From: Sulfolobales archaeon
GTDB lineage: Archaea; Thermoproteota; Thermoprotei_A; Sulfolobales; AG1
NCBI GenBank assembly: GCA_038867615.1
Contig: JAWBYA010000005.1
Coordinates: 1 to 64,000, forward strand
Length of the DNA: 64,000 nucleotides
Reading direction: 5' to 3'
Translations under genes and position numbers: made by a program
The notes under the pieces: model-generated
Told to the model about the DNA's origin: nothing
Seen by the model: only the letters and a program-made list of their open reading frames with translations
Databases searched by the model: none
Shown: positions 1 through 64,000 of the stretch, piece by piece
Layout of the letters: every line of letters begins with the position of its first letter
Numbering within the stretch: position 1 is the first letter of the stretch

Positions 1-126
1 CTGCACCGAGAAATATAGCGTTGCCATTGGAGATACACTAGCCACAACCACTACAATCAAAAGCATTGTAGAGGTAATATACCTGTATATATCTTTATAT
101 ACCCATCTACACGCCACCCTGCCCAC
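1..126 (-). CDS. 5' part of a putative secreted/membrane protein (runs off the window edge)
   Basis: Open frame from GTG at 126: VGRVACRWVYKDIYRYITSTMLLIVVVVASVSPMATLYFSVQ..., signal-peptide-like hydrophobic stretch; TATA-rich sequence at ~150-170. Confidence 0.4.
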   Translation of the reverse strand, partial: MGRVACRWVYKDIYRYITSTMLLIVVVVASVSPMATLYFSVQ

Positions 127-199
127 ACTCTTCGCGCTAAATTTGCATAAAGGTATATATAAATATATATGCTTCGTTAGAGACCATGACTCTCCTACA

Positions 200-396
200 G
201 ATTCAGGCTTCTCCATAGCGGTAAGTATCGTTTAATGCCGGTAATACCGGCTACCCGCTTCTTTGCTTCACAAGCCTCAGAGTCCTTTTCATAGGAGCCC
301 TTATCACTGATCTCCATGCATTAAGAGCGATCCCAACCTATTGTCTCCTTCGCTGTTGTGAAGAGGAAACCCTACTCATCCCGCCCGCTTGGGTCT
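200..396 (-). mobile_element. Degenerate copy of repeat family B (tnpB-3'-end-derived element)
   Basis: Minus-strand blocks GACCCAAGCGGGCGGG, GGGCTCCTATGAAAAGGACTCTGAGGC and ACCGCTATGGAGAAGCCTGAATC match, in order, blocks of 28442-28697; a decayed left end may extend to ~485. Confidence 0.55.
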
Positions 397-658
397 TTAT
401 GTAATATATGTTGTGGACAGGTATTTGCAAAGCATATCTAGATCTTATAAAGCTTACCTATAGAGTAACGAGGATCTGGCAGAAGAGCTAATCAATCGAT
501 ATAAACATCCCTGAAATCCTAGATTGTTGGTTGTGGTTGGAGCGTGATCCTGAGATCTAAGCTGGATCGCGGTATATAGATCCTCTATGGATCTGGTATA
601 TGTGTAAAGATATATCATGGAGTGGAGGATATATAAGCAGTGTTGGGTAATAATAAAT

Positions 659-704
659 GGCTCCGGCGGCGCCCCCGAATGTCGCGGTGCCCACAGGCCC
701 CCGC
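659..704 (+). ncRNA. Candidate small GC-rich structured RNA, family unknown
   Basis: 38/46 nt are G+C in an AT-rich spacer; TATA (ATATAAG, 631) ~28 nt upstream; T-tract at 708-717; GGCGCC/GGTGCC stem followed by ACA. Confidence 0.35.
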
Positions 705-715
705 TAGTTTTTATT

Positions 716-1465
716 TTACTGCTGGATTATGATGTAGATCAGGATTATGAGGGGTGCTGGGATCTCTGCGATTGCCTTGATATCCTCGGTATTGATCTTC
801 TTGGTAGCTATTCTTGTTATCATCGTTGCTATTATTAGTATTATAACTGGTGTGGGGTTTGTTGTGATTGCTGCATAGGCTATGGATGCTATGATTGTTA
901 GGAGCCTGGCCATGTATAGATATGTTTTTGAAAGGGTTTCTGGGCTTCTTACCAGGGGTTCTAGGATCTGTTCGAGATCTCTGCCCCCTCTGAGGATCAC
1001 TGCTATTAGCATTACCAGGGTTACCATGATTACTACTCCTAGCGGGAATGGATCTTGCGGTCTGAGTGTTATTGCTACGAGCCATGTGTATTGGGAGAGT
1101 GGGAGTGCTAGTAGGACTAGCGATAATGTTTTTAGGGATTCCATGGCTTTGTACCTCCAAAGCTCTCTAGGGGTTCTGAGGATGAGGTAGCTGATCGCTA
1201 GGCTTGCTATAAGCCCCACCATATATATGGGGATCGCTGATGCCATATCCATAGCTATAGAGAAGATCATAGCAGCTAGGTATCCGAGGGGTGAGATATC
1301 GAGCCCGACTAGTCTCGAGGCTAGGGCTATTGTTACTAGGAGTATGCTTGGGTATATAGATCCCTGGTGTATTGTATAGGCTATGGAGGCGATAGCTATA
1401 GATACCAACACTGCTTGACCACCGATCAGGAGCCCATAGATCCCTAGGGATCTATTTTGCAACAA
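716..1465 (-). CDS. Multi-pass membrane protein (MoxR cluster)
   Basis: 249 aa, almost entirely hydrophobic helices; overlaps the end of the DUF58 gene. Confidence 0.7.
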   Translation of the reverse strand: MLQNRSLGIYGLLIGGQAVLVSIAIASIAYTIHQGSIYPSILLVTIALASRLVGLDISPLGYLAAMIFSIAMDMASAIPIYMVGLIASLAISYLILRTPRELWRYKAMESLKTLSLVLLALPLSQYTWLVAITLRPQDPFPLGVVIMVTLVMLIAVILRGGRDLEQILEPLVRSPETLSKTYLYMARLLTIIASIAYAAITTNPTPVIILIIATMITRIATKKINTEDIKAIAEIPAPLIILIYIIIQQ

Positions 1466-2651
1466 GGATCCCCCACCCAGAATCCTCTATGATCGGTAGC
1501 GCTACACCCAGGATCTCCATATACTCCTTCGAATAATCCTCGGGCATATAGATCGCTATATAGACGTTTCTACCAAGCCTACTAACCTCCGGGATCATTA
1601 GCTCAGGATCTGCCTGGGCAAGCCCTATGGGCGTGGTTACCAGTATAGCCATATCCCTCCTAACAAGGTCGAGGTATTTAAGCGAGTTATAGAGGATCCA
1701 GCTTGACTCGCATCCTCTATATGGTTTTAGATTCAAGTACAAACTATAGATCTTCTCCCTATAGCTCCTAGAAATACCGCTAACTATCCTCGAAGCAGTC
1801 TCCTCACATATTATTGCATCAACAACACTATAGCTCTTAACAAGCCCCTCTATAACCCCTCTAGAGAGTCTCGCCACACCCTCGGCGAGTGTGTTGGGTG
1901 GTTTGCCTATATACCATAGCTCTCTCGGTATATCTATGATCACATAGGATCTAGACCTAACCTCCCCAAGATCCTCCCTCACCAGGAGCTCCCCCCTCTT
2001 AGCAAGGATCTTCCACAATATCTTCCTAGCATCATCGCCATACTGATAATCCCTCACGCTGTAGAGGTCGTAAAGACCTCCGAGGGAGAGCCCCTTGATC
2101 CAGATCCCTGGGTTTCTCGAAGCTATGGAGACGGTCTCCATAGATCCCAGGGGCTTTGGAAGAGCAACCACCATGCTTACTAGATCCACAGACCCTTCGT
2201 GGGTAAACAACCCGAGGGGGTCTTTAAGCCTGATAAATATTCTCTCAAACTCATACCTACCCGGAGAGGGGAGCTTAACCCTATATCTAAGCCTAGCAAT
2301 ATAGCCAGGCGGTAGTGAGACCCCTATCAATGGCTCCTCAATAGCCTTGGCAGGCTCGGGTACGAGATCCTCGATCTCGAGCCTTCCCACATTCTCTCGA
2401 GACCTGTTGATAACCTCAACACTGACCAGGATCTCGTCGCCCTCCTCAACATATCTCCTATCAACCTCCCTCCTGATCTCTATACTTCTGATAAGCCTAG
2501 AGAGTCTCGAGAGGTCTCTATAGCTCTTTAAAAAGATCATCAATATCATCATGGATAACGCTAGTAGGAGTAGCGAGCGGGCGTGGAAGGAGTATATGAG
2601 GATAGCTATAGAAGATATAGCTAGAATAACACCCGCCAGAGTGATCCTCAA
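1452..2651 (-). CDS. DUF58 family protein (MoxR-associated)
   Basis: N-terminal TM helices; motifs DPLGLF and [16 protein letters not shown]; adjacent to moxR. Confidence 0.85.
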
Positions 2652-3601
2652 GGAATATCTACCCTTGATAGGGCTTCCTCAACAACACTCCTAACAGAGA
2701 TCCTGCTCAGCCTCGCCTCATCCCTCAAAACAATCCTATGGGATACCGCTGGGTAGAGAACCTGCTTAACATCATCAGGCGTCACATACCCCCTACCCCG
2801 TATGAGGGCTAGGGCTCTTGAGAGCATATAGACAGCTATGGCTCCTCTCGGTGAGGGGCCTAGCCTGACATACCTATTATTCCTCATAGCCTGGATCAAG
2901 AGCGATATGTATTTAAGAATATTGTCATCAACCCTAACACTCCTAACAGTCTTGATCGCTGAGAGGATCTCCTCTCTAGAGGCCACGGGCTTGAGGGGCA
3001 TGGACTGGATCATATCGTATCTCCTCAGAATCTCGACGGTCTCCTCAACACCTGGGTAGTTGATCTCTATCTTTGCTAGAAACCTATCGATCTGGGCCTC
3101 AGAGAGGGGGAATGTGCCTTCAACCTCAACAGGGTTCATGGTGGCTATGACGAGGAATGGTTCTGGAAGCCTATAGGTGATCCCCTCAACTGTTACCTGG
3201 AGCTCTTGCATAGCCTCTAACAACGCACTCTGGGTTTTTGGTGGGAGCCTGTTTATCTCATCCACGAAGAGTATGTTTGTAAATATAGGTCCTTTTCTAA
3301 ATATAAAGCTAGATGATCTCTGGTCATATATATTGACACCAATTATATCGCTTGGAAGAATATCAGGGGTACCCTGGATCCTCTTGAACTCAAGACCCAT
3401 GGAGGAAGCTATAGATCTTGCTATGAGGGTCTTAGCAACACCAGGAACACCCTCTATGAGAACATGTCCTCCGGAGAGCATTGACGCTAATATTAGCTCG
3501 ATCTCGCCCCTATTCCCCACTATCACCTTAGACACGCTGTCAACAACCCTTGAGAGAATCTCCCTAAATACTGCTAGACCCTCTCCCTTAGCCTCCTCCA
3601 T
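2648..3601 (-). CDS. moxR: MoxR family AAA+ ATPase
   Basis: [59 protein letters not shown]. Confidence 0.95.
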
Positions 3602-4548
3602 CTCTCAACACCCTTCACCACGATCCCGGCTACATCTATATTAATAGACACCCTGCTTGTTTTCCCAGAAACCCCGGATCTCCCGGGGATCCCGCTAACC
3701 TGCATTGTGGTAATCATGATCACCGTGAACAGGATCGATGTGAGTAGGAGGGCAAGGATCCCGGGGACTCCTGAGGATAAGATCTGGTCTGAGATATAGC
3801 TGAAAAGCAGTGGAATAAGCATGAGGGCTGATAATATATATGAGGTTCTCAGTACAATCATACTCCTACCACCCTCGTAGAAAAGCACCCCCTTACCCCC
3901 AAGCAGCCCTAGGAAGAAGTTTAGATTATTTCTACCAAACCTAGACCCTAGGATGTTGTTTATAGCTATGCTTGAATCCGAGATAAAGATCAACTCGCCC
4001 CCATGGATCTTTATCTCCACAGCTGTGGGGATATCGTTGATCGTGCATAGAACCTCTACATCGCTACCAGGCCTTACACGGATCCACGAGTATATATTGT
4101 AGAGAACATAGAGCTCCCTACCATCAACATAGCATCTAGAGGCATCCGTACCCCTCACCATACTGGTTAGAGAAGCGTTGAAGATCCCGAGTAGGGGTGA
4201 GAGTGTCCCCACCTCGTCGAGGGCTATAACCCTCCCGCCTCTTGAGACCCATCCGAGCAGTATGAGAAGATCTCTTTGTGATAGCTCCTCGTCAGGGCTA
4301 GCTATGACAAGGATCCACGATCCAGGGCTATAGCTCTCCAAAGCCCTCAGATCATCTATGCTACTAACACTATAACCAAGACTCCTGAGGATCGAGTATA
4401 CCTCTGAATAGCCCCCGCTGCCTCTGTTAAATATAGATGGGGGATCGTATGCCTGTATAGTGGGTATAGCTATATCCCACACACCCAGGATCAATATTAT
4501 GATCATTGCTATAGATGCTAGAACAAGCCTAGCCATTATCTCCACCAA
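3574..4548 (-). CDS. DUF4350-like membrane-anchored protein
   Basis: Signal helix, [27 protein letters not shown]-terminal TM pair; typical MoxR-operon partner. Confidence 0.7.
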
Positions 4549-5065
4549 TGGTCTCTCTAAGCCTCTTCAAAGCAAGCTCTATATCGCCACGCCTAACCCC
4601 TCCATAGACTATATCCTCATAGATGTCTGCGAAGAATCCTGGTGCATGCCCACTGAGAACAAGCTCTCTTGGTGTGCACCTCCCGCATCCAGAGGATCTC
4701 CTAAGGCTCAGATAGATCTTTCTTAACGTGAGCTTGATTCCGTGGTAGCTATAACCACCATATAGATCAACACGCTCCTCATCGCTTGGAAACTCTCTAG
4801 AGATCTCGGCCATATTGCTAGGGATCCTTGGGATAGCGGTGATCATTAGTATATATGCCACCGAGATCACGGCTATGAGTAGAAGGATCGCTAGGGAGAC
4901 GATCGTTGAGAGATCCTGGTAAAAACTCCCAACAGCACCGCCTACAAGGCTGGTCTCGCTAGCATTACCCTCCCGAGACCGAATACTGGTGTTTAGAAAG
5001 ATACTCGGTATCTGGTAATCCTGTATGGGTAAATACCTCTGGGGTATGGTTAGGTTAGCAGACAT
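4529..5065 (-). CDS. Membrane protein, DUF4129-like C-terminus
   Basis: One TM helix then TPREL...YEDIVYGG; first gene of the MoxR operon. Confidence 0.6.
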   Translation of the reverse strand: MSANLTIPQRYLPIQDYQIPSIFLNTSIRSREGNASETSLVGGAVGSFYQDLSTIVSLAILLLIAVISVAYILMITAIPRIPSNMAEISREFPSDEERVDLYGGYSYHGIKLTLRKIYLSLRRSSGCGRCTPRELVLSGHAPGFFADIYEDIVYGGVRRGDIELALKRLRETIGGDNG

Positions 5066-5134
5066 AGACCCCTCCCGCTGTGTTAATACCCACTATATAT
5101 TCTCTACACAGTTATTATCACCCTATGGGATATG

Positions 5135-5938
5135 CTAATACTTCCTCACCCTCCTCTTTTTCTGGGGAGGTCTGCTGCGGGGTTGGAGTAGATATATCAT
5201 GGCTATTATTATCGCTATGGGTATTGCTATGAATATATATGGATTATCCCAAGGATAAATGGCTAATAACCCGTCCGTGACTCTTGCGTACACAAGCCAC
5301 GATCTTCTGTAGAACGATAATTCGTAGCCTACGAGATCTGTTCTCTGGATCCTATATATACATGTATCCCCACCACAGACCCCGAGATCTATTGTCTCCT
5401 CCGACCTATTATCATACCTCAGTAGAAGCTTAGCCCCCATACCCTCCCCCTGCGAGATCTTTATCGATAGGTCTGTGAGTAGGGCTACCGATAGGAGTGC
5501 TGTGTACATGCCTGTCTGCACCACAAGATCCGTTGATCTATATATAACACCCACCAATAGATCTCTTCCTAAATGATCATCATACACATATATATTCCAA
5601 GGCCCCTGCCCACTCACATTCACCACCACATAGCCCCCTGCCGGCCTGACCTCCCTCCCTGGGCTGAAGGGTATGTTATCTATGCTCACCCTCGCCTCTC
5701 CCACCAAGAGCTTCATTGATACTGTTGAGCTGTTAACCCCTGGATAGGCTATGTTATATGCTATCCTCTCCACACTTATGTTCAAACCTCTATAGAGATC
5801 TACTCTGTAGTTGGGCTTCTCAACATATGCTATGGGTATCTTTATATTTGCTAGATAGATCGCTAGCGATGCTATTAAAAATATAAAAAGCACTAAACCA
5901 TATTGCCTAGACTTGTTTTTCCTCGGCCTCCCCCTCAT
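5135..5938 (-). CDS. Hypothetical membrane-anchored protein
   Basis: 267 aa, N- and C-terminal TM helices with basic tails. Confidence 0.7.
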   Translation of the reverse strand: MRGRPRKNKSRQYGLVLFIFLIASLAIYLANIKIPIAYVEKPNYRVDLYRGLNISVERIAYNIAYPGVNSSTVSMKLLVGEARVSIDNIPFSPGREVRPAGGYVVVNVSGQGPWNIYVYDDHLGRDLLVGVIYRSTDLVVQTGMYTALLSVALLTDLSIKISQGEGMGAKLLLRYDNRSEETIDLGVCGGDTCIYRIQRTDLVGYELSFYRRSWLVYARVTDGLLAIYPWDNPYIFIAIPIAIIIAMIYLLQPRSRPPQKKRRVRKY

Positions 5939-5951
5939 CTTGGCCTCTCTT

Positions 5952-7490
5952 CTACGTCCTCCTCCTCAGCCTTGGGTTAACTATCTCATCCAGAGCCTTT
6001 CCTATGAGTGCGAAGCCTAGTGCTAGTGTTGTGACACCAATTATCGGTGGCATGATCCACCACCAAGCACCGCTGGTTATAGCCCCACCATAGTATGCCT
6101 CGTTAAGCATCTTACCCCATGATGGGAAACCAGGATCTCCGAAGCCTAGCAGCTGTATAGCCACCTCTACGAATATGGCTGAGGGGACGTCTAGGACTAC
6201 TAGGTAGACTAGCAGGGGTGTCAGGTGGGGTATTATGTGCTTTGTAATGATCCTCCTTGTGCTCGCACCAAGAGCTTGTGCAGCCTCCACATACTGTTCG
6301 TTCCTAAGAGCGAGAGTCCATGATCTGGTCAGCCTAGCCGTCCCAGGCCATGATAGGAGCACCACTATCGCGAAGATTGCGTAGATGTTTCTTCCAAAAA
6401 TTATCCCCACCGCTAGTATGAGTGGCAATGCTGGGAGGAAGTAGACAACATCTGTTAGGAAGGTGAGCAGTGTATCTATCCTCCTCCCACCATGATACCC
6501 AGCTATAACCCCTAATAGGAGGCCTATAGCTACTATTGCTGCCGCCACGCCGAAGCCGAACATGATCGCGGATCTAGATCCATAGATAAACTGGCTCGTC
6601 ACATCCGCCCCTAGATAGTTTGTACCCAAGAGACCGAAGGCAAGGCCATAGATCTTCATATATATCGGCTCGATAACTATCCTCAAACCCTGGGAGTCGC
6701 ATCTCATTATAAAGTCCCTGGGGTTGCAGTAGTAGGAGGCATTTATCTTAATACCGACTCTGGTATTCTCCTCAAGCAATAGCTCGCTCACGGGGTTAAC
6801 GAACTCCGGCAATCTATAATCTTGCCTGGGGTTGTATGTGTAGTAGGGAAGCCTTATAGACTGATTAGCAATGTTCTTTATATCCTTAGAATATGGTGTG
6901 AACGCAGCTACCCTGAAACCCACTTCGTCGTAAAACGCATAATAGCCCATAGGTACATTAATCGTCACATCTCCCTGCTTAATCGTCTTATTCCTTCCAA
7001 TCAGATCTGGGTTTACTACAAACATCTGCAAATTATACCAGGCTGTCTTGTTATCAACAGTCGATACACGGATCGAGTATGTTATTAGCATCGATTTAGC
7101 AGGTTTATATGGGTATGGATATAGATCTGTGCTCTCTATACTCACATTAGAAGCACCAGTACCGCTGAAGAGTATTACGAGCCTCCCACCATCGTTCATA
7201 ACATTTACCCTCACATCGCCCTCCTTACTCTCACTAACCACTCTCCATGATGAGAAGTAGAGCTCCATGTTTCTCGGAAGCTTGGGATCAACTATCTGTG
7301 CATACCACTCGGGGAGAGCAACGTTATCAGCAATACCCACAGCAGCCACTGGATCGTATTTTGTCACCATAGGCCCTATAACGCCGAGCACGACGTAGAA
7401 GAGAACTATTGCTAATCCAGCAACCCCTGTCTTATAGCGGAGGATTGTGGTGAAGATCTCGCTAACAGCTCTAGGAGCCCTAGCAGCCAC
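5952..7490 (-). CDS. dppC: Oligopeptide ABC transporter permease, DppC/OppC type, with a large extracellular insert
   Basis: LLGTNYLGADV, EAA loop YVEAAQALGAS, LGFGDP..PSWG, ALDEIVNPRLR. Confidence 0.9.
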   Translation of the reverse strand: MAARAPRAVSEIFTTILRYKTGVAGLAIVLFYVVLGVIGPMVTKYDPVAAVGIADNVALPEWYAQIVDPKLPRNMELYFSSWRVVSESKEGDVRVNVMNDGGRLVILFSGTGASNVSIESTDLYPYPYKPAKSMLITYSIRVSTVDNKTAWYNLQMFVVNPDLIGRNKTIKQGDVTINVPMGYYAFYDEVGFRVAAFTPYSKDIKNIANQSIRLPYYTYNPRQDYRLPEFVNPVSELLLEENTRVGIKINASYYCNPRDFIMRCDSQGLRIVIEPIYMKIYGLAFGLLGTNYLGADVTSQFIYGSRSAIMFGFGVAAAIVAIGLLLGVIAGYHGGRRIDTLLTFLTDVVYFLPALPLILAVGIIFGRNIYAIFAIVVLLSWPGTARLTRSWTLALRNEQYVEAAQALGASTRRIITKHIIPHLTPLLVYLVVLDVPSAIFVEVAIQLLGFGDPGFPSWGKMLNEAYYGGAITSGAWWWIMPPIIGVTTLALGFALIGKALDEIVNPRLRRRT

Positions 7491-7495
7491 TCACA

Positions 7496-8557
7496 TCACC
7501 TCCTCTCACCAATCCTTACCCTGGGGTCTAGGATCGCTATTAGCAGATCAGCTATGAAGAGGGATACAACGAGGAGCATAGAGCCTATAACCAGGAAGGC
7601 TGTGATCACTGTATAGTCGAAGTTCAGGAAAGCCTGGTAGGAGTAGTAAGCAACACCGGGCCATGATGCCAGGATTTCGAGGATTATCGAGCCGCCAAAG
7701 ATCCCTGGTATGGTGTATGCGAGCCTAGTTATGATCGGGGGTTTGAGGTTCGGTGTGATCTCCTTTCTAAGAACAAGGTTCTCCGGGATCCCCTTAGCCC
7801 TCGCTGTATAGACATAATCCCTATCCAGCTCCGATACTATGAGCTGTCTGAAGAAATAGGACCAGGATCCGAAGAGCGCTAGCACGAATGACAGGTATAA
7901 GGGTGATAGATACCATAACCAGTACTTAAAACTCTCCCAGCTGGGCTCTAAGAGCGATGGCGTTCTAACCGGGAGCGGAAATATAGTTACTCCCCAGGCG
8001 GCTTTGGGCATATATGCCAGGAAGTAATACACGAGAATAGCTATCAACCATGATGGGAGTATAAAGGATATTATGCTAGCTATCGTTAGAAACGTGTCCA
8101 TAAACCTCCCCCTATATTTAGCAGAGAGAATCCCTAGATAGTATCCAACAAATATCGGTACTATGACTGCGAAAACATATAGAGCGAGCGTATATGGCAA
8201 CCTGATGAGTATCTCCTGAGCAACAGGCCTCATAGAATACATAGATATACCGAAATCGAATGTGAACACGTTCTTGAGGTATATTAAGAACTGGTGGGGA
8301 AGAACAGGGAGATGCAGCCCAAACGTCTTAGCAGTTTGCTCGATCCAGCCACCGAATCTCGGATCCTCCTGACTCCTCCTAAGAGCCGCTAACACAGGAT
8401 CCTGAAGCTGGTTAGGCTCAAACGGGTTCCCACCAAAGAGCACTATCGGAACCACTCTGAGAAGTATAAAGAACAGTGCCACCGATACAATAAAAACAGC
8501 GAGCATCGAGAGACCCCTAGAAACCACATATGTGGCTAGACCCACAGTGCTCCCCAT
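7496..8557 (-). CDS. dppB: Oligopeptide ABC transporter permease, DppB/OppB type
   Basis: FDFGIS...RPV, DYVYTARAKG, ADLLIAILDPRVR. Confidence 0.9.
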   Translation of the reverse strand: MGSTVGLATYVVSRGLSMLAVFIVSVALFFILLRVVPIVLFGGNPFEPNQLQDPVLAALRRSQEDPRFGGWIEQTAKTFGLHLPVLPHQFLIYLKNVFTFDFGISMYSMRPVAQEILIRLPYTLALYVFAVIVPIFVGYYLGILSAKYRGRFMDTFLTIASIISFILPSWLIAILVYYFLAYMPKAAWGVTIFPLPVRTPSLLEPSWESFKYWLWYLSPLYLSFVLALFGSWSYFFRQLIVSELDRDYVYTARAKGIPENLVLRKEITPNLKPPIITRLAYTIPGIFGGSIILEILASWPGVAYYSYQAFLNFDYTVITAFLVIGSMLLVVSLFIADLLIAILDPRVRIGERR

Positions 8558-8634
8558 AATTAATGCGATAACAGATATAAAAGCAATTTTAAGATGCTAT
8601 GGTGAGAGAGAGTATAAAAAATATTTATCCTCTA

Positions 8635-10944
8635 TTATCTTCTAAGAAGTGTTGCTACAGCAGCCACCACTAGCCCTAGTACTGCGAGCGCTATTGCAGC
8701 ATAGCTATAGCTAAGCTCTGGCTCCTTAACAGGTGCAGGGGTCTGGACTTCGAACTTGGGCGGTGTTGCAGCTGCTGTCGGCGATCCTGGTGGCGGTGGT
8801 GTCGATATAGCTATTGTTACGCCCCCAACTGTAACCTCGATAGGCTTAACCTCTGGTGCTGGTGCTGGTCCAGGAACACCTACAGGTGCTGCAGCTACTA
8901 CCCTCACCTCCTGCTTAACAACACCAACGGCTTTCCACATCATTACGGGCATTGATGCCTCGACGGTAAAGGTATAGCTACCCTCTCTCAGTGCTGGTAC
9001 TGTAGCCTCATAGACACCACCTCCGAGGCTCCTGAGCGGTATTTCGAGGCTCACAGGACCTGTGAGCCTGGCGACAACTGTTATTGCTGGTGATGGCTGG
9101 CCAAGAGGATCTAGAGCCCTTACCCTGAGGGTTAGAGGCTGCCCAGCCTGGATCTGTGTTGGTAGGGCCTCAATACTAACTCTAGGCATCCTCTCAGGAG
9201 CCTTATAGACATACTCAGGATACCATACAAGCTCCGCATAAGCAAGCTCCCTCTTTATAAGCGCGAATGGACCGCTACCAATCATCGCGGTCAGTCCAGG
9301 TACTGATGGATGGGGTAGGAGGCTTACATCGTCAAGCGGGTTCTGGAGCCTACCATATATATGCATTGGCAAGGGCCTATACTCTGTGAAGGTGTAGAGA
9401 TCTGGCCAGCCATATTTAGTTAGATAGAACTCTATGGTCTTATCATCAACAACGTTTATCCTTGCCAGAGCATCTATGTATGGACCATAGTCCCTTCTCG
9501 TCTTTAGCTCCATACCGAACTTCTTTATAGTAAACTCTATATCTCTAGCTGTGATCGGTACGCCATCGTGCCACGTTATCCCATCCCTGAGCTTTATGGT
9601 TATCTTTGTGAGAGTCTGTCCTCCTTCTGTTACCTTCTCAACATTATAGCTTTCAAAGAGTACAGGGATCCTTGGCTCAGCATATATGTCCTCAGGTCTT
9701 ACAACATAACCATAGGTGTATACTCTGAATATGGCGTCAGCCTCGGTGGCCCATAGATATATTGTTGGGTTCAGTGTTGTTATATCTACTGTGAAGTAAT
9801 ACCTAAGCGTCCCACCGAATGGCTTGTCCTTAAATTTCACGGTGTTCCACCAGAAGTAGCTGAACCCAACAGGATCTTTGAGAGGTGGTGCGTAGGCTAG
9901 GAGAATAGAGTCCTTATCGATCGCGCCGTTAAACGCCGTTATGCTAATGCCTGTATACACGGGGATCCATGGTATTATGTCCGTGAGTATCTCCTGAGCC
10001 TTCCACGCGTACTGAAGAGCCTCATCTATGGTCTCAGCATAGTAGAACTTGTCTAGTATTTCGTCTAGAGTAGCGTTACTAACCTTCCACTCGTTCCAAC
10101 CGCCAGGCCTTATCTCTCTGCTGTGCCAGAAGTAGTACATATAGAGTGGGAATCTCCCAAAGCTCCACCCTATAATCCATGCCTGGGCTGTTCCTGCTGA
10201 GGTTCTCGCATCAAGCTCTCTGCTGCTCACAGGGGTAACCTTAACCCTTATTCCTACGCTCTCCAACTGTGATTTCCAATACATGGCCTCCCACCAGTAT
10301 GTTGGCGACGTTGCCTCTGGTAGTGATAGGATCTCTATCTCTACAGGCTTCATACCCTCTCTCGGATCGCAGAAGAACCTTGGATTATCGGAGCATGGCT
10401 GGAATATGCTTGCCAAGAGCTGTCTAGCCCTATCGGGGTTGTATGGGTAGAGCTTCTCGAAATCCGTGTCGGGGTTAACCCACTTACCATATGTTGGGGG
10501 CACTATGAAGCTGTTCTTGATAGCTATACCCTGTAGAGGTGATTTAGATATTATCTCATCCCTGTTGGTGAGCATGGCTATTGCTTTCCTAACCTCTGGG
10601 TATTTGACTGGCCATAGTTCTACGTTGAAGTGGAGAGATCCTAGAGCTGTTATTGATGCTGTGAATATTATGTGGGCGTCAGGCCTGTTGGTTCTCACCC
10701 TCTCAAGATCTCTTGGGAGTACTCCAAGTATGTCGAACTCGTTGGCCTCGAATGCTAGTAGTCTGACGCTATAGTCCCTCTGCACCGGCATCGTGATCTT
10801 ATCTACATACGGCCCTATCCTGGGGTCTTTCTGTGCTGCTTGCGCGCTTACGTGTGCTACGAGGGGCCCTGCTAGGCTTAGTAGGAGTCCTGTTATTAAT
10901 AGGAACATTGTTGTTTTCAAAAGAACCTCTTTTCTTACCACCAT
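8635..10944 (-). CDS. Family 5 peptide-binding protein (archaeal, permuted domain order) with Ig-like domain, Pro/Thr linker and C-terminal anchor
   Basis: EVRKAIAMLTNR, GGTLRYY..TTLNP, LRDGITWHDGVPITARDIEFT, IGSGPF; signal peptide and C-terminal TM. Confidence 0.9.
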   Translation of the reverse strand: MVVRKEVLLKTTMFLLITGLLLSLAGPLVAHVSAQAAQKDPRIGPYVDKITMPVQRDYSVRLLAFEANEFDILGVLPRDLERVRTNRPDAHIIFTASITALGSLHFNVELWPVKYPEVRKAIAMLTNRDEIISKSPLQGIAIKNSFIVPPTYGKWVNPDTDFEKLYPYNPDRARQLLASIFQPCSDNPRFFCDPREGMKPVEIEILSLPEATSPTYWWEAMYWKSQLESVGIRVKVTPVSSRELDARTSAGTAQAWIIGWSFGRFPLYMYYFWHSREIRPGGWNEWKVSNATLDEILDKFYYAETIDEALQYAWKAQEILTDIIPWIPVYTGISITAFNGAIDKDSILLAYAPPLKDPVGFSYFWWNTVKFKDKPFGGTLRYYFTVDITTLNPTIYLWATEADAIFRVYTYGYVVRPEDIYAEPRIPVLFESYNVEKVTEGGQTLTKITIKLRDGITWHDGVPITARDIEFTIKKFGMELKTRRDYGPYIDALARINVVDDKTIEFYLTKYGWPDLYTFTEYRPLPMHIYGRLQNPLDDVSLLPHPSVPGLTAMIGSGPFALIKRELAYAELVWYPEYVYKAPERMPRVSIEALPTQIQAGQPLTLRVRALDPLGQPSPAITVVARLTGPVSLEIPLRSLGGGVYEATVPALREGSYTFTVEASMPVMMWKAVGVVKQEVRVVAAAPVGVPGPAPAPEVKPIEVTVGGVTIAISTPPPPGSPTAAATPPKFEVQTPAPVKEPELSYSYAAIALAVLGLVVAAVATLLRR

Positions 10945-11041
10945 ATCTACCTCGATAACTAATATCTATCCAAGCTAATAAGCTAATCTATATAAATAGA
11001 TAGTAACTTAATATAAAAAATTTGATAGATTTACTTTATAG

Positions 11042-12166
11042 TTATTTCTTCCTCGCGAAACCAGTTATGCCGAAACCTATTAGCATAACCACTGCAACCA
11101 CTGCAAGGGCTAGCTGTGCCGTTGACAAGGCTGAGCTTAGGGAGTCTAGCCTTGTGTTTATAGTTGAACCCACATTATTTATTTGGGTACCGATCATTCG
11201 GGATAGGCTCTCTATCTTGTTATTAGTATCTGTAATGCTCTTGTCAAGAGCCACTAGGTATGAGTTGATCGTGTTGCTATAGTTGCCCAGAGCCGTTGCA
11301 AGGCTCCTTATAGAGGCCTCGTTAGTCCTTATAGCCTCTGCAGCAGATTCAACAGATCTCTCAAGAGCAGAGATCCTTGCAGCTGCTGATGATAGGTTAC
11401 CCTCGATCCCCGAGAGCCTTCTCTCAAGCGAGAGTCTAGCCTGATCCTGCCTAGCGACTAGCACAGCTATAGCCTGCGAGATCAGTCCAGAGCTATCTCT
11501 AGCAACCGACCCATAGATCTGGAGAGCGGTCTCAACATCTCCCGCATCGTAGAGAGCAACATCAGCCCTATCAAAGGATGCTGAGATGCTGTCGAGCATC
11601 GATCTCAGCTCGGGCATGGGGGCTCCCCCTACAGCTTCTAGAACAGCTAACAGGGCTCTGGCATTTTCAAGCCTCACCTGAGCCTCCATCCTAGCCCTAT
11701 CCACTACCGTGTGATCCAGAATCGTTACCGGGAATCTATAGGTATAGAAAGTAGCGTTCGCACCCCTAGGCACTAGGGTGATGGAGATAGCAAGCTCACC
11801 CCTACCAGCAACAGCTCCAAACGGTATCGGAACCCTGGCTACGAGCAAGTTGCTTATAGCATATGTCACGTTATCAACAGTCTTGGTTACAGGCGATATG
11901 GGGACAATCCATGCTAGAGGTGTGGAGGCGACAATACCTGCCGAGAGGTTTGCAAAGCCGCTTAGAGAGGCTACAGCAGTGCCTGGAGGTGTGTAGACAT
12001 ACACCGTAACCTCGATCCACTGGTAACCCCTATACACCGCGGTTCTACTTAGATCCACGGCAACGACTCTCGGCATCTCAGCAGCCTGGGCCTCAGCTCT
12101 CCAGGGTAGGAGGATTGTTGAAAAGGCTATTAGGAGTACCAGAACTAACACTAACCCTCTATACAT
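11042..12166 (-). CDS. Cell-surface protein with beta-rich domain, coiled coil and C-terminal TM anchor
   Basis: Signal peptide (AEA-QAA), heptad-rich Ser/Asn coiled coil, terminal TM plus RKK. Confidence 0.7.
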   Translation of the reverse strand: MYRGLVLVLVLLIAFSTILLPWRAEAQAAEMPRVVAVDLSRTAVYRGYQWIEVTVYVYTPPGTAVASLSGFANLSAGIVASTPLAWIVPISPVTKTVDNVTYAISNLLVARVPIPFGAVAGRGELAISITLVPRGANATFYTYRFPVTILDHTVVDRARMEAQVRLENARALLAVLEAVGGAPMPELRSMLDSISASFDRADVALYDAGDVETALQIYGSVARDSSGLISQAIAVLVARQDQARLSLERRLSGIEGNLSSAAARISALERSVESAAEAIRTNEASIRSLATALGNYSNTINSYLVALDKSITDTNNKIESLSRMIGTQINNVGSTINTRLDSLSSALSTAQLALAVVAVVMLIGFGITGFARKK

Positions 12167-12431
12167 TTAATCAACACCACCATGAATATCTAACAAAAGT
12201 ATATAAGTATTTTGACACTCCATGTTAACCATAAAATATCATTAATAATCCCATAATCACTAGCAACTATACCCCCGCCCCTATAGCTAGTCTCATCACC
12301 GATCGCCGGACAAGCGATCCTCATAAAATCGCTTACTAACTACTCATAGATATCAAGATCTATAGAGATCTTGTAGGGAATGGCTTGGCGAAAAGCGGGA
12401 TCAGCGGGTTGTGATACAAATACCAAGAACC

Positions 12432-12908
12432 TCATGACTCAGAGATCCTTGATATTAAGATCCTGAGAAGCATAATACCCCCCGAGAGACCGAGTATGAA
12501 GGATAATGCCGAGAGCCATACATACCTATAGGCTAGGTATTCAATACCCCCCTCAATGTTTATAGAGCATCCAGGGCTCTTGGGGATAGCTATTATCGCG
12601 GCCGTATCGTTCACAGGCAGTTTAGAGACCTTCAGGGGTTCTAGATAGATCTCCCTAGCCTCCCTCATATAGTATATAACAACCCTAGCCCCAACACCGC
12701 ATGTGAGGTTGGCATAGAGCTCTATGCTGAGAACAGCTTTTAACGAGCCCTCCAAACCCAGGATCTTCTCCACAAGATCCACAGTCTCCACATCCATCGA
12801 GATCTTTTTGTCAACATGGATCTCAACCCTAGCAGGTGTATAGGAGATCGGGATAAGGATTACCGATACTATCAGAATAACTATAGCCACTAAAAGCACC
12901 CTCCTCAA
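12432..12908 (-). CDS. Hypothetical membrane protein
   Basis: 158 aa with N- and C-terminal TM helices. Confidence 0.65.
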   Translation of the reverse strand: MRRVLLVAIVILIVSVILIPISYTPARVEIHVDKKISMDVETVDLVEKILGLEGSLKAVLSIELYANLTCGVGARVVIYYMREAREIYLEPLKVSKLPVNDTAAIIAIPKSPGCSINIEGGIEYLAYRYVWLSALSFILGLSGGIMLLRILISRISES

Positions 12909-13059
12909 AACCCTGCAAACCCGGATCTAGATGTGCTGGGGAGTATATAGCTGTAGAGCACAAGCCCGCTAGATCTCTAGAGGCTAGGATAGATGCGTTA
13001 CCAAAAAATAGTAACGCAGTCCCAGGAGGCTATCGATGTAGAGAGCCATATGGGTTTCC

Positions 13060-13308
13060 TCATTTCTCTACAATAGTTAGGAGTAGTTTTCTTGACACGG
13101 GGTCGGGTTTCTTGGTAATCCTACCGGTTCTAACCATCTCGGCTACGGTTTTTCTAAGACATCTCGAATCCATATATATGCCCTCTCTCTCCAGCTCCTC
13201 TCTTAAGGAGTCGAAGCTCATGCTCCCCCTGATCCTCAGGAGGTTTAGGATCTTCTCCCCAAGATCCCCATAGATCTTGTAGTACTCGGAGCATTTGGAG
13301 AGGCTCAA
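13060..13308 (-). CDS. Small winged-helix protein
   Basis: KILNLLRIRGSMSFDSLREEL...LRKTVAEMVRTGRI wHTH pattern. Confidence 0.6.
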   Translation of the reverse strand: MSLSKCSEYYKIYGDLGEKILNLLRIRGSMSFDSLREELEREGIYMDSRCLRKTVAEMVRTGRITKKPDPVSRKLLLTIVEK

Positions 13309-14315
13309 TCCTCATCCTCCCTAGATCCTCTGAAAAGCTCTAGGTAATCCTCTGGCGGGGGTTCTGTCTCGAAAAGCTCTCTCCTCCTAGCCTCGAGGAG
13401 ATCTTCAGGTCTTCCGAGAAGATCTGCGTATGTCTCCACCGCAACCCCTCTTCTCGAGGCTAGGCTCAGGATCTCTGATAGCCTCTCCCTCCACTCGAGG
13501 ATCCTGAGGGCGTGGTGTGTTATGATCAGCTTCTCGAGATAACCCCCGCCTACGATCTTGGCTAGACCCTTTATACCTAGCTCTATATCCTCTTCGGAGA
13601 ATACATGGGATAGGTAGAATGGGGGTCCTCCTATCACGAGAACATCGGGCTTAATACTATTAGCATGATCAACTGCTCCCTGGTACATAGGCCCCTGGAC
13701 ATCGGGCATGAAGAGGAGCTTGAGATCGCCATCATCTATAGCTATCGATACAACCCTGCCGGTCTTCGAATTCTCGGGACCGTGGGGAAGGGATCTTGAG
13801 AGAACAACCCTTGTAGACCCGATCTCGAGGGTTTTTCCATCAGCATATACTATCTCCCCAGCTATGCTTCTTATAGCTTTCAATAACCCGTAGTATCTCC
13901 TCCTCTGGCTATAGTTAAGATCCTTTGGATCTTTTAACAACACCACCTTACCCCTATAAACATTAACATAGGTATCACTCCCAGTACCCATATAGATGCT
14001 CTCATAAGGAACCGTGAAGTGATCCCTGTGATAATGGCTTATAAAAACATGTGTTGAGAGGGATAGATAGTGATCGAGAACCCTCCTAAGCTCCAAAACC
14101 CTCGAAATCTCCCTAGGATGGGGCGGAAGCCCAAACCTCCTGGGTGCAAGGCTTATCCCGGGATCCAGGAGGATCCTGAGATCAGGCGTCTCAACATACA
14201 TAGCCACAGACCTCACACCAAGACTCTCCTCAGCTATCGGAACGAACCTCAAGGAACCCCAAATAATACTAATCCAAAGAGATATATCTCCATCACCACT
14301 AACCACTCTACTCAC
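13305..14315 (-). CDS. Metallo-beta-lactamase superfamily protein (UPF0282-like)
   Basis: ESLGVRS, DPGISLAPRRFGLPPHPRE, SHYHRDH, DVQGP, HH; true start probably ~20 codons downstream. Confidence 0.85.
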   Translation of the reverse strand: MSRVVSGDGDISLWISIIWGSLRFVPIAEESLGVRSVAMYVETPDLRILLDPGISLAPRRFGLPPHPREISRVLELRRVLDHYLSLSTHVFISHYHRDHFTVPYESIYMGTGSDTYVNVYRGKVVLLKDPKDLNYSQRRRYYGLLKAIRSIAGEIVYADGKTLEIGSTRVVLSRSLPHGPENSKTGRVVSIAIDDGDLKLLFMPDVQGPMYQGAVDHANSIKPDVLVIGGPPFYLSHVFSEEDIELGIKGLAKIVGGGYLEKLIITHHALRILEWRERLSEILSLASRRGVAVETYADLLGRPEDLLEARRRELFETEPPPEDYLELFRGSREDED

Positions 14316-14412
14316 CTCTACCGAGAGATCATTCGTCGAACAGCCTGGAGTAGGTGAAAACCAGCCTAGCTTAATATTTATAACTATCTAGGCTTAGTAG
14401 TGGGGGAGTGGT

Positions 14413-14688
14413 TTGGGGGAGGGGGATTCCCGTAAAACAAAGGTTCCCGCATCGCTTCTCATGATCCTTGGTCTAGTCCTGCTCATCATACCCTTCGCGA
14501 TAGCCCTTGTATTTTTCTTCGTTTTCGAGCCACCCATACCCGCGTCTAAGGGTAGCCTTAATGAGGCTCTGGTGGATGCTAGCTTCGGCCTCATATCCAT
14601 AGCATCCAGGCTTGCCTTTCTAGGTATAGCTGTGTGGGTTGGCTCGATAATCCTTAGAAATGCTGTGGAGCTCATGAGGGGCGGTTGA
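14413..14688 (+). CDS. Small two-TM membrane protein
   Basis: Two hydrophobic helices; overlaps the next ORF. Confidence 0.6.
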   Translation: MGEGDSRKTKVPASLLMILGLVLLIIPFAIALVFFFVFEPPIPASKGSLNEALVDASFGLISIASRLAFLGIAVWVGSIILRNAVELMRGG

Positions 14689-15074
14689 TGAGGGGTTTTC
14701 TCAACGTTGTTTTCACCCTCCTAGTCTCTGGAGTAGCCCTTATAGCCCTATCACCTATAATTGTGCTCTCGCTCGAGATATACCAAGACCCGCTTACAAT
14801 AGGTATTGCGTGCATTGTTAGTGGCGATAAGGTGATCGCTATAGCATGGTATAAGGGCTCCTTAAGAATAGGTGATGCAACACTATCGGCTAGTATAGAT
14901 AACACCACCATAGGATCCTCATGGGGGGAGGAGATCTCTAAGAATAGAAACCTAACACTCGAAGCAACGATCCCAGAGGGTCTGAGAGGCAAGAAGGATC
15001 TCGTTATAAGCCTCTCAATAAAGATCGAGAACCTATATAGAGCAGATGTTGCTCTCAGGGGATGCCTAGGATGA
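14685..15074 (+). CDS. Hypothetical membrane-anchored protein
   Basis: N-terminal TM, beta-rich remainder; operonic overlaps. Confidence 0.6.
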   Translation: MMRGFLNVVFTLLVSGVALIALSPIIVLSLEIYQDPLTIGIACIVSGDKVIAIAWYKGSLRIGDATLSASIDNTTIGSSWGEEISKNRNLTLEATIPEGLRGKKDLVISLSIKIENLYRADVALRGCLG

Positions 15075-15532
15075 GAAAACGCCAGATCCTCGGAGAGATC
15101 GTTGCAGGACTAGTAATGGGTGCAGTGTATTATGTAATATATATAGTCATCTTCCCACAGCTCCACAGGCTCCTCGGCGCAGAGGGCGTATCAAGAGAAC
15201 CTGTGATCGATGCAACACTCGCAGGGTTTTTCCTAGCAATAGGAGCTATAGCAAGCATTACGAGAGGCACTATATATAGCTTTATCCTAAGCGCCCTCCT
15301 AAAGATCCTGGGGCTCCTCGCATACCTCTTCCTCGTAAGCAACAAGCCCATCTCGATCACAAACACTATAGCGGGATATAGCGTCACAATATCGATCAAC
15401 CCGGATCCCGTGATCTTCGTAGCCTCGATCTGGACGCTGGCAACAATACTTATAGATATACTAGCAATGATAGAGAGACTGAGGCCAGGCATACCAGGAG
15501 CCCTCACCTACCTCAGAGAAGCCCTCGGCTAG
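15062..15532 (+). CDS. Hypothetical four-TM membrane protein
   Basis: Four hydrophobic segments; operonic overlap. Confidence 0.65.
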   Translation: MPRMRKRQILGEIVAGLVMGAVYYVIYIVIFPQLHRLLGAEGVSREPVIDATLAGFFLAIGAIASITRGTIYSFILSALLKILGLLAYLFLVSNKPISITNTIAGYSVTISINPDPVIFVASIWTLATILIDILAMIERLRPGIPGALTYLREALG

Positions 15533-15902
15533 CACGTAGCAAAATACCAGATCATTACCCCTTACCGCTTATCCTAAGAATAATTTAGATATTCTATGTT
15601 GCTATCCATCCTATGTCCAGAGAGATCCGCACAGCTCGCAAGGATCTAGAGATCCCTATGGGTTTATAGACAATTCTTAAGCCATAGCGAATGCTTCGGT
15701 TCTAATTAAGATTTAAGATTCAGAAGTGGATTATCAGCTCTCCTAACTACTCACCCGTGTTTTAGCACAAAATATGACATACATATCCGGTATGATAGCA
15801 ATATCCTGGTTAAGCCTACATAGCATTGAAACAAGGATCTAGCGGGGAATCGATGCTAATAATAAGGTTGAAGCGATCTTCTAGAAACTATATGGTATGG
15901 GA

Positions 15903-16026
15903 GTCCGATCCAGCTTAGGCGCGCTGCAGGTCCTCGCGGACCCCACAGCACGCCTAACGCGGCCGGCTTAACTTCCGGGTTCGATACGAGTCCGGGTGTT
16001 TCCCGGCCGCTATGGCCGGATCGGAC
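15903..16026 (-). rRNA. rrf: 5S ribosomal RNA
   Basis: GGCCATAGCGGCCGGGAAACACCCGGACTCGTATCGAACCCGGAAGTTAAGCC core; terminal helix GTCCGATCC/GGATCGGAC; length ~124 nt. Confidence 0.95.
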
Positions 16027-16049
16027 CATTATTATATATCTCCTTAACG

Positions 16050-16058
16050 CTTATAAGC
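16050..16058 (-). promoter_or_regulatory. TATA box of the 5S rRNA gene
   Basis: GCTTATAAG ~25-30 nt upstream of the 5S 5' end. Confidence 0.6.
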
Positions 16059-16062
16059 ATTT

Positions 16063-16358
16063 CCGTTTGTCCCTGGATGTTCATCCCAATCACTTTATTC
16101 ATGGTCTTATCCAGGGACTTCCACCTCAACCCGCAGGGTCTCTAACCCTACGGGTTCATGGGCGGCTGTCGAGCCAAACGGCCGCGGCTCCCATCTAGGG
16201 CTTGTGTGGAAAGATCCACACTGGGGGCAATACATTTCAAGGACTATAAATACTCTTGGGCATAGATAAGGAGGAAGCTTTTGGGCGTGCCATCTCCGAT
16301 GCTTGAACATTCCCAAAACCATTAACCCTCCCTATGTATATCAAAAAGAAAACAGCCC
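16063..16358 (-). mobile_element. Repeat family A copy 1: non-autonomous element derived from a tnpB-carrying IS (IS607-like), omegaRNA scaffold retained
   Basis: Ends and core shared with 32246-32548; GG at both termini; decayed tnpB-tail-like peptide PFGSTAAHEP...RWKSLD; hairpin GTCCCTGGAT/ATCCAGGGAC. Confidence 0.75.
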
Positions 16359-17840
16359 GCTATCCGTGTTATCGTGTCTTTTGGCGGAGATCCACTCGCT
16401 CACAGCATCTATATCTACTCCTGAGGTTTTCTCCACCACATGATCTACCTTCACTACCGCGGGCATCCTGACCCAGTGTCCGAGGAGGATTGCCTCGCCC
16501 ACGTTGAGTCCTGGTAGTTGTTCCAAGATCTCCTGGGTTAGTGTCTCTGAAGCCCTAGCTATGTGTGCCTGGTCCTCTGGCTGGACTATCCTCATAACAG
16601 CCATAGAGCCCATCTGGCTCAGCACGTCGGGATCGAGGCCTCTGGGTCTTTGGGAGACTACTATTAATCCTACGCCGAACTTCCTCCCCTCCCTAGCTAT
16701 ATGCTCAGCCCTTGGTTTTGTTAGTGTCTCCCTCTCTGTTGAGAGGTATATGTGCGCCTCCTCAAGCACTGTTACAACTGGGTGGGGGATCTTCGAGCTA
16801 CCCCTCCACATAGCGCTCTTCCTCTCCTCAAGTATTCTCCCAAGCCAGTGGGATACTACTGCATCGGCCTGGCTTGATGATGCCAATCCCGTAAGATCTA
16901 TCACATTTATTGTTCCTATAACGCTCTGCTCCGTTATATCTTTAGCCTCGTCATCAATGATCCTCTGTAGAAAGCCCCTGTTAGCCTCGATAGACTCTAT
17001 AACAGCCTCCGATGCTTTGGCGATCTCGCTCCTCCTCGAGAGCTGCCCCTCCCTCTTGGCGCAGCTTATCATCTGATCTAGATATGATCTCCCACCATTG
17101 CTTGAGTAGTCAACCTCATCCTTACACTTCTTAATAATATTCTCCTGGTTCTTAGCACCATACCTCACACCAATGATCCTCGCAAGCTCCTGCCAGCTGA
17201 GATACCTGGGATTAATCCTAGCCTTTATAACATTAGGCCTCGGCAACCCCTGGAAAGAAAGGCCTGTGTATTCCCCGTGGTAGTCGAATATAAAGCACGT
17301 CCCACCCCTCCTAAGAATCTCTCTCGCTAGAAGGCTCACAAGGTTGCTCTTACCCATCCCAGTCATTGCCAGGATTGCTAGGTGTCTCTGAACAACCTTA
17401 TTGAGATCAACCCTCACCTCAACATCTGGGTTTCTAAGAAGTGTTCCAATCCTAGCCCACTGGGGCCCCTCAGGCGAGAAGATCTTTGAGAGTGTTTTTC
17501 TAGATGCTCTCCTAACCTCTATACCCGGTGGTGGGGGTGTTGGCGGGATCCTAAGATCCTCTGGATCCCCTAGGATCTTTATATAACCCCTATAATAAAT
17601 AGTAGTCTCATCCCCCCTATGGATATTTATAACCCTCCTCAGATCCTCTGGAGATAGTGATTCATCGATCACATAGGATCCAGAGATCGATGCCTGCACA
17701 AGACCGATCACATGGATCCCGTTATACCTTATCTCAACATACTCACCCAGCATGAGGGGTCTTGAGGATACTATGCTAGCACTATAGGGCTTGCTCTCAC
17801 CAACTATATATCCAACTATATCCTCATCCCCAGCCCTCAT
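16341..17840 (-). CDS. herA: HerA bipolar helicase/ATPase
   Basis: N-terminal HAS barrel, RHLAILAMTGMGKS, FDYHGEY, LEEAH, IAREGRKFGVGL, SQRP. Confidence 0.95.
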   Translation of the reverse strand: MRAGDEDIVGYIVGESKPYSASIVSSRPLMLGEYVEIRYNGIHVIGLVQASISGSYVIDESLSPEDLRRVINIHRGDETTIYYRGYIKILGDPEDLRIPPTPPPPGIEVRRASRKTLSKIFSPEGPQWARIGTLLRNPDVEVRVDLNKVVQRHLAILAMTGMGKSNLVSLLAREILRRGGTCFIFDYHGEYTGLSFQGLPRPNVIKARINPRYLSWQELARIIGVRYGAKNQENIIKKCKDEVDYSSNGGRSYLDQMISCAKREGQLSRRSEIAKASEAVIESIEANRGFLQRIIDDEAKDITEQSVIGTINVIDLTGLASSSQADAVVSHWLGRILEERKSAMWRGSSKIPHPVVTVLEEAHIYLSTERETLTKPRAEHIAREGRKFGVGLIVVSQRPRGLDPDVLSQMGSMAVMRIVQPEDQAHIARASETLTQEILEQLPGLNVGEAILLGHWVRMPAVVKVDHVVEKTSGVDIDAVSEWISAKRHDNTDSGLFSF

Positions 17841-18886
17841 GGCGATTTAGCAGCCTCCCAAGCCTGGCTCTCAGACCCTAAGCCGAGGATCCTTTTAAGC
17901 CTATCCATATCCTTCGAGGAGATCCTTGCAAGCCTATCAGCCTCCCTAAGAACCAATGGGTAGCCGCTTGCATCCCCCGATATCGCGTTAATAATTCTTA
18001 AAAGGCTCTTCTCAGCATCCCCCGGATCTCTGAGGGGTATCTCAACCCTCATGATCGGTCCTCCTGTTTTGAGCCTTACATAGCTTAGTGCTATATATAG
18101 ATCTGAGCCATAGATCCTCGATATACCCTGGATCAGACTAGACGCTCCTAACCCTCCATCAGCCCCAAGCACTATTGGTTTAGAATAACCAGGCTCTATG
18201 GTATATCTATCTAGGTAATACAGATCTGTTCTCAGAGCGCTATAGCTCTTTGGGAAGAAGATCCTCACGAGATCCTTTGAAACACTGTTCTTAGAGATAT
18301 AGATAACCCTGGGACTCTCTCTAAAAGAAACATCTATAATCCTCTTAAGCGTATTCGCAACGCCTTCTTTCTCATGCTCATCAACAACATGGGGAGCCCT
18401 CCTGACCAGGAAGCCAAGCTTCGAAACCAGAGAACCGTCGACAACCACATAGCCAGTTTTCTTCAAAGCATCACCAGCCATGCTTACCTCAAGATCTATT
18501 GAGATATATGATAGGTACCCCTCAGGATCCTTCTCAGAAGCTATAATACCAACCCTAGCATCACCACCAGAACCCCCACAGCTGCTCACATAGATAGCGT
18601 CAACAACATATATTATATACCCCCTCATCTCGAGATAATTATACCCACTATCAATACCATGAACACAGATACCAGAGGGGCTGGGCGAGTACCTCGACCA
18701 GAGATTCTGGATCATCTCCAGAATCTCTAAAGGCGGGTGCTCCCTAAGAAGGCTCCTAAGATGCTCAAGATCCCTAAAGATCCTCTCCATTATACCCGGT
18801 ATCAAACCCCAGCCCCAGATCTTATCCAGAAATAGATATATAGATCGAGGAATATATATTATCAGTAATACCATAAGAGCCAGCAC
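17837..18886 (-). CDS. nurA: NurA 5'-3' nuclease
   Basis: GIDSG, VVDGSL, ISKNS, GYPLVLREADRLARI; overlaps herA; real start probably ~30 codons downstream (MERIF...). Confidence 0.85.
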   Translation of the reverse strand: MLALMVLLIIYIPRSIYLFLDKIWGWGLIPGIMERIFRDLEHLRSLLREHPPLEILEMIQNLWSRYSPSPSGICVHGIDSGYNYLEMRGYIIYVVDAIYVSSCGGSGGDARVGIIASEKDPEGYLSYISIDLEVSMAGDALKKTGYVVVDGSLVSKLGFLVRRAPHVVDEHEKEGVANTLKRIIDVSFRESPRVIYISKNSVSKDLVRIFFPKSYSALRTDLYYLDRYTIEPGYSKPIVLGADGGLGASSLIQGISRIYGSDLYIALSYVRLKTGGPIMRVEIPLRDPGDAEKSLLRIINAISGDASGYPLVLREADRLARISSKDMDRLKRILGLGSESQAWEAAKSP

Positions 18887-19065
18887 ATAATAAAAGCCCC
18901 ATACAACACAGACATCTACAAAGTTAAACCATATTAACAGGTATTACCATACAGAGCTGGTAAGCTAGAGGAGCTAATACCTAAAAGATACATGTTATGA
19001 CGCCCTCGATCCTCCGCAAAACTAAGGACTCCGACCATGCAAAAAGAAAAAAATCATGTAAAAAC

Positions 19066-20694
19066 CTAGGTTCCATAAAGATAACCAACATACGCATCAA
19101 CGTATAAGGATCCTACATAGTACTCGTTACCATCATCAGCTAAAAGCTTTGATGGTGAGTAGAAATAACTGGCTGAGATATAGTAACCCTTATCAATATG
19201 CTCAGCTCTTAAAGCTACACTAGACGATAAATACATGTACTGCGAGTCTAAGCTTGTAGCTCCTACACCAGCACCTATAATAGAAGCAATAGTAGAAATA
19301 ATGCCACACAGAGAGACGCTCCCACCGAGAGCACCACATATGATCCCTAGCACAGCTCCCGAGACTACAAAGGTAGGTGTTGTGAATAAGTCTCTCTGCA
19401 CCTTAAATACATCGATCAAAACACCTTGCTGACTATATATGGGCTGGCTCCAGCTCCAATAATCGCGGTAATGCGTGAATGCATCCTTAAGTGTCTTACC
19501 ATTATTGGGATCCTTATCAGTCATGGGCACGGCGATCATTTTGTTATCCGAGATAACGGCCCTCATGAGTGTCATATCAGCAGTAGTATCTGTCCTATAC
19601 TCATAGCAAGTATACTGATCACACACAACATCATAAAGCCTATACCTAGCCGAGGCAATATCGCTCTTAACACCAAGCCCAACAATAGCTGGTGGTGTAA
19701 AGTGAGCACCATTAAAGAAATAATAATATGTATTCAGCCATTCGTTATCTCCAACAAGCGTAAGGATAGGTGCAGGTATTCGGTATCCAATGGTAGCATA
19801 GTTTTTATAAACTCTGGCAGTAGCAAAGAAATTTATATAGACATAAGATGAAGATCTATAGTATGCGCGGAGGAGCACCTCATTTACTTTATCAGCATAT
19901 GGGCCGTATATATATGTAGCTACTATTGGTGTCCCAACCCCTAGCTGGGAGCTGTATACCTCTTCAAGCTCCCACACATAGCATGTTGGTCTGGGGCAGT
20001 TGGTTATATAACTTGGTGGCCAGCTGCTCTGGAGCTCGACTTTCCCTAGACTTGCTGACTGCGCGCTCTGGCTTTGGTTTGTCTCTATTATGGGTTTCTT
20101 ACTCCTCAAATCCTCCCTAATCTCTATGACTATGCTCTTATTGCCCAGAACCTCTTTAGTGTTTATTGGTGCTCCCCTAATGCTATCGTATATGCCGTTT
20201 TTCTCGTGAACGGCTCCCATGAGTATTAATCCTGGTAGAACAATGCTGGGATCGCTTTTCTTAGAAACTATATAGCTATACCATGTTTTTGAGAATTCTT
20301 TTAGATAGCTATAGTTAGCCTTTATAACGCCGATGCCTCCATAAACACCAAGGCTCACTATACTACCATCAGGCATCCACGCATAGATGCTGTATATCGT
20401 ATCCAAAGGCCTACCATCCCAATCCCTAACCATTACGATAAACTCAGGCTCACCAGAAGCCCGGGCAGAATAGCCAACAGAAACCCCCGCAACACCATCC
20501 GAATAGCCAAGGTAATAGCTATTATAATTCACATCCCATGCAATGAACACTGCAAAACCACCGAGACCAAGAATCAATATTGATAGAAGAATCGCCGGGG
20601 ATATGGATAGTAACGCTCGGTGAGGCTTAGTAACTAAGCCCCACATACTCTTACCCTCAAAAAAACTAAGGGGGGTAATAAATATCAAGTCCAA
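19066..20694 (-). CDS. Secreted/surface protein of unknown function
   Basis: N-terminal TM, Tyr-rich beta regions, paired Cys, Gly/Ala hydrophobic hairpin near the C-terminus. Confidence 0.75.
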   Translation of the reverse strand: MDLIFITPLSFFEGKSMWGLVTKPHRALLSISPAILLSILILGLGGFAVFIAWDVNYNSYYLGYSDGVAGVSVGYSARASGEPEFIVMVRDWDGRPLDTIYSIYAWMPDGSIVSLGVYGGIGVIKANYSYLKEFSKTWYSYIVSKKSDPSIVLPGLILMGAVHEKNGIYDSIRGAPINTKEVLGNKSIVIEIREDLRSKKPIIETNQSQSAQSASLGKVELQSSWPPSYITNCPRPTCYVWELEEVYSSQLGVGTPIVATYIYGPYADKVNEVLLRAYYRSSSYVYINFFATARVYKNYATIGYRIPAPILTLVGDNEWLNTYYYFFNGAHFTPPAIVGLGVKSDIASARYRLYDVVCDQYTCYEYRTDTTADMTLMRAVISDNKMIAVPMTDKDPNNGKTLKDAFTHYRDYWSWSQPIYSQQGVLIDVFKVQRDLFTTPTFVVSGAVLGIICGALGGSVSLCGIISTIASIIGAGVGATSLDSQYMYLSSSVALRAEHIDKGYYISASYFYSPSKLLADDGNEYYVGSLYVDAYVGYLYGT

Positions 20695-21028
20695 GATCTT
20701 TAAAGAATCAATATTGAGAAACCAGTACTACCAAATATGCTAAAAGATTCTAAACTAATAGTAACTCTAAGTATATCTCTCCCGATCTCAAGGCCCATAG
20801 CTCTTAGACTCTTATAAGCTCTCACAAGCTACCGAAGGAGATACGGCCTGCCGATTGAGTTGAAGACCAAATATTGGTTAAATTATTCTTCAAAGATTTA
20901 CCTCAATACTCTTCGCGAAGTCTAAAACCTATATTGTCAAGGATCTTGCTATTTGGAAAACCAACGAGCTATCTTTCTACAATGTACATCTAGCAAGGGC
21001 TCCACTGAGGTTGGTCTAATATAAAAAT

Positions 21029-21196
21029 AAGTATGGCTTTGAGCTAGACAGATGGGACACTACAACGATGAGGCGGTGATAATTTGGTGAAACTGGGTCG
21101 TGGGTAAAAATCGCTTTAAGGATTGAGGTGTTTGATATATGCTTTGATTAAGGAGATCCTGAGGCTTGCGAGGACGAGGAATAAACAGTTGATATT
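21029..21196 (+). pseudogene. Decayed tnpB 3' remnant / degenerate family B copy
   Basis: KYGFELDR (21029-21052) resembles the TnpB zinc-finger CGxxxDRD motif; followed by GGGACACTACAACGATGAGG and CTGAGGC..GAGGA..AACAGTTGATAT, similar to family B. Confidence 0.4.
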
Positions 21197-21923
21197 ACTC
21201 AGTATAGATCGAACCCTTCCTGAGTATCTCGACAAGCTCGTCTAGGCTTGATATTGAGGGGCTCCATTTATAGCCGTATCTATTAAGGTGGATCGATCTT
21301 ATTCCGAGGGATCTTGAGGTCTCTAGATCGTATTGGGGATAGGATGATACATGGATTGCCTCACTATACTCGAGCCCGAGGATCTTGTAGGCTCTTTCGA
21401 AAGCCTCTCTATTCGGTTTATAGATCCCTGTATCCTCTGCTGTGACAACAATATCTACTAGATTCTCAAGCCCTGAGAGGGTTATGTTGATAAGTCTTCT
21501 CTCGGTATTGGATATTATAGCGATCATCACGCCGATCCTCTTTAGCCCCATAAGCCCTGTTATGGTGTCGGGGAATGGGGGTGATTTTGCGAAAGAGAGT
21601 GCTATTGCCTCGCCATAGTGATCCCTCCAAGGCTTGGAAGCCTTCTCCATGGTTCTTCTTAGGCATTCCGACAGGATCTGTGAGTATGGTTTATAGCTCT
21701 TCAAGCTGCTAACACTCTCTAGATCGCATTGGAAGAAATAATCTATATAGTCTGGCCCGGCTAGATAGCTAACCATAGAGCCTATACTGCTTCTCCAATC
21801 AACAAGGGTTCCATATAGATCGAATGTGACGGCTTTAACCAAACAATCACCAGATTTATTACCCATACCCACCTTAACTATTAATCTCCATCGCCGAGCA
21901 TTATTCCGGCTATCTACTTCCAT
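21195..21923 (-). CDS. HAD-superfamily hydrolase (2-haloacid dehalogenase-like)
   Basis: FDLYGTLVDW, ISN, YKP, HVSS...D; start probably ~21845-21865. Confidence 0.9.
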   Translation of the reverse strand: MEVDSRNNARRWRLIVKVGMGNKSGDCLVKAVTFDLYGTLVDWRSSIGSMVSYLAGPDYIDYFFQCDLESVSSLKSYKPYSQILSECLRRTMEKASKPWRDHYGEAIALSFAKSPPFPDTITGLMGLKRIGVMIAIISNTERRLINITLSGLENLVDIVVTAEDTGIYKPNREAFERAYKILGLEYSEAIHVSSYPQYDLETSRSLGIRSIHLNRYGYKWSPSISSLDELVEILRKGSIYTE

Positions 21924-21935
21924 CTCGGCAGATCG

Positions 21936-22328
21936 TTAGGACTGGATCCACCGTATCCTTAGCTCCTTCAATAACCCCTCACAGAGGATCCATGCCCTTG
22001 TATCGTTGCTAAGTAGTCCTATGATTAGCCATGGGATTGGCCATAGCTCCATCCCCTTGAGATCCTTATGACTCGGGGTTGCTAGAAACCCTGGGTGTGT
22101 GTGGTAGAGACCCACAAGATCTGTTCCCCTGGATCTAGCCTCCTCATAAGCCTTTAGAACCCCTCTAGGATCCATTAGAAACTCGTAGGGATTGTTCGAG
22201 AGGTTCTCCACCTCTTTATATCCGATAACCTCTACAAGAGCATCGCGGAAAAACCCTAGAAGGAATCCGCATACCTCTCTATTCTTTGGAGCCCTCTCTA
22301 TAATAGCCCTGACAATGCTCCTCGGTAT
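21936..22328 (-). CDS. JAMM/MPN+ (Mov34) metalloprotease, desampylase-like; non-canonical start likely
   Basis: YHTHP...PSHKD; the in-frame EVCGFLLG motif lies upstream of the track's GTG at 22211; ATA at 22328 proposed as start. Confidence 0.85.
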   Translation of the reverse strand: MPRSIVRAIIERAPKNREVCGFLLGFFRDALVEVIGYKEVENLSNNPYEFLMDPRGVLKAYEEARSRGTDLVGLYHTHPGFLATPSHKDLKGMELWPIPWLIIGLLSNDTRAWILCEGLLKELRIRWIQS

Positions 22329-22330
22329 CG

Positions 22331-22606
22331 CTACCTCTTCGTAGCACTTGAGAAAGCCGCTCTCACCTCTTGGGGGAGCTTCTCGTACTCAACCTCCTCA
22401 GCATCCTCAACATTCTGCTCCCACACCAGCTCCTCACCCTCTCTCTCATAGACATGTTTTCTCAGCTTCTCAACAACCACGAACGTTTTACCATCAGGCG
22501 TTCTTCTAATCTCTACAAGGAATTTCTCCCCCTTCCTGTTAACAACATACTTGGCCTCAGAGCTTGTCTTGATCATCCCGACACCTCCTGAAAACCATAT
22601 CCACAC
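22331..22606 (-). CDS. Small charged hypothetical protein
   Basis: Typical host codon usage; GGAGG SD before an ATG at ~22576. Confidence 0.7.
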   Translation of the reverse strand: MWIWFSGGVGMIKTSSEAKYVVNRKGEKFLVEIRRTPDGKTFVVVEKLRKHVYEREGEELVWEQNVEDAEEVEYEKLPQEVRAAFSSATKR

Positions 22607-22656
22607 CGTATTCCTCTAACTAGGAATATAAGCCCAACCGATAAGCATGATCGAGA

Positions 22657-23091
22657 CTAATCCTTTCTCTTAAGGATTCTTAGGGCAAATACCCCCTCTA
22701 GAATAAATATAGAGGCTGCCACTGCCGAGGTTATTATGGCTAGGAAAAGCCCGGGGCTTGGTTCGAGCATACCCATGGCTAGGGATACCATCTCTGGGAT
22801 TAAGAGGCCTGTGAAGAAAGCGCCATATATAAGTAGTCTTGGCACAAGCTTACCTCCTATGTATAGATAACCCCTGATCCTAACCCTCTTCTTAACACGA
22901 TAAACCCCTCCAGGATCCTTCTCAACTATCCCAAGCTCCTCGAACTTCTTTAAATGGTAATAAGCCAGGCTTGGGTTTATCCCCAATCCCCGAGCAATCT
23001 CTCTAGGACCTGCCCCATCGTTCTCCAACAAATATATATAGATCTTCAGCGCAACCCCCGACAGATCCTCGGCATCGCTGTGGGAGGTCAT
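22657..23091 (-). CDS. Membrane-tethered winged-helix transcriptional regulator
   Basis: GPREIARGLGINPSLAYYHLKKFEELGIV followed by two TM helices. Confidence 0.85.
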   Translation of the reverse strand: MTSHSDAEDLSGVALKIYIYLLENDGAGPREIARGLGINPSLAYYHLKKFEELGIVEKDPGGVYRVKKRVRIRGYLYIGGKLVPRLLIYGAFFTGLLIPEMVSLAMGMLEPSPGLFLAIITSAVAASIFILEGVFALRILKRKD

Positions 23092-23103
23092 CAGCCATAT
23101 CCC

Positions 23104-23808
23104 CTAAGAGCAGGCCGGGATTCTCATGGGGCTGGGGTGGGGCGGGTTGACATAGCCTCCTAAACCCACTTCTCTCTCTATATTATAATAGTTGCTACCA
23201 AGCTTCACAAGGATCGATAGGCTATACCTACCATAGACACTAGGTCTATCTAGATCCAGCCTCAGCGACATGGTGACCGACTGCCCCTCTACAGAGGATA
23301 TGTCATAGCTATGCGAGACAATCCTTACGGGGAGAGGTATCCTAGCAAGGCATCTCTCCTCATCAACACCATAGACCCACGAAGACCCGTTCCAAGCGTA
23401 TGGGAATGGGAGAGGGGTGAGCGTAACCCTTACAAGAGAGAGATCCCTAGCCTCGCTCAAATTACCACCTATATTTAGCCTTATGGTGAGATATATCTTT
23501 CCACCCCCCTCCAAGATCCTGAGAAGCTCTGCCCCCACAATCACTGCATACCCACGATAAGTGGCTGGGGGAGATGGTGGTAGTAAGGGGGTTGCTCCCT
23601 CGATCTGTTGCGAAGCCCTGCTGATCTCGTGCTGAATACTCAGAGGTATTGTTATCTCTCTAGAGATGTTGAGAGCCTGTGTAGCGCCCGCAACCTCTCC
23701 CAGGGGTTGTTTCTGGTATGGGTAGAGGTGGAGTATCGAGTAGCTCACCGCTACACCGAGGATCAGGGCTATTGCTATCATTACAAGCAATGCTCTGTCC
23801 AAAAACAC
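23104..23808 (-). CDS. Hypothetical exported protein
   Basis: N-terminal TM, Pro-rich linker, beta-rich domain. Confidence 0.65.
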   Translation of the reverse strand: MFLDRALLVMIAIALILGVAVSYSILHLYPYQKQPLGEVAGATQALNISREITIPLSIQHEISRASQQIEGATPLLPPSPPATYRGYAVIVGAELLRILEGGGKIYLTIRLNIGGNLSEARDLSLVRVTLTPLPFPYAWNGSSWVYGVDEERCLARIPLPVRIVSHSYDISSVEGQSVTMSLRLDLDRPSVYGRYSLSILVKLGSNYYNIEREVGLGGYVNPPHPSPMRIPACS

Positions 23809-23897
23809 TACCCCTACTAAATACCAGCGGATAAATATTAGTATATGTTTTTCACGCTGCGTTCAAATAATTGAATATTCACCAGGTATCTATAGCA

Positions 23898-24557
23898 CTA
23901 GTAGAGCACTAGTAGCATCAACGCCATTATCGATATGGCTAGGTAGATGAGCGGGTTCCACCTAGCAACCTTATAGCCGTCGAGAGGGGGTATTGGTAGT
24001 AGGTTAAACACTGCTAGCACGGCATTGACATACTTGATAGCGTAGAAGACGGTATAGAGACCTGGTAGTGGTATTAGAACAGCCAGCCTCATCCCAATAA
24101 TACCTATCATCGAGAGGACTATGTTTGATATAGGACCGACAGCAGCTATCAACCCCTCGCTAGTTGTACCGCCGAAGAGGGTTCTCGTACCCCAGTAGCT
24201 ACACCTAATACCAACATACCCTGGGGCTGCTATCACGAAAGGAAGCCTTGCGCCTAGAAAGTGGGCTAGGGATGCAAATAAACCGAAAACAGTGGTCATG
24301 AGAAGACCCAGCGAGGATATGGTGAACCTAGCCTGGCATCCCCTGGCTAGTGCCACATATTTATGTGCAAGCTCGTGGATGAAGAAGCCAAGGGATATCG
24401 CTATTAGATATGCCGGTATAGCTCCATACTGGATCAGGGATTTTATGTCTGAGAAGCCGTTGAAAACAGTCATCAAGGCCGCTAGAGCTAACCCCCAGGA
24501 TAGCGATTCGGAGAGCCACACCGGGTCCCTGAGCCTCAGCATGAGAACCAAATCCAC
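23898..24557 (-). CDS. Site-2 protease (peptidase M50)
   Basis: HELAH, AVGPISN, FNLLPIPPLDG. Confidence 0.92.
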   Translation of the reverse strand: MDLVLMLRLRDPVWLSESLSWGLALAALMTVFNGFSDIKSLIQYGAIPAYLIAISLGFFIHELAHKYVALARGCQARFTISSLGLLMTTVFGLFASLAHFLGARLPFVIAAPGYVGIRCSYWGTRTLFGGTTSEGLIAAVGPISNIVLSMIGIIGMRLAVLIPLPGLYTVFYAIKYVNAVLAVFNLLPIPPLDGYKVARWNPLIYLAISIMALMLLVLY

Positions 24558-24651
24558 AGGTAGATGTGCTAGGGATAATATATTTTATTTTATCCAGACT
24601 TATTATTTCTCGTTTAATCAGCCCAGGATCTATATTATCGCTGGGGAGCGT

Positions 24652-25365
24652 ATGAGACTGCTCGAGCCAGGGTCTATATGCACCAAGGATCTACAGCCAA
24701 GCTGCGAATCTATAGTGGAGAGGGTTAGAATGCTTGGCTACAACACCATCATCCCGGGATCCAGGGGGGTCATGTGGATCGGGGAGGGGTTCTCCTCAAG
24801 GGTTTTTCTAGTTGCTAAAAGCGATGGTTCTATAGCAGCCCTCAAGATCAGGAGATCTTTCTCCAAGGTTAATACCCTCGAGCACGAGGCATATATACTC
24901 AAGATCCTTAGGGGATGCTCTGTCCAGCCCCGTCTATTCGATCACAGCAACGATCACTTATTGATCGAGTATATCCAGGGCATAAGCCTGGGAAAACTAC
25001 TCAAGATCCACGAGATGGGGAGGATCGGTGAGGAGTATCTCAGAATAGCCGTGGCGAGCGCTATAAGATCTCTCTACGAGCTAGACCTCCACGGAGTGGA
25101 TCATAAGGAGATAGCGGATCCAAGAAAGCATATCATATATTACCAGGGATCTCCACACAGGGCTAGGATCATAGATTTTGAATCAGCATCCCTAAAAGAG
25201 AGGGCTAACAATATACCAAGATTCGTTGGCGGCTTCCTACTAAGAAGGCTTAAATGGATGCTGAGAGATCCCGGGGAGAGCGTGAGAAACCTAATGAGGA
25301 TCTATAAGGCCGAGCCTGCCCAGAGGGAGGAGATCGTCAGAGACCTTGAGAAAGCAATGATCTAG
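24652..25365 (+). CDS. Ser/Thr protein kinase (RIO/Bud32-like)
   Basis: IGEGFSSRV, ALK, HKEI, IIDFESA; ATG at 24652 preceded by GGGGAG. Confidence 0.85.
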   Translation: MRLLEPGSICTKDLQPSCESIVERVRMLGYNTIIPGSRGVMWIGEGFSSRVFLVAKSDGSIAALKIRRSFSKVNTLEHEAYILKILRGCSVQPRLFDHSNDHLLIEYIQGISLGKLLKIHEMGRIGEEYLRIAVASAIRSLYELDLHGVDHKEIADPRKHIIYYQGSPHRARIIDFESASLKERANNIPRFVGGFLLRRLKWMLRDPGESVRNLMRIYKAEPAQREEIVRDLEKAMI

Positions 25366-25371
25366 TCATGA

Positions 25372-25599
25372 TCACAAGAGCCCTGATGCCTTCTTCAAAA
25401 TCTTCCTCAACTCCCCCCTCTTAACTATAATTACATCGTTAATACCAGGAGCGCCTAGCTCTCTACCACATTTAGGGCATTTCGAGGAAACCCTACCCCT
25501 AAGCTCCGATGGTGTGGGGAGCCCGAAGCTATCCTGCCCAACCCTGCTGAAGACATAGATAACCTCATCACAACCCCTACAAACATAAAGCACAGCCAA
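25372..25599 (-). CDS. Small zinc-ribbon protein
   Basis: CRGC...CPKCG. Confidence 0.8.
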   Translation of the reverse strand: MAVLYVCRGCDEVIYVFSRVGQDSFGLPTPSELRGRVSSKCPKCGRELGAPGINDVIIVKRGELRKILKKASGLL

Positions 25600-25846
25600 G
25601 GAGAGACACCAGCAATATATTGAAATAGAGATCCCTATAATACCAAGTACCCTAATAATACCGGGGGCAAGCCACAGGAGTAATTGTAATACCTTCTCTG
25701 CGAATTATAACCATGCCTGGGTATGGGCGTAACAATTATTATTAGCGGTTATATAGAATCGCCCCAGCAATGGTAGAGCTATTAAGGGGGTGGGAAGGGT
25801 TTTCTAAAAATACTTTATAGATCAGCGATAGCGAGGATAACCAGGA

Positions 25847-26830
25847 CTAGCAGCACGAAAGGCCCTTGAGATACCCTTTAAATGGGATCTCTTTCCCAGC
25901 ACCCTTGCCAACAGCTCTCCTATATATAAGGTTCGCGAGAGCCAGATCCCATAGGGCTATTCCGTGGGACTTGAAAACCGTTATCTCTTCCCGAGATTTT
26001 CTAGAGATCCTTCCTAGAACTGCTTCCCACAGCTCAGACACACGATCCCATGATATCGTGTTAGCCTTTACCGCAGCTAGGAGATCCCCGGATTCTATCA
26101 TAGCCTGTTCCTTAGAATCTGTCACAACTATAGATGCTCTTTCAAAAACCCCTGGATAGGCCTCTGACCTCGATGGATGGTTAGAACCCACCAGGTTTAT
26201 ATGGGTACCCTCCTGGATCCACTCGGCCTTTAAGAAAGGCTCTTTCGAGTTTGTCACAGTTGCGATCACATCTGCTTTGCATGCTTCTTCATAGCTCCCC
26301 ACGCTATATGCATTGAAACCCTTCTCCCTTAGCTCGCTAGCCATTCTAGATGCGTTCTCAGGATTCCTCGAATAGATCTTGATCTCCTTTACCCCCAATA
26401 CCGAGGCTATGCCGAGGGCCTGGGTTCTAGCCTGTCTCCCAGAACCTATGATCCCGAGGATCTTTGATGATTCTTTGGCTAGGTATTTCGTGGCAACAGC
26501 GCTTGCAGCTCCTGTTCTGAGCCTTCCGAGGGCGTCGGCCTCTATCATTGCTAGAAGCTCTCCTGAGGAGTTATCGAATAGGAGGACGACGAAGTTAGTC
26601 TTATCTCTCGTAGATATATATGCTTTAAGCCCCGAGACGCCGTGATCCTCTGAAGCGGCTGCCATTATGTGGAGGACCGAGGATCCCGTATAGATCCTCC
26701 TTCTAGGGATGAGATACGCCCTCCCAAGACCCTGGAGCCTAGTGATCTCCTCAACAGCCTCTATAGCATCTTTTATAGATACTAGCGAGAGCACCTCATC
26801 CTCACTGATCACTAGAACCATTCTAGACAC
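25847..26830 (-). CDS. Ornithine cyclodeaminase / alanine dehydrogenase (mu-crystallin) family
   Basis: RTGAASAVATKYLA, GIIGSGRQA, GTHINLVGS, ITVFKSHGIALWD. Confidence 0.92.
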   Translation of the reverse strand: MSRMVLVISEDEVLSLVSIKDAIEAVEEITRLQGLGRAYLIPRRRIYTGSSVLHIMAAASEDHGVSGLKAYISTRDKTNFVVLLFDNSSGELLAMIEADALGRLRTGAASAVATKYLAKESSKILGIIGSGRQARTQALGIASVLGVKEIKIYSRNPENASRMASELREKGFNAYSVGSYEEACKADVIATVTNSKEPFLKAEWIQEGTHINLVGSNHPSRSEAYPGVFERASIVVTDSKEQAMIESGDLLAAVKANTISWDRVSELWEAVLGRISRKSREEITVFKSHGIALWDLALANLIYRRAVGKGAGKEIPFKGYLKGLSCC

Positions 26831-27412
26831 CTATGCTGATTCCTTGACAAGGGATATATAGTATAGTAGCGATGCTATTGTTTTCGCATCAACCACAACG
26901 CCCTTTCTGATCATCTCGATGGCATCGTGTATGCTTATTCTAATGATCTCGATCATCTCGTCCTCCTGGTGATCCTCTCCCACATAAATAAGATCCCTTG
27001 CCAGGAATACATAGAGCATCTCGGTAGAGATCCCGGGGGAGCTGTACATCTTGAAGAGAAACCTGATCTCCCCAGCCCTATACCCAGTCTCCTCTAGAAG
27101 TTCTCTAGCAGCAGCATCTCTAGGATCCTCACCAGCCTCAAGAGTCCCCGCGGGGAGCTCTAGTATCCATCCCTGAGGCCCTGGTCTGTATTGCTTGAGC
27201 ATTATGATCTCGTGATCACTTATTAGGGGTATTATAACCACAGCCCCCGGATGGATCAATAGATCCCTAACGATCACCCTATCAACGAAATCTATCTTAG
27301 ACAGTGCAAAAGCAAACCTCTTACCCCTGCATAGTAGCTCGTAAGATATAGATCTAGGCGTTCGCTGCTTCTCCACACGGATCACCCCGGATCGGTTAAG
27401 CCCTCTGACCAC
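26831..27412 (-). CDS. NUDIX hydrolase (ADP-ribose pyrophosphatase-like)
   Basis: HPGAV, QYRP, ELPAGTLEAGEDPRDAAARELLEETGY, DAKT. Confidence 0.92.
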   Translation of the reverse strand: MVRGLNRSGVIRVEKQRTPRSISYELLCRGKRFAFALSKIDFVDRVIVRDLLIHPGAVVIIPLISDHEIIMLKQYRPGPQGWILELPAGTLEAGEDPRDAAARELLEETGYRAGEIRFLFKMYSSPGISTEMLYVFLARDLIYVGEDHQEDEMIEIIRISIHDAIEMIRKGVVVDAKTIASLLYYISLVKESA

Positions 27413-28418
27413 GGATCTCCCCTATTTTTTCAATGAGAGCTACTGCTAGTATTGGTAGGATTATCGTCGCATCACCATATATAGCAACCCTCTTAGCCGA
27501 TGCCTTTATCTTACCCCAGCTTATAGCCTCACGCGGATGGGCGCCGCTTAGAGAGCCATCCCACTCAACAGCTGTTGTTATATAGACAGCATAGTCTAGC
27601 CCTTCTTTAAACTGGTTCCACCATATCGTGTGGTGCTTACTAATACCCCCACCTATTATCAATGCCCCGCTGACCCTTGATTTGAAAACCATGTTTGCTA
27701 GAAGATCCATGTCCGAGAATAGATCGAGCTTAAACCCGGAGACCCTGGATCTCGTGTAGAGAGCTGTGCCAAAAGCACCATCAAGTATCCCGGGCACTAT
27801 AACCGGGATTTTCTTTCTATACGCAGCCCCTAGGATCGAGTTCTGATCCCCTGAGAGCTTCTCACCAGCCTTCCAGAGAACCTCATACCCAGGCCACTCT
27901 CTCTTAATCCTCACAAGCTCGTCAACAAGAACATGGGCAAACCTCTCCACAGGAACACCATAGCCCTTGATATCTATGAAGACATTCCCAAGCCTGTGGA
28001 AACCCCTCCTATAGAGATCCTCATCATCAGCCTCAAAGAAACCCCTATAATAGCCGCCGCCCGTGCTCCTAGCGATATCGTGATCTATAGCACCACAGGT
28101 AGTTATAACAACATCGAAGAAACCCTCATCAATAAGCTGGGCTAACACACCCCTAAGCCCTGTCGAAACAAGATTTCCTGTGAATGATAGGAACCTGAGA
28201 TCAGCATTAAGGATCATCTCCAAAAGTATCTCATAACCCCTATAGAGATGCCCAGCCATAAAGCCATGAATATCCCTATAGAGGCTCACCAACTCAGACA
28301 CACTCATACGGCTCTTAACCCTCCCATCAACGACCCTTGTTAGCGAATCCGTAGAAACCACCAACAATTCCTTACAAAACCGGAGTAATGAGAACCACGG
28401 TATAAGCTTACCCACCAA
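27396..28418 (-). CDS. dys: Deoxyhypusine synthase
   Basis: FTGNLVSTGLR, HRLGNV, GGGISKHH, DGSLSGAHPREAISWGKI, GDATI; start probably ~18 codons downstream. Confidence 0.95.
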   Translation of the reverse strand: MVGKLIPWFSLLRFCKELLVVSTDSLTRVVDGRVKSRMSVSELVSLYRDIHGFMAGHLYRGYEILLEMILNADLRFLSFTGNLVSTGLRGVLAQLIDEGFFDVVITTCGAIDHDIARSTGGGYYRGFFEADDEDLYRRGFHRLGNVFIDIKGYGVPVERFAHVLVDELVRIKREWPGYEVLWKAGEKLSGDQNSILGAAYRKKIPVIVPGILDGAFGTALYTRSRVSGFKLDLFSDMDLLANMVFKSRVSGALIIGGGISKHHTIWWNQFKEGLDYAVYITTAVEWDGSLSGAHPREAISWGKIKASAKRVAIYGDATIILPILAVALIEKIGEIRGQRA

Positions 28419-28441
28419 TAAAGGCTAAGATAGATAACAAC

Positions 28442-28697
28442 AAGCCATAGCCAGCTGTTTCAGGTTTCATGAGGGTTTATAGGGGTTGGTATCGAATTTA
28501 TCTCTGTGAAACCTTATATAAGCTCTTATATTTCACTGGGATGCCGCCCAACAATGAGGATAGAGATAGAGACCCGAGTGGGCGGGGTTAAAGGCAAAAA
28601 GATCCAGGATATGGGCCCCAATGAAAGGAGCCCTGAGGCCGAGGAAGCCAAGGGAAGAACGGTTGGTATAAAAATCAACCGCAATGAAGCCCGAACC
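28442..28697 (+). mobile_element. Repeat family B copy (MITE-like, probably tnpB-derived)
   Basis: Aligns over both ends with the reverse complement of 42453-42718 (AAGCC[A/G]TAGCCAGCTGTTTC ... GGGATGCCGCCCAACAATG ... ATCAACCGC[A/T]ATG[A/G]AGCCCGAACC). Confidence 0.7.
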
Positions 28698-28756
28698 CCT
28701 GCAACCCAACCTCGGAACTTTATATTTAAAGATCTGTTAGATGCTGGGTTAAAAAA

Positions 28757-29722
28757 CTAAATAGCGCCCTCCCTGAAAATCCTGTTCCTGAGCACTCCTA
28801 TGTTCTCGATATATGCTTCAACAACATCCCCGTGTTTTAAGAACCTGCCTGCTGCCATGCCAACGCCCGAGGGCGTTCCAGTCGCTATTATATCCCCTGG
28901 CTTCAATGTTATCCCATCTGAGATGAACTCTATTATTCTGTCTATCTTGAATATCATGTCGCTCGTGTTCCCATCCTGTCTGGTCTCTCCATTTACTTTC
29001 AGGCTTAGTCTGAGATTCTGTGGATCCTGGATTTCATCCTTAGTAACGATCCACGGGCCCGTGGGGGCAGCTGTATCCATGCCCTTACCATGCAGCCATC
29101 TCAAACCATATGGACTCTGCCTCTCAGGCCCTGCAGCCATCTGTTTATCTCTATAGCTTATGTCGTTGAAAACAGTGTAGCCGAAGATATACTCGTAAGC
29201 CCTGGATCTCTCTATATACTTGCCCCTCCTACCGATAATAACCGCGAGCTCCACCTCGTGGTCTACCTTCTCAGAGGATCTCGGTATGAGGACAGGTCTC
29301 TCGTGACCCGTGAGAGAGCTGAGAGGCTTTTGAAAGACATATGGCTCGCTAGGAGGCTTTCCACCAACTTCTCGTGCGTGGGACATATAGTTAAGGGCTA
29401 GGCATAGGATCTTTTCCGGGCTGGTTATAGGAGGATAGTAATCGATCTCGTCTGGTTTATATACATACCTAGAGATCGAAGGATTAGAGCTCTTCAGATC
29501 CCTCTCAAAATCCCCCGCAACCCTTTTGAGAAGGTCGAGGGCTATCCCACCACCTTCTATTAATAGCTTTAGATCTGTGAACCAGCTTGGGGGAGAAGCA
29601 TCGTAGAGCGCTGCAAAGCTCCTCGCAACATCAACCACATAACCATTGATCAGGATACCGAGCCTCGGCGATTCAAAACCCCTTGGAGAGAACGTGAGGA
29701 GCCTCGTAGCACACACCCTCAC
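28757..29722 (-). CDS. Fumarylacetoacetate hydrolase family protein
   Basis: KILCLALNYMSHA, DHEVELAVIIG, GYTVFNDIS, KGMDT, GDIIATGTPSGVG. Confidence 0.93.
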   Translation of the reverse strand: MRVCATRLLTFSPRGFESPRLGILINGYVVDVARSFAALYDASPPSWFTDLKLLIEGGGIALDLLKRVAGDFERDLKSSNPSISRYVYKPDEIDYYPPITSPEKILCLALNYMSHAREVGGKPPSEPYVFQKPLSSLTGHERPVLIPRSSEKVDHEVELAVIIGRRGKYIERSRAYEYIFGYTVFNDISYRDKQMAAGPERQSPYGLRWLHGKGMDTAAPTGPWIVTKDEIQDPQNLRLSLKVNGETRQDGNTSDMIFKIDRIIEFISDGITLKPGDIIATGTPSGVGMAAGRFLKHGDVVEAYIENIGVLRNRIFREGAI

Positions 29723-29779
29723 GGCTAGTCAGTGATTAGAGGTAATAAGTGTTTCGCTATACCACTAACTGTCTCTCGA

Positions 29780-30844
29780 TCATGCTTTGGAGACATGGAT
29801 TAGTGATTTGCCTATCAAGCTTCCTGCCTCGAGATCTCTGTGGGCTTCTGGGATTTCTTCGAATGAGTATACCTTGCTTATAACAGGTCTTATGTATCCT
29901 TTCTTAACCATCTCTAGGGCTTCTATGAGCTCCCACCTATTACCCCCAGGGGTTCCTGTTATCATGATCCCCTTGAGATAGGCTTTCCTAATAGCTAGCT
30001 TAACCTCGCTACCAGCCATAACCCCTATGAGAACCACGCCTCCCCCTGGTTTCAACATATCTATCGAGGCTAATACAGAGTCTCCCCCAATGCTGTTTAG
30101 CACCGCATCTACGCCCTCGCCCTCTGTGATCTCCATGACTCTTGAGACCACATCCTCCTCTCTATAGTTAACAACATGATCAGCCCCGATAGATCTCACA
30201 GCCTTACCCTTCTCCTCACTCCCCACAGCAGCTATAACCCTGGCTCCGAAGAGCCTTGCTATCTGAATAGCATATGTCCCCACACCACCACTCGCACCCC
30301 ATATAAAGACCCTCTGGCCAGCCCTCACCTTGAGGAGAGTTGCGAGAGACCTCCAGGCCGTTACAAGGGCTTGTGGGATAGCTCCAAGCTCCTCGGGCTT
30401 TGAAAAGCCACGAACCTTTACAAGGGATCTTGCTGGGAGTGCTATATACTCGGCATAGGACCCCCACCTATTGAGACCAAGGATACGCCTCTCCCTGCAG
30501 AAATTCTCAAGCCCGATGCTGCAGTAATAACACCTACCACAGCCATAGATGAAATTAGCTATAACAGGATCCCCGATCTCGAAGCCCTCAACACCCTCAC
30601 CGAGAGCCTCTATATAGCCGAAAACATCTCCCCCGATGATGTGGGGGAGCCTCACCCTATACTCTGGATGCCCACTCCTAACCAGAAGATCCATTCTATT
30701 AATAGACGTCGATAAGACCTTAACGAGAACCTCACCCTTACCAGGCTTCGGATCCCCTATCTCCTCTATCCTGAGAACCTCCGGCCCCCCAAAAGATCTC
30801 AGCACATATGCTCTCAACAACAACACCACATAATAGGGATCCAT
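29780..30844 (-). CDS. Zinc-binding alcohol dehydrogenase / MDR oxidoreductase
   Basis: CGRCYYC..G.ENFC structural Zn site, GASGGVG; catalytic Cys replaced (NRMD). Confidence 0.9.
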   Translation of the reverse strand: MDPYYVVLLLRAYVLRSFGGPEVLRIEEIGDPKPGKGEVLVKVLSTSINRMDLLVRSGHPEYRVRLPHIIGGDVFGYIEALGEGVEGFEIGDPVIANFIYGCGRCYYCSIGLENFCRERRILGLNRWGSYAEYIALPARSLVKVRGFSKPEELGAIPQALVTAWRSLATLLKVRAGQRVFIWGASGGVGTYAIQIARLFGARVIAAVGSEEKGKAVRSIGADHVVNYREEDVVSRVMEITEGEGVDAVLNSIGGDSVLASIDMLKPGGGVVLIGVMAGSEVKLAIRKAYLKGIMITGTPGGNRWELIEALEMVKKGYIRPVISKVYSFEEIPEAHRDLEAGSLIGKSLIHVSKA

Positions 30845-30924
30845 AGTCCTAAAATGCTTTAGAAAGATGTTCCGTGAAGAGAGCGATTATAAGCTAGCAG
30901 TACCACAGTTTATGGGAAACCCCG

Positions 30925-32220
30925 TTGGCTCTTATGCCGAGAAGAACATTGATAGCCATAGCGATAGTAATCATTATAGCAACAGCCCTAGCAACATACT
31001 ATGCCATCCAGACAACCCAGACAGGCGGTGCAACAGCACAGAAGGCTAAGGATGTTATAAAAATAGGATTCACAGTAGCCCTCTCAGGAGGCGGGGCCGC
31101 TTCAGGGATAGAGCAGCTCAGGGGCTATGAGATCTGTAAGGATTGGATCAATAGCCAAGGGGGGCTATATATAAGGGAGTATGGGAAGAAAATACCGATC
31201 CAGCTTATATATTATGATGACAGCTCCGACCCCGCTAAAGCGAGATCCCTTTACGAGAAGCTAATCACAGAGGATAAAGTAGATCTCCTATGGGCCCCGT
31301 GGGGAACATCCATAGGGCTAGCAGTGGTCCCCGTGCTTGATAAATACAACATACCGGTTATCCTCAACACCCACACGGTTAGCGAGAGTACTATAAAACA
31401 GCTGGGGACCAAGAATATCTTTGTGACCTTCAGCGATCATGAGAGTGTTGGCATGGCATTCGCCCTCTTTGTCAAGAAACTGCTAGCGGATCACAAAGAC
31501 CTCAGAAGGATCGCTATAATATATGCTGAGACCGATATGAGCGTGGGTCACTTCAGATGGACTAAAAAAGTCCTCGAGGATCAAGGGATCGGGGAGCTGG
31601 TATTCTATGGAAGCTACCCAGTAGCAGCAACAGATGTGAGAGGACTTCTCCTGAAGGTTAAGGAAGCCAACCCAGATATACTTATAGCCCACACATTCGC
31701 CGGGGACACGTTTTTAGTGTTTGCACAGCTAAGAGAGCTCAATATAAACCCAAAGGTTCTCTTAATGGGTACAGCGGCTACGACCTCTGCCTTCTATACC
31801 AGGTTTGATAACAAGACCAAAGAGGGTACAATAGCATGGACCACCTGGCACCCAAGCCTACACCCAGTGCTAAAGGAGTTCTTCGATACATATAGCAAGA
31901 AATACGGCTACACACCCTCCAACGGCCAGCTAGGGGTAGTTTTTCTAAGCTGCTTCATATTTAAGGAGGCCGTTGAGAAAGCAGGATCCCTTGATCCTAA
32001 TAAGATTAGAGAGGTTCTAAATAGCGAGAGCTTCGACACACCATTTGGAAGGGTGAGGTTCAGAGACCAAATAATAGACCCTCCACTGATCCTCTTTATA
32101 CAGTATCAAGACGGCCTAGCCCAGCCAGTCTTCATAGCCTCTGGAAGATACCCCGATACAAAGCCGGCGCAAATCGCAGCCCTCGCTGATATTATATACC
32201 CCAAACCACAGTGGTCCTAG
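30925..32220 (+). CDS. Branched-chain amino acid-type ABC substrate-binding protein (LivJ-like)
   Basis: IKIGFTVALSG, YDDSSDP, YEKLITEDKVD, AVEKAGSLD, DTPFGRVRF. Confidence 0.88.
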   Translation: MALMPRRTLIAIAIVIIIATALATYYAIQTTQTGGATAQKAKDVIKIGFTVALSGGGAASGIEQLRGYEICKDWINSQGGLYIREYGKKIPIQLIYYDDSSDPAKARSLYEKLITEDKVDLLWAPWGTSIGLAVVPVLDKYNIPVILNTHTVSESTIKQLGTKNIFVTFSDHESVGMAFALFVKKLLADHKDLRRIAIIYAETDMSVGHFRWTKKVLEDQGIGELVFYGSYPVAATDVRGLLLKVKEANPDILIAHTFAGDTFLVFAQLRELNINPKVLLMGTAATTSAFYTRFDNKTKEGTIAWTTWHPSLHPVLKEFFDTYSKKYGYTPSNGQLGVVFLSCFIFKEAVEKAGSLDPNKIREVLNSESFDTPFGRVRFRDQIIDPPLILFIQYQDGLAQPVFIASGRYPDTKPAQIAALADIIYPKPQWS

Positions 32221-32245
32221 CAAAATCTGTTTTTATTTAGGACAG

Positions 32246-32548
32246 CCGTTTGTCCCTGGATGTTCATCCCAATCATTTTTTTATTCATGGTCCATCCAGG
32301 GACTTCCACCTCAACCCTCAGGATCTCGGATCTCTAATCCTGCGGGGTCATGGGCGACTGTCGAGCCAAACGGCACGTGGCTCCCATCTAGCTTTGCCCC
32401 CGGGTGGCTTGGAGCGATGCTTCCATCACCACCCGGGACCTGTGTGGGGAAGACCCACACCAGGAGCGCTTTCTTTCAGAGATTATAAATACCCATGGTT
32501 TCCAAAGCCTATTAATCCTCCCTATGTATATCAAAAAGAAGACAGCCC
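32246..32548 (-). mobile_element. Repeat family A copy 2 (tnpB-derived, omegaRNA-like)
   Basis: Homologous to 16063-16358; reads GGDGSIAPSHPGAKLDGSHVPFGSTVAHDP.../LRWKSLD, like archaeal TnpB tails; extra hairpin CCCGGGTGG/CCACCCGGG. Confidence 0.75.
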
Positions 32549-33532
32549 CATTATTGGGTATTTTTTCTGTATTATCCATTTAAACGCTGCATCAGCCGCA
32601 GAGGCTCCTTCCGCTGCTGATACCACCACCTGTTGGAAGTAATACTTATTCTTTCCACCCGCGCAATCGCCTGCCGCGAAGATCCCCTCTATATTTGTAT
32701 ATCCTCCCGGCTTAACATCAATCAATCCATGCTCATCAACCTCTAAGCCGATCTTTTTGAAGAAATCCGTAGGCGGCTGGTTACCGATCTCTATGAACAC
32801 GCCCTCCACATCCACCTTTCTCGTCTCGCCCGTCTTTAGATTCTTGATCACAGCATATCTAACCTCCCTATCGCCCCCTATCTCAGATACCGTGCTATTG
32901 AATATAACCTCGATCTTATCACTATGCTTATTTAGTGCTTCGACATATATTGGGAATGCCCTGAGCTTCTCACCCCTTGTCACAAGATAGATCTTAGATG
33001 CATAGCCAACGGCATGTATAGCTCCTGTAACGCCTGAGTTACCTCCACCAACGATCACTATCCTCTTACCCTTAAAGAAGGGTACATCACACACGGTGCA
33101 GTAGCTAACACCCCTCCCAGCAAACTCAGCCTCTCCCGGGACGCCTAGCTTTTTCCTCTCAAGCCCTACAGCTATTATCACAGCCCTAGCCTTGTAAACC
33201 CTGCCGCTTCTCGTATATATTGAGAAGAAATCACCATCTCTCTTTATATCCTCAACCCTATCCCTCTCTATCGGTACACCGTGTTTCTCAACATGTCTAA
33301 CAAAACTCTGGATCAGCTGTGAGGCCTCAACCTCTATAAAGCCTGGATAATCATCTACAAGACCCGCACTAGCCAGCTGTCCTCCTATTGTTTCTCCTAT
33401 AAGAAGGGTTTTCAGTTTATATCTAGCTGCATAGAGTGCAGCAGATAGTCCAGCAGGCCCTGCACCAACAACGATCACGTCGTATTTATCTTCGAGGGGT
33501 TTTCTCTCAAAACCCTTTAATCTAAACGACAT
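32531..33532 (-). CDS. trxB: Thioredoxin reductase
   Basis: GAGPAGLSAA, GRGVSYCTVCD, VGGGNSG, GIFAAGD. Confidence 0.95.
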   Translation of the reverse strand: MSFRLKGFERKPLEDKYDVIVVGAGPAGLSAALYAARYKLKTLLIGETIGGQLASAGLVDDYPGFIEVEASQLIQSFVRHVEKHGVPIERDRVEDIKRDGDFFSIYTRSGRVYKARAVIIAVGLERKKLGVPGEAEFAGRGVSYCTVCDVPFFKGKRIVIVGGGNSGVTGAIHAVGYASKIYLVTRGEKLRAFPIYVEALNKHSDKIEVIFNSTVSEIGGDREVRYAVIKNLKTGETRKVDVEGVFIEIGNQPPTDFFKKIGLEVDEHGLIDVKPGGYTNIEGIFAAGDCAGGKNKYYFQQVVVSAAEGASAADAAFKWIIQKKYPIMGLSSF

Positions 33533-33617
33533 CTCGACCTCAACCTAGAATTATAAGTGGCATAGCTGCTTATATTATTTAACTATCCATAGACCTAGAT
33601 CTCACAGTGCTAGAGTG

Positions 33618-33932
33618 CTAGGGTTTCTCCTCAACACCAGTAGATCTTCTAAGCATGTTCCTCAAGAAAGCATCCTGGGGAGCATCTCTATAATGCTCAG
33701 CCTTCTCAGCAAGGATCTCGAGCTCCTCGAGGGTAGCGTAGTCCAGGGGCTCGCCCCTCATACCATCCCTGTTCCACTCGTTAACAAGCCTATCCATGAT
33801 CCTCTCGACATCCTTATCAGAATAGAAGAGAGCTTTAACCCAGCTATTCCTATTCTCCTCAATATTCTCAACAATAATCCTGATAAGATCCTCTCTCCTA
33901 GGCAAACAGTACCATCCAGTATAGTTATACAC
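33618..33932 (-). CDS. Conserved hypothetical protein
   Basis: Host-like codon usage, charged helical protein (GEPLDYATLEEL). Confidence 0.65.
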   Translation of the reverse strand: MYNYTGWYCLPRREDLIRIIVENIEENRNSWVKALFYSDKDVERIMDRLVNEWNRDGMRGEPLDYATLEELEILAEKAEHYRDAPQDAFLRNMLRRSTGVEEKP

Positions 33933-34213
33933 AAACCCGATTAATATACTCCTAATCCCACCAAAGATCAGCCATATATACCGTGGATCATGGATATATG
34001 CTTGAGCACCACAGATCCTAGAGCAGTGCTCTGCAAAGGAAGTAAGATCTAGAAGAGGTGTGCTGAAGCCCGAGAGAAAAATACAGGATTGGATGTATAG
34101 CTATACCGGGTATACGACCCTTCTGAAGGGTAAGCTAGTAGAATTTTAGGAGATAAGGACAAACAGAGAGATTATTATTGCCTTTAACCATATTTTAGTT
34201 TGGGGAAGATGTT

Positions 34214-34873
34214 TTGCCCATGTTCAGAGAAGTGGGTAGGGATCACCAGCGATATATGGACCACGATATAGCTATGCTTGAGAAGGCTTTGAAAGGAACT
34301 ACAACGGTTGGGCTTGTGACCAAAGAGGCCGTGGTCATGGCGGCTGATAAGAGGGCTACTGCCGGCATGTATATAGCCCACAAGAATGTTAGGAAGATAG
34401 AGCCTATAGATGAGAGATCAGCTCTGACAATATCAGGGCTTGTTGCCGATGCACAGACACTGGCTGATTATCTTAGATATAGAGCCAGGCTCTACTATGT
34501 AATGACAGGAACTCCTATGAGCATCAAGTCCATGGCCAGCCTACTAGCCCTGATCCTCAATAGCTCCAAGTACTTCCCATTCATAGTCCAGCTCCTCCTA
34601 GGGGGTATAGATGATAAGCCCAGGCTATACCAGATAGAGTTCTTTGGAAGCGTTACCGAGGAGAAGTTCGTAGCAACAGGAAGCGGTAGCCCCATAGCCA
34701 TAGGAGTGCTTGAGGCCGGGTATTCCGAGGATCTCGGGGTCGAGCAGGCTGTGAACCTGGCTAGAGAGGCTATAACATCGTCTATAAAGAGGGATGCCTA
34801 TACGGGAGAGGGTATAGATGTGGTGGTTATAACAAAGAATGGTGTGAAGAGCCACTACTTCCCAGTGAAATAG
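34214..34873 (+). CDS. psmB: Proteasome beta subunit
   Basis: KG/TTTVG propeptide junction, AADKRAT, GLVADAQ, TGSGS. Confidence 0.97.
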   Translation: MPMFREVGRDHQRYMDHDIAMLEKALKGTTTVGLVTKEAVVMAADKRATAGMYIAHKNVRKIEPIDERSALTISGLVADAQTLADYLRYRARLYYVMTGTPMSIKSMASLLALILNSSKYFPFIVQLLLGGIDDKPRLYQIEFFGSVTEEKFVATGSGSPIAIGVLEAGYSEDLGVEQAVNLAREAITSSIKRDAYTGEGIDVVVITKNGVKSHYFPVK

Positions 34874-34892
34874 GGGGGTTAACACGTAGAGG

Positions 34893-36842
34893 ATGGTTTT
34901 CGTGAGAGATAGACTTCTCGACGAGATAAGAAAGGTGATTATGGAGAACATACCTCCCGAGGCCGAGATGCGCAGAGTCGAGTTCGAAGGACCCTATCTA
35001 GTGATCTATGTGAGAAACCCCGGGTTTCTTAAGTCAGAGACATCTGCTATAAAGAACATAGCCAAGATCCTTAGAAAAAGGATCATTGTCAAGGTAGATC
35101 CCCAGGCTAGGAAGAAACCCCAGGAGGCTAGATCAAAGATCCTCGAGCTAGTACCAAGCGAGGCTGGCGTGGGTGAGAAGGATATAGAGTTCGACGAGGT
35201 TTTGGGAGAAGTAGTTATAAAGGCTGCAAAGCCAGGGCTCGTTATAGGGGCTGAGGGGGAGAATCTAAAGAGAATCCTCGTAGAGACTGGGTGGAGACCA
35301 AGGGTTGTTAGAAAACCCCCCATAAAGTCAGGGCTTCTAGAGGGGATAATAAACTATATGATGAATGAGAGCGACTATAGGTTGAAATTCCTTAGAAGGG
35401 CTAGCGAGAAGATACACGTAGATCCTCTCTTCAAAAGCGATACCGTTAGAATCACAGCCCTCGGAGGCTTCATGGAGGTTGGTAGATCCGCTATCCTTCT
35501 CGAAACACCTAATAGCAAGATCCTCCTGGACTTCGGCCTAAACCCAGGGATTAACACGCCGCCAAACATGTATCCCAGGATAGATATGCTCAACATAGCC
35601 CCCGAAGAGATAGATGCGGTTGTTGTAACACACGCCCACGTGGATCACTGTGGATTAGTACCATTCCTCTTCAAATACGGCTACGACGGTCCTGTATATA
35701 CCACAGAGGCTACCAGAGATCTCATGGCCCTCATGCAGCTAGATATACTCGATGTTGCGAGGAGAGAGGGAAACCCGATCCCGTTCACACAGAGGGAGGT
35801 TCAGAAGATGGTGCTCCACACAATACCCCTGAAGTACGGGGATACGACTGATATAGCCCCCGATGTTAAGATAACTCTCTATAATGCTGGCCATATACTG
35901 GGCTCTGCTATGGTTCACATATATGCTGGAAACCCAGCCGGGGGCGGGATCAATATACTCTATAGCGGTGATATAAAGTTCCAGAGGACAAGGCTTCTCG
36001 AGAGGGCTAGTGTTGAGGAGATCCCTAGGGTTGATATCCTTATCCTGGAGAGTACCTATGGTGCAACAGATCTCCCGCCAAGGAACGAGGCTGAGGAGAA
36101 GCTCATCGAGATCATTAAAAAGACTGTTGAGAGAAAAGGAAAGGTCCTGATCCCCACGCTAAGCGTTGGGAGGGCTCAGGAGATAATGCTCGTCCTAAGA
36201 TCTGCTATGATGGAGAAGAAGCTCGACGAGATCCCAGTATATATAGAGGGGATGATAGACGAGGTGACAGCAATACACACAGCCTACCCAGAGCTCCTAT
36301 CGAGAGAAACCTTCGCTCTATTTAAGAGCGGTGAGAATCCCTTCAGCTACACAACCTTCAAGAGGGTTGAGGATAGAAGGGCTAGGAGCGATATTATAGA
36401 CGCTCCCGAGAGCAGTGTGATCATGGCTACAAGCGGTATGCTCACAGGAGGCCCGGCTGTTGAGTACTTCAAACTCCTAGCAGGGGATCCTAGGAACACT
36501 ATGGTGTTTGTAAACTACCAGGTTAAGGGAACACTGGGGAGAAGAATCAAGGATGGGGAGAAGGAGATACAGCTCCATGAAGAGGATGGGAGAATAGTTA
36601 CCGTGAAGGTTAACATGGAGATCCAGAGCGTCGAGGGCTTCTCAGGACACAGCGATAGAAAACAGCTAGTGAGATTCGTTGAAAGCCTCCCAACAATTCC
36701 GAAAAAAATAATACTGAATCACGGAGAACCATCAGCCATAGCCTCGCTCGCTAAAGAGCTAGGCAAAAGCAAGGATATCAGGGTGAGAACAGCCGATATA
36801 ATAATGCCCAATGTCCTAGACACCCTAACCTTCAAACCATAG
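34893..36842 (+). CDS. fttA: beta-CASP ribonuclease aCPSF1 / transcription termination factor FttA
   Basis: N-terminal KH domains, LGGFMEVGRS, THAHVDH, AGHILGS, ESTYG, FSGHSD, HGE; conserved position after psmB. Confidence 0.96.
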   Translation: MVFVRDRLLDEIRKVIMENIPPEAEMRRVEFEGPYLVIYVRNPGFLKSETSAIKNIAKILRKRIIVKVDPQARKKPQEARSKILELVPSEAGVGEKDIEFDEVLGEVVIKAAKPGLVIGAEGENLKRILVETGWRPRVVRKPPIKSGLLEGIINYMMNESDYRLKFLRRASEKIHVDPLFKSDTVRITALGGFMEVGRSAILLETPNSKILLDFGLNPGINTPPNMYPRIDMLNIAPEEIDAVVVTHAHVDHCGLVPFLFKYGYDGPVYTTEATRDLMALMQLDILDVARREGNPIPFTQREVQKMVLHTIPLKYGDTTDIAPDVKITLYNAGHILGSAMVHIYAGNPAGGGINILYSGDIKFQRTRLLERASVEEIPRVDILILESTYGATDLPPRNEAEEKLIEIIKKTVERKGKVLIPTLSVGRAQEIMLVLRSAMMEKKLDEIPVYIEGMIDEVTAIHTAYPELLSRETFALFKSGENPFSYTTFKRVEDRRARSDIIDAPESSVIMATSGMLTGGPAVEYFKLLAGDPRNTMVFVNYQVKGTLGRRIKDGEKEIQLHEEDGRIVTVKVNMEIQSVEGFSGHSDRKQLVRFVESLPTIPKKIILNHGEPSAIASLAKELGKSKDIRVRTADIIMPNVLDTLTFKP

Positions 36843-36846
36843 AGAT

Positions 36847-38178
36847 CTACTCTTTAGAGAGCAGCTCTCCCAGAATATCTATATAGAACCTTTTAGCCCT
36901 CTCAAGGCTCCAGATCTCGACATACTCGTCATAGCCATGCACATTACCGCCAACTGGTCCGAAGTCTATGGATTCAACACCCTCTGGGGAGAAGTATCTA
37001 GAATCACTCGCACCAGCCCTCTCAACAACCTTTGCAGGGAGCCCCATCCTCTCAAGAATCCTCAATGCTTTAGAAACGATCCTCGAGGTTCTTGGTGTGT
37101 TTAGATAGCCCCCGCCCCCGGATACTCTGTATCTAATCCTAACAGATAGATCTTCTAGCAGGTTCTTGACAGCCCTCTCAAGCTTAGAGCTATCCTTGAG
37201 AGGAGCTCTAACATCTACCTCGAATACGTGTTTAGACCCATCAGTATAGTACATATTAGGCGTCGCTGTAACACCATATAGGCTGGGGAAATCCAGCTCT
37301 ACGGATATCCTGGTGAGTGGTAGCAGTGTTTTCACAAGCTCTGTGAGCGATAGATCTGCTTGCTGCTCATCAGCACCCTCTCCAACCACTTCAGCCCATA
37401 CCCTCTGTGGAAGCACGTTTGACTTGACAAAATCCCCTCCCAGGCTTGATAAGAGGAGATCTTGTTCCGAGACCTCTCTAGCCAGGTCTATGAGGGGGTG
37501 AACATCAGAGCCCGAGATGAAATATGCCGCGTGATAGCTCGCACTCCTAAGCGTCTTCTCAACCCTCTTCCTAGAGCCCTTTGTTTTTATCCTGGCAGCT
37601 TCTGCCTCGATCACTATTTTGAAAGCACTCCTCCTCCTGTTTATAACAACAAGACCAGCGCCATCGCCATTAACAAGGAAGTCTGGGAAAAGGGCTTTAT
37701 TCCTCAGATAGTCTCTAAGAACCCTCGCACCGTTATAACCCCCTATTTCCTCATCACCTGTAAAGGCTACTACGAGGGTTCCTCCAAGCTTATCCACGAC
37801 CCTGGTCATATCTCTATAAGCTGAGGCTATAGAGGCAACATTGCCTAGATCATCCGCGGACCCCCTACCATAGAGTCTACCTTCTCTCTCAACCGGTGTG
37901 AACGGATCAAAACTCCACGAGGGCCCCGGAGGGACTACATCGTAGTGGGCTAGATAGAGCACCACAGGCCTTCCAGAACCATATATATCGAATAGCGTGT
38001 AGAATCCATTGCTCTCAATACTCTTAGGATCCATCCCCGATCTCTTCATAGCATCTAGAACCCCCTCTACGCATGCAGATCCTGGTTTAACACCTCCTGA
38101 AGGGTCGTTAACACATCTCAATGGTATTAGTCTCTTTAACAACTCCAGAGGATCTATTACTAACCACCCAAGCATCAT
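36847..38178 (-). CDS. M20 metallopeptidase / deacylase (ArgE/DapE family)
   Basis: AHYDVVP, GRGSADD, DEEIGG, HGYDE. Confidence 0.9.
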   Translation of the reverse strand: MMLGWLVIDPLELLKRLIPLRCVNDPSGGVKPGSACVEGVLDAMKRSGMDPKSIESNGFYTLFDIYGSGRPVVLYLAHYDVVPPGPSWSFDPFTPVEREGRLYGRGSADDLGNVASIASAYRDMTRVVDKLGGTLVVAFTGDEEIGGYNGARVLRDYLRNKALFPDFLVNGDGAGLVVINRRRSAFKIVIEAEAARIKTKGSRKRVEKTLRSASYHAAYFISGSDVHPLIDLAREVSEQDLLLSSLGGDFVKSNVLPQRVWAEVVGEGADEQQADLSLTELVKTLLPLTRISVELDFPSLYGVTATPNMYYTDGSKHVFEVDVRAPLKDSSKLERAVKNLLEDLSVRIRYRVSGGGGYLNTPRTSRIVSKALRILERMGLPAKVVERAGASDSRYFSPEGVESIDFGPVGGNVHGYDEYVEIWSLERAKRFYIDILGELLSKE

Positions 38179-38293
38179 TGGGTATGGAGAGCTTATATGT
38201 TAATTATAAATCGATTAACAGCCCCTTAGCATCCCTGCTCATAGTATGGTAGTATTAAAAAGGAATATTAGTCATAAGAGCTCTGAGAAGTTC

Positions 38294-38971
38294 TTATAGC
38301 TTTATTATGCTCATCGCGTCTCCGTATTTTTTCTTGAAGTTCTCCATAGTCTCTACGGTTTTCTTATATATCCTGATCAGCTCATTAATAGGATCTGGGT
38401 GATCATCTACCCTCAGGTTATACTCCCACCTCGGGTTCTTAGAGGCTATTAGGAGTGCTGCAGACTGCTTACCTCTAGTATCGCCGCCAGCCTCCTCTCC
38501 AGCCTTGATAGCGTTTAGCAGCCTCACCGGGAATGGATCGTTTCTCGACTCTCTATAAGCCTTTACCATTGCTTCAAGCACCTGGGGCCCCGCTATTATG
38601 TTACCCGCTACGGCGAGATCGTTCTCAACGATATGCCCAGCCCATGGTATGCATTTAGAGCCTGTATAGCCATAAGCAGTCTCGCGATCAACCCCTATAA
38701 CCTGTCTATACTCCCTATAGGGATCCACCTTTAATAGCGACTCAATAGCATCGCCTATCCTAACACCAAACTCGGCTATCCTAACGGCTTTTCTCCCTAT
38801 CTCTACATTAACAAACGCCTGGGTTGACACAGCAGCTACTCCGGGGATTGCGTGGGGAGCTACAGAGCCAACAGCAGGGGCTGCTGTGGCTATCGCGATC
38901 CCGAGATCCCCTGTATCGGGGTCTCTCGCCACTATCGAGAATGTTCCTAGTAGCAGGTGCATGGTTAGCAC
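38294..38971 (-). CDS. DUF1028 Ntn-hydrolase family protein
   Basis: TFSIVARD, STQA, AGNI, GGDTRGKQSAAL, LRVDDHPDP. Confidence 0.9.
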   Translation of the reverse strand: MLTMHLLLGTFSIVARDPDTGDLGIAIATAAPAVGSVAPHAIPGVAAVSTQAFVNVEIGRKAVRIAEFGVRIGDAIESLLKVDPYREYRQVIGVDRETAYGYTGSKCIPWAGHIVENDLAVAGNIIAGPQVLEAMVKAYRESRNDPFPVRLLNAIKAGEEAGGDTRGKQSAALLIASKNPRWEYNLRVDDHPDPINELIRIYKKTVETMENFKKKYGDAMSIIKL

Positions 38972-39030
38972 CGCTTTTCTATTGTGGTGGTGAGATATAA
39001 GCTTGGTTTTATAATGAATCCGGGACTCCT

Positions 39031-39483
39031 ATGAGGATCCGGTATTCGGGATCCTTTGATGTTGCATCACCCAAGGAGAAGGTGTATAGATTCCTAACAG
39101 ATCCTGAGAGGGTTGCGAAAACATTCCCAGGAGTCGAGAGAGTAGAGGTTACCGATGAGAATAACTTCTCGGTTAGAGCCACCCTCGGCATAGGACCCCT
39201 GAGGGGTAGTATGAGTTTCAAGCTAAGGTTTGATGAGAAGAGAGCTCCAGAACATGCTAGGGTTGTTGGCAGAGGGGTGGGGCTCCAAAGCACTGCTGAT
39301 ATCTCGCTAACATTCGATCTAGAGGATCTGGGCGGAGGTACCAGGGTTAAATGGTCTTTCGAGGGCAACGTGGGAGGGCTTGTAGGCTCTCTGGGAGGCA
39401 GGGTTCTGGATGATGTTGCTAAGAGGCTTGTAGACGAGGTTATAGCCAATATAAAGGCCTATATAGAGAGTGGCCAGGTGTGA
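39031..39483 (+). CDS. CoxG / SRPBCC family protein
   Basis: FLTDPERVAKTFPG, GIGPL, GGLVGSLGGRV. Confidence 0.85.
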   Translation: MRIRYSGSFDVASPKEKVYRFLTDPERVAKTFPGVERVEVTDENNFSVRATLGIGPLRGSMSFKLRFDEKRAPEHARVVGRGVGLQSTADISLTFDLEDLGGGTRVKWSFEGNVGGLVGSLGGRVLDDVAKRLVDEVIANIKAYIESGQV

Positions 39484-39560
39484 GACCTCAAGCTATATAA
39501 TCTTTATACCAGGTTGAGGCTATATATCCTCACACGTTTATTTAAATTGGTGCTAATGGG

Positions 39561-40817
39561 TTGAGACCAGGGCTTGAGAGGATAAAGCCTCCTAGTGATG
39601 GTTCCTTCATAGAATATGTAGACGGCTCCTACAAGGTTCCTGACAAGCCGATAATAGCCTATATAGAGGGGGACGGGATAGGGCCTGAGGTTACAAGCTC
39701 CGCCAGAGCTGTTCTCGATGCCGCTGTTGAGAAGGTCTATGGGAAGGCCAGGAGGATTGTTTGGTGGGAGCTCTATGCGGGGTATAAGGCTGAGAAGCTC
39801 TTCGGAAACCTCCTCCCAGAGGACACTCTTACCGGGATGATGATGGCTAAGGTTACTCTCAAAGGCCCCCTGGAGACTCCTATAGGTACTGGTCATAGAT
39901 CTATTAATGTTGCTATTAGGCAGAAACTCGATCTATATTCTAATATAAGGCCTGTTAAGTATTTCAGAGGCGTCCCAGCCCCGAGCAGGTATGCCGATAA
40001 GGTAAACCTCATAATCTTTAGAGAGAACACGGAAGACGTGTATGCTGGGATAGAGTGGCAGGCCGGGGGTAGAGAGGCGCTAAAGGTGATCGAATTTCTC
40101 CACAGAGAGTTCGGAATAGAGCTCACACCAGACACAGGGATCGGTTTAAAGCCTATCAGTGAGTGGAAAACCAAGAGACACGCTAGAAAAGCCCTCAGAT
40201 ATGCTATTAAACATAGTAGAAGGGTTGTTACATTCATGCATAAGGGTAATATTATGAAGTACACCGAAGGCGCCTTCGTAAACTGGGGGTACGAGGTTGC
40301 CCTAAACGAGTTCAGAGAATATGTGGTTACAGAGAAAGAGGTTAACGAGCAATACGGGGGCAAGCAGCCTGAGGGGAAGATACTTGTTAACGACCGTGTT
40401 GCTGACAACATGTTCCAGCAGATAATAACAAGACCGTGGGACTATGATGTCATAGTAACACCTAATCTCAACGGCGACTATCTAAGCGATGCCGCAAGCG
40501 CCCTCGTAGGAGGGATAGGACTAGCCCCGGGACTCAATGCTGGCGATATATATGCATTCGCAGAGCCCGTGCATGGAACAGCGCCTAAGTATGCTGGCAA
40601 GAGTGTGGCTAACCCCTCAGCAACCATACTTGCTGGGGCGATGCTTTTAGAGCATATAGGTTGGGTTGAGGCTTCGAACCTGATCTGGAGGGCTGTTGAG
40701 GAGACCATAGCGTCTGGCAAGATGACCCAGGATCTTGCAAGGCACTATGAGAATGTAAAACCACTATCAACAAAAGAGTTCACAGAGGCTGTTATAGAGA
40801 CTCTGAAGAGCCTTTGA
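39561..40817 (+). CDS. icd: NADP-dependent isocitrate dehydrogenase
   Basis: IEGDGIGPE, KGPLETPIG.G.RSINV, RENTEDVYAG, HKGNIMKYTEG, NLNGDYLSD, HGTAPKYAG. Confidence 0.97.
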   Translation: MRPGLERIKPPSDGSFIEYVDGSYKVPDKPIIAYIEGDGIGPEVTSSARAVLDAAVEKVYGKARRIVWWELYAGYKAEKLFGNLLPEDTLTGMMMAKVTLKGPLETPIGTGHRSINVAIRQKLDLYSNIRPVKYFRGVPAPSRYADKVNLIIFRENTEDVYAGIEWQAGGREALKVIEFLHREFGIELTPDTGIGLKPISEWKTKRHARKALRYAIKHSRRVVTFMHKGNIMKYTEGAFVNWGYEVALNEFREYVVTEKEVNEQYGGKQPEGKILVNDRVADNMFQQIITRPWDYDVIVTPNLNGDYLSDAASALVGGIGLAPGLNAGDIYAFAEPVHGTAPKYAGKSVANPSATILAGAMLLEHIGWVEASNLIWRAVEETIASGKMTQDLARHYENVKPLSTKEFTEAVIETLKSL

Positions 40818-41305
40818 GAGTGCTGGTTATATTGAACAACTTATCAAGGATCATAATAGCTTTTTTAATATATATGATCTCGATGTATATGGCGATAATG
40901 ATCATACCATCAGCATTGGGAAGCAGCCCCGCACTCTATATAAGACCCTACCAGCTGATGGTATTCTCAAACATAGCTATCCTGATCCTCTTCACAATAG
41001 CCTACCTAGCCCTGGGAAGCATGCTACTCATCTACACAATACAGATAGCACTAGCATCGCTAGCAATAACATACTACCTAGACATAGCCTACAGGATCAG
41101 CCAAGGAATCGAGATCATCATATACCCCCTATTCACACTCATAAAAGACTCACAAGGATCATCACTCTCAATAGACCTCGCACAGATCTCCATAATAGCC
41201 CTAGTACTCATAAACCTAAGGGATAAGATCCGTGGAAAAGGCCTAGATCAGTCTAACAGTACCCCGAGCACTGTTCCCAACACCCCCGACAACCTCAATA
41301 ACTAG
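40814..41305 (+). CDS. Hypothetical membrane protein
   Basis: Hydrophobic ORF overlapping the icd stop. Confidence 0.6.
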   Translation: MRVLVILNNLSRIIIAFLIYMISMYMAIMIIPSALGSSPALYIRPYQLMVFSNIAILILFTIAYLALGSMLLIYTIQIALASLAITYYLDIAYRISQGIEIIIYPLFTLIKDSQGSSLSIDLAQISIIALVLINLRDKIRGKGLDQSNSTPSTVPNTPDNLNN

Positions 41306-41470
41306 ATCCAAGGCGGGTCTAATCACTCTTGAGAGAAGCTTGATCACTGATCCTCTGAACATTTCGATGCTTTTCCATATCTTTTATGGAGTCTCGCTAA
41401 CCGCAGTTGTTTTCCTCCATCTCTGCGGGATGGTTTTAAGGTCTCTTGTAGACATTTAGCTGGGATTTAG

Positions 41471-42379
41471 ATGTCCTGGCATAGGATCTCGAGGGATGTT
41501 TACTCTATAGAGGTGGGTCCCCAGGGGTGTGAGGGCTATATACAATCATATATAGTTATAGGTCCCGAGCAGGGGGTAGCGATCATAGATCCCGGTCCTA
41601 GGAATTCGGCTGAAAGGCTCCTTAACGGTTTGAGGGAGCTGGGAGTTGATTTCAGGAATGTTAAGCACATAATCCTCACCCATATACATCTAGATCATGG
41701 TGGCGGTGCTGATACTGTTGCTAAGAGAATAGGAAATGCTACCGTTTATGTGCATCCCGTGGGTTATAAACATGTGATCGATCCCAGCAAGCTGTGGGCA
41801 GCATCTAGAGAGGTTCTCGGAAGAGTTGCCGAGATCTATGGCGAGCCTGAGAGAGGCGAGGGTATCATGGTTAGAGAGCTCCACGACGGCTCCGAGGTTC
41901 TGCTCGATGGTGTGAGGCTTAAGGTGATCCACACGCCTGGGCATGCTTCACACCATCTATCGATATACTCAGAGGATCTAGACATGCTTTTCGCGGGAGA
42001 CGCTGCCGGGATCTATGTTCCTCCAGAGGATCTCATCTACCCCACAACCCCTCCCCCGTTTAGATATCAACAATACATCGAATCCCTCGACAAAATGATC
42101 CAGGTAAAGCCAGAGGCTGTAGCCTTCCCACACATGGGTGTGAGGATCGGATCAAGTATTCTTGAGAAGGCTAGGAGCCAGATTATAGCCTGGTTCGAGC
42201 TCGCACTAAGAGGAGCCGAAAGCCTCGACGAGATCCTCAAGATCGAGGCAAACCTGAAGAAATACTTAGAAAAGAGCGGAAGGAGCGATATGTGTAGAGA
42301 GGTTGAGGGGAAGAACCTGGAAATCACGATTAAGGGACTTAGAGAAGAGGCCCTCAGGATCTCCTCAAGCCATACCTAA
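41471..42379 (+). CDS. MBL-fold metallo-hydrolase
   Basis: THIHLDHGGG, HTPGHASHH, FAGDAAG, PH. Confidence 0.92.
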   Translation: MSWHRISRDVYSIEVGPQGCEGYIQSYIVIGPEQGVAIIDPGPRNSAERLLNGLRELGVDFRNVKHIILTHIHLDHGGGADTVAKRIGNATVYVHPVGYKHVIDPSKLWAASREVLGRVAEIYGEPERGEGIMVRELHDGSEVLLDGVRLKVIHTPGHASHHLSIYSEDLDMLFAGDAAGIYVPPEDLIYPTTPPPFRYQQYIESLDKMIQVKPEAVAFPHMGVRIGSSILEKARSQIIAWFELALRGAESLDEILKIEANLKKYLEKSGRSDMCREVEGKNLEITIKGLREEALRISSSHT

Positions 42380-42452
42380 CCTGGACTGTTTTCATAATTG
42401 ATATTCATCTGGATGGTGATGAAAGCAAAGCTCTAAACCATCTAGAGAAGGA

Positions 42453-42718
42453 GGTTCGGGCTCCATAGCGGTTGATTCTTATACAAACCATTCTTTCCTC
42501 GACTTCCTCGACCTCCACACATTCAGAGAAACCCCCAACCCATAGCCCCTCATAGCAGCTCCGGCCCATCCACTCAGATCTCTATCCCCACCCCCATTGT
42601 TGGGCGGCATCCCCATAGAATATATAGAGATTATACTATGTTCCATTGTTGTAGAAGCACGAGTTTAATATCAATCCTTATAAACCACCGTGAAACAAGA
42701 AACAGCTGGCTACGGCTT
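42453..42718 (-). mobile_element. Repeat family B copy (MITE-like)
   Basis: Reverse-complement homologue of 28442-28697 with the same ends and internal TTTATA. Confidence 0.7.
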
Positions 42719-42851
42719 CTCGATGGGATCTCTATGCAGGGGGCTTGATTGCAACTTATGAACGCATGGAGACGGGATATCTATAGGTGGAGCATAAATC
42801 CCTGTATATAAAAGAAAGAATATCAAAAATATCTAGGGATAAAAGGTTAAG

Positions 42852-43499
42852 ATGAGAATCGCCGTGATCTTCATATTGATCCTCGCGATCCTCTATATAG
42901 CTGCTATAGTGCTCTATATATATAACACTAGCACCGCGATAAGCGGTAGAGCCGGCACAGGGGAAACCCCTAACCTGGGAAACCTGCCTAGGAACCTTGC
43001 CGGTGAGGATCTATATCTAACCTATAGGGTGGAGGGCTATGTTGATATCAACGGGAGTTTGATCTATATAAATAACGCTATGGTGAATATACTGGCTAGA
43101 TATACGCAAGCCCCAGAGACCAATACTACTAGCAATGCAACAACTGCAAGTATAACACAGCCGGCTTATTATAGGGTCTCTGCAATAGGTGATCAGGCGA
43201 TCACATGGGCGCTAGAGCGGCTTATAACAACAAGCTATAATATATCACAAAAAACCTTGCTGGCAGAGGGCTGGGATGCCAACAGTATAAGCGATATATT
43301 TGGAAACCTCTCGCTATTCACAAGAACAGGCGAGGGACAACTGCCAGGAGCGTCTGGAATAACCTATACGGAGTACTCGTTAAACACCGATAGCGGGGTA
43401 ATAATCATAAGGATCATGAAGAACCAGGGGATCCCGCTGGAGTGTGTGGTAAACACCACATGGGGTAATCTTAGGTTTAAACTCATAAGCGCCTCATAA
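42852..43499 (+). CDS. Exported, probably N-glycosylated, hypothetical protein
   Basis: N-terminal TM; several N-x-S/T sequons; Thr-rich. Confidence 0.7.
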   Translation: MRIAVIFILILAILYIAAIVLYIYNTSTAISGRAGTGETPNLGNLPRNLAGEDLYLTYRVEGYVDINGSLIYINNAMVNILARYTQAPETNTTSNATTASITQPAYYRVSAIGDQAITWALERLITTSYNISQKTLLAEGWDANSISDIFGNLSLFTRTGEGQLPGASGITYTEYSLNTDSGVIIIRIMKNQGIPLECVVNTTWGNLRFKLISAS

Positions 43500-43669
43500 C
43501 CACGGATCTACAATCTATCTTTCCATCCTACCATCCTATTATGTATTTAGCACCTATATTACTAGCAATCCCTACTACACAGCAAGCCCCATAACACACT
43601 TATAAAGATGCCTACAGTTCGGTAACCATACGTGGTTTTACTAATATATTATCTTGAGCGTTAAGAATA

Positions 43670-44413
43670 GTGGTGCATAGAATGGCGTTCGGACCAGCAG
43701 GAATGGGATATGATAGGGCTATAACTATATTCTCGCCAGATGGGAAGCTATACCAGGTTGAATACGCTTCGGTAGCTGTGAGGCAGGGGTGGACTGTTAT
43801 TGGGCTTAGGGGTAAGGATTCAGGTGTTCTGATCTCTGAGAAGAGGCAGCAGTTCAGCCTAATGGATCTAAAGTCCCTAGAGAAGATCTTCATAATAGAC
43901 ACCCATGTAGGGGCATCTTTCGCAGGGCTTGGTGCTGATGGGAGGGTTCTAGTCGACTATGCGAGAAGGATTGCAGCTAATCATCGCTTCCTCTACGACG
44001 AACCAATAGATCTGGAGACGCTTGTCAGGAGCGTAGGAGATCTGAAACAGATCTTCACGCAACAAGGCGGGGTAAGGCCTTTCGGGGTCTCGCTAATATT
44101 CGTTGGCCATGATAGAAAGGGGATCCATGTCTACAGGACAGAGCCCAACGGGCTTTACTTCCAATACCTAGCAGTCGCCGTAGGCTCGGGCGAGCAGGTT
44201 GTGCATGAGTTCCTGGAGAAGAACTATAAGAGGGATCTAGGCTTAGAGGATCTAGTGCTACTTGGGTTGAGAGCGATGAGCACGGCATCCGAACAGCCTC
44301 TAACGGTTGAGAGGCTTGAGATAGGCTATATAACAGAGAGCGAGAAGATCTTTAGGAAAATGAGTGACGACGAGATAAGGGGGTATCTCTCGAAGCTCGG
44401 TGTCACCTCTTGA
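43670..44413 (+). CDS. psmA: Proteasome alpha subunit
   Basis: [29 protein letters not shown]; start probably 43682. Confidence 0.97.
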
Positions 44414-45105
44414 GTAGGGAGTATATTATAGTGAGATTCGAGAAGGATGGAAAGAGATTCGAGATCCTAGCCGACCCTGACAAGGTTCTCGAATATAGGG
44501 AGGGTAAGAAGATACCGCTCTCAGAAGTTGTTTATGGTGATTTCATATATAAGGATGCTAGGAAGGGCCTCAAAGCCTCGCCATCAGATATAGAGAAGGT
44601 CTTCGGAACACAGGATGCCTCGAAAGTAATGCACGAGATCCTTGTTAAGGGCGAGATACAACTCACAACAGAGCAGAGGAGAAGGATGATAGAGGCTAAG
44701 AGGAAAATGATCATAACATATATTGCTAGGAACTCCATAGATCCTGTGACCAAAAAGCCCGTACCCCCTGCAAGGATAGAGGCTGCTATGGAGCAAGCCA
44801 GGGTTTCGATAGATATTAACAAGGGGGTTGAGGAGCAGGCTATAGAGATCGTCAAGGCTATCTCAAAGATCATACCGATAAAGATGGCAATAGCACTCCT
44901 AAGGATCAAGATCCCTGGGGATTATGCCAGCAAGGTTCACCAAACGATCACAAGACTCGGCGAGGTTCGAAGAAGCCAGTGGCTAAGCGACGGGGGTCTC
45001 GAGGTTGAGATAGCAATTCCGGCTGGACTGCAGGGCGATGTTATAGATAGGGTTTCCAAACTAACCCACGGATCAGCACAGATCAGTGTTGTTGAGGTGA
45101 GATAA
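44410..45105 (+). CDS. Ribosome maturation factor SBDS/Sdo1
   Basis: [33 protein letters not shown]; position in the exosome superoperon. Confidence 0.95.
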
Positions 45106-45855
45106 CTGTCCCAAGACACAGCTAAACAGGGATCGATACATGTTAAGCACAGAGACATAGTCCTCCCAGGAGACCTCATAGCCTCCGGAAACGTCTCTGT
45201 CGAGAAATACCCCTATGTCTATTGTATCGAGGGGAAGTGCTACTCAACAGTCATAGGAGTCGCAGAAGAGAGGGGGGAGAGACAGCTCAGAATCGTCCCT
45301 CTAGAGGGTTTCTACAACCCGAGGGAGGATGATATAGTAATAGGTGTTGTGGAGGAAGTAGGGATCACTAGCGCTATTCTCGACATAAGGGCTCCCTACA
45401 AGGGGATCCTGCCAGCCTCGGAGATAGCTGGAAAGCAGTATAACCCAGCTCAGGAGCCGCTCATAAACCTGGTCTCGCCGGGAGATATATATCTAGCTAA
45501 GATTGAGAGGTTCGACCTCACAAGAGACCCCTTGCTAACGCTAAAGGGAAAGGATCTTGGAAGGATTGTTGATGGGATATTAATAGAGATCGTGCCTACA
45601 AGGATACCAAGGATAGTTGGTAAGAAGAAGAGCATGCTAGATATGCTTATTAAGGAAACCCAGTGCCAGGTTGTACCAGCAGCCAACGGGAGGATCCTTA
45701 TAAGAGGATGCCCCTCAAGCGATCACGAGGCTATCGCTATCAACGCTATAAAGATTATAGAGAACACGCCATATATACAGGGGCTTACTGAAAAGATAAG
45801 AGAGTATCTAGTAATTGAGAAGGTGAGGAGAGGTCTTGTCAGAGGAGAAGGTTGA
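45106..45855 (+). CDS. rrp4: Exosome RNA-binding subunit Rrp4 (CTG start proposed)
   Basis: In-frame IVLPGD and [17 protein letters not shown] lie upstream of the track start; S1 and KH domains; SD GAGGTGA 5 nt before CTG at 45106. Confidence 0.92.
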
Positions 45856-46573
45856 GGTTAAAAGGAAACTCATAGAAGATGGAAAGAGAAGAGATGGTAG
45901 AGGACCTGAGGATATAAGGCCACTCCACTTCGAGGTAAGGGTTCTTAAAAACGCCAACGGATCCGCTCTTGTGCAGTACGGAAACACAAAGGTTCTCGCA
46001 GCAGTCTATGGACCCAGGGATCCTGGGGCTAGGAGTATGGCTCTTCCCCACAGAGCCGTGCTTAGGTGCAGATACCACATGGCTCCTTTCTCAACGCATG
46101 AGAGAAAGAGCCCTGCACCGAGTAGGAGGGAGATAGAGCTTTCAAAGGTTGTTAGAGAGGCTCTAGAACCAGCTGTGATTACGGAGAGTTTTCCCAGAAC
46201 AGCTATAGATATATTCATAGAGGTTCTCAACGCCGATGGAGGGACAAGGACTGCTGGTATAACAGCCGCCTCTCTAGCTCTAGCCGATGCTGGGATCCCT
46301 ATGAGGGATCTTGTCGCAGCAATAGCCGTTGGAAAGGTTGACGGGGTTCTCGTGCTCGACATAAATGAGGAGGAGGATATGTATGGCGAGGCTGACATGC
46401 CCATGGCCTTCATGCCAAGCCTCGGACTTATAACCCTGATCCAGCTAAACGGTACTCTAAGCGAGGAGGAGTTCTGGTCAGCAATAGAGCTAGGGCTTAA
46501 GGGTGCTGAGAAGGTGTATGAGGCTCAGAAAGAGGCTCTGAGAAAGAGATACGCGTCTGTAGAGCAGGTGTAG
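45836..46573 (+). CDS. rrp41: Exosome exonuclease Rrp41
   Basis: [36 protein letters not shown]. Confidence 0.97.
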
Positions 46574-46576
46574 CCT

Positions 46577-47410
46577 ATGTCCATAACCCCTGTCGATATA
46601 CCCGTCATACCAGCCCTCAAGAGGACAGCGATACTAAACCTGCTATCAAGATCCCAGAGGATAGATGGAAGATCTCCTTCCGATACGAGAAATATAGAGA
46701 TAAGCCTGGGCGTGATACCAAACGCTAACGGTTCTGCCCATGTAAAGCTTGGATTAACACAGGTTATAGCCGGGATCAAGGCTGAGATAGGTTCTCCCTT
46801 CCAAGACACTCCTAATATGGGTAACCTGATAGTTAATGCCGAGTTCGTACCACTAGCCTCGCCAACATTCGAACCAGGTCCTCCTGATGAGAGGGCGATC
46901 GAGCTCGCAAGGATCATTGATAGGTCTTTGAGGGATGTGAGGGCAATAGACCTTGAGAAACTCGTTATAATACCCGGCAGGAAGGTTTGGAATATATTCA
47001 TAGATATCTATGTAATAGATCACGACGGAAACCTCGTCGACGCCTCCTCTATAGCAACCCTAGCAGCGCTACTATCGGCAAAGATACCAAGAGCCTCTGT
47101 TAACCAGGATAAGGGTGAGGTGATCCTCGACCCGACGAATCGCGACGAGATCCCTGTGAGAAAGAGGGTTCTCACAGTGACAGTGGCGAAGATCGAGGAT
47201 CACCTAGTAGTAGATCCTTCGCTTGAAGAGGAGACAGTGGCTGACGCCCTGCTAACCATGGCCTTCTCGGAGGATGGGCTGATAACAGGGATCCAGAAGA
47301 GCGGTATGGGTACCTTTAAGCGGGAGCATTTGAAAAAAGCTATGGAGCTTGCTAAAAATGCCTATAAGAGCTATATTTCCCAGATCTCCCAGTTTTTAGC
47401 CAGATCTTAG
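46577..47410 (+). CDS. rrp42: Exosome subunit Rrp42
   Basis: RIDGR, PLASPTFEPGPPDE, DHDGNLVD, IQKSG. Confidence 0.97.
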   Translation: MSITPVDIPVIPALKRTAILNLLSRSQRIDGRSPSDTRNIEISLGVIPNANGSAHVKLGLTQVIAGIKAEIGSPFQDTPNMGNLIVNAEFVPLASPTFEPGPPDERAIELARIIDRSLRDVRAIDLEKLVIIPGRKVWNIFIDIYVIDHDGNLVDASSIATLAALLSAKIPRASVNQDKGEVILDPTNRDEIPVRKRVLTVTVAKIEDHLVVDPSLEEETVADALLTMAFSEDGLITGIQKSGMGTFKREHLKKAMELAKNAYKSYISQISQFLARS

Positions 47411-47413
47411 TAG

Positions 47414-48862
47414 CTATCTTTGATCTTTATAGCTATATGTTTGAAGACCTGCTACACCGAGTCTTGCTAGCTCTTCGAGAACGATCTCTCTGATCTCTTC
47501 GTCTCTTAGAGGCTCCCGGGCTCCATTGCTATAGCGCTTAACTATCCTTTCATATATCCTCTTCACCAACTCGCTATTCTTCTCAACCCCTATCCCTAGC
47601 TTTCTGTTTATCCAGTAGGCTATTCCTGAGGTTCCTGAATAAGGCCCTATAAGGATCCTCGGCTCTCTCCCAATCATCCCTGGATCGAATGATAGATATG
47701 TAGCCGGGTTTTTCACCTGGGCATCTATATGTATCCCAGCCATGGTTGAGAATGCATTCTCACCCACTATAGGCTGGTATCTCGACACCTCATGGCCGAG
47801 TTCTTTAAAAACCTCTGCTGCCCTCCCTATAGCTAGTGGGTTCATGCCTCCGAAGTCTCCTTTAAGCCTGGCATAGATCATTACGAGGGCCTCTATGGGT
47901 ACATTACCAGCCCTCTCACCTATGCCGAGAAGGGTTGCGTTGTTTATAGATGCACCATAGATCCATGCAGCGACAGCGTTCGCAACCCCCATGTAGTAGT
48001 CACCATGCCCGTGGAACTCTATCTGCTCGGGCCCTAACCCAGCTATTTTTCTCAGAACCCAGACTAGCTTTGGAATCGAGTATGGCAGTGCTGCGTGTGG
48101 GTATGGAACCCCGACTCCTGTGGTGTCTGGGAGCTTTATGGTTATGTTAACACCGTATTTCTCGCCCAGCCTGACCAATCTCCTCACCAGGGGTATTACG
48201 AGGCCTGGGACATCTGATCTTGTCACGTCCTCCAGACTGCATCTAAGGTTTATACCACTCCTCATAGCATGTTCAACCACATCGAGATATTTCGCTATGG
48301 CCTGATCCCTTGTCAAACCCAGCTTATACCTTATATGTATATCCGAGATCGACATCAACAAAACCATCTCATCGAGCCCAGCCTCTCTAACCCTAGCTAC
48401 ATCATCCCTAGAGGCCCTCCCCCACCCAATTATCTTGGGATATCTATGCCCAAGGCCCCTGAGGATCTCTACGATAAGCCTGTCCCTCTCGGTATATAGG
48501 AAGAACTCGCTCCTAGAGATCCTCCCGCTACCGTTATCAAGACCCACGAGAAGCTCGAAGATCTTTCTAGCCTCTTCAGGATAGAGAGCTCTGAATGACT
48601 GCTGCCCATCCCTAAATGTCGTGTCAGTTATATATAGCTCCTCCGGCGTTAATGGATCTACGGAGATCCCGTCGAGCACTACCCCAGGAGGGTTGGGCCA
48701 CGAGGCTTCTTGGGGATCTATCTCCCTTATCTCATCTATACCCTCGCTCCTCAATAGGTTGAGGAATATCTCTCTAGCCCTCCTATCGAGGGTCGCTTCA
48801 ATAAGGATGCACCAAAACCTCTCACTATCACGGCTTATAAGCATTAGCGTAATACGATCCAT
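47414..48862 (-). CDS. DRE-TIM metallolyase, Re-citrate synthase-like (LeuA superfamily)
   Basis: ITDTTFRDGQQS, SEFFLYT, SISDIHIRYKL, LEDVTRSD, FHGHGD, GIGERAGN; no LeuA regulatory domain. Confidence 0.8.
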   Translation of the reverse strand: MDRITLMLISRDSERFWCILIEATLDRRAREIFLNLLRSEGIDEIREIDPQEASWPNPPGVVLDGISVDPLTPEELYITDTTFRDGQQSFRALYPEEARKIFELLVGLDNGSGRISRSEFFLYTERDRLIVEILRGLGHRYPKIIGWGRASRDDVARVREAGLDEMVLLMSISDIHIRYKLGLTRDQAIAKYLDVVEHAMRSGINLRCSLEDVTRSDVPGLVIPLVRRLVRLGEKYGVNITIKLPDTTGVGVPYPHAALPYSIPKLVWVLRKIAGLGPEQIEFHGHGDYYMGVANAVAAWIYGASINNATLLGIGERAGNVPIEALVMIYARLKGDFGGMNPLAIGRAAEVFKELGHEVSRYQPIVGENAFSTMAGIHIDAQVKNPATYLSFDPGMIGREPRILIGPYSGTSGIAYWINRKLGIGVEKNSELVKRIYERIVKRYSNGAREPLRDEEIREIVLEELARLGVAGLQTYSYKDQR

Positions 48863-49023
48863 ACGTGTTACGGAATGTTATTAGGCTAGTATGCTTCTAA
48901 CCATTGTTTTTCGTAATACCAAGCCCTGGTGAAGCTCCACGCTTTACAAGCCAGCTATATATTAGTATCTAGTGGATCTTATTACGTAGAGGGAGTGGTA
49001 GCCGAAAGTATTGAGGTGATCTT

Positions 49024-49563
49024 TTGAGACTATTCTCACACATAGTGGCCGGGATAGGGGCGGGATCTATAGCCTCTATGCTATATGGAAACCACTATGG
49101 AGCCTTCCTCTATATAGTAATTCTATCGTTTGTGATAAACATCATAATAGATCTTGGTCACACAAGGATCAGGGGTATTGTTATACGAAGCCCCTACACT
49201 CATGAGGCTCTGAACAGCATAGTGATATCGATCCTGGTAGGATCTATAGTGTGGATAGCGATCGGCAACCTATACGGAGTATCGCTACATGCATCCCTCT
49301 CGGCATCACTCCTAATATCAGGATCACACCTACTAGGGGATCTAATAACCAGGGGCGGGATCTATGTGAGGATCGGTGCAAATATGCTAAGAATCTCCCT
49401 CGCCGACTATAGCTATAAAGATCCCCTTGCTAACGCGATCTACGTGGCGATCCTATCACTACCATTAATAATAAGCCTTGCCGGGATCGCAAGCAGCCCG
49501 AGCGAGATACCCTGGTATAGTCTAGTTGATAAGCTAGTCGGCATCTATGGAACCGCTGGCTAG
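49024..49563 (+). CDS. Membrane-bound metal-dependent hydrolase-like protein (YdjM-like)
   Basis: H at the N-terminus, IDLGH, RSPYTHE, SHLLGDLITRGGI. Confidence 0.75.
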   Translation: MRLFSHIVAGIGAGSIASMLYGNHYGAFLYIVILSFVINIIIDLGHTRIRGIVIRSPYTHEALNSIVISILVGSIVWIAIGNLYGVSLHASLSASLLISGSHLLGDLITRGGIYVRIGANMLRISLADYSYKDPLANAIYVAILSLPLIISLAGIASSPSEIPWYSLVDKLVGIYGTAG

Positions 49564-49717
49564 TGGTTTTACTAATAGATAAAAGCCAGCTGTTAGTCGA
49601 TAACCGCTCCCTATATATGATTCTTCCAAGGGCTTGGGAGAATATTTAGTGGATCAAAATAAACGTGACGGGCTAATAGTTTTAAACCCTGAGCCGCTAT
49701 ACTATGTAGTGCTCCTC

Positions 49718-50668
49718 ATGCCCGCCAATAATCCACAGACCAGCGGTTCGGGGTCTAGTGGTGCTAGGCTTCCTGTAATAAGGTTTGAGGAGGAGATGCA
49801 TAACCTTGTCTCGGTTGCTAGTGAGCTCATAGAGCAGGAGAAAGAGTTTGCTGTGGTGATGGTGCTTAGATCCCAGGGATCCTCGGCTGTAAAGACAGGG
49901 GCTAAGGCTATAGTGCTTCCGGAGGGTAGGATTATAGGCTGGCTGGGCGGGTGGTGCAGTGAGAACGCAGTGCTTACAGCAGCTTTAGAGGCTCTTGAGA
50001 AGGGGACTCCCAAGATAGTGAGGCTTGTTATGAAGGGTGATGAGCTGAGAAGGATTGGGGAGGATGTTATAGAGGTTGGAACCCCGTGTGGGGGTGAGGT
50101 TGATATCTATATAGAGCCTGTATATCCAAGACTACAGCTCCTCCTTGTGGGTGATAATGAGGTGACAAGGATGCTTGCGAAGATCGGAAAGATCCTGGGC
50201 TATAAGATCGCGGTATATGATATGATGGCAACCAAGGAGAAATACCCAGAGGCTGATATCATAATAAACTCCCCCTCATCCCTCGAAAAAATAAGGATAG
50301 ATAGGAACACAATAGCAGTCCTAGCCACCATGGGGAAGACATGGGTTGATGAGGAGACCCTCGAGAGGCTCCTAAAAACAGACATCGGGTTAATAGAGCT
50401 CATATCAAGCACCAAAAGAGCCCAGGAGATCCTCAAACTACTCATTAAGAAGGGATACAGACCAGAGGATCTCAGAAGAATAGTAACACCAGCAGGGATA
50501 GATATAGGAGCCATATCGCCTGGAGAGATAGCTATCAGCGTGCTAGCAGAGATCATCATGTCCCGAAGAGGAGGCAGTGGAAAAAGCATGAGGGAAGTGA
50601 AAGGAGACCCCCTCGCGAACATCCTCAGCGCCATAGAGAGCCCAGCCCTCTCCCAACCCGAGAAATAA
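49718..50668 (+). CDS. XdhC/CoxI family molybdenum-hydroxylase accessory protein
   Basis: GWLGGWCSE, CGGEVDIYIEP, PAGIDIGA.SPGEIAISVLAEI. Confidence 0.92.
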   Translation: MPANNPQTSGSGSSGARLPVIRFEEEMHNLVSVASELIEQEKEFAVVMVLRSQGSSAVKTGAKAIVLPEGRIIGWLGGWCSENAVLTAALEALEKGTPKIVRLVMKGDELRRIGEDVIEVGTPCGGEVDIYIEPVYPRLQLLLVGDNEVTRMLAKIGKILGYKIAVYDMMATKEKYPEADIIINSPSSLEKIRIDRNTIAVLATMGKTWVDEETLERLLKTDIGLIELISSTKRAQEILKLLIKKGYRPEDLRRIVTPAGIDIGAISPGEIAISVLAEIIMSRRGGSGKSMREVKGDPLANILSAIESPALSQPEK

Positions 50669-50758
50669 TACTCCTCCCTATTATCGAGGATACAGTTTCA
50701 AAACGATTCAAAAACCGGGCAAGCCGACCTGCTAATCGAGAGAGGTCTTACAAATCTA

Positions 50759-52042
50759 TCAAATGCTATATAGCTCGGAACCCTGGATCACATGATCCGA
50801 GGCTCTTCTCGTCTTATACCAGTCAACCCTTCTCATAAAGATCGCTAGCACGGCTGCTACTGACATTAGGATCCAGTATAGGGGTATTGCGAGGGCGTGG
50901 ACAGCAAGATCGATCCCTCTCCTAGGGCCTTTATTGTTTGCAACGGCTAGCATTATAACAAGCAATGGTAGCAAGCCCTCTATGAATAATACTACAAGCA
51001 TGGATCCATAGGGGGCTAGTGTGATGGTGATACCATTATTAGCACTAGACCCGCTGTCATGGGTAGAGCCTCTGGCTATATAGGACATGGTCATCAGGAT
51101 CGTTATTACCGATAGGACCAGCGATGTCACAGCAACTATGGGTCCTAGATAGCCTATCGATGCTTTAAGCCTTCTCCTACCCCCATAGATCAGGATCCTG
51201 GCTAAACACTCAAGATGACCCCTATACCATCGTATCCTCTGCCTAATATGACTCGTAATATCTAGAGGTGCGGCCTCCTCTACATAGGAGTCTAGCAACC
51301 CGATCCTATATCCCTTCTCGAAAAGAATGAGGGAGAGGTAGGCATCCTCCGCGAGCTTCTCCGGAAAACCGCCAAGCCTCATCAAAACCTCCTTCTTTAT
51401 ATAGAGCCCCTCTCCGCTCAGGGGTACGTGGAAGCCAGCCTTTCTCAGAGCATTTATCACCAAGTCGAACCATATAACGGTATCTATATAGATCATCTTG
51501 CCCAGCACCCCCTCACCATATCTATAAACCCTAACACCCAGAGCATCGTAACCCCTACTGCTCATGAGCCTCACAGCCTCCTCAAGCTGGTTCTCATCAA
51601 AAGAATCATCGGCGTCATATACAGCTATTATGCTACCGGAAACCCTATCTATAACCTGGTTGAGAGCCCTAGCCTTAGAGCTCCTCCCACCCTTAACAAC
51701 ATAGATCCTAGCATCAACCCCCCTGCTTCTTAGAAACTCAAGGGCTTTTTCGGCACCCCTCAGGGTCTCTTGATCCTCTTCCTCTACTATGAGCCACACA
51801 TCATATAGATCCTTGGAGTATCTCTGCCTAGCAATGCTTGAAACAGTCCTCATAATAGATCCTGGTTTCTCCATGTATAGAGGGATAAGGATAGACACCC
51901 TATGCTGCACACTGTTTTTCTCACCACTAGTCCGGGATGGTTTCTCGTAAGAGCCACGCTCCCTGCTAGCGCTATATATAGCCACCCATATTAGGGCGCT
52001 GAAGCCTAGGTAAGTTGAGAGAAGCACCATTTCAAGTGACAT
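50759..52042 (-). CDS. Family 2 glycosyltransferase (processive, cellulose-synthase-like)
   Basis: KARALN, YDAD, LAED, QRIRW; flanking TM helices. Confidence 0.9.
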   Translation of the reverse strand: MSLEMVLLSTYLGFSALIWVAIYSASRERGSYEKPSRTSGEKNSVQHRVSILIPLYMEKPGSIMRTVSSIARQRYSKDLYDVWLIVEEEDQETLRGAEKALEFLRSRGVDARIYVVKGGRSSKARALNQVIDRVSGSIIAVYDADDSFDENQLEEAVRLMSSRGYDALGVRVYRYGEGVLGKMIYIDTVIWFDLVINALRKAGFHVPLSGEGLYIKKEVLMRLGGFPEKLAEDAYLSLILFEKGYRIGLLDSYVEEAAPLDITSHIRQRIRWYRGHLECLARILIYGGRRRLKASIGYLGPIVAVTSLVLSVITILMTMSYIARGSTHDSGSSANNGITITLAPYGSMLVVLFIEGLLPLLVIMLAVANNKGPRRGIDLAVHALAIPLYWILMSVAAVLAIFMRRVDWYKTRRASDHVIQGSELYSI

Positions 52043-52141
52043 GTATCATTACCAATGATGATTCGTGAGAGGAGATATATTTCATAAACCCAGGGCTGGG
52101 TAGCGAATAGTATAGATGCTGTTTATAAACCAGAGTAAGAT

Positions 52142-52435
52142 CTATAGGAGCTTCTCTATAGCTTCTTTGAGGTTCTGGGCGTAGGTTTTAGCCTCAATAA
52201 GGATCTCTATGAGCACGTCAACAGGATCTCTCGTCCCGTCTGTTATGATAACAACCCTTGGTTGCGATGTTTGGGGATGATCCACTATATATGCGGCATA
52301 GCTCACATATGGTTTCCTAATAGCCAGCTTGGATATTAGGTTAGGTATTCCATGCTGATCCCCCGTTAGTGTGAATATAAGCTCTCTATCGCTTCTCTTC
52401 TCAATCTTGATCCTCGGGATCAGGTCTATAGACAT
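52142..52435 (-). CDS. rpoL: DNA-directed RNA polymerase subunit L (Rpo11)
   Basis: GDQHGIPNLI, VSYAAYIVDHP, ITDG..DP. Confidence 0.85.
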   Translation of the reverse strand: MSIDLIPRIKIEKRSDRELIFTLTGDQHGIPNLISKLAIRKPYVSYAAYIVDHPQTSQPRVVIITDGTRDPVDVLIEILIEAKTYAQNLKEAIEKLL

Positions 52436-52496
52436 TGCCCCTTCCTATAAAGCTAGCGTAACCAGCTATATATTTATAAAGCAGACCCCGGATCCT

Positions 52497-53114
52497 TTAT
52501 CTAATGATCTGGAGCACTATTGATATAGCTATGAGGGCCACCGCTATATAGAGTATCCTTAACGATGGATCACCAATATAGATACTAACCTCCCTCGGGA
52601 TCTTCTTTACAGCCTGCCTCTGAACAACCTTCTGAGGCTCTTGATAGGATAGCTCGAGCTCCGAGTCCCTGTCAAGGAAAACCTGTTTCTGAACAGCAAT
52701 ACTCCCCTCTATAGATAGCCTCACAATATACTCCCCCTCGGCTAGGTTGAAAGCGATCTCCTTGGGATTAACCCTCTCCTTCTCGGAGTAGTTGCTACCT
52801 ACCACCTCTACTACGGCATCTTTAGGGATATTCTTACCCTTCACCTTGACAGAAAGCCTATAGATCCTAGGCTCTCTGAGCCATCTCGGTTCAACTAGAT
52901 CGTGGCCCAGAACCCTCTTTCCATAGCTGTTTATCTCATCAACAAGATCCCTATAGATCTTATAGATCTTCATCTTGGTCTCGTAAGGAGCGCCAGATCT
53001 TAGAACTATAACGTTATAGCTACCCTTAAGCATTTCAAAGGACTCTACCACCACCTCCTCGCTACACATACCGTCAGAAGATCCGCAGGATCTCCACATA
53101 CTATCCCTCAGCAT
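52497..53114 (-). CDS. Hypothetical protein with C-terminal TM anchor
   Basis: Beta-sandwich-like middle (LAEGEYIVRL), terminal TM. Confidence 0.65.
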   Translation of the reverse strand: MLRDSMWRSCGSSDGMCSEEVVVESFEMLKGSYNVIVLRSGAPYETKMKIYKIYRDLVDEINSYGKRVLGHDLVEPRWLREPRIYRLSVKVKGKNIPKDAVVEVVGSNYSEKERVNPKEIAFNLAEGEYIVRLSIEGSIAVQKQVFLDRDSELELSYQEPQKVVQRQAVKKIPREVSIYIGDPSLRILYIAVALIAISIVLQIIR

Positions 53115-53498
53115 AGCCAGCGTGTTAGCAACATCCCTCTCATAGTTATCGCTAGGATCTAGAATGCTTATATATTTATTAATAATCCTGGATATTATGT
53201 AGTGAAGATCAACCTTCCTGCTTATACCGGCAACCCCAAAATAATATGGGATAGAAATTCTTTTATATTAATAGCACCGCAAGGCATAACCAATATAGAA
53301 AGATCCCGTGTTCTTTACCCCGATCCCCCAGCACAGAGATCCTTTCAATTTTTAGCTCTAAGTTGACCTGGGCTAGGTTTATGAACCGTACTTGCTCTCT
53401 CTTCTAATCTAACCAATGTATCTTGCCAGGATACTCGCGGGGGTGTGTAACTGATAGAAGATCTTTAAAGGCACGCTATATCACATTGCATGATAAAA

Positions 53499-53513
53499 CA
53501 GAGAAGTTTATAA
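53499..53513 (+). promoter_or_regulatory. BRE/TATA promoter of the nuclease-helicase operon
   Basis: AGAGAAGTTTATAAG ~27-33 nt upstream of ATG 53540. Confidence 0.55.
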
Positions 53514-53539
53514 GCTTGCTAGCGTCATAAATCGATAGT

Positions 53540-56500
53540 ATGAAGAATCTTACAAGCTTTTTAGGTCTCATATTTGAAGGAGCCTTTAAGATCGGTTTTA
53601 TGGAGAACAAGCTCCCGAAGGACGAGTATGAGAGGTTTGAGAAGGGCGTTTTCGAGTATATAAAGAGCAGGGCAGGTGATCGTGACCTTGAAGAGATCCT
53701 TAAAGACATAGAGGAAAGCTTTCGGTATTCCATGTATAGAGAGCCTCCGAAGAATCTTAGCGAGCTAAGCAGGCTTTTGAAGCAAAGATATCAGGAAGAG
53801 CAGACTAACGGTACTATAAAGAGAGAGTGGAAAGAGATCTATACCAAACTTATCTTCCTCATAGGATATTGGGGAGGTCTTTTCTATGGCAGGAAGTTCA
53901 AAGACGCAGAGGTGAAGAAATACCATATGGGGGAAGAGTCGGGTTCTGATATAATATGGGGTAATGCTGATCTCGTTTTCATAGAAAAGAATACTCTCCA
54001 CGTGGTGGATTTCAAGCTGGCTGGAGCGATCAGTTCTCTAAGAAGAATGCTCTTGGAAAGAGAAACAGTAATCCCTGTACCGACCTATGGTATCCCAGTA
54101 AACCTATCACTCGGAGAACTGGAGTTCTCGGGGTTTGTTGAAAAACTCCTCTTAGTAGAAGAAAGGCTTAGAGAGACCGAGGATGTATTTATAGAGACAA
54201 AAGGGCTCTTACAAACAACATGCTATGCTGTGGATTTCCTCTGCTCCGAGGAGAGAGATATAGAGGAAGTGAGCCTAGAGCTCTTATACCCAGTCTCCGA
54301 GCCGCTTAACCTGCGGTTTTCCGTAGGCGATAGAGGGAAGCTTAAAGACTATCTAGCGAGGATAAAGGATCTATATAGAGATATAAGGGAGAAAGAAAGT
54401 CTCTACGACAGGATCAGCTACGCAAGCTTATATAGAAAGGATAGGCTGAGAGCCGATATTGAGCGGATTGTGAAGGAAATGAGGAAAAGAGAATCAGAGA
54501 GGATCTCTATAAAAGCGGGCGATATAGCACAGGTTAGAGCTGACGTGAAGAAAAGACTCGAGGACTTTGTGAAGAGGGAGGATGATTGCAAGGCTATAGC
54601 CCTGCTCCACTCCGCGGGAAGTGGAAAGACGAGGAGCGCGAGGGAACTGATCCTCGACTTAGGCGGAAAGCATATAGTTCTTTACATGACAACACGCCTA
54701 CGCATCCTGGAGAGAGAATATAGGGTGTTAGAAAAACATTCTGAAGAGACCGAAAAGAGAATAGCGATCGTATACAAGAGAAGAGTAGGCAAAAGCGGGG
54801 GGTTCGTAAAGCACAAGGGCAAGGCTTACGAAGAGGTGGGAGGCAAGCAAGAAGGCATACTTCTATCCACAGTGAAAGAGATAGTAAGGCTTGCCCAAGA
54901 GGGTGAATACGATCAAATATGGGCCTTTACAACCATACAAGCAGTGGTTGAAACAGCCTTTGGCAAAACTTCAAACCACCTTGAAGAGCTCATGAGACCC
55001 ACCATTAAGGAAAGATACAACATCCATATAATCCTCGACGAGTTCCTCGGCTATAAAAACGGCCTCTACGCTGTAATAGAGATGTTAGATTTCGCCAGAA
55101 GATTCAAAGAAGGCGGTGGACGGATAAGCCTTTATCTTTTCGATGCCAACGGCTACTCCCCAGTTATTATGAAGAGACTGCTTGATGAGTACGAGAAATT
55201 CGGAGTATTACCAGAGGCCGTAGTGCTGGGTGAATACCAAGAGGAGCTGAAAACCGTCTACAAAGACATCCCCCTCGAAATATTCGCTAAACATGGCTAT
55301 CCGTCTGGACAGCTCTATCTATATAAGAAGTTCCTGAGGATCTCTAAAGAGAAGGAAAAACCAGAGAAGCTCGCCCAATATATACTAGATACTTTTAAAG
55401 ATAAGAAAAGCACCGCGTTTGCTTTTATACAGGATAAGGAGCTCATAGCAGAGCTATCCCAGATCCTTACAAAGCATAATTTATCCACATTGATAGCAAC
55501 AGCAAGTTCGGAGAAAAGCCAGAAGCAGATAAACGAAGGAGAAGAAGATGTGATACTAGGAACATCGTCTATCTCGAGAGGACTTGATTTTAGCAGGAGC
55601 CACAAGCCGGTGGACTATATATATGTGTTTATCCAGAGCTGGGGAATAGAGGGCAACCTGGTAGAGATACTACAATCCATATCGAGGGCTAGGGGGGATG
55701 AGGAGACCGAGAAGAGGGCAAAGCACGTGCATCTAGTCTATCTCATAAGCGATGAACACACAGACTATAGAGTGGATAACATACTGGCCACGTTAGAGAA
55801 TCCAGATAAGGATATCGTGAGACTTGTATACGAGAAAGAACATCTAGAGAGCTTTCTAGATCTCGACGATATTGTGACCAGGATAATAGAGCAGTTCGTC
55901 TCAAAACCTTCTGACAAGGTTCTCGTACCTATCTCGACACAGCATAGGAGTATATATAGGCCTAACAAGATCTCTGACTTTGAGGGTGTAATGACCTTCC
56001 TTGAAGATGTATATGCTATGGAGAAGAATGATAGAGATATATATAGACTTTTAGAAGAGCTAGGAGGCTCTATCTACACCTACTCCACACTACCCGAGCT
56101 GGGAAGACTCAATAGATTTGACTATTACCACCCCTATATACTTATCGACGAGCACCCAATATACATGGCTATGGTTGAAAAGGAAAAGAGACATGAGATA
56201 AAAAAACTCTTGAGGAAAGTAAGCAATACGCTCAAAAAACATAATAGAGAAAGAACGGAGAACGTGGAGAAGTTCATAGAAGATCTAATAACCCCCGAAG
56301 AGAGTAAAGCCCCTGTACTCATCCCCATATACTCTCTCGTCCTGGTAAAAAACTGGCTAGGACGAGATGAGGGAATAAGTTTCAAGATAAGGAAGAAAGT
56401 TGGAAGGGGACATGCAGAAGTCCTGGGAGGCCATTTAGAGCCGAGAACCCGGTGCTTTGTCGGTGACCGTATAGAGTACGCCTGCATACCCCTGGAAGAG

Positions 56501-56581
56501 GACTACCCATATAGAGAGATCCTTAGCGGGAGGTTCGCCAAATTCCCCGTAAGATTTATAAAGAGCCTCCTGGAGGCGTAG
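53540..56581 (+). CDS. PD-(D/E)xK nuclease fused to a superfamily 2 helicase
   Basis: GNADLVF..VVDFK and QTTCYA (RecB-like); HSAGSGKT (I), YMTTRLRI (Ia), TTIQ (Ib), ILDEF (II), FIQDK (IV), GTSSISRGLDF (V), QSISRARG (VI). Confidence 0.85.
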   Translation: MKNLTSFLGLIFEGAFKIGFMENKLPKDEYERFEKGVFEYIKSRAGDRDLEEILKDIEESFRYSMYREPPKNLSELSRLLKQRYQEEQTNGTIKREWKEIYTKLIFLIGYWGGLFYGRKFKDAEVKKYHMGEESGSDIIWGNADLVFIEKNTLHVVDFKLAGAISSLRRMLLERETVIPVPTYGIPVNLSLGELEFSGFVEKLLLVEERLRETEDVFIETKGLLQTTCYAVDFLCSEERDIEEVSLELLYPVSEPLNLRFSVGDRGKLKDYLARIKDLYRDIREKESLYDRISYASLYRKDRLRADIERIVKEMRKRESERISIKAGDIAQVRADVKKRLEDFVKREDDCKAIALLHSAGSGKTRSARELILDLGGKHIVLYMTTRLRILEREYRVLEKHSEETEKRIAIVYKRRVGKSGGFVKHKGKAYEEVGGKQEGILLSTVKEIVRLAQEGEYDQIWAFTTIQAVVETAFGKTSNHLEELMRPTIKERYNIHIILDEFLGYKNGLYAVIEMLDFARRFKEGGGRISLYLFDANGYSPVIMKRLLDEYEKFGVLPEAVVLGEYQEELKTVYKDIPLEIFAKHGYPSGQLYLYKKFLRISKEKEKPEKLAQYILDTFKDKKSTAFAFIQDKELIAELSQILTKHNLSTLIATASSEKSQKQINEGEEDVILGTSSISRGLDFSRSHKPVDYIYVFIQSWGIEGNLVEILQSISRARGDEETEKRAKHVHLVYLISDEHTDYRVDNILATLENPDKDIVRLVYEKEHLESFLDLDDIVTRIIEQFVSKPSDKVLVPISTQHRSIYRPNKISDFEGVMTFLEDVYAMEKNDRDIYRLLEELGGSIYTYSTLPELGRLNRFDYYHPYILIDEHPIYMAMVEKEKRHEIKKLLRKVSNTLKKHNRERTENVEKFIEDLITPEESKAPVLIPIYSLVLVKNWLGRDEGISFKIRKKVGRGHAEVLGGHLEPRTRCFVGDRIEYACIPLEEDYPYREILSGRFAKFPVRFIKSLLEA

Positions 56582-56584
56582 AAC

Positions 56585-58930
56585 ATGTACGAAAGCAGGT
56601 TCGTAGAGAAGGATGAGAGGCTCGATCTGTTCGCAAGAGGGGAGCATGTGGGAAGTGACTTTATCTATGCTGGTATGTTCCACAACTACCAGGACGGATT
56701 CCTACAGAGCCTTGCTAACTATTTCTATAGACTCCTGAAGGGAGAAGATCCCGATAGGGTAGGAAACGAGCTGAGAGAATTCCTCTCAAATAGCAGAAAA
56801 GCTATTGGCGGGAATGCCATATACCGTAAAAAAGAAGTCTTAGAGCTAGGAGGCCCTTTCTCTATCTATAAAGGCGATAGAGAAGCAGGTTTCCCGAGAT
56901 ATAAAGAGAACTCGAGCTTCAAGATCTTCGAGCTTAAGGTAGGCACACCATCCGATATGGATAAAAAATCCGGGCTCGTGTTTCTAAAGATAAAGGGCTA
57001 TGAAGATAAGAAGCTCGACCAGAAGGTAGTGTTATCTGCAAGAAGAGACCTTCTAGACGAATGGATCCGCCTCACAGATGATAATAATGTGAGGAGCTAC
57101 CTAGAAGAGGTCAGGGAGGTATATAAGATCCTAGAGGGGTTCCCACTACGAAGAAACGAGCCTCTATCGAAACTTGCTTTTTACCTCTTCCCAATAGAGC
57201 TAAGCAGTTTTGAAAACATCACTATTGTCTCAAAGGTAAGCCTCTATAAGAGGAGGATAGAAACTAGGACAGGTCTATGGGAGGATATAATGAAAAACCT
57301 GAGTAAAGAAGATAGAAAAGATCTCGAATTCTCGCTGGAAAAGCATGGAAAAACACTGGATCATCTGAAACGCCTTCTAGATGAAGCACTATTACCGAAA
57401 AATCTCGACCTTCTTCGCAAAGACTGGAAAAAAGTTATAAAGAAATTCCTGAGAGGCGAAAGTAACAAGATCGAAGCGGTGTTCGTAGGCAAAGCTCCCC
57501 AGGAGGATAAGCACCCTCAACTCTCCTTTGGAAGATATAGAGTCCCTAGCGCTGATCTAGAGCTCTCAGTGTTTGTTGAGAAGGATTTCCAGATGGGGAG
57601 TTATGATAGTGATGGTATAGCGAAGATGCTGAGCACCGCTTTCTCAGGCTTCAAGTTCCTTGGAAATGTGAGGGTGAGGATAAACACAGAGAAAATAAAT
57701 AACCTAGAGTCGTTATTCGGCGGCGAGGATCTCTTTAGGCTTATAAGAGGAGATCACGCGCCAAAGAATATTAATAGGCTAGAGAATACCGACTCTATTA
57801 ACCTCATACATTCCCTTTGTTACTTCTCAACAAAGATCCTTAGCCTGGCGGGGAAGATAAAAGAGGAAGAACATAGGGGGAGATTCCATGGAGCACTCTT
57901 GATCCTCAATACCGAGTTGAAAGAGGAAGAGAGATATCTTCTCTGGGATGCTGTGAGGCTAATATATAGCTACTTTGGAGTCCCGATCCAGACCGTGACA
58001 AAAAGATCTCTTAGAGCTATGCTAGATAACGAAAAACGTAACGCTGTGATCAAGAATCTCCTTATAAGCCTCTACAAAGACACCAAAACCCTGGAGATCC
58101 ATTTTAGCAACCTCAGACTCCCGAAAGACGTCGTGGTCTATGCAGTTATAGAGAAACCGTCTTCCAGCTTTTTCTACCGGAAAGGCGAGAAAAGCGATAG
58201 AGCAAGACACTATCTCTATGAGATCTATAGGATAGAGATAAAGGATAAATACGCGACAGTGGAACTCGAGAAAAAAATCTTCGAACTATGGGGGGCAGAA
58301 TACTCTGAAATAGAGATGTGGCTGAAGCGCAATATGGAGCACAAGAACACCAGGTTCTGCTTAATAACAGCCTTGAGAGACTCTAGGCTTTGCAAACTAT
58401 ACGATGAGTTGGTGAACGCGGAATCCAAGGATAGGTTTTTAGTGATAAGATATGATGAGCTAAAAACAGCATATTTCTCTGAAAAGACTGAGAAGGATTG
58501 CTATATCATATACACAGAGGAGTTGGAGAAGCTTATAGAGAGACTGGGGATAAAGCTACAAGGTAGTGAAAGAAAAGCAGTCCTGGCCATAAAGCCCGCC
58601 CATATAAAGGCTATAGAAGACGTGGATGAGGAGCTATACCACCCATCCCTCCAGCTCTTTTTCACCGAAAGAATAGGCTGGGAGAGAGACGAGACATACT
58701 CGGAGAGAAAGGATCTCTTTATCTTTACAGTGCTCGCCCTCTCTATGTTTGAGAGCGAATCTTTCCAAACACCATATAGCAAGCTCGACATATGGGAAAA
58801 GACAAGGGACATCCATCTAGCTATACAGAGAGATCATAAAGAGTATATCTTCGCCCTAATACCAACGCTATACGAGATGATAAACTTCATAAAAGATATG
58901 CCAAGACCCCCGACAGAGCCGAGAAGCTAG
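56585..58930 (+). CDS. Divergent Argonaute/PIWI-like protein, probably catalytically inactive
   Basis: 781 aa; MID-like signature YLLWDAVRLIYSYFGVPIQTV...IKNLLISLYK followed by RNase H-like beta strands without the G-x-D catalytic aspartate; 3 nt after the helicase stop. Confidence 0.6.
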   Translation: MYESRFVEKDERLDLFARGEHVGSDFIYAGMFHNYQDGFLQSLANYFYRLLKGEDPDRVGNELREFLSNSRKAIGGNAIYRKKEVLELGGPFSIYKGDREAGFPRYKENSSFKIFELKVGTPSDMDKKSGLVFLKIKGYEDKKLDQKVVLSARRDLLDEWIRLTDDNNVRSYLEEVREVYKILEGFPLRRNEPLSKLAFYLFPIELSSFENITIVSKVSLYKRRIETRTGLWEDIMKNLSKEDRKDLEFSLEKHGKTLDHLKRLLDEALLPKNLDLLRKDWKKVIKKFLRGESNKIEAVFVGKAPQEDKHPQLSFGRYRVPSADLELSVFVEKDFQMGSYDSDGIAKMLSTAFSGFKFLGNVRVRINTEKINNLESLFGGEDLFRLIRGDHAPKNINRLENTDSINLIHSLCYFSTKILSLAGKIKEEEHRGRFHGALLILNTELKEEERYLLWDAVRLIYSYFGVPIQTVTKRSLRAMLDNEKRNAVIKNLLISLYKDTKTLEIHFSNLRLPKDVVVYAVIEKPSSSFFYRKGEKSDRARHYLYEIYRIEIKDKYATVELEKKIFELWGAEYSEIEMWLKRNMEHKNTRFCLITALRDSRLCKLYDELVNAESKDRFLVIRYDELKTAYFSEKTEKDCYIIYTEELEKLIERLGIKLQGSERKAVLAIKPAHIKAIEDVDEELYHPSLQLFFTERIGWERDETYSERKDLFIFTVLALSMFESESFQTPYSKLDIWEKTRDIHLAIQRDHKEYIFALIPTLYEMINFIKDMPRPPTEPRS

Positions 58931-59149
58931 ATCATGAGGCGTGAACGGAATCAACCAACACTAGCGGGAACATGAACCTGTCTAACATATCCTATCCTAG
59001 TTCTAGCATATTGTGAGACTTCTAAGCACTCACAACGGTTATACGCTTATGTCTCGCCCGTTCCAGCGATCTATAGCCCATACAGCCCCCATATAGACCC
59101 ATGGAGAAATAGTCTAGAGCAACATAGGATGCCACGCTACATTGCTCTC

Positions 59150-60589
59150 CTAACCCTCCTTGGGCTTGGCGGAGATGTCGATAAGTCCTCCTACGATATC
59201 TGCACCGATTCTCAGTGTTCCTTTAGGGCTCTTCACCCTGGCTAGAGCTTCATCTATATCGATCCTAGCAAGCCCTCCTGTTCTTGAGATACTGCTCTCA
59301 ACCTTGATCGTTTTAGGAACTCTTGCCTTCAGATCCAGTATTCCTCCGGAGACATCGAGGTCTATCGATGATTCTCCCTCGAACTCGCCGTATGATAGAT
59401 CGAGCACTATTCTGCCACCACTGATCTCTAGCTCAACGCTAGATGCCCTCATATCTGTCGATGATATATTGGCAACCGAGCCCGTGAGATGACATGCCAT
59501 TCTCTTAACCCCGCTGAGGCTTATATCGATATACCCTCCACTCGCATCTAGATCCAGTGCTTCCAACCCGGTCTTAGGGGCTTCTATGACTGCCTCGCAT
59601 CCCGAGAGATCTATGCTTAGCTCTCCATCATCTAGATCTAGATCGTATTCGCACTTACTCCTCCACCCACCCCTCTCGTATATAGTCACCGCGGCATCGC
59701 TTCTATCGCTCGGGCTAATCCTAGCTATGCCCCCGCTCATATCTATCGATATGCTTTTAACGTTGGGGAAAGACTCTTTCAGGAGTAGAGCGCCCCGCTG
59801 CCCGAGATCCTTATCCTCAATAGATCTTAGTATCGGTGCTAGGCTCTTCATAACGTTGGAGACAGCGTTAGAGACTATGCTGGAGATAAATGCGCCTAGA
59901 GAGCCTAGAAAGGGGCTTAGTATAGCAGCATGCCCCCCACCCTCCTTTCTATCCTTGCTAGTGATCCAGAACACATCTCTACTCTTAAGCTGGGCTATCG
60001 GCAAGATCTTATCGGGTACTCTTAACGTGAACACGTCTCTTATACTCTCCACAACCTCGTCAAACAACTCTGGCTCAACATCATCGCCTACTTTAACCTC
60101 GAATACATCGGTTATGATTAGCCTCCTCCCCTGAACCCTGATCCTCTCAAGCATCTCTCTATTCACGGTGAGCGAGAACATATCGCTTATAATCACAGGT
60201 GTACCAGGCGTACCAGGTGTAACCCGATCCCGGGGCTCGGCAGGCTTAGCCACGCCCGGGGTTTCAACTATCCTTTCAGAAGACCTCTTCTCCTCATCCC
60301 GCTTTATACTCTGCTTACCAGCACCTTTTATAATACTATAGGCCCTCCATCCAAGCTCTGTTAGCTCGTAAACACCTTTCTCGTTCTTCCTTATAAAACC
60401 AGCCATTCTTCTTAGATGAAACGTCATTGTACCAGTATCGCTCACCCCAGCATCATCCATAAGCTCTGTAAAGCTCCTGGGACCCTTCTCAGCTATGCTC
60501 TCAATTATCTTCCTCCTAATCCTGTGACTCGCTACCAGAAAGATCCTATCGATATCCTCATCTCCACTATACTCCTCCTCACCCACCAC
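59150..60589 (-). CDS. ArsR-family HTH regulator fused to a DUF4097/adhesin-like beta-helix repeat domain
   Basis: SHRIRRKII, SFTELM, GTMTFHLRRM, YELTELG; repeated xDxSGG motifs at the C-terminus. Confidence 0.8.
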   Translation of the reverse strand: MVGEEEYSGDEDIDRIFLVASHRIRRKIIESIAEKGPRSFTELMDDAGVSDTGTMTFHLRRMAGFIRKNEKGVYELTELGWRAYSIIKGAGKQSIKRDEEKRSSERIVETPGVAKPAEPRDRVTPGTPGTPVIISDMFSLTVNREMLERIRVQGRRLIITDVFEVKVGDDVEPELFDEVVESIRDVFTLRVPDKILPIAQLKSRDVFWITSKDRKEGGGHAAILSPFLGSLGAFISSIVSNAVSNVMKSLAPILRSIEDKDLGQRGALLLKESFPNVKSISIDMSGGIARISPSDRSDAAVTIYERGGWRSKCEYDLDLDDGELSIDLSGCEAVIEAPKTGLEALDLDASGGYIDISLSGVKRMACHLTGSVANISSTDMRASSVELEISGGRIVLDLSYGEFEGESSIDLDVSGGILDLKARVPKTIKVESSISRTGGLARIDIDEALARVKSPKGTLRIGADIVGGLIDISAKPKEG

Positions 60590-60602
60590 GATCCCCTAAT
60601 CA

Positions 60603-60705
60603 TCATGAGCGACTCGTCATGAATATACCTTTTGACGAGACCCCTCATCAAAAATCCCGGAGAGTTTGACGAGACCACCCAACCTATGGGTTTATAGGTG
60701 ACGAG
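60603..60705. promoter_or_regulatory. Divergent promoter with repeated operator half-sites
   Basis: Palindrome TTTTGACGAG-ACCC-CTCATCAAAA (60630-60653); further TGACGAG half-sites at 60613 (rc), 60667 and 60699; TTTATA at 60691. Confidence 0.65.
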
Positions 60706-60729
60706 CCTCTCCACACAACAACGGGGGCT

Positions 60730-61635
60730 GTGTTGGGATCCGGGGATGCTGTTATAGCCGAGGGTCTTGCGAAACAATACCCCGGCGGTGTTTGGGGGGC
60801 TAAGAGTGTGAGCTTCTCCTCAAACTATGGTGAACTGATCGTTATCCTAGGCCCCAACGGGGCTGGGAAGACTACCACTATAAACATGCTCACAACACTG
60901 ATCAAGCCCAGCAGTGGTAGGGGTCTTGTTGGTGGATATGATATCGTGGGTGAGCGTGATAAGGTGAGGAGGATCGTGGCCCTCATGCCACAAGACGCTA
61001 GTATGAGTAGTGATTGGACACCCTATGAGGCTGTCAAATGGTATCTCGTCGCAAGAGGCTTCAGTATCAGTGATGCTGGGAGGGAGGCTAGGATCTGGCT
61101 TGAAGAGATGGATCTATACGATGCTAGGAATAGACTCGGATGGTGGCTCAGTGGTGGTCAGAGGAAAAGGGTTCTCGCAGCTATGGTGCTCGCAACAAGA
61201 GCCCCAGTGATCTTTCTCGACGAGCCTACAAGTGGTGTTGATGTTGAGGGCAAGTATAAGGTTTGGAGCGCGATTAGAAGGGCCTGTAGAGATGCTAGGG
61301 CTGTGATATATACTACCCATGATATGAGGGAGGCTGAGCTTGTTGCTGATAAGGTTGTCATGATCGGTGAGGGTAGAACTATAGTTATTGGAAAACCAAA
61401 AGATCTAGTAGAGGGACTACCATTTAAATATAAGATTGTCTTGAGGGGTAAGGCTAACCATCCAGAGGGCTCGGTTGCAGAGCTGAGTGTGGGGGATATC
61501 ATGATAACATATTATAGGGATAGGAGCGATGCTATAAGAGCCCTGGATTCGATAGAGACTAGCGCCTCTATAGAGCCTGTATCGCTGGAGGATGCTTATC
61601 TATACTATGTAAAGATGAGGGGTGGGGGTAGATGA
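60730..61635 (+). CDS. ABC-2 type exporter ATP-binding protein
   Basis: GPNGAGKTT, LSGGQ, FLDEPTSG, TTH, SLEDAY. Confidence 0.95.
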   Translation: MLGSGDAVIAEGLAKQYPGGVWGAKSVSFSSNYGELIVILGPNGAGKTTTINMLTTLIKPSSGRGLVGGYDIVGERDKVRRIVALMPQDASMSSDWTPYEAVKWYLVARGFSISDAGREARIWLEEMDLYDARNRLGWWLSGGQRKRVLAAMVLATRAPVIFLDEPTSGVDVEGKYKVWSAIRRACRDARAVIYTTHDMREAELVADKVVMIGEGRTIVIGKPKDLVEGLPFKYKIVLRGKANHPEGSVAELSVGDIMITYYRDRSDAIRALDSIETSASIEPVSLEDAYLYYVKMRGGGR

Positions 61636-62363
61636 GCCCAATAGCGTTTCTAAGAGGAGTAATAGGTGTAGCTAGGCTTGAGGGCGCGTGGATTGTTAGA
61701 CAACCCTCATGGATGATCCAGGTAATATTGATCATGACGGGCTTCGTAGTACTCCTCTGGGCCTGGGGAGGTGTGAAGGGTCTGGGGTATATGATATCGG
61801 GCTGGATGATCGCCAGTGCTTTCTCCACAGGCGTAAACATAATGGGACAGATCGTTGGGTGGGGTAGGGTTACTAGGATTATTGATCTCTTCATAGTATC
61901 CCCCATAACCCCTATAGCCTACTTCACAGGCTCGCTGATCGGCAGCCTCGCTATATTCCTAGTAGACGTAACGATCTTCACATCAATAGGGCTCTTAACA
62001 GACTATCTCTCCCTAGTAATCTATAGCTTGATCGCCTCATTATTAGTGCTCCCAATAGGTGTTCTTCTAGGACTCTCAATAGTGTTTCGGGTGAAGAAGC
62101 CGACAAATATAAGCGCTATAACAAACCCCGTAGCCTCCATAATATCCTTCCTACCACCGGTCCTCTACCCAGCATCAATCCTGCCAGAGCCTTTGAATGT
62201 AATAGCATGCCTAGCACCAACAGCAGCCGGGGCTGAGCTTGCAAGAACTCTCAGCGGTCTCGGCTCTCCACTAGATCCCTTACTACTAACCGCTATATTG
62301 CTAGCATGGATAGCCATCCTGATCATACTATCCCGAAGGATCATCCTATGGTCTCTAGAATAA
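61632..62363 (+). CDS. ABC-2 type exporter permease
   Basis: Six TM helices, PVLYP..ILP motif; overlaps the ATPase gene. Confidence 0.88.
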   Translation: MSPIAFLRGVIGVARLEGAWIVRQPSWMIQVILIMTGFVVLLWAWGGVKGLGYMISGWMIASAFSTGVNIMGQIVGWGRVTRIIDLFIVSPITPIAYFTGSLIGSLAIFLVDVTIFTSIGLLTDYLSLVIYSLIASLLVLPIGVLLGLSIVFRVKKPTNISAITNPVASIISFLPPVLYPASILPEPLNVIACLAPTAAGAELARTLSGLGSPLDPLLLTAILLAWIAILIILSRRIILWSLE

Positions 62364-62410
62364 AACGCGAACCAGAAACAGAGATATAGACCCAAATAGC
62401 AATAATACAT

Positions 62411-62465
62411 AGATGAGGAGTTTTTCGGGGACCCGAGCGGTGAGGAAGCGGTTATCCACCGACTG
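62411..62465 (+). ncRNA. C/D box methylation-guide sRNA
   Basis: ATGAGGA (C) - 13 nt - CCGA (D') - GCG - GTGAGGA (C') - 12 nt - CCGA (D), canonical archaeal spacing. Confidence 0.75.
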
Positions 62466-62776
62466 CAAAGCAACCCTATCAAAGGTTAAATACCCCACCC
62501 ATGGGCAAACCCACGGTGGGAGAAAAGAAAAATAGCTCTATATATGAGGTGTCATCAAAAATCCCCAAACACTCCAATAATGCGCATATCATCAACCTCG
62601 CACGTATCACTCTAGTCTATTAATGGAATAAACCCCTACACAGCTGGTAAATAACACTACCCTAGATAGAGATCCGCGACCAAGTCCTATTTAGCTGACA
62701 ATGGTATAATCCCTAGTCGGGGGCTAGGTTAAAAACAACCAAGGATCCCAGAGATGCCCTTCTAGGCGATATAGCA

Positions 62777-63586
62777 TTGGCTCTCGTGCTAGCCCTCTTC
62801 TGGGGATCTACGTATCCTATTATAAGGATTGCTGGGAATCCCGATCTGATCCTTCTTGGGAGGTATGTTATATCCGCAGCTATATCGACGGCTATTCTCG
62901 TAAGATTCAGAAAAGATCTCGGTAACCAGGTTCGCACAAAGCTCTCAAAGATCCTCGCTTCTGGAGCAGGCAACATGGGTTTTGTTGTGTGTATGTACTA
63001 TGCCCTTCTCTATATACCCTCGGGTCCTGTGTCTGCCATAATATATACATATCCCCTCATAATCCTCCTCATATCTGGTCTCGCAGGCTACTCAGGGATA
63101 GGCTCTAAAACCGCTCTCGGCTCCCTAATAGCATTCGCTGGGGTTCTAACAATCTATGCTCCATCACAACTCGATATTGGTGGAACCCTCCTATCCCTTC
63201 TAGCAGCAGTGTTTTTCGCAGTATCTTCTGTGATTTCCTCCAGAATCCCCATAGATCTTGTAGTCCTCACAGCTATACAGAACATAATCGGACTCCCCAT
63301 AGCAGTGGCTATATATATTCTAGCAGGAGGAGGCTCTGAGGTCGGTATAACACACGTTATCGCTATAGTGCACCAGGGACTTGGAGCTTCTTTCCTAGCC
63401 TATATAGCTTGGTATAGACTTCTAACAAGATCCATAGGGGTTGCTTCCTCAATCGTCTATATGGTTCCAGCAGCCGCCTATATAATGGCTATACCAATAG
63501 CTCGCGAGACACCAACACTCTACCAGATCCTAGGACTAATCCTCGTGCTAATAGGAATATATATAGCTAGGAGAAGGGGATCTTAG
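62777..63586 (+). CDS. EamA/DMT family transporter
   Basis: ALFWGSTY, two EamA repeats, ~10 TM helices; start may lie slightly upstream. Confidence 0.9.
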   Translation: MALVLALFWGSTYPIIRIAGNPDLILLGRYVISAAISTAILVRFRKDLGNQVRTKLSKILASGAGNMGFVVCMYYALLYIPSGPVSAIIYTYPLIILLISGLAGYSGIGSKTALGSLIAFAGVLTIYAPSQLDIGGTLLSLLAAVFFAVSSVISSRIPIDLVVLTAIQNIIGLPIAVAIYILAGGGSEVGITHVIAIVHQGLGASFLAYIAWYRLLTRSIGVASSIVYMVPAAAYIMAIPIARETPTLYQILGLILVLIGIYIARRRGS

Positions 63587-63742
63587 ACAGCTAAGCCCGA
63601 ATCTAGGATCCATCACCTGGCTACACGGCAGGGCAGGATACATGGTTCTCAACACCAGATATAGTAAAAATCCTTATCCATCATATAGCCGATGAAAACA
63701 AGAAAACTAGTAGCAGAGTTAACACTCAAGATAAAGGAGTAT

Positions 63743-64000
63743 TTAGAATCTAACCGCGGGAGAGGTTTTTATATATCTATATCTCTCGTAGATCATCTCA
63801 ACGCCTCCCTGGAACTCTCGGAATGTCACCGGGATCCTTCTACCCATATCTACTACAAAGAACTCGTGCTCGTTCTCACCTATTTTATCCGGTATCAGTG
63901 GTATCTCGTAACCTGTATACTTGCCCGCAGAGATCATGTAGAGGATAGAGCCTCTCTTCTCAATCCTAACCCTTGTTGTGGATCTATATGTCTCGTAAAC
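63743..64000 (-). CDS. C-terminal part of a protein running off the window, resembling the Pab87-type serine hydrolase octamerisation domain
   Basis: Frame open to the edge: VYETYRSTTRVRIEKRGSILYM...IPLIP...PVTF...IYERYRYIK. Confidence 0.55.
   Translation of the reverse strand, partial: VYETYRSTTRVRIEKRGSILYMISAGKYTGYEIPLIPDKIGENEHEFFVVDMGRRIPVTFREFQGGVEMIYERYRYIKTSPAVRF

What the first reader, a model, noticed from the sequence alone, without database searches (positions are those of the whole stretch)
53540..58930. Candidate new archaeal defence system: nuclease-SF2 helicase fusion plus divergent inactive Argonaute-like protein
Seen: a tight two-gene operon (3 nt gap, own BRE/TATA) between unrelated reverse-strand genes. 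Gene 1 carries an N-terminal RecB-like PD-(D/E)xK nuclease (ADLVF..VVDFK, QxxxY) and SF2 helicase motifs. Gene 2 is pAgo-sized and has a MID-like GVPIQ...N...K pattern. Established: catalytically dead Ago/PIWI proteins recruit helicase and nuclease effectors in DdmDE (helicase N-terminal, nuclease C-terminal) and in pPIWI-RE operons (separate REase and DinG genes). Inference: this is a guide-directed anti-plasmid or anti-virus system with a different architecture (nuclease first, fused, non-DinG helicase) in a hyperthermophile, potentially a thermostable programmable DNA-degrading machine. I cannot establish novelty without a search.
Basis: partly seen in the sequence, partly recalled or inferred. 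Interest (0 to 1): 0.92.

Follow-up and report, generated by a model that had tools for sequence, protein, structure and literature searches.

The report
Argonaute-like protein with nuclease-helicase partner
A 5.9-kb inserted cassette in a hot-spring archaeon encodes a nuclease-helicase fusion and a very divergent Argonaute-fold protein, a pair found mostly in Aquificota bacteria, which probably acts as a guide-directed DNA defence system of a kind known from DdmDE, ApsAB and pPIWI-RE but with a different build.

Summary
Two ORFs lie on the + strand, 3 nt apart: 53540-56581 (1013 aa) and 56585-58930 (781 aa).

- **Gene 1:** a RecB/Cas4-type D..DxK..QxxxY motif set, SF2 helicase motifs and a conserved C-terminal domain, all at least 97% conserved in 103 homologues.
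- **Gene 2:** no Pfam, NCBIfam or PDB sequence match. Its AlphaFold2 model (pTM 0.78) matches almost only Argonautes in Foldseek (45 hits at E<=1e-3). A MID-like pocket signature is invariant in 56 homologues.
- **Pairing:** the genes are adjacent in 37 of the 38 metagenome loci that could show it. 34 Aquificota genomes carry both, 4 only gene 2, 1 only gene 1. A 25%-identity sister clade keeps the pair.
- **Origin:** a same-genus genome has 55 nt where the window has 5.9 kb. The family is in 38 of 178 Aquificota genomes but in only 1 of 301 genomes of the window's own archaeal phylum. It is therefore a bacterial thermophile system transferred to this archaeon, not an archaeal one.

"Inactive" Argonaute is not established, because E523 is invariant. 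My best reading (0.6) is a guide-directed Ago-like sensor that recruits a Cas3-like nuclease-helicase. It fails the tested membership features of DdmDE/ApsAB and pPIWI-RE. I rate it a new variant of a known kind and found no description in print.

The parts
53263..59149 (.). Inserted cassette (about 5.9 kb) absent from a same-genus genome
   Evidence: window 45000-53262 aligns to L095 3810-12075 (94.4%) and window 59150-62027 to L095 12131-15000 (93.1%), so 55 nt in G003 stand in place of 5887 nt. GC is 0.41-0.44 inside against 0.47-0.50 in the flanks. No terminal repeats, target duplication, tRNA or integrase were seen.
53500..53513 (+). BRE/TATA-like promoter element (AGAGAAG + TTTATAA), centred 30 nt before the gene-1 ATG
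   Evidence: Sequence read. This is a consensus resemblance only; no transcript data exist (one search lists no RNA holder).
53540..56581 (+). Gene 1: nuclease-SF2 helicase fusion, 1013 aa
   Evidence: ORF, translation. 98 homologue clusters. AF2 model pLDDT 84, pTM 0.84. Foldseek PDB gave 558 hits at E<=1e-3, all generic SF2 helicases in the rows shown.
53540..54409 (+). Gene 1 residues 1-290: helical N-terminus plus putative RecB/Cas4-type PD-(D/E)xK nuclease domain (D144, D157-x-K159, Q225xxxY229; also invariant E219, K221)
   Evidence: Motif residues are at least 97% conserved in 103 sequences. DSSP of the model gives helix 95-119, strands 124-127, 145-149 and 152-158, helix 163-172, strand 175-178. 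hhalign against 11 Cas4 proteins aligns only the D..(D/E)xK hairpin and is not significant. Atlas features put three PDDEXK_1 clusters on top at 0.86, a lead only. No Pfam nuclease family was hit in 0 of 34 members.
54575..55789 (+). Gene 1 residues about 346-750: SF2 helicase core (Walker A GSGKT 360-364, DE 500-501, motif VI Q712..R716.R718G719)
   Evidence: Helicase_C matched in 34 of 34 members and ResIII in 10 of 34. The window's own Helicase_C score of 19.5 bits is below the 23.5 cut-off. Foldseek. There is only one invariant Cys (C972) in the whole protein, so no DinG/XPD Fe-S cluster.
55790..56578 (+). Gene 1 residues 751-1013: conserved C-terminal domain of unknown role (YYHPY 862-866, GRG 955-957, PLxExYPYxExLSGRF 984-999)
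   Evidence: Conservation. No family match.
56572..56576 (+). SD-like GGAGG inside the end of gene 1, 9-13 nt before the gene-2 ATG
   Evidence: Sequence read.
56585..58930 (+). Gene 2: Argonaute-fold protein, 781 aa
   Evidence: ORF, translation. AF2 pLDDT 75.9, pTM 0.78. Foldseek PDB: 45 hits at E<=1e-3, best A. aeolicus Ago at 6.7e-8. The Atlas's own model has a Piwi cluster as best structural match, TM 0.46/0.51.
57662..58078 (+). Gene 2 residues about 360-498: MID-like domain with invariant Y451, W454, P467, Q469, K490, N491, S495, K498 (K501 just after)
   Evidence: Invariant in 56 sequences and kept in four distant relatives apart from Y451F and P467S in P0149 and K498R and K501R elsewhere. 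The only segment that hhalign aligns to archaeal pAgos is this motif region, at probability 4-6%. The domain limits are my reading of the DSSP string.
58079..58927 (+). Gene 2 residues about 499-781: PIWI-like (RNase H-fold) region with invariant E523, S526, Y548, K670, H686, Q690, F692, S724, R749, E764
   Evidence: E523, E725, R749 and E764 are also kept in the distant relatives; H686 is not. The domain assignment rests on the whole-protein Foldseek matches and on my reading of the strand/helix order.

Best explanation
The cassette is a self-contained, horizontally moving two-gene immune module.

Gene 2 is a very divergent member of the Argonaute/PIWI superfamily. Its conserved MID-like pocket anchors the 5' end of a small guide nucleic acid, so that it recognises complementary invader DNA (inferred). 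Target-bound gene 2 then recruits or releases gene 1 (inferred).

Gene 1 is built like Cas3, with the nuclease first, then an SF2 motor, then a C-terminal domain, but it carries a RecB/Cas4-type PD-(D/E)xK nuclease instead of an HD domain. It unwinds and degrades the invader processively (inferred by analogy with DdmD and Cas3).

Shown here: the ORFs, the conserved catalytic-type motifs, the SF2 fold, the Argonaute-like fold, the strict pairing, the patchy distribution, and the insertion. Inferred: guide loading, the nature of guide and target, physical contact of the two proteins, and the defence phenotype.
For: Fold of gene 2:
- Foldseek gave 45 PDB hits at E<=1e-3. Every row shown is an Argonaute, a short-pAgo system or a complex that holds an Argonaute-fold protein.
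- The ESM Atlas's independent model has a Piwi cluster as its top structural match, and a pPIWI-RE cluster at feature score 0.94.

MID-type signature: Y451, Q469, K490, N491 and K498 are invariant in 56 sequences and near-invariant in relatives at E 1e-6 to 1e-12.

Gene 1:
- SF2 fold.
- Nuclease and ATPase motif residues at least 97% conserved in 103 sequences.

Pairing:
- Of 55 metagenome loci fetched with gene 2, 37 have gene 1 directly upstream on the same strand, and one more holds a remnant.
- 5 of 5 loci fetched with gene 1 have gene 2 downstream.
- Among 178 Aquificota genomes, 34 have both, 4 only gene 2, 1 only gene 1 and 139 neither.
- A sister clade at 25% identity keeps the pair with a 4-nt overlap.
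- The identity matrices of the two genes correlate at r=0.99, Mantel 0 of 999.

Behaviour typical of defence genes:
- A 5.9-kb insertion against an empty site in a genus-mate.
- Present in 1 of 61 relatives and 1 of 301 genomes of the phylum.
- Closest relatives are in another domain of life.
- Frameshifted or split copies (L008, L015, L042) and remnants (L057, L059).
- Neighbours include Cas10, Cas3 plus Cas5, and a PLD-SNF2 protein in some loci.

Precedent, from passages I read: DdmDE (abstract of 10.1101/2024.05.10.593530; passages of PMC13618286), ApsAB (PMC11096173) and the pPIWI-RE triad (PMC3702460).
Against: - No experiment and no RNA data exist.
- Neither protein reaches significance against any Argonaute, pPIWI-RE or PD-(D/E)xK profile: Pfam 0 of 22 and 0 of 34 members; PDB sequence profiles found nothing relevant; hhalign probabilities were 0.5-5.7%.
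- Foldseek TM-scores are low (0.22-0.31 by query, at most 0.48 by target), and the model rests on 9 sequences.
- The Lys four residues after the MID Tyr, part of the classical Y-K-Q-K pocket, is missing (position 455 is D/N/E/S).
- Most flanking genes in other loci are housekeeping: 6 of the 10 I picked by hand, and lepA in 3 of 5 Aquificaceae loci.
- One intact gene 2 stands without gene 1 (L019).
- PADLOC gave no system hit.
Confidence: 0.6

Rival explanations
1. It is a far-diverged branch of the pPIWI-RE system, in which the separate restriction-endonuclease gene and helicase gene have fused. This is the same mechanism under a different family label. It overlaps with the best explanation.
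For: - The gene order nuclease, then helicase, then PIWI is the strictly conserved order of the pPIWI-RE triad (PMC3702460, sections read).
- An Arg and a Glu (R749, E764) are invariant in the C-terminal part of the PIWI-like region, including in distant relatives. This echoes the R and E that name pPIWI-RE.
- Atlas features: 6 of 30 nearest clusters are pPIWI-RE clusters, at score 0.94 with 201 shared features.
Against: - PF13032, PF13111 and PF18157 do not match any of 22 members even at E<=5.
- PF13032 finds nothing in 178 Aquificota genomes, 38 of which carry gene 2.
- The helicase has no Cys-rich Fe-S region.
- I could not obtain a pPIWI-RE sequence to run a profile-profile test, so the equivalence of R749 and E764 to the pPIWI-RE residues is not shown.
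Confidence: 0.25
2. Gene 2 is an Argonaute-fold protein that no longer uses a guide. It senses a DNA structure or a 5'-phosphorylated end directly and hands it to the nuclease-helicase. The system would still be defence or DNA-end processing, but not programmable.
For: - The classical Lys of the Y-K-Q-K pocket is absent.
- Argonaute-fold proteins without an Argonaute-like nucleic-acid interface exist: Med13, per passages of PMC12477606 read.
- The N-terminal half (residues 36-360) has no recognisable PAZ/N relation.
Against: The remaining pocket residues (Y451, Q469, K490, N491, K498, K501) are invariant over 56 sequences and nearly so in distant relatives. That is the pattern expected for a pocket that is in use.
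Confidence: 0.12
3. The pair is a DNA repair, recombination or replication-restart module rather than a defence system, i.e. a helicase-nuclease with an accessory factor.
For: - RecB-type nuclease plus helicase is the build of AddAB/RecBCD-like end processors (my own knowledge).
- In 3 of 5 Aquificaceae loci it follows lepA, and many neighbours are housekeeping genes.
- It is present in about a fifth of Aquificota species genomes.
Against: - Found in 1 of 301 genomes of the window's phylum and in 1 of 61 relatives.
- A clean insertion against an empty site.
- Transfer between domains of life.
- Pseudogenised copies and remnants.
Confidence: 0.08

Closest known systems
DdmDE (Vibrio cholerae) and ApsAB (E. 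coli ST38) anti-plasmid systems
   Same: Two genes: a large SF2 helicase fused to a PD-(D/E)xK nuclease comes first, and an Argonaute-like protein not found by the usual Piwi profiles comes second. ApsB also has a MID-type motif that is needed for function (passages of PMC11096173). In the DdmDE model, a guide-loaded, catalytically dead Ago recruits the helicase-nuclease (passages of PMC13618286).
   Different: - The nuclease is N-terminal here, and C-terminal in DdmD and ApsA.
- Gene 1 has 1013 aa, below the 1100-aa cut that the ApsA survey used.
- No sequence or profile similarity to any PDB chain beyond the generic helicase C-domain, and no DdmD or DdmE among the Foldseek rows shown.
- The hosts are thermophiles (Aquificota, WOR-3, a few archaea) rather than Proteobacteria, cyanobacteria and Lactobacillus.
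- The MID motif lacks the Lys at Y+4 that ApsB has.
pPIWI-RE three-gene system (Burroughs et al. 2013, PMC3702460)
   Same: Order nuclease, then helicase, then PIWI, with overlapping or nearly touching genes. A divergent PIWI protein with a conserved MID pocket and an invariant R and E. A large N-terminal region unrelated to PAZ. Patchy, HGT-like spread.
   Different: Two genes instead of three (nuclease and helicase fused). The helicase has no DinG Cys-rich region. No match to the three pPIWI-RE Pfam models. No Zn-ribbon or HTH on the nuclease. Also present in archaea.
Cas3 of type I CRISPR-Cas
   Same: Same domain order in the effector: nuclease, SF2 helicase, C-terminal domain. It is recruited by a separate guide-bearing module. 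There are weak PADLOC and NCBIfam hits to Cas3 and type IV DinG on the second RecA domain, and a type I-F2 interference complex appears among the Foldseek hits.
   Different: PD-(D/E)xK instead of an HD nuclease. The partner is Argonaute-like, not Cascade. No CRISPR array or cas genes lie in the cassette.
Long-B and short pAgo systems with separate nuclease partners (BPAN, SPARDA and the like), and pAgo operons with PD-(D/E)xK-helicase proteins noted by Ryazansky et al. 2018 (PMC6299218)
   Same: An Ago that may not cleave is paired with a nuclease. Helicase-containing PD-(D/E)xK proteins in pAgo operons were already noted (og_6, og_34, og_37; passages read).
   Different: Those pAgos match the Piwi profile and this one does not. 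Those systems, as I recall, act by collateral degradation or abortive infection, whereas a processive motor is present here.

Membership tests
Argonaute/PIWI superfamily (fold level) | MID plus PIWI (RNase H-like) fold | tested here: met
   Foldseek PDB: 45 hits at E<=1e-3, and all rows shown are Argonaute-fold proteins. Atlas structural top hit is a Piwi cluster at TM 0.46/0.51. Caveat: TM by query is only 0.22-0.31.
Argonaute/PIWI superfamily (sequence level) | Match to Pfam Piwi (PF02171) or to solved Argonaute sequences | tested here: not met
   0 of 22 members at E<=5. PF02171 has no match in the own genome. The PDB profile search gave only two chance hits. hhalign against 8 archaeal pAgos gave probability 5.7%.
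Argonaute/PIWI superfamily | MID 5'-end pocket, classical Y-K-Q-K | tested here: inconclusive
   Y451, Q469, K490/N491 and K498 are invariant and fall on the Y, Q, N and K of archaeal pAgos in the only hhalign segment. The K at Y+4 is not present (D/N/E/S at 455).
Argonaute/PIWI superfamily | DEDX catalytic tetrad (decides active or inactive) | tested here: inconclusive
   No reliable alignment of the PIWI part. By spacing, E523 (56 of 56) would be the first position, D599 (D36, E11, N4, K2 among those listed) or A596 the third, and E707 (E35, Q11, R4) the fourth.
pPIWI-RE system | Match to PF13032, PF13111 or PF18157 | tested here: not met
   0 of 22; own genome; 0 of 178 Aquificota genomes, 38 of which carry gene 2.
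pPIWI-RE system | Operon order REase, DinG helicase, PIWI-RE | tested here: inconclusive
   The order of activities is the same, but nuclease and helicase are one polypeptide. One divergent Aquificota locus (G379) appears to have the reverse gene order (coordinates).
pPIWI-RE system | DinG-type helicase with a Cys-rich Fe-S region | tested here: not met
   Only C972 is conserved among all cysteines in 103 sequences.
pPIWI-RE system | Invariant Arg and Glu in the PIWI beta-sheet extension | tested here: inconclusive
   R749 and E764 are invariant, but I could not show that they are the same positions, because no pPIWI-RE sequence could be obtained.
DdmDE / ApsAB family | Helicase followed by a C-terminal PD-(D/E)xK nuclease in the large protein | tested here: not met
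   The D..DxK..QxxxY set lies at residues 144-229, before Walker A at 360-364.
DdmDE / ApsAB family | Detectable sequence relation to DdmD/DdmE (solved structures) or to a PADLOC model | tested here: not met
   PDB sequence profiles; PADLOC. That the PDB copy and PADLOC 2.0.0 hold DdmD/DdmE is recalled, not checked.
RecB/Cas4-type PD-(D/E)xK nucleases (gene 1, N-domain) | Motifs D, (D/E)xK and QxxxY in that order on a beta-hairpin and a following helix | tested here: met
   D144, D157, K159, Q225 and Y229 are at least 97% conserved in 103 sequences. Strands 145-149 and 152-158 and helix 218-236 are in the model.
RecB/Cas4-type PD-(D/E)xK nucleases (gene 1, N-domain) | Profile match (Pfam PDDEXK_1 or Cas_Cas4, or hhalign to Cas4) | tested here: not met
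   0 of 34 members. hhalign probability 3.5% and 0.5%. Atlas feature score 0.86 to PDDEXK_1 clusters is a lead only. The Cas4 four-Cys cluster is absent.
SF2 helicases (gene 1, core) | Two RecA-like domains with Walker A, DExx and motif VI | tested here: met
   Foldseek: 558 hits at E<=1e-3. Helicase_C in 34 of 34 members at E<=1, best 2.6e-7. Motif conservation.

The most novel reading that the evidence does not exclude
This is a separate, so far undescribed lineage of Argonaute-superfamily immunity. Its sensor is so diverged that no sequence profile finds it, possibly a thermophilic offshoot near pPIWI-RE. It works with a Cas3-like, nuclease-first PD-(D/E)xK helicase. The system is common in Aquificota (about one species genome in five) and has crossed into archaea. 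It would be a naturally thermostable, guide-programmed, processive DNA-degrading machine. Because E523 is invariant, the Ago-like protein may itself still nick or cleave, giving a two-nuclease mechanism unlike DdmDE.
Probability: 0.4. Interest if true: 0.8.

Novelty: new variant of a known kind. Interest (0 to 1): 0.66.

Why it matters
- Systems that join an Argonaute-like sensor to a helicase-nuclease (DdmDE, ApsAB) were recognised only recently as plasmid killers. This would add a lineage with a different domain order that sequence-based defence finders (Pfam, NCBIfam, PADLOC as tested) cannot see. Argonaute-type immunity may therefore be under-counted, above all in thermophiles.
- It gives a clear case of transfer of a defence cassette from bacteria to an archaeon, with the empty site still present in a genus-mate.
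- If guide-directed, its proteins come from hot-spring organisms and could serve as heat-stable programmable DNA-targeting tools.
- It offers a test of whether pPIWI-RE, DdmDE/ApsAB and this family share an origin or arose by convergence.

Tried and rejected
- **Complex prediction:** gene 2 residues 36-781 with gene 1 residues 770-1013, score 0.00, verdict 'no answer'. It says nothing for or against binding. The choice of the C-terminal domain was a guess forced by the 1000-residue limit.
- **The look-up of sequencing runs:** no RNA holder listed. The DNA holders are hot-spring and sediment metagenomes, several of them possibly the source sample.
- **Viral-contig scan with the gene-2 profile:** 84 pattern matches, none confirmed.
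- **Search for a pPIWI-RE sequence for a profile-profile test:** PF13032 found nothing in the own genome, in the 14 control genomes or in 178 Aquificota genomes. That test could not be run.
- **Third homologous-protein search (A2, E<=10):** returned the same 8 proteins as and no distant annotated relatives.
- **hhalign of the PIWI part with greedy and global settings:** no usable alignment. I rejected my first idea that 'LNTE' (441-443) is the first catalytic strand, because it lies in the MID domain.
- **hhalign:** it paired E219-x-K221 with the Cas4 ExK. I prefer D157-x-K159 because of the hairpin with D144 and the near-identical local pattern found. E219 and K221 are also invariant, and their role is open.
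- **A weak hit of the nuclease-domain profile in G055 (E 2.3e-5):** it is a coiled-coil protein with only a marginal NERD hit. Dropped.
- **The LepA gene directly upstream in 3 of 5 Aquificaceae loci:** considered as a third component and rejected, because it is the housekeeping EF4.
- **No terminal repeats, target duplication, integrase or tRNA at the insertion:** the way the cassette moves is unknown.
- **Tools and files not available:** Supplementary Data 7-8 of PMC11096173 (lists of ApsA/DdmD-like and ApsB-like proteins) and Additional file 1 of PMC3702460 (pPIWI-RE members) could show whether any member of this family was already listed there.

Full report
**Observation.** The window holds two + strand ORFs, 53540-56581 (1013 aa) and 56585-58930 (781 aa). 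They are 3 nt apart and lie between reverse-strand genes. The upstream neighbours are a 205-aa protein without a family and the archaeal RNA polymerase subunit L (RNA_pol_L_2, E 2.4e-12). The downstream neighbour is a DUF7347/HTH protein. The host is therefore an archaeon. A TTTATAA preceded by a purine-rich stretch is centred 30 nt before the gene-1 ATG. GGAGG lies 9-13 nt before the gene-2 ATG, inside the end of gene 1.

**Gene 1.**
- Library scans give only weak helicase hits: Helicase_C at E 1.2e-3, below the cut-off; ResIII; and type IV DinG and Cas3 models on residues 600-688.
- 98 homologue clusters of 34-57% identity exist. Of the 15 that a source names by organism, 10 are Aquificota, 2 are WOR-3/Caldipriscus and 3 are archaea: Micrarchaeaceae, Thermofilaceae and Bathyarchaeia.
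- In 103 distinct sequences the following are at least 97% conserved: D144, D157, K159, Q225 and Y229; Walker A (G360, G362, K363, T364); D500 and E501; Q712, R716, R718 and G719; and a long C-terminal signature.
- Residues 9-19 are also invariant, so the longer start is right.
- The AlphaFold2 model is confident (pLDDT 84, pTM 0.84). It matches 558 PDB chains at E<=1e-3, all generic SF2 helicases in the rows shown: DEAD-box, Ski2/Brr2, DEAH, a type I-F2 interference complex, MrfA, DinG, RecQ/BLM and UvrB.
- Only one Cys is conserved, so there is no DinG/XPD iron-sulfur domain.
- The nuclease assignment rests on three things. First, the motif set and its placement on a beta-hairpin and a following helix in the model. 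Second, the only segment that hhalign aligns to 11 archaeal Cas4 proteins is exactly the D..(D/E)xK hairpin, and that alignment is not significant. Third, a language-model lead puts PDDEXK_1 clusters on top at 0.86.
- No member of the family matches a nuclease Pfam model (0 of 34).

**Gene 2.**
- There is no family in Pfam or NCBIfam, and one chance hit in PADLOC.
- An exhaustive profile search of 1.84 billion representatives finds only 43 proteins. The family is small.
- The AlphaFold2 model (9 sequences; pLDDT 75.9, pTM 0.78) gives 45 Foldseek hits at E<=1e-3. The rows shown are A. aeolicus, T. thermophilus, M. jannaschii, Kurthia and human Argonautes, SPARTA/SPARDA short pAgos, a yeast Argonaute lobe and the Mediator kinase module, which holds the Argonaute-like Med13 (Med13/7KPV per passages of PMC12477606).
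- TM-scores are modest: 0.22-0.31 by query, and up to 0.48 by target for the short pAgos.
- Independently, the ESM Atlas's own model has a Piwi cluster as its best structural match (484 residues aligned, TM 0.46/0.51). Its feature search lists pPIWI-RE clusters at 0.94.
- At the sequence level the link is not significant. hhalign against 8 archaeal pAgos gives 5.7%. The single aligned segment is nevertheless the MID pocket: Y451 on the Tyr, Q469 on the Gln, N491 and K498 on the Asn and Lys.
- These residues, with W454, P467, K490, S495 and K501, are invariant in 56 sequences. They are nearly so in four distant relatives.
- The Lys at Y+4 of the classical pocket is missing.
- In the PIWI-like part, E523, S526, Y548, K670, H686, Q690, F692, S724, R749 and E764 are invariant. 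By spacing, E523 would be the first catalytic position, while the candidates for the other positions vary. 'Catalytically dead' is therefore not shown.

**Pairing.**
- Of the 55 metagenome loci fetched with the gene-2 profile, 37 have a gene-1 homologue directly upstream on the same strand, with 6-109 nt between the matched stretches. One more has a remnant.
- 12 loci end within 125 nt of the gene-2 match and cannot tell. Two hold 5'-truncated gene 2. Two hold C-terminal remnants of about 70-110 aa. One (L019) has an intact gene 2 with 1994 nt of upstream DNA and no gene 1.
- All 5 Aquificaceae loci fetched with gene 1 have gene 2 downstream.
- Among 178 Aquificota species genomes, 38 match gene 2 and 35 match the gene-1 nuclease domain at E<=1e-10. 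34 match both.
- The four with gene 2 only are two short contigs, one contig edge and one set of remnants. One genome has a divergent gene 1 only.
- A sister clade (L099) keeps a 1068-aa protein, 25% identical to gene 1 over its full length (E 7e-54). An 813-aa protein follows it with a 4-nt overlap and is 25% identical to gene 2 over the MID-PIWI part (E 5e-20).
- Pairwise identities of the two genes over 32 pairs correlate at r=0.99, and 0 of 999 Mantel shuffles reach that value. Because kin share history, this shows joint inheritance, not more.
- Gene 2 evolves faster than gene 1 (mean identity 0.50 against 0.54).

**Origin and behaviour.**
- A same-genus genome is 93-94% identical on both sides and has 55 nt where the window has 53263-59149. 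No repeats, integrase or tRNA mark the ends.
- GC falls from 0.47-0.50 to 0.41-0.44 inside the insert.
- Gene 2 is found in no other of 60 relatives and in no other of 300 sampled genomes of the phylum. It is found in 21% of Aquificota species genomes.
- The nearest relatives of both proteins (53-57% identity) are from Aquificaceae. The cassette therefore came from bacteria.
- Frameshifted or split copies (L008, L015, L042) and remnants occur.
- Neighbours are mixed. The defence-related ones are Cas10 right after gene 2 in L012, Cas3 plus Cas5 in L034, a ParB/GmrSD-like protein in L010 and a PLD-SNF2 protein in L003. Elsewhere they are housekeeping genes, and lepA in three Aquificaceae loci. 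I picked these by hand.
- Nothing was found in viral contigs.
- The own genome has no canonical Piwi or pPIWI-RE gene. It does have Cas4.

**Mechanism.** The most economical reading is the logic of DdmDE and ApsAB. An Argonaute-fold protein holds a 5'-anchored guide, finds invader DNA, and brings in or unlocks a helicase-nuclease that destroys it. The effector here is built like Cas3 (nuclease, motor, C-terminal domain) with a RecB-type nuclease. The fold, motifs, pairing and mobility are shown. Guide use, contact between the proteins and the phenotype are inferred. The complex prediction gave no verdict.

**Comparison and novelty.**
- *DdmDE/ApsAB:* the domain order of the large protein is reversed, there is no detectable sequence relation, and the hosts differ.
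- *pPIWI-RE:* the order of activities is the same and there is an invariant R/E pair. The three Pfam models do not match, the helicase is not DinG-like, and two genes are fused.
- *Classical pAgo operons with PD-(D/E)xK helicases:* these were noted in 2018 (PMC6299218), but they involve profile-detectable pAgos.
- Seven literature searches found no description of this pair. Supplementary lists of the ApsAB and pPIWI-RE papers were not open to me.

**Verdict.** I rate it a new variant of a known kind, interest about 0.66. It is real, conserved and probably a defence system. It is not archaeal in origin and not a new principle.

Noticed in passing
window 53540-53599: The database form of gene 1 (P0011, 993 aa) starts 20 codons later than the ORF. 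Residues 9-19 are invariant across homologues, so the annotated start is probably too short.
   Followed up: yes
L099 7832-13476 (minus strand; genome G363): A sister clade of the system at only 25% identity in both proteins (1068 aa and 813 aa, 4-nt overlap). Similar proteins of about 812-884 aa are in G351 and G353. The family is therefore wider than the 43 representatives suggest.
   Followed up: partly
genome G379, contig 28, about 13406-15942 (coordinates): In one divergent Aquificota copy the gene-2-like frame appears to lie upstream of the gene-1-like frame on the same strand, i.e. the gene order is reversed.
   Followed up: no
L019 1953-4322: An intact 789-aa gene-2 homologue without gene 1 upstream. 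A 300-aa reverse-strand ORF is there instead. It is the only intact solo copy seen.
   Followed up: partly
L015, L008, L042, L057, L059, L053: Decayed copies. Both genes are frameshifted in L015, gene 1 is split in L008 and gene 2 is split in L042. Remnants of about 70-110 aa of the gene-2 C-terminus are in L057 and L059. L053 has an internal deletion joining the gene-1 start to the middle of gene 2.
   Followed up: partly
L012 4578-7007; L034 9592-14074; L003 3615-6791; L010 7885-8664: Defence-type neighbours of the pair in other loci: a type III Cas10 9 nt after gene 2, type I Cas3 and a Cas5-fusion protein, a PLD-SNF2 helicase, and a ParB_N/GmrSD_N-like protein.
   Followed up: partly
L001 6208-8004, L004 6229-8004, L005 4098-5873: In 3 of 5 Aquificaceae loci the pair sits directly after lepA (EF4), overlapping its end. 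This suggests a recurrent insertion spot or read-through from a housekeeping gene.
   Followed up: partly
window 15905-16023 (minus strand): 5S rRNA gene (Rfam RF00001, 70.8 bits). It was the only Rfam match in the window at gathering thresholds.
   Followed up: no
window 59010-59034: A short inverted repeat (7-bp stem) lies about 80 nt after the gene-2 stop, inside the inserted segment. It may be a transcript end signal. Not tested.
   Followed up: no
window 52497-53114 (minus strand): A 205-aa ORF between rpoL and the insertion has no Pfam family (only a marginal PEGA hit). It is conserved in the same-genus genome, since the flank aligns at 94%.
   Followed up: no
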